Shown here: piece by piece, positions 1-32,000 of the stretch
Numbering within the stretch: the stretch's first letter is position 1
Layout of the letters: the number at the start of each line of letters is the position of its first letter
Assembly (NCBI GenBank): GCA_963675515.1
Contig: OY776328.1
Coordinates: 1,320,001 to 1,352,000 of the forward strand
Source of the DNA: Coprobacillaceae bacterium
GTDB lineage: Bacteria > Bacillota_I > Bacilli_A > Erysipelotrichales > Coprobacillaceae
Reading direction: 5' to 3'
DNA: 32,000 bases
The notes under the pieces: model-generated
Seen by the model: the letters and a program-made list of their open reading frames with translations, nothing else
What the model was told of the DNA's origin: nothing
The model's database searches: none
Program-made: the position numbers and the translations under genes

Positions 1-341
1 AGCTCAAGGTCGCGGCATTGAAGCTTTTCGAGATGCTTGACAAGGATGTGAAAATTTTTTACAGCGGCGATTTCGATCCCGAAGGCCTGCAGATAGCCGA
101 CAAGCTTCTAGGCCGTTTTTCCAACGTGGAGCCGTGGGGTTTTGATGAGGAACTCTACTTCCAGGCGCTTTCAAACGAGAACATCAGCGAGATCCGTCTT
201 TCCAAGCTCGATTCGCTTAATGACTCGCGGTTAAAAGAAGTGGCCAAGGCGATCAGGGAAAACAAGCTGGCCGGTTACCAGGAAAATATCCTCGATTTCT
301 ATCGTAAAGACATTCTCAGGATCATTGCGGAAAACCAATAA
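1..341 (+). CDS. 3' end of a larger gene entering from the left edge; Toprim-like C-terminal domain resembling DUF2399/TIGR02679 (JetD-like, Wadjet-type) proteins
   Basis: The frame is open from base 3 (LKVAALKLFEML...), so the TTG at 18 in the ORF track is not the true start. It carries an acidic Toprim-like motif YSGDFDPEGLQIA and a C-terminal AGYQENIL tail, as I recall for DUF2399 proteins. The TAA stop at 339-341 is followed by a hairpin and T-run. Confidence 0.5.
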   Translation, partial: LKVAALKLFEMLDKDVKIFYSGDFDPEGLQIADKLLGRFSNVEPWGFDEELYFQALSNENISEIRLSKLDSLNDSRLKEVAKAIRENKLAGYQENILDFYRKDILRIIAENQ

Positions 342-343
342 TG

Positions 344-376
344 ACCATCGCGCCTTCTTGGGCCCGGTGGTTTTTT
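344..376 (+). terminator. Rho-independent terminator after the left-edge gene
   Basis: Imperfect stem ACCATCGCGCC / GGGCCCGGTGGT (two mismatches) with loop TTCTT, followed by TTTTTT. Confidence 0.55.
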
Positions 377-476
377 CGATACTGAAAGGGTCTTGATTCT
401 GGTTATCCAAAATAGAGGCGGATTCCAACAGATAACCGGGCATGATTATTAAATTGTGCCAAAAGTTATTATTTGA

Positions 477-485
477 TGCTATAAT
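477..485 (+). promoter_or_regulatory. Extended -10 promoter (TGcTATAAT) for the GyrI-like gene
   Basis: TG at 477-478 and TATAAT at 480-485. No good -35 at 17 bp, which fits extended -10 promoters. Confidence 0.4.
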
Positions 486-545
486 CTAGTTAGCGACAGG
501 CAATCGGGATGGCAATTGCATCTAAAAATAGAAGGAGATGGATTT

Positions 546-1004
546 ATGGCATTCATCATGGAAATAATAGAAACTAATGAACAGCCGGTTCTCACAGTCA
601 GGACAACGACATCGGTTGAAAACCTGCCCAATATCCTCGGTCCGATTTTCGGGGAGATAGCAGGCTACATCATGGCCCAGGGGCAGGAACCGCTGGGACC
701 GGCATTTATCGCGTACCACAATATGGATATGAACAATCTTGATATCAAAATCGGCTTCCCGGTGGCCGCACCTTTGCCAGGAAATGACCGGATCAAGGCT
801 GGCTTCATTCCGGCTGGGAAAAGGGCCACCACCTTCCACAAGGGAGCTTATGGGGATATCGGACCGGCCTACCAGGCGTTGGGCGAGTTTCTGGTCAAAG
901 AAGGCTACGAGGCCACCGGGATAGCTTACGAATATTACTACAATTCACCTGGGGAAGTGCCTGAAAGCGAATTGTTGACGAAGATCGAATTTTTGCTTAA
1001 ATAA
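546..1004 (+). CDS. GyrI-like small-molecule-binding domain protein (AraC effector-binding / SOUL-like fold)
   Basis: GGAG at 534-537 sits 8 nt before ATG 546, so the ORF-track start at 516 is too long. It is about 150 aa with the typical GyrI-like pattern (PVLTVRTTTS..., ...AYHNMDMNNLDIKIGFPV..., ...EYYYNSP...ELLTKIEFLLK). Confidence 0.8.
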   Translation: MAFIMEIIETNEQPVLTVRTTTSVENLPNILGPIFGEIAGYIMAQGQEPLGPAFIAYHNMDMNNLDIKIGFPVAAPLPGNDRIKAGFIPAGKRATTFHKGAYGDIGPAYQALGEFLVKEGYEATGIAYEYYYNSPGEVPESELLTKIEFLLK

Positions 1005-1036
1005 GATAAGTACCGTTGCCTGTTTCATCGCACAAA

Positions 1037-1062
1037 AAAAAGCTCCTTTTTGGGAGCTTTTA
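1037..1062. terminator. Bidirectional terminator between convergent genes
   Basis: AAAAAGCTCC-TTTTTG-GGAGCTTTT, a perfect stem flanked by an A-run and a T-run. It overlaps the stop codon of the minus-strand HAD gene. Confidence 0.7.
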
Positions 1063-1707
1063 ACGTTTTTCCAGGTAGTCGATCACGTGATTTAGACTTG
1101 GCAGGATTTCAGTTGCGAGTTGGGCCGGTTGCCCTTCGATGGTGACCATGTCCGGGATGGCGATGACTTTGACATCAGCCAAAAACGATGCCATGATGCC
1201 AGCTGGCGAATCCTCGAGGACATAGGCTTCATGGGATTCGATATTTAGCTTCTTGATCGATTCCAAAAAGATGTCCGGTGCCGGTTTGCCGTTTTTGATC
1301 TCGTCGCCACAGATAACGTCATTGAAGTAGTGAGTCAGGTTGGCTTTGTCGAGAATATGGTCAACGCGGTGGCGTGAAGACGAAGTTGCAACCATGGTAA
1401 GGTAGTTGTTTGTCTTGAGGTAGTCGAGCAGTTCGAGCAGACCGGGTTTGATGGTCGGGCCGACTGTGTCGAATTCCTTGGCGATCAGCTCGTAGACATC
1501 GGATACAAGTTTCTTGCAGTCGACTTTCCTGTAGCTTAGCTGCAGGCGGTTGAGGTTGTCTTTATGATTGGAACCGATCATCGAGCGGTAGAATTCCTCG
1601 CTCATCGATTCTCCTTGTAATTTTAACAGGTGGTTATAATAATTGTAAGTGGTGCGCTCGCTGTCGATCATCAAGCCGTCCATATCAAAAATTATCGCTT
1701 TTATCAT
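1060..1707 (-). CDS. HAD-IA family hydrolase (beta-phosphoglucomutase / sugar-phosphatase like)
   Basis: Canonical HAD motif I IIFDMDGLMIDSE, motif II VATSS, and a C-terminal EDSPAG motif IV. It has an AAGGAG RBS. Confidence 0.9.
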   Translation of the reverse strand: MIKAIIFDMDGLMIDSERTTYNYYNHLLKLQGESMSEEFYRSMIGSNHKDNLNRLQLSYRKVDCKKLVSDVYELIAKEFDTVGPTIKPGLLELLDYLKTNNYLTMVATSSSRHRVDHILDKANLTHYFNDVICGDEIKNGKPAPDIFLESIKKLNIESHEAYVLEDSPAGIMASFLADVKVIAIPDMVTIEGQPAQLATEILPSLNHVIDYLEKR

Positions 1708-1734
1708 TGGTATCTCCTTGTTTGTTGTGGGTCC

Positions 1735-1763
1735 ATATTATCACAAATGTTTGTGGAATTAAA
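1735..1763 (-). promoter_or_regulatory. Candidate sigma-A promoter for the HAD gene
   Basis: On the minus strand: TTTAAT, 17 nt spacer, TAATAT, with TG one base upstream of the -10 (TGaTAATAT). Confidence 0.4.
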
Positions 1764-1783
1764 GTCTTTCCAGAATTTGAAAA

Positions 1784-1808
1784 TAAAAAAACGTCCCATA
1801 GGAACGTA
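1784..1808 (-). terminator. Terminator of the tRNA cluster (hairpin usable in both directions)
   Basis: The minus strand reads ACGTTCC-TAT-GGGACG followed by TTTTTTT. It lies directly downstream of tRNA-Asp. Confidence 0.55.
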
Positions 1809-1819
1809 TGTTTTTTAGT

Positions 1820-1896
1820 TGGCGGTCTGGACGGGACTCGAACCCGCGACCTCCGCCGTGACAGGGCGGCATTCTAACCAACTGAACTACCAGACC
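1820..1896 (-). tRNA. tRNA-Asp (anticodon GTC), CCA encoded
   Basis: Hand-folded cloverleaf. Acceptor GGTCTGG/CCAGACC, anticodon stem CCGCC/GGCGG with loop CTGTCAC, T-arm GCGGG-TTCGAGT-CCCGT, then G-CCA. Confidence 0.95.
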
Positions 1897-1904
1897 AAAA
1901 AATA

Positions 1905-1995
1905 TGGCGGAGACAGAGAGATTTGAACTCTCGCGCCAGTTACCCGACCTACGCCCTTAGCAGGGGCGCCTCTTCAGCCTCTTGAGTATGTCTCC
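1905..1995 (-). tRNA. tRNA-Ser (anticodon GCT), long variable arm, CCA encoded
   Basis: Acceptor GGAGACA/TGTCTCC, anticodon stem CGCCC/GGGCG with loop CTGCTAA, long variable arm, T-arm GAGAG-TTCAAAT-CTCTC. Total 91 nt. Confidence 0.95.
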
Positions 1996-2014
1996 AGGTT
2001 TTTACTGCTTTTAC

Positions 2015-2043
2015 ATAATAGCATTTATTCACATGTGTTGCAA
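2015..2043 (-). promoter_or_regulatory. Candidate internal promoter for tRNA-Ser/tRNA-Asp
   Basis: On the minus strand: TTGCAA (2038-2043), 17 nt spacer, TATTAT (2015-2020). It sits about 20 nt upstream of the tRNA-Ser 5' end, in the 102-nt spacer after tRNA-Lys. Confidence 0.4.
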
Positions 2044-2097
2044 GACTTTTTTTCGCTTTTTTCAAGAACTGTCCAGTCCTGGAAAAGAAGAAAAAAA

Positions 2098-2173
2098 TGG
2101 TCTCCCCGCACGGGCTCGAACCGTGGACCCTCTGATTAAGAGTCAGATGCTCTACCAACTGAGCTACGGAGAG
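2098..2173 (-). tRNA. tRNA-Lys (anticodon CTT), CCA encoded
   Basis: Cloverleaf: CTCTCCG-TA-GCTC-AGTTGGTA-GAGC-A-TCTGA-CTCTTAA-TCAGA-GGGTC-CACGG-TTCGAGC-CCGTG-CGGGGAG-A-CCA. The acceptor stem begins with C1:G72. Confidence 0.9.
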
Positions 2174-2215
2174 ATTGATTGATGTCTGTGGATTGCTGTC
2201 GAAGTCGACTAGTAA

Positions 2216-2244
2216 ATAATACTACAGTTTTTTGTTTTCTTCAA
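2216..2244 (-). promoter_or_regulatory. Candidate sigma-A promoter for tRNA-Lys
   Basis: On the minus strand: TTGAAG (2239-2244), 17 nt spacer, TATTAT (2216-2221). Confidence 0.45.
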
Positions 2245-2302
2245 TACAAAAATTGATTTTTTTTCAATTATTTTATGTTATACTTTAAAAAGAGGTGATG
2301 AC

Positions 2303-4036
2303 ATGTTTTATCGACAATCGTTACAAAATATTCAGGTGGTATTTATCTCCTTGGACGGAGCCTTGCTAGATCTCAACCACCTGCGCTACAATTATATCAG
2401 AAAAATCAGCCATCTGCACAATCAGGATGTGGCATTGAAGAAGTTCGACCGGTATCTAGGCAACTACCAGACAAGCTATGATTTTCTAGGTTTCGACTTC
2501 GATGTCGAGAGAATGGAAAACGAGCTGTACGAGTATTCAGCCTATGCGAGCAACATCTTGAAGACCGGTGGTGAGGAACTGCTTCGGTTTTTGAAGTCCC
2601 GGGGCATCAAGGTTGCCGTCTATACGACCTACAAAGCCAAACGGGCGGTAGGCTACCTGCAGCTTTGCAAGCTCGATCAATATGTTGATTATGTCATCGG
2701 GGGAGACAGCGAGTGCGCCCATATCCCGGACAACGAGATCATCGAACTCGTTTTGGAAAAGTTTGCGATCGACCGCAGTGAGCTTCTTGTCGTCGCGCCT
2801 TACAAGTCGCTTGTAAGTGCGGCCAACGAGAGCTGCGCCAATGTGGTATTCCTGAAGGATCTCATCGCTGCCGACCTGGCCATCGAGCGAATGGTCTACA
2901 GGGTTGTTTCCAACTGTTTCGAGATCATGAATCTTTTTTTGTTCGACCGATTCGATGACATCGAGGTATACGGTGGAGCATTGAATTTCACCCGGAGCAT
3001 GGATGAGACCGAGCTGGAAAAGACATACAACCACCTGGTTAATGAATTCAGTGATGACCCCGAGCTCTCGCGGCTGGTGCGCCAAAGCTACTTCTATTAC
3101 CTGGGCGAACTCCAGAATCGCCATTTCGAGGAATTCGGCAAAAATAGGCTCAAGGGCGTCGACTATTCCAAACTCAACGAAGGTCTGATGCTCAAGGACC
3201 ACGATCTTGAGGTCAACCAGCTAAAACACAAGCTCTATGAGTCGTTTACTTTTGACGATGACAAGCCTGATATGCTTGGTGGCATCCTTGAAGAAGAGTC
3301 ACCCCTTGATCGTCTGGGTGCCAGGGAATACGGCTCGACCCCGAATTTCATCAAGTCCAAGCATGATGACAAGGGCAATAAGCAAAGTGGAGATGCCAAG
3401 GAACTCAAAAAGAGCCTTGGGGATCTGGTGTCCAGGGACAAGCCGGATTTGAAGCCGCAGCTGGTGGCCAAGAACGCGAAATTCGAAGCTGCCGATGCCA
3501 CTTTGATCCCTGAAATGGAGCCTCGGATGGAAGCAGCCCCGGAAGTCGATCTCCAGCTTGACTTTGCCAATGTGACTGCCAACCAGAAGGACACCCTCGA
3601 CATGCTCAACGCCCTCCATACCCGGGAAATATCCAAAAAGGAACTGGCCGAGGCCGCGAACAATGAATCTCAGGACGTCAAAAGCGTCCCGTATCAAAAA
3701 AAGAGCAGCCGTTTTTCTTGGCTTCATCTTGTGCTTGTGCCGTTCATCGCTACCGCTTTGGGATTTGTGGCGTACCGGCTTTCGGGAGCGCCTTTTGAAA
3801 ACCAGACCGGCTACCTGGAAATTCTTGATTCGCTCCTTGATTTCTATCTGGACGGCATCCTGGCTATCTACCAGACAATGATAACATTTGTCCATGTCCG
3901 GCTTGATATTTTCCCATCCTTCGATGCCCTGATCAACAGCGACTACCGCATCTACATCATGTTTGGCTTCTATTTTGTCGCCAACATGGTCATCTACGAT
4001 GCCATTGCGAGCGTGATCAGATTTGTAAAGAAATAA
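2303..4036 (+). CDS. Hypothetical membrane-anchored protein: N-terminal HAD-like domain (nucleophile Asp replaced), long charged linker, C-terminal TM segments
   Basis: AGAGGTGA RBS before ATG 2303. The HAD-like motif I position reads VFISLDGALLD (Ser where the first Asp should be), and a GGDS motif IV is retained. The middle is rich in K/E/D/P. The C-terminus has hydrophobic helices (WLHLVLVPFIATALGFVAY; IYIMFGFYFVANMVIYDAIA). Confidence 0.75.
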   Translation: MFYRQSLQNIQVVFISLDGALLDLNHLRYNYIRKISHLHNQDVALKKFDRYLGNYQTSYDFLGFDFDVERMENELYEYSAYASNILKTGGEELLRFLKSRGIKVAVYTTYKAKRAVGYLQLCKLDQYVDYVIGGDSECAHIPDNEIIELVLEKFAIDRSELLVVAPYKSLVSAANESCANVVFLKDLIAADLAIERMVYRVVSNCFEIMNLFLFDRFDDIEVYGGALNFTRSMDETELEKTYNHLVNEFSDDPELSRLVRQSYFYYLGELQNRHFEEFGKNRLKGVDYSKLNEGLMLKDHDLEVNQLKHKLYESFTFDDDKPDMLGGILEEESPLDRLGAREYGSTPNFIKSKHDDKGNKQSGDAKELKKSLGDLVSRDKPDLKPQLVAKNAKFEAADATLIPEMEPRMEAAPEVDLQLDFANVTANQKDTLDMLNALHTREISKKELAEAANNESQDVKSVPYQKKSSRFSWLHLVLVPFIATALGFVAYRLSGAPFENQTGYLEILDSLLDFYLDGILAIYQTMITFVHVRLDIFPSFDALINSDYRIYIMFGFYFVANMVIYDAIASVIRFVKK

Positions 4037-4240
4037 GACACCTGCTGATGCCCTGTAAAAAGGATGTCAGTTTTTTTTACAATTTGATGATAAAGGTCAA
4101 GTTTCAGTTGATTGGAGCGGATGATTGTCTAGTTTTCAGCCTTTTTTCATGCAAATTGTCGTATATCAAGCCAACTAATCGTTCACAAAATTGAAATATT
4201 GGGTAAAATGAAAGCGTAACCATAATTAGGAGGTGGCGCT

Positions 4241-5512
4241 ATGAATGCAAAGACATTGACCCGATTAATAGATAATACCGGAGTGAACTGCCTTTTTCTT
4301 GGCATCTTTCCAGCCCTGTTCTATCTGGCGGTCTTGATGTCGCTGATTGTCGAAAACAACTTTCACTCTTTCTGGTTGGGACTTAAAAACATTTTCGACT
4401 TTACGCCCGAACAGGTGAGCGATTTTCTTGTCATCGGCGGGCTTGAGGCCAGTCTCCTCAACGCCGCCCTGATCGGGAGTCTCAATGTCTTCCTTATATG
4501 GAAAAGCAAATGTCCAATCGATGGTAAGGTGATTGCTGCATTTTTTACAGTCCTTGGTTTTTCCTTTGTCGGGAAGACAATCTTCAATATAATCCCCATC
4601 TATCTTGGGGGATGGATCTACCAGCGCAAAAACAAAGCTGTGATCCAGGAGGTGCTCCCGGTGATGATGTTTGCGACTTCGCTGGCGCCAGTTGTTTCAT
4701 GGATCTATCGCAATCAAGTATTTGACGCAATGACGGGATCATTCGTGGCTCTTGTTGTAGGGGTGCTCCTGGGGTACCTGGTTGTTCCGGTGGCCCGAAG
4801 TCTCCATTTTTTCCATAATGGTCACAGTCTCTACCATATCGGTTTTTGCACGGGGCTATTGGCAACATTGGTCGCAGGAGTGGGGCGGATTTTCAATCTG
4901 GGGATTTCATCGCAGAAAAACGTCAGTATGACAAATACCGGGGAGCTGGTATTGTTGTTTGGGGTTGTTGTTGTGATATTGGTGGCAGCCGGGGTATTGT
5001 TGAAGGAAAATGGCGACAATGATTTGGGATATCCTCGAGCATCCTTGGTATCTTACAGACAGGAAAACGGACCTGGTTCGATGGTGCTCAATATGGCCAT
5101 GATGGCGATGTTGAGCATTGGTTATGTCTGGCTGGTTGGCGGGATACTTTGCGGACCGGTTGTGGCGGGTATCTTCACTATGACCGGTTTTGGGGCCTGC
5201 GGGAAGAATCTTTCCAACTGTATTCCGGTGATGGCCGGAGCGATCGGGGGCATCATTTTCCTGGACCTGCCAATAAATGATCCGGGATTGATAGCGGCGG
5301 TGCTTTTTGCGACCACTTTGGCACCGATGGTGACCAACTATGGCAGAATTGCCGGAATGGTTGCGGGGTTCTGCCATCTGTTCATGATTGGCGATACTAT
5401 CTGGCTCCATGGCGGTCTATGCCTCTACAACAACGGTTTCACAGGCGGTCTGGTTGCCGGAACCCTGGTAAGCCTGTTCGAGCGGTTGAAGTACAAGAAA
5501 AGCAGCTGTTGA
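4241..5512 (+). CDS. Polytopic integral membrane protein (possibly DUF1576 family; from memory, unverified)
   Basis: AGGAGGTG RBS. The 423-aa product has about 10-12 hydrophobic segments and a Gly-rich C-terminal half. No transporter signature that I recognise. Confidence 0.8.
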   Translation: MNAKTLTRLIDNTGVNCLFLGIFPALFYLAVLMSLIVENNFHSFWLGLKNIFDFTPEQVSDFLVIGGLEASLLNAALIGSLNVFLIWKSKCPIDGKVIAAFFTVLGFSFVGKTIFNIIPIYLGGWIYQRKNKAVIQEVLPVMMFATSLAPVVSWIYRNQVFDAMTGSFVALVVGVLLGYLVVPVARSLHFFHNGHSLYHIGFCTGLLATLVAGVGRIFNLGISSQKNVSMTNTGELVLLFGVVVVILVAAGVLLKENGDNDLGYPRASLVSYRQENGPGSMVLNMAMMAMLSIGYVWLVGGILCGPVVAGIFTMTGFGACGKNLSNCIPVMAGAIGGIIFLDLPINDPGLIAAVLFATTLAPMVTNYGRIAGMVAGFCHLFMIGDTIWLHGGLCLYNNGFTGGLVAGTLVSLFERLKYKKSSC

Positions 5513-5527
5513 ATTGACAGCTGCTTT
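5499..5527. terminator. Bidirectional terminator between convergent genes
   Basis: Perfect 11-bp stem AAAGCAGCTGT / ACAGCTGCTTT with loop TGAATTG. It overlaps the 3' end of the membrane-protein CDS. Confidence 0.7.
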
Positions 5528-5528
5528 G

Positions 5529-6632
5529 TCATCTGATGCGGATCCAGTATTTGGTTTGTTTTTTGTCCAGATAAGACCTGTCATTGACGTTTGCGGCCTT
5601 GACGATGTCCTGGTAATCGCTGCCATCATCATTGATTGCAATCATTGATGAGCTGGAGTTGCTGTCATTGGTGTTGATGTACTGGTAATATTTCCCGTCG
5701 ATGCATACAATGGTTGTTGAGACCTTGTCGGTGTCGCTTGAGTTGTACGATGCTGCAAAAAAGACATTGTTTTTGTCCGGGGTGACTATGGGAACCCAAT
5801 AGAAGCTGGTTGAATACCCTACCTTAGCCATTTCCTCAGTTGTGGACTGAACATAGCCGTTCTGGCTTAAAAGGTAGTCCTGGTAGGCGTTGGTCAACTT
5901 TTTTGAACTGTCCTTGTCATAATTATCAACCAACTGGTACTTGATTGAATTGAATTCGCTGGCCAGTTTGGAGGTATCAATCCAGTTGTCTTGAGCAGTT
6001 GTTCCGCCACTGGTCTGGGAATTTGAGCTGTTCTGGTTAGTGCTTGGGTCCTGGGCGTCCGAGTTGTTTTCACCAGTGCCGGTTGTGTTTGAATTGTCGG
6101 TATCGCTGCTTGTATTGTCGTTTGAGTCGTCTGTGTCGGTATTGTCTGTAGTGCCGGGAGTCTGACTTTCATTATCCACGAGCGTCCAGACGTTGTCATC
6201 TTTAATCATGATGATATTTTCACCAGGAGTCACTAATGCATCTATGGCTGTTGTGCCATTGTACAGGCCAAAAAGATAACTGTTGGCTGGAATGTCGATA
6301 GAATCGCTTGCAACAGCGTTGGGGAAGTAGGCAAGATCATTGAGTATCAGATTGTCCATATCCAGGTTCTTGTTGACCTGATCGACAATCTGGCTTACCA
6401 CGTCGGGGTTGGCCTGATATAGTTGTGCCAAAGAAAGTCCGGTGGAAATTCGATACTTGTCCTGTTCGATCAATGCCGCGTTATAGACGCTTCTGGTAGC
6501 GATTGAATACTGGTATTCATTGGCATCGTCGATGTAGCTCACAACGGCCGGAACAGCGATCGCGGCTAGGATCGAAGTTATGGCAATCGTGGTGATGATT
6601 TCAATTAAAGTGAATCCCTTGTCGTTTTTCAT
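5529..6632 (-). CDS. Prepilin-type (type IV pilin / pseudopilin-like) protein with large C-terminal domain and S/T/N/D-rich linker
   Basis: Class III signal MKNDKG|FTLIEIITTIAITSILAAIAVPAVV (Gly-Phe cleavage/methylation site, Glu at +5). AAAGGAG RBS. Low-complexity stretch TDNTDTDDSNDNTSSDTDNSNTTGTGENNSDAQDPSTNQNSSNSQTSGG. Confidence 0.85.
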   Translation of the reverse strand: MKNDKGFTLIEIITTIAITSILAAIAVPAVVSYIDDANEYQYSIATRSVYNAALIEQDKYRISTGLSLAQLYQANPDVVSQIVDQVNKNLDMDNLILNDLAYFPNAVASDSIDIPANSYLFGLYNGTTAIDALVTPGENIIMIKDDNVWTLVDNESQTPGTTDNTDTDDSNDNTSSDTDNSNTTGTGENNSDAQDPSTNQNSSNSQTSGGTTAQDNWIDTSKLASEFNSIKYQLVDNYDKDSSKKLTNAYQDYLLSQNGYVQSTTEEMAKVGYSTSFYWVPIVTPDKNNVFFAASYNSSDTDKVSTTIVCIDGKYYQYINTNDSNSSSSMIAINDDGSDYQDIVKAANVNDRSYLDKKQTKYWIRIR

Positions 6633-6858
6633 TGATTGCTCCTTTAGGGTGTTTGATGTCTTTTATTTTACATTTTATTAGTTCCGAGTGCAAGAGAAAT
6701 GCTTGTATATCTTGGATTAATGGTATCTTTTTGGAATGATTTGCAGTCCATGTTGTTTGGCTTTGCAGTGGATAAGGTATATAATGAATACAGGAAAAGT
6801 CTGTGGCGGATGCTCATTGCCGTTCGAATGACAAGACAAATCAAGAGCTAAGACGTAA

Positions 6859-7207
6859 AAACAGTTAATTGAGGAAAAGGCAGCGATTGAAAAAGTATTC
6901 AACTACAGCACAACCGATGAAAAGACGGTGGAAAAAATTATCATTGATGACAATGTCAACAATATCCACGTCGTATCAACCGCGGCGACGGTTTGATCGA
7001 AGATCACTCCAATTCAAACGTCTGTATGAATGTAATCCGGGGAATATAAAGCATCACCCTGGATGACCGGGAACTCATATATATCAAAAAGGAACTCTTT
7101 TGAAGATTTCCTGCAATACCAAGGTGCAAGTGCACAATGAAAGTGACCGGACATTAAAGCTGATAGTCGTCAAGGCTTTGGCAGGCCAGAACTATCAAAA
7201 AGACTGA
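6859..7207 (+). pseudogene. Disrupted cupin-domain protein gene (two frameshifts plus one in-frame TAA, no obvious start codon)
   Basis: Three frames splice into one cupin-like protein. Frame 1: IEEKAAIEKVFNYSTTDEKTVEKIIIDDNVNNIHVV. Frame 3 from about 6975: INRGDGLIEDHSNSNVCMNVIRGI*SITLDDRELIYIKKELF (TAA at 7047-7049). Frame 2 from 7100: LKISCNTKVQVHNESDRTLKLIVVKALAGQNYQKD*. Confidence 0.7.
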
Positions 7208-7316
7208 CACGTTAAAATAATGACTTCAATGTATTAGATGCTTTACAGGCTATCTCGAAGTTTCATTTTAAGCAACTATGATGTGATCTATAAGAGGTCA
7301 CCGAGGAGGTGAGATT

Positions 7317-7754
7317 ATGGAAGACAGGAAAATCACGGTTTTGTTCATATGTGGAGCCAATTCATTCCGTTCGCAAGTGGCGGTAACGCTGCTAAATGGT
7401 AAATACGGAGATCGTTTCATCGGGGAGAGTGCGGGATACAATAACAAACCGATCAACCTTATGGCCATCAAGGCAATGGCCCAATATGGCTACGATATCG
7501 CAAACAACCCGTCGAACCGGATCATCGATATCTTCAATCAGGGGCGGGTCTATGACTATGTGATCACGGTGTGCAACGAAAAAGAAGAGAATGACTGTCC
7601 GGTGTTTCCGGGTTCTTCTTTCAAGTTGCACTGGCGCGAATTCCCCAATCCTGAAAATTACGAGGGTGACGAAACCCAAAAGTTCGGTCAGGCCAAGTAC
7701 CTGATTGAAGCCATGGAAAAAAAGATCGATGCCTTTGTGGAAACGGTGGAATAA
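7317..7754 (+). CDS. Arsenate reductase (thioredoxin-coupled ArsC) / low-molecular-weight phosphotyrosine phosphatase family protein
   Basis: GAGGAGGTGA RBS. CX5R(S) P-loop FICGANSFRS. Two downstream Cys in VITVCNEKEENDCPVFPG, as in Gram-positive ArsC. No arsR or arsB nearby, so the substrate is uncertain. Confidence 0.8.
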   Translation: MEDRKITVLFICGANSFRSQVAVTLLNGKYGDRFIGESAGYNNKPINLMAIKAMAQYGYDIANNPSNRIIDIFNQGRVYDYVITVCNEKEENDCPVFPGSSFKLHWREFPNPENYEGDETQKFGQAKYLIEAMEKKIDAFVETVE

Positions 7755-7767
7755 ACAGTAAAACAAA

Positions 7768-8094
7768 ATGTCATTATCGGATATTGGTTTAGGAATGTGG
7801 CAGGTTGCGAATACACTGTTGAGTGAAAATACAATGGCCAGTGCATCTTTGAGAGTGCGGGATATAAAGTCGCTCCAGCCAATCGGTTATGAAAACATCG
7901 CGGAATGCAAAAAAAGCTAAGAGTTGGCCTGGCCGGTTTTTCCTCGGTCCGTTTGTCAGGTTTTGCTGGCCGATATAGCAATCCCTGAAAATTGCCAGGG
8001 CGATGATGACGAAAAACTCTTTCAGGCTCAAGCACTGGTCGAATCAATGGCAAAATGGATCGACGCTTTTAAAACAGTGAGACAAATCAAGTGA
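7768..8094 (+). pseudogene. Degraded tandem paralog of the ArsC/LMW-PTP-like gene
   Basis: Pieces align to the intact copy: WQVANTLL vs SQVAVTLL (frame 1); KYNGQCIFESAGYKVAPANRL vs KYGDRFIGESAGYNNKPINLM (frame 3); WPVFPRS...PENCQGDDDEKLFQAQALVESMAKWIDAF vs CPVFPGS...PENYEGDETQKFGQAKYLIEAMEKKIDAF (frame 1). The P-loop Cys and Arg are lost, there is an in-frame TAA at 7918-7920, and the middle is deleted. Confidence 0.6.
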
Positions 8095-8104
8095 ATTCCG
8101 TTTT

Positions 8105-8130
8105 AGCCGCTCCTTATGGGGCGGTTTTTT
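8105..8130 (+). terminator. Rho-independent terminator
   Basis: GCCGCTCC-TTAT-GGGGCGG followed by TTTTTT. Confidence 0.65.
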
Positions 8131-8230
8131 AATGTTTCATTTGATCTTTTTACGATAATTACTATCAAGCTGGCCATTCAATACTGCCGATTGGGCATGG
8201 ATTACTTTTTCCAATTGGCCTGAAACCCGG

Positions 8231-8355
8231 GTTAATGACAATTGTCAACTGGTGTTAATGACAAAAGTTATCATATATTAAGCACAATTATCATTAAATA
8301 ATATAGTCTATTAATCTTTAATGATAACTTATCATAAAACCAACTAATTTATCAT
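8231..8355 (+). promoter_or_regulatory. Candidate operator array upstream of the ula-like operon
   Basis: GTTAATGACAA occurs twice (8231 and 8254). TTATCAT occurs at 8268, 8288, 8329 and 8349, with an inverted copy at 8321 that forms the palindrome ATGATAAcTTATCAT (8321-8335). Spacing is about 20-21 bp or multiples of it. Confidence 0.45.
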
Positions 8356-8364
8356 TTGTAAGCG

Positions 8365-8393
8365 TTGAACATTCATAAAATCTGGAGTATGAT
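8365..8393 (+). promoter_or_regulatory. Candidate sigma-A promoter of the ula-like operon
   Basis: TTGAAC (8365-8370), 17 nt spacer, TATGAT (8388-8393), about 70 nt upstream of ulaG. Confidence 0.5.
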
Positions 8394-8464
8394 TGATATG
8401 TAAAAGATAGATTAGTTGCAACGATCTAAAAATTCGAAACTAAAACAGGAGAAAGATAAACATT

Positions 8465-9529
8465 ATGGGTAAAGTTCAAAATATCACAAGAGAATCATGG
8501 ATCTTAAGTACGTTTCCGGAATGGGGAAGCTGGTTGAATGAGGAAATCGACGAAGAAGTAGTCAAATCAAACACCATCGCGATGTGGTGGTTGGGATGTG
8601 TGGGGCTTTGGTTGAAATCACCTGAAGGCTGCAACATCTCGGTTGACTTGTGGGCTGGAAGCGGCAAGCAGACAAAGAAAAACAAGCTTATGGCGGCCGG
8701 GCATCAGATGGCCAACATGTGCGGTGGCCGCAAGCTTCAACCGAACCTGAGAAATTCGGTATCGGTAATCGATCCTTTCAAGATCACCCAGCTCGATGCG
8801 GTGCTGGCAACTCATTATCATCATGATCATATGGATCCAAACCTTTGCGCGGCGGTCCTGCAAAACCTTGATGAAAACATCCCATTCATCGGTCCTAAAT
8901 ATGCGGTTCGCGACTGGATCTCTTGGGGGGTCCCTGAAGATCGTTGCCAGATCGTCAAGCCTGGTGATGTGATCAAGATCAAGGACATCGAAATCGTTGT
9001 TCTCGAATCGTTCGATAGGACATGTCTGGTTACAACCGATGGGGTACAGGATATCCGCGGCACTTGTCCTGACGACATGGATGAAAAAGCGGTCAACTTC
9101 CTGTTCAAGACACCTGGAGGCAACATCTACCACTCAGGCGATAGCCACTATTCGATCTACTATGCAAAACATGGAAAAGACCACAAAATCGACGTGGCAT
9201 TCGGTTCATACGGGGAAAACCCGGTCGGTCTCCAAGACAAGATGACTTCAGTTGACATCCTGAGAATGGCTGAAGCGCTCAAATGTGAAGTAGTTGTACC
9301 AATCCATTGGGATATCTGGACGAACATGACCCCAGACCTCTATGAAATCGAGCTGCTCTACAATTTCAAAAAACCACGCAACAAATACAAGTTCAAACCG
9401 TTTTTCTGGCAAGTCGGTGGCAAATATGTCTATCCAACTGACAAGGAAATCACTCATTTCCATTTCGATCGCGGTTTCGATGACTGCTTCGATGAGGAAC
9501 CGAACGTTCCATTCACTTCAATATTATAG
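8465..9529 (+). CDS. ulaG: L-ascorbate-6-phosphate lactonase (metallo-beta-lactamase fold)
   Basis: The N-terminus [22 protein letters not shown] and LQPNLR...[14 protein letters not shown] closely match my memory of E. coli UlaG. AGGAGAAAG RBS. Confidence 0.95.
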
Positions 9530-9538
9530 GGGAATATT

Positions 9539-9994
9539 ATGTTAAAAGAATTTGTCGAATCAAACCATTATAAATTCATTGAAAAGGCCGACAGCTGGCA
9601 GGATGCGATAAGACTCAGCTGCCAGGCATTGGAAGCCGATGGAACAATCGACGAGCGCTATGCGCAGTCTATAATCGATTGTGTAAACGAATATGGGCCA
9701 TACATCGTCATCATCCCGGATGTGGCGATGCCACATTCCACCCAGGGAGCTCTTGGCGTGACAAAAAGCGCCATCTCCTTCATGAAGGTGGAACAGCCGG
9801 TAGCCTTCGACGAGAACGACAGGGAAAAAGACGCGGTGTTGTTCTTCACATTGGCGGCGCTTGATCCGGACCAACATCTGGAAAATATGCAAAAACTGGT
9901 GGAACTGTTATCGAATGATGATGTGGTCGAAGCCTTGAAAAAGGCGAAAAGCCCGGAAGATTTATTGGAAATCCAAGCTAAATACATAGACTAA
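9539..9994 (+). CDS. ulaC: PTS EIIA component, ascorbate (L-Asc) family
   Basis: 151-aa PTS EIIA type-2 pattern with the phosphorylatable His in DVAMPHS. It sits in a ula context. Confidence 0.9.
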   Translation: MLKEFVESNHYKFIEKADSWQDAIRLSCQALEADGTIDERYAQSIIDCVNEYGPYIVIIPDVAMPHSTQGALGVTKSAISFMKVEQPVAFDENDREKDAVLFFTLAALDPDQHLENMQKLVELLSNDDVVEALKKAKSPEDLLEIQAKYID

Positions 9995-10013
9995 TACTAG
10001 GGAGAAAATTGAA

Positions 10014-11492
10014 ATGGAAATGTTTTTAACGATTTGGACATTCTTTGTCAACAACGTATTGACCAAGCCGCAATACTTTGTCGGTTTGATGGTTTTGATC
10101 GGTTACATGCTGCTTAGACACAAATGGTATGACACATTGGCTGGGGTCATCAAGGCAGTTGTCGGATTCATGATCTTGCAGGTCGGTTCGGGAGGATTGG
10201 TTACCAACTTCCGTCCGGTACTGGTAGGTTTGAAAGACAAGTTCCAGCTTGATGCGATGGTCATCGACCCATACTTCGGGCAAAATGCCGTCGATGCCGG
10301 TGTTGGGGAAGTCTTCGGCCGGACTTTCGGGGACGTAATGTTCCTGTTGCTTATCGCCTTTATCGTGAATATCCTGGTTGTCCGTTTTTCAAGAATAACC
10401 AAGATGCGCGCGCTCTTCACTACCGGACACGTCCAAGTGCAACAGGCGGCAACAGCTTTCTGGTTGATTCTGTTTGCCTTACCTTTTCTTAACAACACGA
10501 TGCTTCTTGTCGTGATGGCGATCGTTTTGGGTCTTTATTGGGCAGTCGGGGCAAACCTGACAGTTGAGCCAACCCAGGATCTTACTGAAGGGGCTGGTTT
10601 CTGTATTGCCCATCAACAGATGTTTGGTATCTGGGCTGTTGCCAAGATTGCCGATAAAATGGGCCGGAAATCCGGCAAAGTCCGCCGGATGGAAGACATC
10701 GAATTACCAGGTTTCATGTCTATCTTCAATGAAAACTTGGTATCTACCGCTTTATTGATGACCATCTTCTTTGGTGCAATCCTGGTTATCTTAGGTCAGG
10801 ATTACCTGATTGGTGCCGGCTTCATGACTGAAGGTCAATCATTCCTGTTCTACATTCTTGATGTATGTTTGAAATTCTCGGTTTACCTGACTGTGCTGCA
10901 ATTGGGGGTACGTACGTTCGTTACCGAACTTACAGCTTCATTCCAAGGTATCGCTGACAAATTATTGCCAGGTGCTGTACCAGGTGTCGACTGTGCGGTT
11001 GCATACGGTTTCGGATCACCAAATGCGGTTCCTGTAGGATTCCTGGCTGGTGCTTTGGGACAATTCCTTGCCATCATCGGTCTGATCGTCTTGAAATCAC
11101 CGACTATCGTTATCGCGGGATTCGTTCCAGTATTCTTCGACAACGCAACTCTGGCAGTCTATGCCAACAACAAAGGCGGATTCAAAGCCGCAATCATCCT
11201 GCCATTCTTTGCCGGGATCATCCAGGTATTGGGTTCGGCGTTGATTGCAACATTCGTCGGAATGTCAGCTTATGGCGGTTATTTGGGAATGCTTGACTGG
11301 GCGACTATCTGGCCAGGTATCACTTTCGTATTGAAATATCTTGGTATGGCGGGTATCGCGATCATCATCATTGTGTTCGTGGCAATTCCGCAACTGCAAT
11401 ACCGTGCCAACAAGGAAGGTTACTTCAAGTGTACCGAAGATTATGATGAATATGCCCGTTTGAAAGCGGAGAAAGAAGCACAAAGAGGATAA
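10014..11492 (+). CDS. ulaA: PTS EIIC permease, ascorbate (UlaA/SgaT) family
   Basis: 492-aa polytopic protein between EIIA and the other ula genes. The N-terminus (F..NVL..P.....L..LIGY.L) is typical of UlaA/SgaT. Confidence 0.9.
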   Translation: MEMFLTIWTFFVNNVLTKPQYFVGLMVLIGYMLLRHKWYDTLAGVIKAVVGFMILQVGSGGLVTNFRPVLVGLKDKFQLDAMVIDPYFGQNAVDAGVGEVFGRTFGDVMFLLLIAFIVNILVVRFSRITKMRALFTTGHVQVQQAATAFWLILFALPFLNNTMLLVVMAIVLGLYWAVGANLTVEPTQDLTEGAGFCIAHQQMFGIWAVAKIADKMGRKSGKVRRMEDIELPGFMSIFNENLVSTALLMTIFFGAILVILGQDYLIGAGFMTEGQSFLFYILDVCLKFSVYLTVLQLGVRTFVTELTASFQGIADKLLPGAVPGVDCAVAYGFGSPNAVPVGFLAGALGQFLAIIGLIVLKSPTIVIAGFVPVFFDNATLAVYANNKGGFKAAIILPFFAGIIQVLGSALIATFVGMSAYGGYLGMLDWATIWPGITFVLKYLGMAGIAIIIIVFVAIPQLQYRANKEGYFKCTEDYDEYARLKAEKEAQRG

Positions 11493-11495
11493 CAA

Positions 11496-12149
11496 ATGAA
11501 ATTTTTCGTCGATACTGCCAACGTGGCAGACATAAAAAAAGCCAACGATATGGGAGTGATTTGTGGGGTGACCACAAATCCTTCCCTGATCGCCAAAGAG
11601 GGGCGCGACTTCAATGAAGTCATCAAGGAAATCACATCGATTGTCGATGGACCGATTTCCGGAGAAGTCAAAGCGACAACCGAAGATGCCCCTACCATGA
11701 TTCAAGAGGGTGAGGCAATCGCCGCCATCCATGAAAACATGGTCGTGAAGGTTCCAATGACGGTTGAGGGACTTAAAGCCTGCAAGACGTTAAGTCAAAA
11801 AGGGATCAAGGTCAACATGACCCTTATCTTCACCGCAAACCAGGCCTTGCTTGCGGCCAGAGCCGGAGCCACCTACGTATCGCCGTTTCTGGGACGTCTT
11901 GATGACATTTCCAATGACGGAATGGTCCTTATCCGCGACATTGTGACCATCTTCGATGTTCATGGAATCGAGGCCGAAATAATCGCCGCATCGGTGCGCC
12001 ACCCGATCCATGTGCTCGAATGTGCCAAAGCTGGAGCCCATATCGCGACCGTGCCATATGGCGTGATCGAACAAATGACAAAACACCCTTTAACTGATAT
12101 TGGAATTGAAAAATTCAAGAAAGACTATCTAGCAGTATTCAAAGACTAA
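11496..12149 (+). CDS. tal: Transaldolase (short, subfamily 3B type)
   Basis: [15 protein letters not shown]...GVTTNPSL. It carries the transaldolase-type Glu (ISGEVKA) and Phe ([11 protein letters not shown]) at the positions where FSA aldolases have Gln and Tyr. Confidence 0.9.
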
Positions 12150-12164
12150 AAGGAGAAAACTAAA

Positions 12165-12455
12165 ATGAAAATTATTGTATGTTGTGCTAATGGAGCAGGT
12201 TCAAGTCTGATGTTGAAAATGGCTACGCAAAAAGCGACCAAAGCATTGAATATCCCAGTGGAAAAATTGCACCACTGCCCGATCTCGGAAGCGAAAACAG
12301 CCGCTAGCGGTTATGATCTGGTTCTCACCAGCAATGCCTTTGTGGAAATGTTCGCACCGCTTAGAGAAAAAGGCGTTATGGTCATCGGACTTAAGAACGT
12401 CATGTCCGCCAAAGAAATCGAAGACAAACTTAAAGAAGCTGGTTTAGGCCGGTAA
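12165..12455 (+). CDS. ulaB: PTS EIIB component, ascorbate family
   Basis: 96 aa, with the active-site Cys in the N-terminal MKIIVCCANGAGSS loop. Confidence 0.85.
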   Translation: MKIIVCCANGAGSSLMLKMATQKATKALNIPVEKLHHCPISEAKTAASGYDLVLTSNAFVEMFAPLREKGVMVIGLKNVMSAKEIEDKLKEAGLGR

Positions 12456-12486
12456 AAAGAGGTCACAATTGCTAGGGGGTTAGCAT

Positions 12487-13266
12487 ATGAAAAACACAAA
12501 AGAATCAGTAAACAAACGCCGCGAGAACATCTACCGGATGATCGAGGAAAATGGCGACATCAAGGTCGAGGAACTCATGGAGCTCGTCGATGCTTCGCCG
12601 CTGACGATCAGGCGTGATCTGCAGTATCTAGAATCCAAGAACAAGATTGAACGCTATTATGGCGGGGTCAGGCTCAACGGGATGTCGCTGATTCAGGAAG
12701 TCACCGACGAGGATGCCATCCACAAACAACTTATCGGCCAAAAAGCTGCCGAGTATGTCGAGGACGGGGACACTATCTTCATCAACACCTCGTCAACGGC
12801 CCTTGCGATCATGCCTTATATCACCGCCAAGAGAGTTACAGTGGTAACTAATAACGGAAATGTGATCAATACCCCATATCGATCAGACGTCACCGTTATC
12901 CTGGTGGGAGGCGAGCTGCGCCATGTCAAAGGGACGATGGTGGGCGATTTCGCCCTGGACAACATCAGGAAGGTTGCCGCAAACAAGTGTTTTCTTGGAT
13001 GCAGCGGCTTTTCTAGCGACTATGGGATGACTACGGCCATCCTGAGCGAAGTTGTCTTGAACCAGGCCTTCGCCGCCCAGACTGAAGGGGCGGTCATCCT
13101 GATGGCAACAGGCGATAAGATCGGCAAGAAGTCCTCGTTTCTCTCGGAAAAAATCGAACGGTTCGACGTGGTTATCACTGACGAATTCGCTGACAAGAAT
13201 GAAATCGAGAAATTTCAGGAACAGAATCTGATAGTCGATTTGGTTTCACGAAAGGATAAAAAATGA
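12487..13266 (+). CDS. DeoR/GlpR-family transcriptional regulator (UlaR-like)
   Basis: N-terminal wHTH (IKVEELMELVDASPLTIRRDLQYLE) and a DeoR C-terminal sugar-phosphate sensor domain. It is embedded inside the operon. Confidence 0.9.
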   Translation: MKNTKESVNKRRENIYRMIEENGDIKVEELMELVDASPLTIRRDLQYLESKNKIERYYGGVRLNGMSLIQEVTDEDAIHKQLIGQKAAEYVEDGDTIFINTSSTALAIMPYITAKRVTVVTNNGNVINTPYRSDVTVILVGGELRHVKGTMVGDFALDNIRKVAANKCFLGCSGFSSDYGMTTAILSEVVLNQAFAAQTEGAVILMATGDKIGKKSSFLSEKIERFDVVITDEFADKNEIEKFQEQNLIVDLVSRKDKK

Positions 13267-14303
13267 AAGCTGTAAAATACAACAAATACGAACTTAACAA
13301 GTGCTATTCCATAGCGCCGTTGAAATACAATAATGAAGACTACATTTTAGTAGCCGCCGAAAAGCAGGATGAATGTCTGCTTTTTGATTTGGCTGGAAAT
13401 CTGGTCGACACCATCTGGGAAGGTCCCGGGGGAACGATGTCGATGGTCCAGATCCCTGGAAGCAACGGGGTTTTCCTGGCAACCCAGAAGTTCTATTCGC
13501 CCAACGATTCCAAACAGGCCAAGATTGTCGTGGTGTCTCCTAAAGGAAAGGGTTGGGATGTCAAAACCCTCGTCGAACTGCCTTTTGTCCACCGCTTCGA
13601 TATTCTCACTTACAACAACGCCAATTACCTGATTGCCTGCACCTTGAAATCGGATCATGAATTCAAGGACGACTGGAACCATCCCGGGAAGATCCTGGTA
13701 GCCAAACTGCCGGATGATCTTGGCGGATATGATGAAACAAGCCAGCTTGAACTGAGCGTCATCAAGAGCGGTCTGCTCAAGAATCACGGGTATTCGAAGA
13801 TTGCCAGCCAATATGGCCAGGTGGCCCTGGTTGGAGCCAATGAGGGCATCTTCAAGATAATCCCGCCTTACATGGATGACGAGGAGTGGAACATCATTCC
13901 GCTTTACAACCAGCCCGTTTCGGACATGGTAATGGGTGATCTCGACGGTGATGGCAAAGATGAAATCGTTATCGCTACACCATTCCATGGTGATGATGTC
14001 AAGGTCCTCAAACTGATTGATGGGAACTATCAGGAAGTCTATCAGGTTCCGTTCCCGATGGAATTCACCCACTCATTGTGGGCGGGCGAAATCTATGGCA
14101 AGTTGATGGCGATCATCGGCCATCGCCAGGGTGAACGCAATATCGTAAAAATATCCTATGAAAACGATCAATACCAGACTGAAATTCTCGATGAAAATGT
14201 CGGAAGTGCCAATATCTACCTTTATGAAGTTGCCGGCGAAATGAGAATGGTTTCCACAAACAGGGAAATCGACGAGATCGGCTTCTATCGGTTCGAACGA
14301 TGA
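13263..14303 (+). CDS. Uncharacterised protein, predicted beta-propeller with one FG-GAP/Ca-binding-like loop
   Basis: ATGA start/stop overlaps at both ends (13263-13266 and 14300-14303). About 7 repeats of hydrophobic beta-strand blocks and a DLDGDGKDEIVIATPF motif. No signal peptide or TM segment. I recognise no family. Confidence 0.85.
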   Translation: MKAVKYNKYELNKCYSIAPLKYNNEDYILVAAEKQDECLLFDLAGNLVDTIWEGPGGTMSMVQIPGSNGVFLATQKFYSPNDSKQAKIVVVSPKGKGWDVKTLVELPFVHRFDILTYNNANYLIACTLKSDHEFKDDWNHPGKILVAKLPDDLGGYDETSQLELSVIKSGLLKNHGYSKIASQYGQVALVGANEGIFKIIPPYMDDEEWNIIPLYNQPVSDMVMGDLDGDGKDEIVIATPFHGDDVKVLKLIDGNYQEVYQVPFPMEFTHSLWAGEIYGKLMAIIGHRQGERNIVKISYENDQYQTEILDENVGSANIYLYEVAGEMRMVSTNREIDEIGFYRFER

Positions 14304-15166
14304 GAAACGACAAACAATATGCCCTGGGAGTTTATGAAAAGGCACTTCCCAATGAACTCTCGATTGTTGAAAAACTGGAAGCGGCAAAAATAGCTGGATA
14401 TGATTTTATGGAACTGTCGGTCGACGAGACTGATGAGAAGCTGGATCGTCTTGAATGGACACCAATCCAGCGCAAGACCATAAAGGATGCGATCCAAAAG
14501 ATCGGTGTGCCCATCGAGACCATGTGTCTTAGCGGCCATCGCAAATATCCGTTGGGATCCAATGATCCCAAGATCGTAGCCCGTTCGCTTGAAATAATGG
14601 AAAAGGCCATCGATCTGGCAAGTGACCTTGGCATCAAAATCATCCAGCTGGCGGGCTACGATGTCTACTACGAAGAGTCAAGCGAGGAAACGAAAGAACG
14701 GTTTGGCAACAATCTTAAAATTTGCGTCGACATGGCGGCCAAACGGGGTGTCATCCTGGGCTTCGAGACGATGGAGACCGAGTTCATGAACACCGTAGCC
14801 AAGGCGATGGAATATGTGAACATGGTTGATTCGCCATATCTTCATGTCTATCCCGACTGCGGCAATCTAAAAAACGCTTCAGTGACATACAAGACCGATG
14901 TCTACGATGATATCAGATCCGGCAAAGGTCACCTGGTGGCAATGCATCTAAAAGAAACCGTACCCGGAGTATTCCGCGAAGTTCCTTATGGCAGTGGCCA
15001 TATCGATTTTGAGGCCATGATTGATGTGGCCTGGGAAATGGGAGTCCGACGGTTTGTAAGCGAGTTCTGGTACGTCGACAGTCTCGACTATCAAGGCGAC
15101 CTCAATGAGGTGCGACAAATGTTCGGAGCATTGCTTGACAATAAAACGGAGGAAACTTTATGTTAG
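14300..15166 (+). CDS. ulaE: L-ribulose-5-phosphate 3-epimerase (L-xylulose-5-P 3-epimerase), TIM-barrel
   Basis: LGVYEKALP...[12 protein letters not shown]...RLEW...[13 protein letters not shown]...[11 protein letters not shown] is the UlaE/SgbU pattern. Confidence 0.9.
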
Positions 15167-15849
15167 AAGAATTGAAGAAAATAGTATATGAAGCCAACAT
15201 GGAGCTTCCAAGATATAATCTTGTCACCTTTACCTGGGGCAATGTCAGCGCCATCGACCGGGACAAGAACCTGATCGTCATCAAGCCCAGCGGGGTCGAT
15301 TACGACAAGCTGAACGTGGATGATATGGTGGTGGTCGACCTTGATGGCAAGGTGGTCGAGGGTAGATACAACCCAAGTTCGGATACCCTGACCCATATCG
15401 AACTGTATAAGGCATTTGACAATATCGGTGGCGTGGTCCACACCCATTCGCCATGGGCGACATCATGGGCTCAGGCGGGACGCGATATCCCTTGTTATGG
15501 GACCACCCATGCCGACTACCTGTATGGCGAAGTGCCATGCGTGCGCAACCTTTCCAATGATGAGATCGATGAAGGTTATGAAATGAACACCGGGAAGATC
15601 ATCGTGGCGGAATTCGCCAACCGCGACTGCGAAGCGATGCCGGCGGTCATCTGCAAGAATCATGGCCCTTTCACCTGGGGCAAGGATGCCATGGATGCGG
15701 TCCACAATGCCGTGGTTCTTGAAGAAGTTGCCAAAATGGCATGCCAAACGGAAATGATCAACAGTCATGTTCAAAAAGCGCCGCAAGTGCTCCAGGACAA
15801 GCACTATTTCCGCAAACATGGCGCAAACGCCTATTATGGACAGAAGTGA
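15160..15849 (+). CDS. ulaF: L-ribulose-5-phosphate 4-epimerase (class II aldolase fold)
   Basis: [30 protein letters not shown]...IKPSGVDYD...VVHTHS is the AraD/UlaF pattern. It overlaps the ulaE stop by 7 nt. Confidence 0.9.
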
Positions 15850-15859
15850 GGAGAATTGA

Positions 15860-16684
15860 ATGAACAATCATGATTTGAAAATCGCAGCCAACCAGATCCG
15901 CCAGTCGATCGTCCAGATGGTCCACTGTGCGAGTTCCGGACATCCCGGGGGATCGCTTTCGGCTGCCGACATACTGACTTATCTGTATTTTGTGGAGATG
16001 AATATCGACCCGAAGAACCCCAAGATGGAAGAGCGTGACCGGTTCGTCCTTTCCAAAGGGCACGTGACCCCGGCCTACTACTCTACTCTGGCCCAGCGCG
16101 GTTATTTCGATATCGCCGAGCTGGAAACATTCCGCAAGGTGGGCAGCCGCCTGCAAGGTCACCCGGCGATGCAATATATCGCGGGTATCGACATGTCTTC
16201 GGGTTCGCTGGGCCAAGGTCTCTCGACTGCGGTGGGAATGGCCAAAGCCCTGAAAATGGATGGCAAGCCCAACCGGGTCTACGCCCTTTGCGGGGACGGG
16301 GAACTTCAGGAAGGTCAGATCTGGGAAGCGTCAATGTTTGCCGGTTCGAACCTGCTTGACAACCTGACGGTAATCGTCGACAACAACAATCTCCAGATCG
16401 ACGGGACAATCGAGGAGGTCAACTCGCCTTACCCGATCGACAAGAAATTCGAAGCCTTCAATTTCCACGTGATCGTTATCGACGGTCACAACTTCGATGA
16501 AATCGCCGCGGCCTTCAAGGAAGCGCGCGAAACCAAGTGCCGGCCAACCGCGATCATCGCCAAGACAATCAAAGGCAAAGGCGTGTCGTTCATGGAAGAC
16601 AATCCGGCCTGGCATGGGACTGCGCCAAATGCGGAGCAATGTCAGCAGGCCCTGGCAGATCTCAAGAAAGTCGAGGTGGAGTAA
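15860..16684 (+). CDS. Transketolase, N-terminal (TPP-binding) subunit of a split enzyme
   Basis: GHPGGSLS, SKGH, GSLGQGLS and GDGELQEGQIWEA motifs. Confidence 0.95.
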   Translation: MNNHDLKIAANQIRQSIVQMVHCASSGHPGGSLSAADILTYLYFVEMNIDPKNPKMEERDRFVLSKGHVTPAYYSTLAQRGYFDIAELETFRKVGSRLQGHPAMQYIAGIDMSSGSLGQGLSTAVGMAKALKMDGKPNRVYALCGDGELQEGQIWEASMFAGSNLLDNLTVIVDNNNLQIDGTIEEVNSPYPIDKKFEAFNFHVIVIDGHNFDEIAAAFKEARETKCRPTAIIAKTIKGKGVSFMEDNPAWHGTAPNAEQCQQALADLKKVEVE

Positions 16685-16686
16685 GT

Positions 16687-17619
16687 ATGGCAGACAAAAT
16701 TGCGACAAGAATATCGTATGGAGAGACCCTGGTCGAACTTGGCAAGATCCATGATGACCTGGTGGTCCTCGATGCCGATCTGGCAGCGGCAACCAAGACG
16801 GATATGTTCAAAAAAGCGTTCCCGGAACGTTTCATCGATGTGGGGATCGCCGAATGCAACCTGATGGGAATCGCCGCGGGAATGAGCACCTGCGGGAAGG
16901 TTCCTTTCTGTTCGACTTTCGCGATGTTCGCATCGGGGCGGGCCTTCGAGCAGGTCCGCAACACAATCGGATATCCCCGTCTCAACGTAAAAATCGGGGC
17001 GACCCATGCCGGAATCACTGTCGGTGAGGACGGGGCATCGCACCAATGCAACGAAGATTTGGCTTTGATGAGCACGATTCCAGGCATGACGGTCATTGTC
17101 CCAAGCGACGATATCGAAGCTAAAGCGGCGGTCAAAGCGGCCTACGAAACCTATGGTCCGATGTACCTGAGGTTCGGTCGGGCCCCGGTGGACATCATCA
17201 ACGATTTCGAGGGCTATAAGTTCGAAATCGGCAAAGGAGTCAAGCTAAAAGAAGGCAAGGATATCACTATCATCGCAACCGGTATCTGTGTTGGCAATTC
17301 CCTGGAAGCGGCCAAGATGCTTGAATCCGACGGTTTGAGCGTTGAAGTGATCAACATCCATACGATCAAGCCGCTGGACACCGATATCATCATCGAATCG
17401 GCCAAAAAGACCAACCGGGTCTTCACCGTTGAGGAACATTCGGTTATCAACGGACTGGGATCGCAGGTGGCAAGTGCCCTGGGGGAAAATTACCCGGTCA
17501 AGGTAACAAAGATTGGCATGTACGATGTCTTCGGGCAGTCGGGACCGGCCAATGAACTTTTGGTAAAATACCAGCTTGATCCAGCAGGCATCTATAACCA
17601 GATCAAAGAAAAATTGTAA
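16687..17619 (+). CDS. Transketolase, C-terminal (pyrimidine-binding) subunit
   Basis: GAGGTGGAG RBS, then ATG 16687 (MADKIATRISYGETL). The ORF-track start at 16537 overlaps the previous gene and is rejected. It has the FIDVGIAECNLMGIAAG motif. Confidence 0.95.
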   Translation: MADKIATRISYGETLVELGKIHDDLVVLDADLAAATKTDMFKKAFPERFIDVGIAECNLMGIAAGMSTCGKVPFCSTFAMFASGRAFEQVRNTIGYPRLNVKIGATHAGITVGEDGASHQCNEDLALMSTIPGMTVIVPSDDIEAKAAVKAAYETYGPMYLRFGRAPVDIINDFEGYKFEIGKGVKLKEGKDITIIATGICVGNSLEAAKMLESDGLSVEVINIHTIKPLDTDIIIESAKKTNRVFTVEEHSVINGLGSQVASALGENYPVKVTKIGMYDVFGQSGPANELLVKYQLDPAGIYNQIKEKL

Positions 17620-17661
17620 GATCCAACAATAATATTTGTTTCACATCCATTATCTAAGCAC

Positions 17662-17692
17662 AAAAAGCCAACCATCGCCAGGTTGGTTTTTT
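17662..17692 (+). terminator. Rho-independent terminator of the ula/tkt operon
   Basis: AAAAAG-CCAACC-ATCGCCA-GGTTGG-TTTTTT. Confidence 0.75.
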
Positions 17693-17797
17693 ACCTTCAG
17701 AAACAATTCTTCCGGTGTGACTTTCCGTCATCAAACAGCATTCACCATCTTAGAAAGGTAACATATGTATAACAATAATAAATTTATGTCACAGTAA

Positions 17798-17835
17798 GCA
17801 TTTTAGTTTACTAAAATGCAGTGCTGTGGTATTAT
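17798..17835 (+). promoter_or_regulatory. Adhesin promoter with overlapping 22-bp palindrome
   Basis: TTTACT (17807-17812), 17 nt spacer, TGgTATTAT (-10 at 17830-17835). A perfect inverted repeat GCATTTTAGT-TT-ACTAAAATGC (17798-17819) covers the -35. Confidence 0.5.
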
Positions 17836-17887
17836 TTGCACGTTATATTAGCTCTAATGGATATTTATAGACGAGGGGGAGAAAAAT

Positions 17888-20800
17888 ATGTTTATCCTGA
17901 AGAAGAGAAAAAGGTTTTTATTCACCTTATTCATGACGTTTACACTACTTATGAGCATCATGAATACAGGTGTCATGGTAAATGCGGACACCGGTGAGAA
18001 CAAGACGGATGTCCTGGATACTGAGGTATCCTTGTCCCAGGATGGGACAGAATTGACCGGGAGTGATGTCATCGACGCCACCAAGGATATAGTGGTCAAG
18101 GTCGATTTCGCCATCCCGGTGGTCGGAGATGAGCCGACGCCTGCCATTGTGGTCAATCAGGGTGATTATGCCCTGTTCGATTTCGGATCGGACTTTTCTC
18201 TTGTCAATGAGGGCCTTTTCGACCTGACTTACGGCGGGGTAAAGGTCGGAGAAGTCAACCTGGTCAACAATGCGACAACCAACCATGTCGAAGCGCAGGT
18301 AAGTTTCAACGGTGACGCTCAAGTCTACGACGGGACCTTGAACACGGTCCTGGCGGGATTCAGCGCGACCTTGCGGTATGACGGCAATGGTGCCGGTCTG
18401 GATGATGCCAACTACAACGTGACTGTATTGAACAAGACGTTCACGGTCAATGTCCCGGCAGCCACCAAGACGTACAATCTGACTAAATCGGGTGTTGTGG
18501 ACCTTGATAACAAGGTCATCAACTGGACGATCAATGCCAGCGTCGAACAGATGGGAGGGTACATTTCGCTGGCCGGCTATTCGATTCAAGATGACCTCAC
18601 CAACGTCGGTGAGCTGGTTGATAGTTCCTTCAAGGTAAACAACGTGGCGGTAGCCAACTCGGTCGATGGCAGCGGGGTTTTGAATTATGCCTTCACATCA
18701 GCTGACGGAGGGCAGGCGGCAATCACCTTCCAGACGCGCATCAGTGACAGTGAATATTACTCGCAAACTACCCACACCAAAAACAACAGTGTGACCATGT
18801 CTGACCCGGCAAGCACAATCGTCAAATCAGCGAGCGCCTCGGTAAGCTTCAGGCCGCAATGGATAACCAAATCAGGAACATCCAGCGATGCCAATGTGGC
18901 TGTCTACAACCCGACCGACCGCACGGTGACCTGGACGATTGTCGCCAATGACAATGCCGTCAACCTCCACAATGTGGTGATCAAAGATGTCTTGAGCGGA
19001 GGACTTACTTTCAATTCGGCTACCTGGGCGAAATGGGACGATGGTTCTTCCACCTGGGTCGACACGACAGCCATCACGCCTGAAAGCAACAGCGAATATG
19101 CCCTTGGCGATATTTCCAGCAAGATCCTGCTGACAATCGTAGCGAACGTTCCCAATCCGACCGGTCTGCAGGTCGTGACCGGGACAACCAACTATTCCAA
19201 CACGGCTACAATCTACTGGACCGGCAATGAAGGGGGCATCGCTTCTTCTCCAGTAGGAGTGAGTGTGGGATACAACGCCATCACCAAAAGCGGGGTGGCC
19301 AACACAAGTGAAGGGACGATAACCTGGAGTGTCAATGTCAATGCCAAGTCCCAGGCCATTCCCGATTTGAAAGTGTATGACCTGCTTATATATGGCAGCT
19401 CTAACGTGAATTTGAACCAGGTTACCGGCCTGCCAGCAGGGATCGCTACAAGCGATCTGACCCAGCGGACAAACCAGAAATACATCGAGGGATCACTGAC
19501 CAACTCGGCCATAAGCGTTGTTGTCCATCCTTTGTATATCGGTGGGACCCAAGTGGGGGAACTGCTTGAATTTGGCGGCCTGTCTACAGTTTCGACCAAT
19601 TCCTTCAGCTTCAAGACCCTTGTCACCAATCCGGATATCTACGCCGGGAACCGTTCGGTCAATGTCTACAATACCGCCAGCCTTTTTAGCGGCAACACCA
19701 GACTGAATGCAACCACCGGAAGAGTCACTTACAACGGCAGTGTCCTGGCAAAAAGGCTGATCAATTTCAATTACCAGACCAATCTTACCCAAGGGTTAAG
19801 TCACGTCACTTCCAACGGAGCTCTGGGATTCAACTATCTCGACAAGACGGTGGTCTACTATCTTGATGTCAACCGCAATTCCATGGATCTGACGAACATG
19901 GCAAATGCCAACAATTCGCTGCTAGGAGATATCAAGGTAAGCGATGTTCTCCCACAGGGATGGAGCTTTGTCGAACTGGTTTCAGGTCAGATGTTCCAGC
20001 TCTATGAAGTTGATGGGAGCAACAATTACACCCTGGTAAGTGACTTGTCGTTTCTAACCAGTGATTTCACGAGCCAATCGGGACAGGCCGATTTCACTTT
20101 CAGCCAGCTTGACAAGCATTACGTCATCCTGGTCAAGGCGCAAGCAAGCGAAGATGCCTTGAAGGACTATTTCGACGGTTCCAAGACGACAACCCTTACA
20201 AACAACATCACGTTGACAGCGGCCAATCACACTTTCAATCCCACAGTCACTGCATCACAAAATGTCCAGATCGTAAGTTCGGTGCTGGCCAAGGATTACA
20301 GCCTGGCAGCAGCCGGTGAACTTGACTGGACCATCGATTACAAGACTTACAACCTTAATCTTGCCGGAATCAAAATCGAGGATACCTTGCCTTATGGTCT
20401 GGAGCTAAAAACCGACAGCACCGGGGCCCTGGTCATCGATGGCAATATCCGGGCCTACAAGCTAAATCTCAACGCCGATGGTTCATATTCGCTTTTAGAC
20501 CAGCTGACCCTGGTGGAGGGCGACAATGTGTTCTATGACAGCGCGACCAGAACGCTGACTTTCATGATTGAGGATCCGACCAGCTCTTATCGTTTCATGT
20601 ATAAGACGGATATCACCGGTGAACCCGGAACGATTTCCAACAGCGTCCGGCTCTACAGCGACAGCGATCTTAGTGTCGATACGCAAAAAAGCTATGTGAT
20701 CACCAGACAGGACGAGTATGCGAGTTTCCAGAAAAGCGGATGGATCGAAGTGACCAAAGTCAACGATGACAATGCTCCGCTTCAAAACGTCGAATTTACG

Positions 20801-23155
20801 ATATATACGTCCGATGGATCGGTGCTAAGAAAAGGACTGACTGATGGCAGCGGAAAAATCAGGTTCAAGGTTCTTCCGGTTGGCGAATATACCTTACAGG
20901 AAACATCAAGCGTTGCCGGTTACAGTCTCATCGCGGCTACCCATACTCTAAGTGTGGTCAAGCAGGCCGACAATTCAACCGTAGCCTCGATCGATGGCAA
21001 AACAGCTAGCGGTTCGAACCTGATCACAATCAGGAACTACAGCGTTGACAATTTTGGATCATTGAAGCTGACCAAAAATGTGAGCGGGGCCGGAGTTGAG
21101 GCGAATCAGGAATATGAATTCACGATAACCCTAAGCACAAGCAATGACTACGACTACTATATCAACGGCAGCCTGAAAGGTTCTTTGAGTTCTGGAGACG
21201 CTGTAAGCTTGAAAGCCGGGGATGTGCTGACAATTCCTGGAATCGAGCAGGGGATCTCTTATGAAGTGGCTGAAAAAGACTACAGCAATATCGGGCTCCA
21301 GTACATTAGCGACAGTGCCGTCGGAACAATCACTGCCGGTGCAACTGCCGAGGTAACCTTCACGAATTCGAAAATCCCTACGGGAACCCTGACTCTTTCA
21401 AAAGAAGTGACCGGAATCCAGGGCGACCATGACAAGAAATTCGAGTTCACCATCTACTTTAAAAACAGCTCCCGGACATTCGCGTACACTGGAAAAGGTG
21501 TTAACGACGGTACGGTCACTGACGGTTCAGTCATCTCACTGGCCTCGGGACAAAGCATCACAATCCTGGATCTGCCTGAAAATCTCGAGTACGAAATCGT
21601 GGAAAAGGACTACTCTAAGGATCTCTACACCACAACAAGTGTCAACGAATCAGGTGTGATAGTAGCTGATAAAAATATAGATGCACTCTTCACAAACAAC
21701 CGCCTTCCAACCGGAAATCTGACAGTTTCCAAGGAAGTTGCCGGAGAAGACGGGGATCTGGAAAAATCGTTCGAGTTCACCATCTACCTGAAAGACTGCA
21801 CGGATTCATTCGATTACACCGGCAATGGTGTTGGTGACGGTAGTGTTACTGACGGTTCAGTCATCTCACTGGCAGCCGGTCAAAGCATCACAATCATGGA
21901 CCTGCCAGAGGGTCTCGAGTATGAAGTTGTCGAAAAGGATTATATCGATGACCAGTATTATACGGCAAGTGTCAATGATACCGGGGTCATCGCAGTCAAT
22001 GAGAATATCGATGTCCTGTTCACAAACACCAAGTTCAAGGTGGGAAGCCTGACTCTTACAAAAGAAGTGACCGGAATCCAGGGCGACCATGACAAGAAAT
22101 TCGAGTTCACCATTCATTTGAAAGACTGCACCCGGACATTCGCATACACCGGAAACGGTGTTGCTGATGGAACGGTGCGGGACGGTTCCATCATCTCGCT
22201 GGCCTCAGGACAAAGCATCACAATCATGGACCTGCCTGAAGATCTCGAATACGAAATTGTGGAAAAGGATTACTCTAATGATCTCTACACCACCACAAGT
22301 GCCAACGAATCCGGGGTGATCATCGGCGATGAAAATATCGATGCACTCTTCACGAACAACCGGATTCCAACCGGAAATCTGACAGTTTCCAAGGAAGTTG
22401 CCGGAGAAGACGGGGATCTGGAAAAATCGTTCGAGTTTTCAATCTACCTGAAAGACTGCACGGATTCATTCGAGTACACCGGCAACGGTGTCGCTGGCGG
22501 GATTGTTTCCAACGGTTCAGTCATCTCACTGGCATCTGGACAAAGCATCACAATCATGGACCTGCCTGAGGGTCTCGAGTACGAGATTGTCGAAAAGGAC
22601 TATATCGATGACCAGTATTACACGGCAAGTGTCAATGATACCGGGGTCATCGCAGTCAATGAGAATATCGAAGCGATGTTCACAAACACCAAGTTCAAGG
22701 TGGGAACCCTTACCATTTCAAAAGAAGTGACCGGAAATCAGGGCGATCCTGACAAGCTGTTCAACTTCACAATCCACTTCAAGGATTGCACCCGTACCTT
22801 CGCATTTACCGGTATCGGTGTCGAAGGTGGAATCATCACCGATGGTGATGTCATTGCGTTGGCATCAGGTCAAAGCATAACCATCTGCGATCTTCCAGAA
22901 AATCTGGAATATGCAGTCATCGAGGATGACTACACATCTTCAGGGTATACCACCACAAGTGAAAACACACAAGGTACAATAATTGGAGATGAAGATATCA
23001 ATGCCAAGTTTGTCAATGACAAACAGGTCGAAGTCAGCGAAGATGGTAACAAAACATTGGATACAGGAGATTCTAAGCTTGGCTATGCAGTCAATCTGGC
23101 TATGTTCTTTGGATCATTGGCGATGCTGCTTATTGCCCTTAAAAAGATAGTTTAA
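17888..23155 (+). CDS. Large cell-surface adhesin-like protein (Cna A-region-like N-terminal domains, one SpaA/CnaB prealbumin-type domain, six tandem Ig-like stalk domains, C-terminal hydrophobic anchor)
   Basis: Signal peptide MFILKKRKRFLFTLFMTFTLLMSIMNTGVMVNA|D. Recurrent TKSG...(I/V)(N/T)W(T/S)(I/V) strands as in collagen-binding A-domains. GWIEVTKVNDDNAPLQNVEFTIYTSDGS...GKIRFKVLPVGEYTLQETSSVAGY is CnaB/SpaA-like. Six ~110-aa repeats. The tail is LDTGDSKLGYAVNLAMFFGSLAMLLIALKKIV. Confidence 0.9.
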   Translation: MFILKKRKRFLFTLFMTFTLLMSIMNTGVMVNADTGENKTDVLDTEVSLSQDGTELTGSDVIDATKDIVVKVDFAIPVVGDEPTPAIVVNQGDYALFDFGSDFSLVNEGLFDLTYGGVKVGEVNLVNNATTNHVEAQVSFNGDAQVYDGTLNTVLAGFSATLRYDGNGAGLDDANYNVTVLNKTFTVNVPAATKTYNLTKSGVVDLDNKVINWTINASVEQMGGYISLAGYSIQDDLTNVGELVDSSFKVNNVAVANSVDGSGVLNYAFTSADGGQAAITFQTRISDSEYYSQTTHTKNNSVTMSDPASTIVKSASASVSFRPQWITKSGTSSDANVAVYNPTDRTVTWTIVANDNAVNLHNVVIKDVLSGGLTFNSATWAKWDDGSSTWVDTTAITPESNSEYALGDISSKILLTIVANVPNPTGLQVVTGTTNYSNTATIYWTGNEGGIASSPVGVSVGYNAITKSGVANTSEGTITWSVNVNAKSQAIPDLKVYDLLIYGSSNVNLNQVTGLPAGIATSDLTQRTNQKYIEGSLTNSAISVVVHPLYIGGTQVGELLEFGGLSTVSTNSFSFKTLVTNPDIYAGNRSVNVYNTASLFSGNTRLNATTGRVTYNGSVLAKRLINFNYQTNLTQGLSHVTSNGALGFNYLDKTVVYYLDVNRNSMDLTNMANANNSLLGDIKVSDVLPQGWSFVELVSGQMFQLYEVDGSNNYTLVSDLSFLTSDFTSQSGQADFTFSQLDKHYVILVKAQASEDALKDYFDGSKTTTLTNNITLTAANHTFNPTVTASQNVQIVSSVLAKDYSLAAAGELDWTIDYKTYNLNLAGIKIEDTLPYGLELKTDSTGALVIDGNIRAYKLNLNADGSYSLLDQLTLVEGDNVFYDSATRTLTFMIEDPTSSYRFMYKTDITGEPGTISNSVRLYSDSDLSVDTQKSYVITRQDEYASFQKSGWIEVTKVNDDNAPLQNVEFTIYTSDGSVLRKGLTDGSGKIRFKVLPVGEYTLQETSSVAGYSLIAATHTLSVVKQADNSTVASIDGKTASGSNLITIRNYSVDNFGSLKLTKNVSGAGVEANQEYEFTITLSTSNDYDYYINGSLKGSLSSGDAVSLKAGDVLTIPGIEQGISYEVAEKDYSNIGLQYISDSAVGTITAGATAEVTFTNSKIPTGTLTLSKEVTGIQGDHDKKFEFTIYFKNSSRTFAYTGKGVNDGTVTDGSVISLASGQSITILDLPENLEYEIVEKDYSKDLYTTTSVNESGVIVADKNIDALFTNNRLPTGNLTVSKEVAGEDGDLEKSFEFTIYLKDCTDSFDYTGNGVGDGSVTDGSVISLAAGQSITIMDLPEGLEYEVVEKDYIDDQYYTASVNDTGVIAVNENIDVLFTNTKFKVGSLTLTKEVTGIQGDHDKKFEFTIHLKDCTRTFAYTGNGVADGTVRDGSIISLASGQSITIMDLPEDLEYEIVEKDYSNDLYTTTSANESGVIIGDENIDALFTNNRIPTGNLTVSKEVAGEDGDLEKSFEFSIYLKDCTDSFEYTGNGVAGGIVSNGSVISLASGQSITIMDLPEGLEYEIVEKDYIDDQYYTASVNDTGVIAVNENIEAMFTNTKFKVGTLTISKEVTGNQGDPDKLFNFTIHFKDCTRTFAFTGIGVEGGIITDGDVIALASGQSITICDLPENLEYAVIEDDYTSSGYTTTSENTQGTIIGDEDINAKFVNDKQVEVSEDGNKTLDTGDSKLGYAVNLAMFFGSLAMLLIALKKIV
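21380..23032 (+). repeat. In-frame tandem repeat: 660-bp super-unit (two alternating 330-bp domain types, A-B) present about 2.5 times
   Basis: The sequence at 21400-21450 recurs at exactly +660 (22060-22110) and in diverged form at +1320. The 56-nt block at 21721-21776 is identical at 22381-22436. Confidence 0.9.
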
Positions 23156-23191
23156 GAACCGGCAGATAAATCGGCTTTCAACATATCGTTA

Positions 23192-23218
23192 AACCGGAAA
23201 TGAAAATTTCCGGTTTTC
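23192..23218 (+). terminator. Rho-independent terminator of the adhesin gene
   Basis: AACCGGAAAT-GAAA-ATTTCCGGTT followed by TTTC. Confidence 0.75.
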
Positions 23219-23238
23219 ATCTTTTATCGGGCCATCTG

Positions 23239-23266
23239 CTTGGATGTTTGATCTTGGATGTTTCAT
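23239..23266 (+). repeat. 14-bp tandem direct repeat upstream of the DeoR gene
   Basis: CTTGGATGTTTGAT then CTTGGATGTTTCAT, followed by a partial third unit GGATTTGTT. Confidence 0.6.
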
Positions 23267-23373
23267 GGATTTGTTCCAAACGGAAGCTACTGACTCATAA
23301 CGCAAACGAAAGCGACTGGTGTTGCTTTTGAAAGCTTTGTGTGTTATTCTTTTTTTAGAAATGGGTGAAACAT

Positions 23374-24126
23374 ATGAACAAAAGACAAGCTAAGATATTG
23401 GAAATACTGACTGAATACAAGAAAATCGAGGTGTCTAAACTTTCGCAGTTGCTCGAGGTGTCCCAGGTGACGATCCGCAAGGACCTAGCGCAGCTCGAAA
23501 ACAGCGGGATGCTTGTAAGGGAGCATGGCTATGCCACGCTTAACGACAGTGACGACATCAACAACCGCCTGGCTTATCATTACCAGACCAAACAAAAGAT
23601 CGCAACGATGGCGGCTGGATCGATCCAGAACGGTGAGACGGTCATGATCGAATCGGGGTCATGCTGCGCCCTGGTTGCTTTGGAAATCGCTAAGACAAAA
23701 AAGGATGTGACCATCATCACGAATTCGGCCTTCATCGCCGATTACATCAGAAAGACGGGCAACGTCAAGATCATCCTGCTGGGTGGCGAGTACCAGAGAG
23801 AGTCCCAGGTCATGGTCGGACCGATAACCCGCAAATGTGTCGAGAGTTTCTTTGTAAACAAATTCTTCATCGGAACCGACGGCTTCTCCATCAACTCGGG
23901 CTTCACCGGCAACAACCTCATGCGCGCTGAGACAGTCAAGGATATGGCCAGACAGGCCAAGGAGATAATCATCGTCAGTGATTCTTCCAAATTTGCCAAA
24001 ACCGGGGTGGTCAACCTGCTGCCTACCAGTGCCATTCACAAGGTTATCACCGACAGCAATGTGCCCAATGGGGATGAGGAGTATCTGATTTCGCAGAACG
24101 TTGCAGTCGAAAAAGTTGCGATATAA
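23374..24126 (+). CDS. DeoR-family transcriptional regulator (putative regulator of the glycyl-radical locus)
   Basis: wHTH EVSKLSQLLEVSQVTIRKDLAQLE plus a DeoR C-terminal domain. I prefer ATG 23374 (MNKRQ) to the GTG at 23365 in the ORF track. Confidence 0.9.
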   Translation: MNKRQAKILEILTEYKKIEVSKLSQLLEVSQVTIRKDLAQLENSGMLVREHGYATLNDSDDINNRLAYHYQTKQKIATMAAGSIQNGETVMIESGSCCALVALEIAKTKKDVTIITNSAFIADYIRKTGNVKIILLGGEYQRESQVMVGPITRKCVESFFVNKFFIGTDGFSINSGFTGNNLMRAETVKDMARQAKEIIIVSDSSKFAKTGVVNLLPTSAIHKVITDSNVPNGDEEYLISQNVAVEKVAI

Positions 24127-24234
24127 GGTTGTCATTCCAATCAATAATTATCTACTAAACCATACGAACACTCCAGCTCCAGACAGGACGGTGTGTTTTT
24201 TTGTGCCTTTGAATAGGCGCTGACACCGCAGTTG

Positions 24235-24343
24235 AGTTTCGAATGAAATATAATTTTCTTATTTATGAAATTACATTGACAATTTATCAAGCTGTGCTAA
24301 TATTTTGGTATGTAATGAAATTTGATAAAGTTTCGAATGAAAT
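24235..24343 (+). promoter_or_regulatory. GRE promoter flanked by 15-bp direct repeats (candidate operators)
   Basis: TTGACA (24276-24281), 16 nt spacer, TGcTAATAT (-10 at 24298-24303). AGTTTCGAATGAAAT occurs at 24235-24249 and again at 24329-24343, 94 bp apart. ATGAAAT occurs five times between 24242 and 24358. Confidence 0.5.
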
Positions 24344-24356
24344 CAAGGAGAATGAA

Positions 24357-26768
24357 ATGAAGAATGTTGAACATTTTGGCGACCTGACCGTACGGATGAA
24401 TGAGTTCCGGGAAAAGGTTCTCGAGAAAAAACCTTATATCGACGCCCAAAGGGCCCTGCTGGCAACTGAGGCCTACCAGGCCAACCAGCATCAGCCCGTA
24501 GTGATGAAACGGGCCTTGATGCTAAAAAACATTTTGGAGAAAATGGATATCTATATCGAGGATGAGACTCTGATAGTCGGGAACCAGGCTGGTTCGAACC
24601 GTGATGCTCCGGTATTTCCCGAGTACACTCTTGATTTTGTGATCAATGAGCTTGACCTGTTTGAAAAACGCGACGGGGATGTGTTCTACATAACCGAAAA
24701 GACCAAAGAGGACCTGAGATCGATTGCGCCGTTCTGGAAAAATAACAACCTCCGGGCCAAGGGCGGGGCTCTTTTGCCCGACGAGGTCGCCGTGTTCATG
24801 GAAACCGGATTCTTCGGGATGGAAGGGAAGCTTAATTCGGGCGATGCCCACCTGGCGGTGGACTACCAGACAATGCTTGAAACAGGCCTGAAGGGCTATG
24901 AACAGCGGGTATTGAAGTTGAAAAGCGGACTGGACCTTTGTGTCAGTGAAAACATTGACAAGTACCAGTTCTACAAATCGGTGCTTGTCGTGATCGAAGC
25001 GGTAAAGACATTCGCTTCCCGTTATGCCAAGCTGGCCAGGGAAATGGCCATTGATGCAACCGGCCAAAGAAAAGAGGAACTTCTGGAAATCAGCCGGATC
25101 TGCTCCAAGGTACCATATGAAAGAGCTCAAACTCTCCAGGAGGCGATCCAGGCGACCTGGTTTATCCAGCTGATCTTGCAGATCGAATCGAATGGGCACT
25201 CCCTTTCATATGGCCGCTTCGACCAGTACATCTACCCTTATTACAAAGCCGACAAAGCAAAGGGAACGATAAGTGATGACCAGGTGGTCGAACTGCTGGA
25301 CAACCTCTGGATCAAGACGATGACCATCAACAAGGTCCGCTCGCAATCGCATACGTTTTCAAGCGCGGGCAGCCCGATGTACCAGAACGTCACAATCGGC
25401 GGGCAGACTCAAGACAAAACGGATGCGACCAATGAGTTATCTTATCTCATCTTGAAATCGGTGGCCCAGACAAGACTGCCCCAGCCCAACCTGACAGTCC
25501 GCTACCATCGCAATATGCCTGAAAAATTCATGGATGAGGCGCTGGAAGTGATGAAGCTGGGAACCGGGATGCCGGCCTTCAACTCGGATGAGGTGATCAT
25601 CCCATCTTTCATTGAAAAAGGCGTAAGCGAAGCGGATGCCTACAACTATTCGGCCATCGGCTGTGTGGAAACTGCGGTTCCGGGGAAATGGGGCTACCGG
25701 TGCACCGGGATGAGCTACATGAACTTCCCGCGGATCCTGCTTATCGCAATGAATGACGGAATCGACATGACAACCGGAAAACGCTTTGTCCAGGGGCGCG
25801 GCCATTTCAGGGACATGACCAGTTACGAACAGTTAAAAGCGGCGATAGACGAAGTCATGCGGGAGCTCACCAGGATGTCTGTCATTGTCGAGAATGCCAT
25901 CGATCTGGCACTCGAGCGCGATGTGCCCGATATCCTCTGCTCAGCTTTGACCCAGGATTGCATCGGACGGGGCAAGACAATCAAGGAAGGCGGGGCCATT
26001 TACGATTTCATCTCCGGATTGCAGGTGGGGATTGCCAATATGGCCGACTCCCTGGCGGCAATCAGGAAGCTGGTGTTCGAACAAAAAACGATCACTCCAG
26101 CCCAGCTTTTCGATGCCCTTGAAGACAACTTCGAGGGTGAGCAAGGCAAGAAGATCCAGCAGCTGCTTATAAATGATGCGCCAAAATACGGCAACGACAA
26201 TGATTACGTCGACAACCTGGTGGTCGATGTGTACAACACCTACCTGGACGAGATGAAAAAGTACCCCAATACCAGGTTTGGCCGGGGGCCGATCGGGGGT
26301 GTCCGCTATGGCGGTACTTCGAGCATCTCGGCCAATGTCGGCCAGGGGTATGGGACAATGGCGACACCGGACGGCCGCAAGGCAAGAACACCACTGGCTG
26401 AGGGCTGTTCACCGGCCCACAACTGCGACAAGTCCGGGCCGACGGCGATATTCAAGTCGGTGGCCAAACTGCCGACCCATGAGCTGACCGGCGGGGTCCT
26501 GCTCAACCAGAAAGTCACCCCGCAGCTGCTAAGCGAAGAAGAAAACAAGCAGAAACTGGCCATGATGATCAGGACATTTTTCAACCGGTTGGACGGCTAC
26601 CATGTCCAGTACAACGTCGTATCCCGGGAAACCCTGATTGAGGCTCAGCAACATCCTGAAATTCACCGCGACCTGATTGTCCGGGTGGCCGGCTATTCGG
26701 CATTCTTCAATGTCCTGTCCAAAGCGACCCAGGACGACATCATTTCCCGGACTGAACAGACATTATAA
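24357..26768 (+). CDS. Glycyl radical enzyme, YbiW/PflD-like (eliminase/dehydratase-type, not pyruvate formate-lyase)
   Basis: AAGGAG RBS, then ATG 24357 (the ORF-track start at 24243 is rejected). Glycyl loop RVAGYSAFF (Gly codon 26691-26693). Single-Cys loop IGCVETA (Cys codon 25662-25664) instead of the PFL Cys-Cys. Blocks FIQLILQIESNGHS, GLQVGIANMADSLAAIRKLVFEQ, APKYGNDNDYVD and DDIISRTEQ match my memory of E. coli YbiW/PflD. Confidence 0.95.
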   Translation: MKNVEHFGDLTVRMNEFREKVLEKKPYIDAQRALLATEAYQANQHQPVVMKRALMLKNILEKMDIYIEDETLIVGNQAGSNRDAPVFPEYTLDFVINELDLFEKRDGDVFYITEKTKEDLRSIAPFWKNNNLRAKGGALLPDEVAVFMETGFFGMEGKLNSGDAHLAVDYQTMLETGLKGYEQRVLKLKSGLDLCVSENIDKYQFYKSVLVVIEAVKTFASRYAKLAREMAIDATGQRKEELLEISRICSKVPYERAQTLQEAIQATWFIQLILQIESNGHSLSYGRFDQYIYPYYKADKAKGTISDDQVVELLDNLWIKTMTINKVRSQSHTFSSAGSPMYQNVTIGGQTQDKTDATNELSYLILKSVAQTRLPQPNLTVRYHRNMPEKFMDEALEVMKLGTGMPAFNSDEVIIPSFIEKGVSEADAYNYSAIGCVETAVPGKWGYRCTGMSYMNFPRILLIAMNDGIDMTTGKRFVQGRGHFRDMTSYEQLKAAIDEVMRELTRMSVIVENAIDLALERDVPDILCSALTQDCIGRGKTIKEGGAIYDFISGLQVGIANMADSLAAIRKLVFEQKTITPAQLFDALEDNFEGEQGKKIQQLLINDAPKYGNDNDYVDNLVVDVYNTYLDEMKKYPNTRFGRGPIGGVRYGGTSSISANVGQGYGTMATPDGRKARTPLAEGCSPAHNCDKSGPTAIFKSVAKLPTHELTGGVLLNQKVTPQLLSEEENKQKLAMMIRTFFNRLDGYHVQYNVVSRETLIEAQQHPEIHRDLIVRVAGYSAFFNVLSKATQDDIISRTEQTL

Positions 26769-26781
26769 AGGAGAGAAGAAA

Positions 26782-27459
26782 ATGGAATTCATAATCGATA
26801 CAGTAGATCTCGAACAGATAAAAAAGGCGGTGGAATACCTGCCAATTTGCGGGGTAACAAGCAATCCGTCGATCGTCAAGGCGACTTCGCCCGAAAACTT
26901 CTTCGACCATATGCGGGAAATCAGAGGAATCATCGGACCCGATCGCAGCCTGCATATCCAGGTCATCGCCCAGGATAGCGAAACGATGGTTAAAGAGGCG
27001 CACCGGATATTGAGCGAAATCGATGACAATGTCTATATAAAGGTTCCAGTCAGCCTGGAAGGGGTCAAGGCCATCAAGGCCCTCAAGCGCGAGGGAATCA
27101 ATGTGACGGCTACCGCCGTCTATGATCTGATGCAGGCCTACCTGGCCCTGGAGGCCGGAGCCGACTATATCGCCCCATATGTCAACCGGATCGGCAACCT
27201 TGGGGGCGACCCGATGGAACTCATTTTTGACCTGGCTTTCAAGATTGCAAGTGAAAGCTACGACTCGAAGATTGTCGCAGCATCTTTCAAAGGGGTGAAG
27301 CAGGTCAAGGATTCGCTCAATGCCGGCGCCCATGCGGTGACCGTTCCCACAGCCATCCTCGAGGCGATATTCGCCAACCCGAACATCGACAAGGCAATCG
27401 CCGATTTCAATAACGACTGGCAGGCAATGCATGGCGACAAGGGAATAAGTGATTTGTGA
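26782..27459 (+). CDS. fsa: Fructose-6-phosphate aldolase-type (FSA) class I aldolase, copy 1
   Basis: AAGGAGAG RBS, then ATG 26782 (the ORF-track start at 26677 is rejected). GVTSNPSI motif. FSA-type Gln (LHIQVIA) and Tyr (IAPYVNRIGNLGGD) at the positions that distinguish FSA from transaldolase. Confidence 0.9.
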   Translation: MEFIIDTVDLEQIKKAVEYLPICGVTSNPSIVKATSPENFFDHMREIRGIIGPDRSLHIQVIAQDSETMVKEAHRILSEIDDNVYIKVPVSLEGVKAIKALKREGINVTATAVYDLMQAYLALEAGADYIAPYVNRIGNLGGDPMELIFDLAFKIASESYDSKIVAASFKGVKQVKDSLNAGAHAVTVPTAILEAIFANPNIDKAIADFNNDWQAMHGDKGISDL

Positions 27460-27463
27460 CATT

Positions 27464-27495
27464 AGCCTCCTGCAATCTTGCGGGAGGCTTTCTTA
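27464..27495. terminator. Bidirectional terminator between convergent fsa copy 1 and the activase
   Basis: 10-bp stem AGCCTCCTGC / GCGGGAGGCT (one G-U pair), loop AATCTT, T-rich tail. Confidence 0.7.
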
Positions 27496-27524
27496 TGCAA
27501 CAAAAAAGACCAGCCGGGCCGGTC

Positions 27525-28421
27525 CTAGAAGAAACAATCTATTTTTGATTCGTTGAATATTGCCTGATATTCGTCAAGGTCTTCCTTTTGGAGGGCTTTG
27601 TGGTTCGAATAGGCGTATTCAAGGTTGAGAGAATCATATTTGCCCTGGCCAAACTGGTGGAAAGGCAACAGCTGGACCCTGTCGATGCCAAGCTGGCTGA
27701 AAAGCTCTGCGAAACCACGGGCGTCATCGAGGGAATTGTTGAAGTCGGGGATTACCGGAATCCTAGGCAGGATATTGATGCCCTGATCTTTGGCCCATTT
27801 CAGGTTTTCGATTATCACAAGGTTACCAACCCCGGTCATTTCCGCGTGCCTTAAAGAGTCATGGTGTTTGACATCGAAAAGAAGCAGGTCGAACAGGGGA
27901 GCCAGTTTTTTGAAGGTGTCCGGGCTGGCAAATCCGGTTGTCTCCAAAGCGACATGGATGCCTTTTGATTTCAATTCCTGGCCCAGCTTTTCAAGGAAGC
28001 CCGGCTGGAGGAGGGCCTCGCCCCCGGAAATGGTGACTCCGCCGTTTGATTCCTCATAGAAATCCTGATCCTGCAGACAGATGGCGACAATCTCATCGAC
28101 GCTTTTATATTCGCCTTCGCTTGAAAGAGCCTTTTGGGGGCAGGCATGGAGGCACTCAAGACAGCCGGTGCATTTAACGGGATCGATGACAATCCGGTTG
28201 TCCTTATGGCTTATGGCGCCGGTTTTGCAGGTGGCCACACAGCTAAGGCAATTGGTGCACGCTCTTTGATTCCACAGCATCTGGATTTTCGAAGATTGCG
28301 ATTCGGGATTGGCGCACCAGCGACATGACAGCGGGCAGCCTTTTAAAAAGACGGTGGTCCTGATGCCCGGTCCGTCATGGATTGAGAATTTCTGGATATT
28401 GAAGATAAGTCCTTTTTCCAT
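27525..28421 (-). CDS. Glycyl-radical enzyme activating protein (radical SAM, with auxiliary ferredoxin-like clusters)
   Basis: N-terminal FSIHDGPGIRTTVFLKGCPLSCRWCANPES (CX3CX2C). Two extra Cys clusters, CTNCLSCVATC and CTGCLECLHACP, typical of activases of non-PFL GREs. AGGAGGATG RBS. Confidence 0.95.
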   Translation of the reverse strand: MEKGLIFNIQKFSIHDGPGIRTTVFLKGCPLSCRWCANPESQSSKIQMLWNQRACTNCLSCVATCKTGAISHKDNRIVIDPVKCTGCLECLHACPQKALSSEGEYKSVDEIVAICLQDQDFYEESNGGVTISGGEALLQPGFLEKLGQELKSKGIHVALETTGFASPDTFKKLAPLFDLLLFDVKHHDSLRHAEMTGVGNLVIIENLKWAKDQGINILPRIPVIPDFNNSLDDARGFAELFSQLGIDRVQLLPFHQFGQGKYDSLNLEYAYSNHKALQKEDLDEYQAIFNESKIDCFF

Positions 28422-28581
28422 AATTGTTCATCCTCCTTATAGAAATATGATATCATTTAAAGATTCGATTGTAAATAATTTGCTTTCGTTCGAAACTGAA
28501 TTTCAAATTATGAAATTGTGAAATAATGCCGGTCTGATGATGCTTTTAGTTGTCAGCGTTTCAGTTTGGGACAAGTAAGGG

Positions 28582-28611
28582 TTGCCATGTGTTTGTTTGT
28601 CGGAGTATAAT
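28582..28611 (+). promoter_or_regulatory. Candidate sigma-A promoter for fsa copy 2
   Basis: TTGCCA (28582-28587), 18 nt spacer, TATAAT (28606-28611). Confidence 0.5.
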
Positions 28612-28646
28612 GGTTACATGAATTAAAAATTGAAAAGGGGAACATT

Positions 28647-29330
28647 ATGGAAATACTGATAGACACTATCGACCTGAAACAGATCAAAGAAGCGGTGGAA
28701 TATCTGCCGGTTTCAGGCGTGACAAGCAATCCTTCAATCGTCAAGAAAACATCACCTGAAGATTTTTTCAAACATATGAATGAGATCCGGGCCATCATCG
28801 GACAAGAACGCACTCTCCATGTCCAGGTCATCGCCACCGATGCTATGGGAATGGTCGAGGAGGCACTTACGATTCTTGAAAGAATCGACAAAAATGTCTA
28901 TGTCAAGATTCCGGTAAGCTATGAAGGGATAAAGGCCATCAAAATCCTCAAGGAAAAAGGGGTTCAGGTGACCGCGACGGCGATCTATGACCTGATGCAG
29001 GCTTATCTGGCCCTGGAGGCGGGAGCCGATTACCTGGCACCTTATGTCAACCGGATCGGGAACCTGGGCGGTGATCCGATGGAGCTTATCGACAATCTCG
29101 CGATGAAGATCGCCAGCGAAAATTACGAGGCCAAGATCGTGGCAGCCAGCTTCAAAGGCGTGGAACAGGTCAAACAGTCGCTCAATTTCGGGTCCCATGC
29201 GATAACCGCACCGGTGGAAATCCTCAAGGCGGTATTTGCGAATCCGAACATCGACAAGGCTGTGAAAGATTTCAACAGCGACTGGCACGATGTCTATGGC
29301 CAAGGTGTCTTATTGAACGATCTAAAATAA
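28647..29330 (+). CDS. fsa: Fructose-6-phosphate aldolase-type (FSA) class I aldolase, copy 2
   Basis: AAGGGGAA RBS. Same FSA-type Gln (LHVQVIA) and Tyr (LAPYVNRIGNLGGD). Roughly 70 percent identical to copy 1 by hand alignment. Confidence 0.9.
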   Translation: MEILIDTIDLKQIKEAVEYLPVSGVTSNPSIVKKTSPEDFFKHMNEIRAIIGQERTLHVQVIATDAMGMVEEALTILERIDKNVYVKIPVSYEGIKAIKILKEKGVQVTATAIYDLMQAYLALEAGADYLAPYVNRIGNLGGDPMELIDNLAMKIASENYEAKIVAASFKGVEQVKQSLNFGSHAITAPVEILKAVFANPNIDKAVKDFNSDWHDVYGQGVLLNDLK

Positions 29331-29390
29331 CCAGATCGGCTCTACGGCAAATAAGTGCAACCGGTCCGGCCGTCTTAATTATTGCGTTAA

Positions 29391-29417
29391 GTTCCGCTGT
29401 CAAAGGTGGAACTTTTT
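29391..29417 (+). terminator. Rho-independent terminator after fsa copy 2
   Basis: GTTCCGC-TGTCAAAG-GTGGAAC (one G-U pair) followed by TTTTT. Confidence 0.65.
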
Positions 29418-29589
29418 GCCTGAATGGGTCCGCAATCGATCATGACCTGACAGGAAAGGGTAAGTTTCACAAACGGGCCACATTTGGTTGCACTTTAGTT
29501 AATTTTTTGATACCTTATTGTTAAACACCAAGAAAAAACCGGTGCGTTTCAAGGAGACCGGGCTTGGCGGAAAAAGATGGAGAATTGAC

Positions 29590-30372
29590 ATGAAGATAGG
29601 CTTTTTTGATTCGGGAATCGGAGGGATAACAGTCCTTTACGAAGCGCTCAAGCTTTTGCCCGATGCTGATTTTATATATTATGCGGATACCAAGAACGTG
29701 CCATACGGTCCCAAGGAAAAAGAAGAGGTTTTTAGCTTCATTCTCGAGGCGGTGGAGTTCCTGGTAAACCAGGGTGTCGATGCCATTGTGATCGCCTGCA
29801 ACACGGCGACAAGCATCGCCATCGAGCGGCTTAGAAGCATGTATGCAATCCCAATCATCGGGATGGAACCGGCGGTCAAACCGGCCATCGAGAGCGCCCA
29901 GGGCACAAACAAAAGCGTCCTGGTGACCGGCACCCAACTCACACTCAAAGAGGAGAAACTCCACAACCTGATTGCCAGGCTCAACTGCAAGAATCCTGTG
30001 GTTTTGCTGCCCCTCCCGGGGCTGGTCCAGTTCGCGGAAAGGCTGGAGTTCAACAGCGACGAAGTCAAAGAGTATTTGCGCACCGAGCTTTTCAAGTGCG
30101 ATCTTGAAAACTGCGACACCATCGTGCTTGGCTGCACCCACTTCCCTTATTTCAAGGACACCATCAAGGAGCTGGTGCCCGGAACCATCGGAATCATTGA
30201 CGGCAGCCTGGGGACCGCGCGAAACCTCAAGGCGATAATGGAGCAAAACAAGGACTTGTCCAAAGGCGACCATACAATCACCTTCTACAATTCCGGAGAA
30301 AAGGTAAGCGGGGATGAACTGCCCAAATTCAAGAAACTGTTCGCCAGGCTTGAAATGCTTGAAAAGATCTAA
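29590..30372 (+). CDS. murI: Glutamate racemase
   Basis: GGAGA RBS, then ATG 29590 (MKIGFFDSGIGGITVL). Catalytic-Cys motifs IACNTAT and LGCTHFP. The ORF-track start at 29518 is rejected. Confidence 0.95.
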   Translation: MKIGFFDSGIGGITVLYEALKLLPDADFIYYADTKNVPYGPKEKEEVFSFILEAVEFLVNQGVDAIVIACNTATSIAIERLRSMYAIPIIGMEPAVKPAIESAQGTNKSVLVTGTQLTLKEEKLHNLIARLNCKNPVVLLPLPGLVQFAERLEFNSDEVKEYLRTELFKCDLENCDTIVLGCTHFPYFKDTIKELVPGTIGIIDGSLGTARNLKAIMEQNKDLSKGDHTITFYNSGEKVSGDELPKFKKLFARLEMLEKI

Positions 30373-30442
30373 GCAGTTTGGGATTATTAAAAAGGCGGAG
30401 TTTCTTTAAATACTGATCAACAGCGCCATTGAAGCGCAAACT

Positions 30443-30471
30443 AAAACAGGCTGGATAATTCAGCCTGTTTT
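30443..30471. terminator. Bidirectional terminator between murI and the small minus-strand ORF
   Basis: Perfect 11-bp stem AAAACAGGCTG / CAGCCTGTTTT with loop GATAATT. Confidence 0.75.
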
Positions 30472-30476
30472 AGCGT

Positions 30477-30644
30477 TTATTTGTGTTCCCACTTGTTGCC
30501 ATGTTTAGACGTAGGCGGTAAGCGGTCACCCTTGTCGATGTGTACAACACGGGGTTTGTCTAGTTTGCCACCACGAGGTCCTGTTTCAACCCATTCACCA
30601 GGTTCAACATTATCAGTACCAGGAGTCGCTAGATTTCTTTTCAT
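30477..30644 (-). CDS. Small YjzC-like protein (55 aa), not in the supplied ORF track
   Basis: My own translation of the minus strand gives MKRNLATPGTDNVEPGEWVETGPRGGKLDKPRVVHIDKGDRLPPTSKHGNKWEHK*. GGAGGT sits 8 nt upstream of the ATG, and a terminator follows immediately. The pattern (G.Y.E.G..G......V....GD..P.TS....W) resembles the Bacillus YjzC family as I remember it. Confidence 0.7.
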   Translation of the reverse strand: MKRNLATPGTDNVEPGEWVETGPRGGKLDKPRVVHIDKGDRLPPTSKHGNKWEHK

Positions 30645-31038
30645 AAAGATGACCTCCTTTTTATGGTCCTTTTATCTACTTTCATTATACACCTAAATAT
30701 AAAAAAAGCTCATAAAAAGAGAGTATTTTCAAAACTATGAAAATGTTTTTCACATTATGTATAACATGTTTTTTGTAAATGCAATAATTATTTTAATGGG
30801 TTTCATCAGTAAAATAACTATGATAAGTATCTTTAACAAGACAATGTGATTGCCCATATGGCAAGGATCTGGCTCTTGCAATGACCCCCTTGAATCATGT
30901 TTTTGAATGTCTTCTGGTTTAATATCCAGGGCTAAAGAGTCCGGATTTTGGATTTTTTTCAAAATATAAAATTATGGCATATCGTGTTTGGATTCGGTTA
31001 TAATCACCATAAGTTAAACAAATCAAAGGAGCTTTGGC

Positions 31039-31740
31039 ATGGATTTCAAGATAGATCTGACCCTAAACAAAAACAATTACCCACGGAAGGTTTTCTTCTG
31101 CATTTTTGGCCTGTTCATCTCGGCCTTTGGGATGAGCTTGCTGATAAAATCGGCCCTGGGGCAAAGCACGGTTTCAGCCCTGGCATACAACATTTCCATG
31201 GTTTCTAACATCAAGACCGGGACTATAGTCGCCTATGTGAACTACCTTTGTTTGATCGGCCAGGTCATCCTGCTTAAAAGGGATTTCAGACCATTCCAGC
31301 TCTTGCAGCTGGCGATAACCTTCCTTTTTGGAGTGATGGTGAATTTCTTTCTCTATGATTTTCCATTCACCACCAATTTGACATTGCCTGGCTACCCGCT
31401 CCAGGCGGTTGCCTTCCTGGTTGGAATTGTCATCATGTCCTTCGGGGTGGCTTTTGTCTTCGTTGCCGATTTTGTCTTTTTGCCTTTCGAGGGATTCTGC
31501 AAGCTGCTTGCCAGCCATTTCAGCCTGCCCTTTGGCAAGCTGCGAGTGGGGATCGACTCGTCATTGGTTGTCATCTCGCTGGTACTCATATACATCCAAA
31601 ACCTGCCCAACACCTCGATCAGGGAAGGGACCATTCTCTACGCCCTGGCCTTTGGCTTTTTGATCAACTTTTTTACAACCAATCTCAACAAGCTCAAGAT
31701 CTTCCAGCAACTCAATCTAAGCAAAAGCAGCCAACCGTAA
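31039..31740 (+). CDS. Integral membrane protein (YczE/YyaS/YitT-like, unverified)
   Basis: AAGGAG RBS. The 233-aa product has about 6 TM helices, with N-terminal RKVFFCIFGLFISAFGMSLLIKSALGQS typical of this family as I recall it. Confidence 0.75.
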   Translation: MDFKIDLTLNKNNYPRKVFFCIFGLFISAFGMSLLIKSALGQSTVSALAYNISMVSNIKTGTIVAYVNYLCLIGQVILLKRDFRPFQLLQLAITFLFGVMVNFFLYDFPFTTNLTLPGYPLQAVAFLVGIVIMSFGVAFVFVADFVFLPFEGFCKLLASHFSLPFGKLRVGIDSSLVVISLVLIYIQNLPNTSIREGTILYALAFGFLINFFTTNLNKLKIFQQLNLSKSSQP

Positions 31741-31754
31741 GGAAAGCTGCTTTT
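31723..31754. terminator. Possible bidirectional terminator between convergent genes
   Basis: AAAAGCAGC ... GCTGCTTTT, a 9-bp stem with a long 14-nt loop. It overlaps the CDS stop. Confidence 0.45.
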
Positions 31755-31757
31755 ATC

Positions 31758-32000
31758 TTATTTGGCAATTGTCCAATAACCTTTGTTGCTATTGCTGTAA
31801 GTGGCATAAGGATTGTTCTCATTGATGGCTGTGAGCAAAGCATAGTCAGAACCGTCAGCGGAAACGTTAATGTTTGATATGGCACCTTGGTAGCCGGCAT
31901 CTTTGTCGTGGTGGGTGTAGTAGACTCCCTCAATGTATATCAGACTGGTCTGAACGTCGCCACCAGTCTTGTTGTCGCTGGTATAAGCGGCAAAATAGAC
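31758..32000 (-). CDS. 3' end of a gene running off the right edge; C-terminal domain paralogous to the pilin-like protein at 5529-6632
   Basis: My translation of the minus strand from base 32000 gives VYFAAYTSDNKTGGDVQTSLIYIEGVYYTHHDKDAGYQGAISNINVSADGSDYALLTAINENNPYATYSNSNKGYWTIAK*. It aligns with VFFAASYNSSDTDKVSTTIVCIDGKYYQY...INDDGSDYQDIV...KYWIRIR. It is absent from the ORF track, which lists a spurious ORF in another frame (31712-31933). Confidence 0.7.
   Translation of the reverse strand, partial: VYFAAYTSDNKTGGDVQTSLIYIEGVYYTHHDKDAGYQGAISNINVSADGSDYALLTAINENNPYATYSNSNKGYWTIAK

Follow-up and report, generated by a model that had tools for sequence, protein, structure and literature searches.

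Organization of the operon

The 32-kb window (the whole stretch of DNA that was analysed) includes an operon of 11 genes, spanning nucleotides 8465–17619, which encodes in this order UlaG, PTS EIIA, EIIC, a fructose-6-phosphate aldolase (FSA), EIIB, a DeoR-family regulator, an ORF hereafter termed the propeller gene after the fold of its product, UlaE, UlaF and a transketolase split in two halves (Table 1). The propeller gene is the only one of the operon to which Pfam and NCBIfam models assign no role. Upstream of ulaG, a hairpin followed by a T-run is terminator-like and may end the preceding transcription unit.

Judged from their model scores, UlaG, UlaE and UlaF of the window are orthologues of the E. 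coli enzymes. UlaF is 60% identical to its E. coli counterpart. UlaG is 62.7% identical to E. coli UlaG and 56–76% identical to the UlaG proteins of other loci that carry a propeller gene, and by these values it is as close to the former as to the latter. Because the three enzymes score as true orthologues, the other possibility raised in the initial annotation, an operon that serves a modified substrate or pathway, has the lower probability of the two.

The operon shares with the canonical ula regulon (ulaG, ulaR, ulaABCDEF) the PTS components EIIA/B/C, UlaG, UlaE, UlaF and a DeoR-family regulator; its EIIC scores 378.9 bits with the PTS ascorbate IIC model, just under the cut-off of 380. It differs from E. 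coli ula in that the regulator gene lies inside the operon and its product falls below the UlaR equivalog cut-off (81.5 bits, cut-off 244), and in the addition of FSA and the split transketolase. FSA, present in just 7 of 134 propeller-bearing loci, is an accessory link to the pentose phosphates. In comparison with both E. coli ula and yiaK-S (sgb), the window operon has the propeller gene in place of UlaD. A tblastn search of the 32-kb window with E. coli UlaD and SgbH gave no match even at E ≤ 10, which bears out the earlier observation that the operon lacks ulaD.

The propeller ORF starts with ATG and encodes 346 amino acids. As the initial annotation had it, ATGA overlaps join the gene to both neighbours: the TGA stop codon of the regulator gene overlaps the propeller ATG (aaaaATGAaag, 13263–13266), and the propeller stop codon overlaps the ulaE ATG (cgATGAgaa, 14300–14303). 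A Shine-Dalgarno-like AAAGGA motif lies 7–12 nt 5′ of the propeller ATG. When compared with an 87%-identical orthologue, the gene has a dN/dS of 0.078, within the range of the neighbouring genes (0.010–0.097), and it is under purifying selection.

Table 1. Features of the ula operon and its upstream region in the window.
Feature	Position	Strand	Evidence
Terminator-like hairpin and T-run	8105..8126	+	9-pair stem, 6 G-C pairs, then TTTTAATGTT; consensus match only
Promoter-like site	8365..8393	+	TTGAAC-17-TATGAT, 9/12 matches; ~70 nt 5′ of ulaG; weak, consensus match only
ulaG, L-ascorbate-6-phosphate lactonase	8465..9529	+	NCBIfam equivalog NF008688, 610 bits (cut-off 306)
PTS EIIA (ascorbate/galactitol type)	9539..9994	+	PF00359, E 5.6e-31
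PTS EIIC (EIIC-GAT, UlaA-like)	10014..11492	+	PF03611, E 1e-99
Fructose-6-phosphate aldolase, FSA/TalC-type, transaldolase family	11496..12149	+	TIGR00875, 307.7 bits (cut-off 245.95)
PTS EIIB	12165..12455	+	PF02302, E 2.3e-15
DeoR-family regulator	12487..13266	+	HTH_DeoR and DeoRC domains
Propeller protein, FG-GAP/VCBS type, cytoplasmic, 7 blades	13263..14303	+	ORF, Pfam, AlphaFold2, conservation, dN/dS
DxDxDGxxE loop, D226-E234, blade 5 A-B loop	13938..13964	+	FG-GAP match 223-243 and conservation
ulaE, L-xylulose-5-P/L-ribulose-5-P 3-epimerase	14300..15166	+	NF009689, 355 bits (200); NF009688, 330 (317); TIGR00542, 309 (272)
ulaF, L-ribulose-5-phosphate 4-epimerase	15160..15849	+	NF006047, 390 bits (cut-off 257)
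Transketolase, N-terminal half	15860..16684	+	PF00456, E 1e-60
Transketolase, C-terminal half	16687..17619	+	Start MADKIATR; orthologue in locus L170 carries PF02779 and PF02780

Fold and conserved residues of the propeller protein

The sole Pfam match of the propeller protein is one FG-GAP repeat (PF01839) at residues 223–243, a region that includes the DLDGDGKDE loop (E 4e-5; score 23.8 bits, gathering threshold 22.1). It agrees with the single FG-GAP/Ca-loop-like motif noticed at first; the NCBIfam scan gave no match. Neither PF00215 nor the NCBIfam UlaD models were thus among the matches, Pfam and NCBIfam yielding FG-GAP only. The N-terminus is not signal-peptide-like. The AlphaFold2 model is predicted with high confidence (mean pLDDT 94.1, pTM 0.91) and contains 28 strands arranged as seven four-stranded blades, the fold of the seven-bladed FG-GAP/VCBS propeller superfamily; the initial annotation had noted about seven beta-strand-rich repeats. 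The DxDxDG loop between strands A and B that characterizes the superfamily is present on one blade only. DxDxDG-type motifs have been located in loop AB (PMC8023676). The model is all-beta and not a UlaD-type barrel, and no kinship to UlaD or SgbH is found either in sequence or in fold (a 346-aa propeller versus a (beta/alpha)8 barrel of roughly 216 aa).

Conservation was computed over 123 diverse family members, down to 26% identity. Residues Y15, E33, H110, R111, D137, W138, N174, H175, H242, H270 and R288 are conserved in at least 94% of them. The residues of the metal-type loop are conserved in 87–97% (D226 97%, D228 87%, D230 93%, G231 95%, E234 95%). The D226-E234 loop is probably a structural site of the Ca2+/Mg2+ type. 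From the blade topology, H110, H175, H242, H270, E33, D137, R111 and R288 are predicted to fall in top-face loops. The conserved residues would occupy loops of the D-A and B-C type, on the face where the active site of propellers usually lies.

Foldseek matches of the model are propellers without exception, LGI1 EPTP, aldos-2-ulose dehydratase (AUDH) and CRTAC1 being matched with TM scores of 0.70–0.73. Propellers of the integrin-alpha/PVL FG-GAP type and LGI1 EPTP, which are the top matches (TM 0.71), share with the protein the seven blades and the DxDxDG A-B loop. They serve as binding modules outside the cell and have several Ca loops, whereas the propeller protein is cytoplasmic and has one loop, and the conserved top-face His/Glu/Asp/Arg set suggested by its blade topology is not known from those binders.

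The nearest enzyme by Foldseek is the N-terminal propeller of AUDH (PDB 4a7k; PF22301), with TM 0.73 and E 1.9e-9. Both proteins are seven-bladed propellers of the FG-GAP/VCBS type, and AUDH shares with the propeller family an E-x-F-H-G motif and the DxDGDG loop, together with a weak profile similarity. The window protein does not match PF22301 at E ≤ 10. Among 72 distant family members, 18 match it at E < 1 (best 2.7e-5), and P0363 alone (31.9 bits) exceeds the gathering score of 27. No significant match came from searches of PDB with the sequence profiles A1 and A2, AUDH (E 0.99) ranking first for A2. Sequence similarity to AUDH is marginal, and the two proteins differ in other respects: AUDH is fungal, has three domains and 900 aa and acts as a dehydratase of 1,5-anhydro-D-fructose, whereas the propeller protein stands alone, is bacterial and is encoded in a sugar-acid-phosphate operon. 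Claesson et al. in 2012 are said to have described AUDH as acting on keto sugars via metal-assisted (Zn) enolisation. Taken together, the predicted fold and the remote homology to AUDH point to a metal-dependent keto-sugar enzyme.

Size and spread of the family

The initial annotation considered the gene an orphan. This holds for its annotation, every named copy being labelled as a 'hypothetical', 'VCBS repeat' or 'FG-GAP repeat' protein, and fails for its relatives: more than 1,800 homologues were found, which form 739 clusters at 50% identity (E ≤ 0.001). Relatives are present in 398 GTDB species, and gut Lachnospiraceae account for many of these. Named carriers of a propeller gene include Cuneatibacter caecimuris DSM 29486, Anaerostipes hominis, Mediterraneibacter massiliensis, Criibacterium bergeronii and Pelosinus propionicus DSM 13327, and the gene is also carried in Blautia and Enterocloster. 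A search of a plasmid collection returned no homologue. In one member (P0194) the propeller is fused to a Cof-type sugar-phosphate phosphatase. In the full-text literature on ula genes, 3-keto-L-gulonate and ascorbate catabolism in Clostridia, we did not find the family described. A survey of UlaG published in 2011 reported ulaABCDEF 'in all cases', the lone extra that it mentioned being an uncharacterised duplicated gene 3′ of ulaF in Catonella morbi.

Propeller genes and UlaD do not occur together in the sampled loci

In each genome, inspection covered no more than about 10 kb of flanking DNA to either side of the gene. When probed with UlaD and SgbH, none of the 134 propeller-bearing loci contained either gene; the homologues co-occur with ulaG, ulaE and ulaF in operons lacking ulaD. 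The same probes, applied to 2.43 Mb of fetched DNA, gave a single match, in a locus without a propeller (L091), where UlaD is of the Anaerolineae type and not of Clostridia. The possibility that a divergent UlaD had been missed by BLAST was rejected, since a threshold of E ≤ 10 and SgbH as a second probe gave that locus alone. Linkage was counted over those 66 of the 134 loci whose flanks reach at least 6 kb in both directions: UlaG, UlaE or UlaF is present in 64 of them (UlaG in 61, UlaE in 58, UlaF in 48, all three in 44). Over the whole set, the propeller gene directly adjoins UlaE in 90 of 134 loci. Another decarboxylase hidden in the clusters was also considered and rejected; when the unassigned same-strand ORFs in the ula clusters of 81 loci were grouped by similarity, none proved universal, those that recurred encoding a HAD-like hydrolase (15 loci), HPr (12) and EI (7).

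An independent sample consisted of 80 loci chosen solely by their similarity to the window UlaG. The propeller gene is present in 46 of them and UlaD in one, and no locus has both. UlaE accompanied by neither gene was seen in four loci, all cut by contig ends. Neither gene is present in 33 loci, which were rejected as counter-examples: most of them end near UlaG at a contig edge, and the long ones that were opened show a different context, of a UlaG paralogue. This context contains either an FGGY kinase together with a HAD-like protein and an ABC transporter, or a URO-D-like protein and a Cof-type HAD. In the opposite direction the sample is small: the four UlaD/SgbH-type loci (E. coli ula, E. 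coli sgb, L091 and L171) lack the propeller.

These data bear on a reading in which a canonical decarboxylase of the UlaD, SgbH or HxlA type is encoded elsewhere in the genome, and the propeller protein has an accessory role, acting on a side product, on a second substrate or on flux. OMP-decarboxylase-family paralogues are common among bacteria, and the extent of the flanking DNA inspected leaves room for such a gene. However, canonical ula and sgb operons keep UlaD or SgbH beside UlaE or SgbU, an arrangement seen in no propeller locus, and the propeller gene is conserved and coupled as tightly as the core genes. Moreover, the source genome was not recognised among the best 120 relatives of a UlaD, which is a weak test. 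We regard this reading as improbable.

Variant loci and the breadth of the family

In locus L086 the propeller gene is found with SgbU (58% identical to E. coli), SgbE (56%), an FGGY kinase and an ABC transporter, without UlaG and without SgbH; the layout mirrors E. coli lyxK-sgbH-sgbU-sgbE, minus SgbH. In L088 it is found with a PTS and UlaG, UlaE and UlaF not being adjacent. The propeller thus accompanies the one half of the pathway or the other. Some members are found in contexts other than ula: L084 and L082 contain an AP_endonuc_2 protein, the propeller, a URO-D-like protein and a GFO/IDH/MocA oxidoreductase, without UlaG or UlaF, and therefore the chemistry of the family must be broader than one reaction. 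The AP_endonuc_2 TIM-barrel protein is the most constant partner over the whole family, these non-ula loci included. A further variant, L012, combines UlaG, the propeller and a URO-D-like protein, without UlaE or UlaF. The Pelosinus locus L085 encodes MFS transporters with no kinase seen, and it is ill-matched to a phosphorylated substrate unless further genes act.

Many metal-dependent propeller enzymes are lactonases and the substrate of the operon is a lactone, so that the propeller protein could be a second lactonase, comparable to other beta-propeller lactonases (SMP30/gluconolactonase, 6-phosphogluconolactonase, PON). Its substrate would then be a lactone related to ascorbate, for instance one derived from dehydroascorbate or erythorbate. 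This we consider very unlikely. UlaG is already present in nearly all the loci with long flanks, L086 pairs the propeller with SgbU and SgbE without any lactonase, and the decarboxylation step would stay unfilled. In addition, the window protein has no match to the lactonase propeller families (SMP30/LRE, PF10282), and the Pfam lactonase propeller model PF10282 was matched by only 1 of 72 family members, at E 0.14.

Ligand binding, and not catalysis, is the function of most propellers of the FG-GAP/VCBS and LGI1-EPTP-like types. This, and the frequent vicinity of UlaE, would also suit a non-catalytic protein, i.e., a lectin-like sugar binder, a scaffold or a regulator that aids UlaE or the PTS. 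Against such a role, near-invariant His, Glu, Asp and Arg residues predicted in top-face loops of members that are 26–30% identical are typical of an active site, the pathway is short of exactly one enzyme, and L088 has a propeller without UlaE nearby. We give this explanation very little weight.

Proposed function of the propeller protein

The product of UlaG is a C6 keto-acid phosphate, and the substrates of UlaE and UlaF are C5 sugar phosphates (PMC3219644). By elimination, the C6-to-C5 step of the window operon would be assigned to the propeller protein. In canonical operons this step is catalysed by UlaD or SgbH (KGPDC, OMP-decarboxylase suprafamily), whose Mg2+-dependent reaction converts 3-keto-L-gulonate-6-P to L-xylulose-5-P and CO2. 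In pathway position and gene neighbourhood the propeller protein matches UlaD/SgbH, being encoded next to UlaE/SgbU and UlaF/SgbE and with either UlaG and the PTS or an FGGY kinase, and its distribution does not overlap with that of UlaD/SgbH in the sampled loci. As it sits exactly where UlaD is missing, it is probably a new enzyme, unrelated to UlaD, for the decarboxylase step. Genomic context and predicted structure hence support the non-orthologous replacement of UlaD put forward in the initial annotation, and we consider it fairly likely that the propeller protein is the missing enzyme of this UlaD-less ascorbate pathway. To our knowledge, no beta-propeller decarboxylase is known.

The propeller protein might instead be a pathway enzyme that catalyses another step on the UlaG product or on a related keto-sugar phosphate (enediol-keto tautomerisation, isomerisation or dehydration), decarboxylation being spontaneous, due to another protein, or avoided by a route unlike that of E. 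coli. Both fold and profile place a 2-keto-sugar dehydratase closest among enzymes; the constant AP_endonuc_2 partner, retained in non-ula loci next to the oxidoreductase and the URO-D-like protein, and the composition of L012 also speak for it. On the other hand, the window operon offers no further candidate for the obligatory C6-to-C5 step, and by their scores UlaG, UlaE and UlaF are orthologous to the E. coli enzymes. Ascorbate use in E. coli requires UlaD or SgbH, and therefore spontaneous decarboxylation is insufficient in that organism. We judge this second catalytic role unlikely.

If the propeller protein is the decarboxylase, the pathway would proceed as follows. L-ascorbate would be imported by PTS EIIA/B/C as L-ascorbate-6-P, the lactone of which UlaG would open to give 3-keto-L-gulonate-6-P. 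This beta-keto acid would bind at the top-face mouth of the central channel of the propeller. Like UlaD/SgbH, the protein is expected to stabilise an enediolate with a divalent metal: held by a His/Glu/Asp cluster (H110, H175, H242, H270, E33 and D137, putative ligands chosen from topology), the metal would polarise the C3 carbonyl and stabilise the enediolate as C1 departs as CO2. R111 and R288 may grip the 6-phosphate and/or the carboxylate, helped in the ula clade by K34, K129 and R334. Protonation of the enediolate would yield L-xylulose-5-P, which UlaE and UlaF would convert to D-xylulose-5-P, and the latter would enter glycolysis via transketolase and FSA. In this scheme the chemistry, the use of a metal and the part played by each residue are predicted.

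To a wider combined proposal we give even chances: the propeller proteins would be a new family and the first beta-propeller decarboxylase, arisen independently of the OMP-decarboxylase-fold UlaD/SgbH, and would form the usual vitamin C/keto-gulonate route in Lachnospiraceae, other gut Clostridia and some Negativicutes and Spirochaetes, while the wider branches would carry out other metal-assisted keto-sugar enolate chemistry with xylose-isomerase-like TIM-barrel partners.

Implications

Should the propeller protein be the decarboxylase, the committing decarboxylation in a textbook pathway, anaerobic use of L-ascorbate, would have been solved a second time and by an unrelated protein, and this second solution predominates among the operons sampled by similarity to the window UlaG. 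Annotation tools that require UlaD would then call complete pathways incomplete. Decarboxylation would join the known chemistry of beta-propellers, and a function would be available for hundreds of protein clusters, all those counted above, that are now labelled 'hypothetical' or 'VCBS repeat'.

The ula Gene Cluster of the Window

The ORF under study lies in a cluster of same-strand genes separated by gaps of 31 nt or less, whose order, according to Pfam and NCBIfam gene calls, is UlaG, EIIA, EIIC-GAT, an FSA/TalC-type aldolase, EIIB, DeoR, the ORF, UlaE, UlaF and a split transketolase. UlaG scores 610 bits against an NCBIfam equivalog model with a cut-off of 306, UlaF scores 390 bits against a cut-off of 257, and UlaE is above the cut-off for three L-ribulose-5-P 3-epimerase models. 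A tblastn search of the 32-kb window, with the threshold relaxed to E ≤ 10, found no UlaD/SgbH homologue. The cluster is a ula regulon in all tested respects except UlaD. The sole Pfam match of the ORF product is one FG-GAP repeat (residues 223–243) over the DLDGDGKDE loop, and an NCBIfam scan of the protein matched no model. The initial annotation had described the ORF, its overlaps and neighbours, the lack of ulaD in the operon and the FG-GAP loop, and it was correct in each of these elements.

Features of the window and their positions
Feature	Position	Strand	Remark
Prepilin-like ORF	5529–6632	−	367 aa
Terminator-like hairpin, 5′ of ulaG	8105–8126	+	consensus match only
Promoter-like site, 5′ of ulaG	8365–8393	+	consensus match only
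Propeller ORF	13263–14303	+	346 aa, ATG start
ATGA overlap, DeoR-family TGA with propeller ATG	13263–13266	+	raw sequence
ATGA overlap, propeller TGA with UlaE ATG	14300–14303	+	raw sequence
Large repetitive protein	17888–23155		1,755 aa, directly 3′ of the operon
Second sugar-type cluster	23365–29330		
DeoR regulator (second cluster)	23365–24126		
Glycyl-radical enzyme	24243–26768		841 aa, PFL-like and Gly_radical domains
FSA/transaldolase-family protein	about 26782–27459		
Radical-SAM activase	27525–28421	−	
Another FSA-family protein	28647–29330		

Elsewhere in the window, the 367-aa ORF begins like a type IV prepilin (GFTLIEI…), and its middle is a long low-complexity stretch rich in Ser/Thr/Asn/Asp. 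The 1,755-aa protein starts with a signal-peptide-like segment, has a hydrophobic anchor at its C-terminus and contains five or more tandem units of about 125 aa each (…LT[LV]SKEV[TA]G…FEF[TS]I[YH][FL]K…EKDY…); it looks like a large repetitive surface adhesin. The two FSA-family proteins of the second cluster and that of the ula operon bring the FSA paralogues of the window to three. In the related locus L170 (16305–19996) the glycyl-radical, DeoR and FSA counterparts are called as several short fragments beside an intact ula operon; either this cluster is decaying, or a long-read assembly has introduced frameshift errors.

A Large Unnamed Family

The propeller gene is real and is part of a large unnamed family. 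A word-indexed search returned at least 1,800 homologues at E ≤ 0.001, the best 120 of them full length, and an exhaustive search of 50%-identity representatives gave 739 clusters at E ≤ 0.001, 214 of which reached E ≤ 1e-30. When one genome per species was scanned, relatives were present in 398 GTDB species, mainly Lachnospiraceae, with some Oscillospiraceae, Butyricicoccus, Criibacterium, Bulleidia and Epulopiscium; distant members occur in Pelosinus, Caproiciproducens and Spirochaetota. The source labels are “hypothetical protein” (e.g., WP_130434004.1, WP_090939177.1), “VCBS repeat protein”, “Repeat domain-containing protein” or “FG-GAP repeat protein”. The term orphan, applied to the gene in the initial annotation, thus holds as to annotation only and not as to relatives. 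In L170 an orthologue of 87% identity is surrounded by the same 11-gene operon, and dN/dS between the two copies is 0.078, the neighbouring genes giving 0.010–0.097.

Loci Carrying the Propeller Gene

The window proteins served as tblastn queries against the best 80 genome loci (one for each species, with up to 10 kb on each side). UlaE was found in 70, UlaG in 61, UlaF in 53 and PTS parts in 48–55, while E. coli UlaD was found in none of the 80 even at E ≤ 10. No further general gene appeared among the unassigned ORFs of these clusters (HAD-like hydrolase in 15 loci, HPr in 12, EI in 7). Pooling all fetched DNA gave 134 propeller loci, 66 of which have at least 6 kb on both sides. Of the latter, 64 carry UlaG, UlaE or UlaF (UlaG 61, UlaE 58, UlaF 48, all three 44), and none carries UlaD or SgbH. 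In 90 of the 134 loci the propeller gene directly adjoins UlaE, and in 49 UlaF comes next after it, UlaE-propeller-UlaF being the commonest order.

Single loci show which genes can accompany the propeller. L083 and L087 have it with the full ula set (PTS, UlaG, UlaE, UlaF) and lack UlaD. L088 combines it with PTS, UlaG, HPr and EI, lacking adjacent UlaE/UlaF. L086, lacking UlaG and SgbH, has it with SgbU-like (58% to E. coli SgbU) and SgbE-like (56%) proteins, DeoR, an FGGY kinase and an ABC transporter, which reproduces the E. coli lyxK-sgbH-sgbU-sgbE arrangement except that the propeller takes the position of SgbH. One genome thus keeps the propeller with the upstream half of the pathway and another keeps it with the downstream half, as would fit a step between the two. 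In Pelosinus propionicus (L085, 5615–15447) it accompanies a UlaG-like protein, Aldolase_II, AP_endonuc_2, transketolase and MFS transporters, lacking PTS and a visible kinase; a 2-hydroxyacid dehydrogenase is also present there, and with no kinase visible a phosphorylated intermediate would require further genes.

HAD-type phosphatases recur with the propeller, the HAD-like ORF of the 15 genome loci being of 230 aa (e.g., L031, 5811–6503). Cof-like hydrolases have been noted before in ula regulons (PMC3219644).

Loci Sampled by UlaG or UlaD

The UlaG of the window is 62.7% identical to E. coli UlaG and 56–76% (median 64.6%) to the UlaGs of propeller-type loci. As these ranges are similar, both operon types have the same lactonase. 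The reading of the propeller as a second lactonase is very improbable.

A metagenome scan seeded with UlaG alone yielded 80 loci, of which 46 contain the propeller, one UlaD (L091, of the Anaerolineae type) and none both. Among the 33 remaining, four with UlaE and neither gene break at a contig edge where the propeller is expected, and in most others the contig stops near UlaG. Those long loci that were examined show another UlaG-paralogue context, either FGGY kinase, HAD-like protein and ABC transporter or URO-D-like protein and Cof-type HAD. Conversely, eight diverse propeller queries found no propeller in four UlaD/SgbH-type loci. One of these is L171, a complete operon related to L091, which encodes a PTE-family hydrolase, EIIC, EIIB, EIIA, UlaD, UlaE, EIIC and UlaF. 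That the propeller has an accessory role, with UlaD encoded elsewhere in the genome, is improbable.

In L171 (6531–13491) the phosphotriesterase-family (PF02126) protein occupies the place expected for UlaG, 5′ of EIIC, and is possibly a second non-homologous replacement in the same pathway, that of the lactonase. Further UlaG homologues, 62–66% identical to that of the window (L158, 7617–11104; L105, L107, L162, L165, L168), neighbour an FGGY kinase (L105, L107, L158, L168), a 270–285-aa HAD-like protein (L158, L165) and glycosidase-like and ABC transporter genes, with no PTS, UlaD, UlaE or propeller within about 10 kb. These clusters may serve a route independent of the PTS, or a UlaG paralogue may act there on another substrate. 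In L051 the same FGGY kinase lies between UlaG and the propeller.

Fold and Conserved Residues

AlphaFold2, run with a 37-sequence alignment, predicted a model (mean pLDDT 94.1, pTM 0.91) whose 28 strands form seven four-stranded blades, the N-terminal strand closing the ring. Foldseek against the PDB matched only propellers, including LGI1 EPTP (TM 0.71) and CRTAC1 (TM 0.70), the best match that is an enzyme being aldos-2-ulose dehydratase (AUDH; 4a7k, TM 0.73, E 1.9e-9). The AUDH propeller model PF22301 matches 18 of 72 distant family members (best E 2.7e-5), one of which exceeds the gathering score. The top PDB sequence match of the family profile is also AUDH, at a non-significant score, with a common E-x-F-H-G motif and DxDGDG loop. 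AUDH has been placed in the VCBS/FG-GAP supercluster (PMC8023676). The protein belongs to the FG-GAP/VCBS propeller superfamily and is remotely related to the AUDH propeller; both sequence and fold rule out membership of the UlaD/SgbH family.

Among 123 full-length members, with identity down to 26%, conservation reaches 90% or more at Y15, E33, G56, G57, H110, R111, D137, W138, N174, H175, D226, D230, E234, H242, H270, R288 and Y342. Further residues fixed in the ula clade are K34, K129, H132 and R334, with H287 nearly so. Propeller enzymes have their active sites on the top face around the central channel. With the blade register anchored on the DxDxDG loop, assigned to the A-B position of blade 5, and the strands taken from the predicted secondary structure, the conserved His/Glu/Asp/Arg residues would fall at A-strand starts or B-C loops, that is, on this face, and the DxDxDG site is probably structural, on the opposite one. 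A non-catalytic protein appears very improbable.

Proposed Function

In the ula pathway, one carbon is lost between the C6 product of UlaG and the C5 substrate of UlaE (PMC3219644). Since this loss is needed and the propeller is the sole unassigned, universally linked gene, we propose it as the decarboxylase. The replacement of UlaD suggested in the initial annotation is supported by each available computational test, yet unproven, and we consider it fairly likely that the protein is a non-homologous 3-keto-L-gulonate-6-P decarboxylase. In such a metal-dependent enzyme, the His/Glu/Asp cluster would bind a divalent cation, polarising the C3 carbonyl and stabilising the enediolate once CO2 is gone, conserved Arg and Lys would hold phosphate and carboxylate, and protonation would give L-xylulose-5-P, then used by UlaE. 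UlaD, which has a different fold, carries out this chemistry with Mg2+, and a parallel to the proposed mechanism is the metal-assisted enolisation attributed to the propeller of AUDH. Gene content, linkage, fold and conservation are thus observed, and the reaction, the metal and the roles of the residues are inferred.

Some members lie outside the standard ula set. Two distant ones (L084, 8020–11020; L082, 1–3547) occur in loci lacking UlaG and UlaF, where the propeller gene overlaps an AP_endonuc_2 gene on its upstream side and is accompanied by one for a URO-D-like protein. In L084 the neighbourhood further includes a GFO/IDH/MocA oxidoreductase, a BNR_2 protein and a GHL10 protein. These neighbours suggest that the clade serves a different keto-sugar pathway. 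L012 holds a variant cluster with UlaG, propeller and URO-D-like protein, lacking UlaE and UlaF. Such contexts, from which it follows that the family does more than one job, argue for a different enzymatic step, a reading to which we give a modest chance.

The variant PTS cluster (L110 and L132, 10001–17414; L012, 2377–11044) contains a UlaG homologue, EIIA, EIIB, a divergent EIIC (35% to that of the window), a Cof-type HAD (Cof-like ORFs at L012, 2786–3619, and L110, 12498–13238), a URO-D-like protein, DeoR and possibly, judged by eye from the N-terminal sequence, a creatininase-family protein. L012 includes the propeller, but L110 and L132 have none within 10 kb.

The common thread of the family is keto-sugar/sugar-phosphate chemistry beside a xylose-isomerase-like TIM barrel. 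A 624-aa member (P0194), in which a Cof-type HAD sugar-phosphate phosphatase (PF08282) is fused to the propeller, points to the same chemistry. A 2011 survey of UlaG contexts reported ulaABCDEF “in all cases” (PMC3219644), and our full-text literature search found no description of the family or of an ascorbate operon lacking UlaD. What is new would be an unrelated enzyme family in a known slot of a known pathway.

Follow-up and report, generated by a model that had tools for sequence, protein, structure and literature searches.

A glycyl radical enzyme locus with two aldolase genes in a Coprobacillaceae bacterium as a probable version of the E. coli anhydroglycolysis module

The window, a 32-kb stretch of DNA from a Coprobacillaceae bacterium, carries a glycyl radical enzyme (GRE) gene together with genes for a DeoR-family regulator, an activase and two aldolases of the fructose-6-phosphate aldolase (FSA) type, which raises the question of whether the locus encodes new chemistry or a known pathway. 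A sequence-only reading had interpreted it as a radical, aldolase-coupled module related to YbiW and FsaA of E. coli, made distinctive by the lack of PTS, kinase and reductase genes. The first part of this interpretation stood and the second did not. We are fairly confident that the locus represents the E. coli YbiW/YbiY/FsaA "anhydroglycolysis" module in its gut-Firmicute form, a fairly ordinary case of a pathway that is already known and widespread, and that its unusual traits are limited to the second aldolase copy and the relocated activase gene. To the more specific reading, in which its genes are Gram-positive orthologs of the E. coli "anhydroglycolysis" regulon YciT-YbiY-YbiW-FsaA, we assign a probability of roughly 0.75.

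All five genes and the motifs quoted here were found in the window at the positions in Table 1, with the DeoR gene directly upstream of the GRE gene, as had been described. The activase gene lies on the opposite strand, sandwiched by the two aldolase genes, an arrangement that the sequence-only reading did not mention. The GRE gene is preceded by a ribosome-binding site (AAGGAG, 7 nt upstream), and purifying selection acts on each of the five genes (dN/dS 0.08-0.19).

Table 1. Features of the locus, in positions of the 32-kb window
Feature	Position	Strand	Description
DeoR-family regulator	23374-24126	+	YciT/"PflR"-type; putative repressor of the module
Operator box 1 (putative), GTTTCGAATGAAAT	24236-24249	+	Immediately upstream of the -35 of the GRE promoter
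GRE-FSA1 promoter, sigma-70-type	24276-24303	+	TTGACA, 16 nt spacer, TAATAT, TG extension; 10/12 consensus matches
Operator box 2 (putative), GTTTCGAATGAAAT	24330-24343	+	Between promoter and ribosome-binding site
GRE, 803 aa	24357-26768	+	YbiW clade
FSA1, 225 aa	26782-27459	+	FSA-type class I aldolase, transcribed together with the GRE gene
Two back-to-back intrinsic terminators	27464-27526	27464-27489 on +, 27526-27506 on -	Convergent FSA1/activase junction
Activase, 298 aa	27525-28421	-	GRE-activating radical SAM enzyme, two auxiliary 4Fe-4S motifs
Activase promoter	28447-28496	-	TTTACA, 17 nt spacer, TATCAT, plus adjacent operator-like box
Operator-like box, GTTTCGAACGAAAG	28483-28496		Adjoins the activase promoter
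FSA2 promoter, separate, strong	28582-28611	+	TTGCCA, 18 nt spacer, TATAAT; 11/12 consensus matches
FSA2, 227 aa	28647-29330	+	Second FSA-type aldolase

The GRE belongs to the PFL-like GRE family by its RVxG[FYW] loop (RVAGYS from residue 776, with Gly779), its mid-sequence Cys loop (GCVE from residue 435, with Cys436 and Glu438) and the PF02901 plus PF01228 architecture borne by its close homologues; it also passed the NCBIfam model TIGR01774 (911 bits, cut-off 678). Pyruvate formate-lyase itself, which the sequence-only reading had rejected from the Cys loop, was ruled out: GCVE has a single Cys and no Cys-Cys, and the TIGR01255 score of 180 bits lay below the cut-off (994). When the GRE was searched against the PDB with phmmer, the best characterised structure was YbiW (8id7, 847 bits), followed by glycerol dehydratase (606 bits) and PflD (495 bits), and identities fell in the same order (49.3%, 40.6% and 37.5%). 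A neighbour-joining tree, computed without bootstrap, placed YbiW and 79 Gram-positive GREs in one clade with glycerol dehydratase as its sister. The enzyme studied here thus grouped with YbiW, apart from PFL, glycerol dehydratase and CutC, in the phylogenetic comparison that had been proposed as a check.

Residue conservation was consistent with this placement. YbiW matched 264 of the 325 alignment columns whose conservation within the Gram-positive clade reached 97% or more; the corresponding counts were 202 for glycerol dehydratase and 195 for PflD. Fifty-six clade-specific invariant columns were common to YbiW alone and clustered in conserved catalytic segments, namely beside His165, SAGSP, VRYH, the extended Cys loop TAVxGKWGYRCTGMS, SGLQ, GTSSI and GGVLL; Cys436 and Glu438 aligned with YbiW Cys441 and Glu443. 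As expected of a YbiW-type enzyme, the GRE also has a dedicated activase and FSA-type aldolases encoded beside it. We predict from these comparisons that it is a 1,5-anhydrohexitol-6-phosphate C-O lyase (isomerase) of the YbiW clade. An AlphaFold model of the GRE, built from 14 sequences that were all at least 83% identical, reached a mean pLDDT of 45 and a pTM of 0.40 and was unfit for fold searching or pocket analysis.

Both aldolases scored above the curated cut-off (214 bits) of the NCBIfam FSA equivalog NF009299, at 297.5 bits for FSA1 and 288.9 bits for FSA2. Their catalytic residues were intact in the alignment: each has Asp6, Gln59, Lys85, Thr109 and Tyr131 (E. coli FsaA numbering), with Gln59 and Tyr131 replacing the Glu and Phe of transaldolases, so that the FSA-specific Gln and Tyr previously noted in both proteins were borne out. 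For the paralog at 11496, said to carry the transaldolase pair, the alignment agreed on Phe at the Tyr131 position. In the MAFFT alignment its Glu preceded the Gln59 column by two columns; after re-alignment by hand, we take this residue to be the transaldolase catalytic Glu. The activase has an N-terminal CX3CX2C motif at residue 29 and two ferredoxin-like CX2CX2CX3C motifs at residues 55 and 84, as expected of an auxiliary-cluster GRE activase and in agreement with the auxiliary clusters reported before; it scored 346 bits on TIGR02494 (cut-off 174).

The regulator provided a further link to E. coli. The top NCBIfam model for the DeoR protein was YciT, at 229.8 bits and under that model's 450-bit cut-off, and comparison along the full length gave 40% identity with E. 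coli YciT. Boxes 1 and 2 are exact repeats of each other, and the exact 12-mer TTTCGAATGAAA within them occurs on both sides of the GRE promoter. The same 12-mer recurs in E. coli, with three exact copies in the ybiUVWY/fsaA region, for which ChIP-exo peaks of YciT have been reported together with repression of ybiYW (PMC8464067; bioRxiv 10.1101/2025.05.13.653802). The GRE-FSA1 promoter position is kept in the related loci L002, L003 and L005, as is the box core, TT[TA]CGAATGAAA, at the box 1 position. Across 77 loci the core was enriched 48-fold near GRE starts (1.44/kb versus 0.030/kb elsewhere). An Rfam scan found three tRNAs only and no riboswitch at the locus, and the conserved boxes were therefore read as protein operators; the TTTCGAATGAAA boxes are the predicted operators of the YciT-like DeoR protein. 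Regulator type and identical operator word tie together E. coli YciT, the predicted streptococcal "PflR" regulon and the GRE-FSA module, which leads to the prediction that anhydro-sugar phosphates are the effectors of YciT and PflR. We consider this regulatory link the more useful by-product.

The gene neighbourhoods did not support novelty by absence. E. coli has GRE, activase and FSA genes together at both ybiW and pflD, just as the sequence-only reading had described. However, the E. coli ybiW locus also lacks PTS, kinase and reductase genes, and so do most of 80 related Gram-positive loci, among which bare DeoR, activase, GRE and FSA genes are the commonest layout; the absence that had been taken as distinguishing is thus the usual state. 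An FSA gene adjoins the GRE gene in 54 of the 80 loci, and a DeoR gene lies within five genes of it in 51. Relatives vary by the addition of PTS plus GldA, a ROK kinase or an aldo-keto reductase. The duplicated aldolase, in contrast, is genuine and rare (2/80), and the order GRE-FSA1-activase (reverse)-FSA2 had a single counterpart, in a metagenome assembly from Erysipelotrichaceae. It had been allowed beforehand that behaviour like that of YbiW/FsaA would leave the pathway idea intact at the cost of its novelty. The sequence evidence points that way: the pathway idea stands and the novelty mostly falls. The recently discovered anhydroglycolysis pathway would thereby extend to an Erysipelotrichaceae-like gut bacterium, with the minimal set of regulator, activase, GRE and aldolase as its common form in Gram-positive bacteria.

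Set beside E. coli ybiY-ybiW/fsaA and YciT, the Coprobacillaceae locus has a GRE of the same clade with the same CXE motif and clade-specific catalytic segments, an activase of the YbiY type (37% identity), a neighbouring aldolase of the FSA type, a regulator of the DeoR/YciT type (40% identity) and an identical operator 12-mer. The differences concern arrangement and accessory genes. E. coli yciT is unlinked, whereas the regulator gene is adjacent here; E. coli has one aldolase gene at this locus rather than two; ybiY is upstream of the GRE gene and co-transcribed with it, whereas the activase gene here is downstream and convergent with GRE-FSA1; and the ybiV phosphatase and ybiU genes of E. 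coli are missing here. FSA1 and FSA2 belong to the NF009299 subfamily and are 36-38% identical to FsaA; E. coli FsaA and FsaB belong to NF009296. The second E. coli system, pflD-pflC/frwCBD/ptsA-fsaB-gldA (1,5-anhydromannitol-6-phosphate lyase), follows the same logic of a GRE isomerase, an FSA and hydroxyacetone. However, PflD falls outside the YbiW clade, and its locus has PTS and gldA genes and no TTTCGAATGAAA box.

Streptococcal operons of the SP0245-SP0253 type encode an activase, the DeoR regulator "PflR", a SorC regulator, PTS-Lac IIABC, a GRE, an FSA and GldA. They share with this locus the Gram-positive GRE clade (72% identity), the FSA subfamily, the DeoR type and related operator boxes. 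They additionally encode a PTS of their own, a further regulator and a glycerol/hydroxyacetone dehydrogenase, all of which are absent from the window. The S. anginosus homologues of the PTS, GRE, fsaA and gldA genes appear together in a table of differential expression, in which the values differ 30- to 146-fold (PMC12282319).

According to the summaries of Ma et al. (JACS 2024) given in PMC13450708 (section 5.7) and PMC12441222 (section 5.1), YbiW is a 1,5-anhydroglucitol-6-phosphate C-O lyase. The anhydrohexitol-6-phosphate chemistry that the sequence-only reading had attributed to YbiW and PflD is correct according to section 5.7 of the former. In the mechanism that we propose, general sugar PTS or kinase genes not linked to the locus would serve for the import of 1,5-anhydroglucitol, or of a close 1,5-anhydrohexitol, and for its phosphorylation at C6. 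The sugar phosphate, as the presumed effector, would then lift the YciT-like repressor from the TTTCGAATGAAA boxes, which bracket the GRE promoter and adjoin that of the activase. The activase, whose motifs are described above, would place the radical on Gly779. As in YbiW, the Cys436 thiyl radical would take a hydrogen atom from C2 while Glu438 deprotonated the C2-OH; cleavage of the ring C1-O5 bond and return of the hydrogen would yield 1-deoxy-fructose-6-phosphate. FSA1, FSA2 or both would bind this product as a Schiff base at Lys85 and split it into glyceraldehyde-3-phosphate and hydroxyacetone, and the hydroxyacetone would be reduced or excreted by enzymes encoded elsewhere. No genes for uptake, phosphorylation or hydroxyacetone reduction were found within the 32-kb window. 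The upstream ula-like PTS cluster (8465-17619) was rejected as a feeder of the GRE because the cluster includes a DeoR regulator of its own, makes up a self-consistent pentose route and adjoins the GRE module in this lineage only.

The layout with two aldolases and an inverted activase gene is best explained by tandem duplication followed by reciprocal gene loss. An ancestral unit consisting of a leftward activase gene, a control region and rightward GRE and FSA genes would have been duplicated, after which copy 1 would have lost its activase gene and copy 2 its GRE gene. The activase/FSA2 spacer aligned with the activase/GRE control region of relatives, and the operator-like box beside the activase promoter aligned with box 1 of the divergent activase/GRE control region of L003, L005 and L075. 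A two-sequence alignment of the DeoR/GRE and activase/FSA2 spacers was weakly informative, and their homology became clear once relatives were added. In the FSA tree, the two proteins (72% identical) were close relatives inside one GRE-associated FSA subclade. In that tree, which was neighbour-joining without bootstrap, FSA2 fell outside the group of FSA1 and Thomasclavelia proteins, so that a recent tandem event fits less simply than an older duplication or transfer. The duplicated aldolase looks like a leftover of tandem duplication, not a sign of new chemistry.

FSA2 may nevertheless stand outside the pathway, as a constitutive, general fructose-6-phosphate/dihydroxyacetone aldolase left by rearrangement. 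Its own promoter is close to consensus and has no intact operator box, the homologue of box 2 being degenerate; the -10 region of this promoter is kept in L002, whose activase/FSA2 spacer contains no box at one mismatch or fewer. We nonetheless find this doubtful, given that FSA2 belongs to the same GRE-associated subclade and has been kept beside the activase gene in both genomes under strong purifying selection, with a dN/dS of 0.10 against the L002 ortholog (0.18 for FSA1).

A second alternative retains the chemistry and changes the substrate, for example to the mannitol epimer of 1,5-anhydrohexitol-6-phosphate or to a related deoxy or anhydro sugar phosphate, with the aldolases specialised by product or by expression regime. 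The Gram-positive GREs form a separate subfamily on a long branch, only 49% identical to YbiW, with 61 invariant columns that are not as in YbiW, some near catalytic segments (GCVE/GCIE, ANVGQG/ANVPFG and SPAHN/SPASG); FSA1 and FSA2 have diverged and have separate promoters; and the streptococcal relatives employ a PTS of the Lac/cellobiose family, with a substrate that was not found (PMC3302838). We judge this alternative unlikely. The regulator type and identical 12-mer are common to the E. coli ybiW region and absent at pflD, which argues for the same class of effector and substrate as that of YbiW, and the clade-specific catalytic segments all match YbiW. The pairing with FSA also requires, by the known stereochemistry of FSA, a product of D-threo 3,4 configuration. 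The broader proposal that the whole Gram-positive YbiW-like clade acts on a different anhydro- or deoxy-sugar phosphate, with the aldolase pair, one member under repressor control and the other driven by a promoter of its own, serving two cleavage tasks rather than being redundant, appears improbable to us.

The orthology to the E. coli regulon was also weighed against glycerol dehydratase of Clostridium butyricum (DhaB1, PDB 1R8W/1R9D), which is the sister branch, shares the overall fold family and has a pocket that we take to consist of His164, Ser282, Cys433, Glu435, Asp447 and Tyr640. Although this enzyme is the second-best solved relative of the GRE and both carry the CXE motif common to eliminases, it is hardly credible that the GRE acts as a B12-independent dehydratase of glycerol or 1,2-propanediol and that its aldolase neighbours are unrelated to it, since it sits outside the branch of glycerol dehydratase and 9rco, no 1,3-propanediol dehydrogenase or microcompartment genes occur within the window, the FSA linkage described above has no counterpart at glycerol dehydratase, Gly451 and Ser655 replace Asp447 and Tyr640 as they do in YbiW, and the Cys loop differs in length by a YbiW-type insertion of two residues.

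The locus comprises five genes in the ORF listing of the window, with murI the next gene downstream. In a motif check, the glycyl radical enzyme (GRE) contained RVAGYS from residue 776 and GCVE from residue 435, and the radical SAM activase showed one CX3CX2C motif (residue 29) and a pair of CX2CX2CX3C motifs (residues 55 and 84). NCBIfam models assigned the activase to TIGR02494 and the GRE to TIGR01774, with no functional equivalog above cut-off for the GRE, while both aldolases exceeded the cut-off of the FSA equivalog NF009299. Asp6, Gln59, Lys85, Thr109 and Tyr131 were present in FSA1 and FSA2 alike when the aldolases were aligned. The aldolase paralog encoded at 11496 has Phe where FSA1 and FSA2 have Tyr131, and in the MAFFT alignment a Glu two columns ahead of the Gln59 column; on re-alignment by hand, we read this residue as the catalytic Glu of transaldolases. 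The genes, motifs and FSA-versus-transaldolase residues described in the sequence-only reading were thus all recovered.

Features of the window, and TTTCGAATGAAA sites in the E. coli ybiW region (L001)
Feature	Position	Strand	dN/dS, window vs L002
DeoR-family gene	23374-24126	+	0.09
GRE, 803 aa	24357-26768	+	0.075
FSA1 aldolase, 225 aa	26782-27459	+	0.18
Activase, 298 aa	27525-28421	-	0.19
FSA2 aldolase, 227 aa	28647-29330	+	0.10
GTTTCGAATGAAAT, exact	24236		
GTTTCGAATGAAAT, exact	24330		
GTTTCGAATGAAAT, two mismatches	28483-28496		
TTTCGAATGAAA, exact	24237-24248		
TTTCGAATGAAA, exact	24331-24342		
GRE-FSA1 terminal hairpin	27464-27489		
Activase terminal hairpin	27526-27506		
FSA2 promoter	28582-28611		
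TTTCGAATGAAA in L001, exact	7080-7091	-	
TTTCGAATGAAA in L001, exact	8100-8111	+	
TTTCGAATGAAA in L001, exact	11548-11559	+	
Three-tRNA cluster	1820-2173	-	
DUF1576 membrane protein	4241-5512	+	
367-aa protein	5529-6632	-	
Ascorbate-like PTS cluster	8465-17619	+	
EIIB	12165-12455		
346-aa protein	13263-14303		
Surface protein, 1755 aa	17888-23155	+	
DUF6198 membrane protein	31039-31740	+	

We placed the GRE among characterised enzymes of its class by bit score, identity and a neighbour-joining tree, all of which put it with YbiW, the E. coli C-O lyase of 1,5-anhydroglucitol-6-phosphate (AG6P). Its best characterised match among all solved structures was YbiW (8id7, 847 bits), followed by glycerol dehydratase (606), propanediol dehydratase (558), CutC (512), PflD of the 1,5-anhydromannitol-6-phosphate pathway (495), HypD (440) and PFL (157). 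Across 85 aligned GREs, after trimming, the window enzyme shared 49.3% identity with YbiW, 40.6% with glycerol dehydratase and 37.5% with PflD. YbiW and 79 Gram-positive GREs formed one group, with glycerol dehydratase and 9rco as its sister, in a neighbour-joining tree that carries no bootstrap values. YbiW matched 264 of the 325 columns conserved at 97% or more within the Gram-positive clade, compared with 202 for glycerol dehydratase and 195 for PflD, and 56 clade-conserved columns were common to YbiW only. These include D163 and A164 beside His165; S336 and S339; Y383 and H384; N409; an extended Cys loop (A440-S453, with W445, Y447, R448 and a two-residue insertion); S553, L555 and Q556; T654 to I657; and G712 and V714. 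We take the segments where they concentrate to form the GRE active site. At Asp447 and Tyr640, pocket positions of glycerol dehydratase, the window GRE has Gly and Ser, as does YbiW. Its Cys436 and Glu438 align with YbiW Cys441, the H-abstracting thiol, and Glu443, the base acting on the AG6P C2-OH (2026 review PMC13450708, section 5.7). By these comparisons the enzyme is a predicted GRE isomerase of the YbiW clade. As identity is 49% and 61 clade-invariant columns differ between the Gram-positive clade and YbiW, the epimer it accepts may be another than that of YbiW.

Regulation was assessed from operator boxes. Two exact copies of the 14-mer GTTTCGAATGAAAT bracket the GRE promoter (TTGACA-16-TAATAT, a consensus match), and a two-mismatch copy adjoins the activase promoter. 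The order of box, promoter, box and RBS is kept in three relatives (L002, L003 and L005). Across 77 loci, the 12-mer core with at most one mismatch had a density of 1.44 sites per kb between -400 and +150 relative to the GRE start and of 0.030 per kb elsewhere, and 56 of the 61 nearby sites were on the GRE sense strand. The 12-mer TTTCGAATGAAA, exact twice at the window GRE promoter, had three further exact copies in the E. coli ybiW region (18 kb), one ahead of ybiU, one ahead of ybiV and one in the ybiY-fsaA spacer, and none in the pflD region. The DeoR-family factor YciT was mapped by ChIP-exo at these E. coli places (PMC8464067), and ybiYW is bound and repressed by YciT (bioRxiv 10.1101/2025.05.13.653802). 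YciT was likewise the best NCBIfam model of the window regulator, with 40% identity over the full length. Therefore, the regulator-operator pair appears conserved between Enterobacteria and Bacillota, which would be separate evidence that the module as a whole is orthologous. A 'PflR' site has been predicted upstream of SP0245, SP0246 and SP0251 (cited in PMC3302838), and we infer that this streptococcal regulon is that of the window DeoR/YciT. The shared 12-mer, at published YciT binding regions, suggests that YciT, 'PflR' and the window DeoR protein form a single regulon for the anhydro-sugar pathway that spans phyla.

Gene neighbourhoods were compared by crude gene calling and BLAST against a reference panel in 80 loci, one genome per species, whose GREs were 58-90% identical to that of the window; they came from Erysipelotrichaceae, Lachnospiraceae, Clostridium, Enterococcus, Streptococcus, Coriobacteriia and others. 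The usual layout was DeoR, divergent activase, GRE and FSA. Within five genes of the GRE, an FSA was found in 54 loci and a GldA homologue in 20. A ROK-family kinase lay immediately 3' of GRE-FSA in at least seven loci (such as L014, L017, L033, L072 and L078; GRE> FSA> ROK>), and an aldo-keto reductase with an Fe-S (4Fe-4S dicluster) domain adjoined the module in five (L021, L023, L025, L058 and L067); these are possibly variants for ATP-dependent entry and for reduction of hydroxyacetone or anhydrofructose. Unlike the window, streptococcal loci (the S. pneumoniae SP0245-SP0253 region) carry a SorC-type regulator, GldA and their own Lac/cellobiose-family PTS IIA/IIB/IIC, whose substrate was not identifiable in 2012 (PMC3302838). 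The E. coli pflD locus also differs, carrying frwCBD, ptsA, fsaB and gldA, whereas the ybiW locus consists of ybiV, ybiW, ybiY and fsaA alone and, like the window, has no PTS, kinase or reductase gene. Their absence is therefore a common condition, and the novelty previously claimed on that ground falls. The locus belongs to a kind that is known and widespread, and its structural peculiarity is minor; any novelty left would lie in the substrate that the Gram-positive clade accepts and in what the second aldolase does.

Two FSAs in the order DeoR> GRE> FSA1> activase< FSA2> were found only in the window and in L002, an Erysipelotrichaceae metagenome assembly with a 90% identical GRE and syntenic upstream ula-like genes. 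FSA1 and FSA2 are 72% identical and sit in one Erysipelotrichaceae FSA subclade. The activase-FSA2 spacer (28422-28646) aligns with the divergent activase-GRE control region of L003 (9822-10000), L005 and L075; the two-mismatch box is the counterpart of box 1, and a degenerate remnant occupies the box 2 position. The arrangement is most simply explained if a unit of activase<, control region, GRE> and FSA> was duplicated in tandem, after which copy 1 lost its activase and copy 2 its GRE. Comparison of the window with L002 (dS 0.7-1.2) showed purifying selection on each of the five genes, so both aldolases are maintained. DNA identity to L002 was 65-77% across FSA1 and the activase (26751-28550), 75-90% in the GRE and 79-88% in most of FSA2; the dip could reflect weaker constraint (dN/dS 0.18-0.19) or recombination in this segment. 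By consensus matches only, a strong hairpin terminates the GRE-FSA1 unit, the convergent activase has its own terminal hairpin, and FSA2 has a promoter matching 11 of 12 consensus positions. As this promoter has no intact operator box, FSA2 may escape the repressor. No Rfam family matched the locus in an Rfam scan.

In E. coli, YbiW converts AG6P to 1-deoxy-fructose-6-phosphate, which aldolases split into glyceraldehyde-3-phosphate and hydroxyacetone (PMC13450708), in agreement with the account of the E. coli work in the sequence-only reading; phosphorylation is by the PTS (PMC12441222). The proposal of a radical sugar-phosphate cleavage pathway is upheld by the YbiW-clade GRE, its coupling to FSA and the conserved regulator-operator pair. 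The window GRE would act on the same substrate as YbiW or a very similar one, with uptake and phosphorylation through unlinked general systems, a sugar phosphate as the probable effector of the repressor, and hydroxyacetone presumably handled by functions encoded elsewhere.

Other features of the window were also recorded. The DUF6198 gene is some 1.7 kb beyond FSA2, past murI, and nothing ties it to the GRE module. The PTS cluster encodes a UlaG-like metallo-beta-lactamase, EIIA, EIIC-GAT, a transaldolase-type TalC, EIIB, its own DeoR regulator, UlaE- and UlaF-like epimerases and a split transketolase. A UlaD decarboxylase was not recognisable within the cluster, and a 346-aa protein that matched no Pfam family lies where UlaD might be expected. 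The 367-aa protein carries the N-terminal methylation motif of prepilins, and its long middle region is rich in Ser, Thr, Asn and Asp; a DUF1576 membrane protein is also encoded. The tRNAs are Asp-GTC, Ser-GCT and Lys-CTT. The surface protein has a signal peptide, six DUF7601 repeats, two DUF5979 domains, one SpaA domain, a weak collagen-binding match and a C-terminal membrane anchor. In L002 the transketolase genes sit right next to the DeoR gene, so the surface-protein gene is an insertion/deletion difference between the two lineages.
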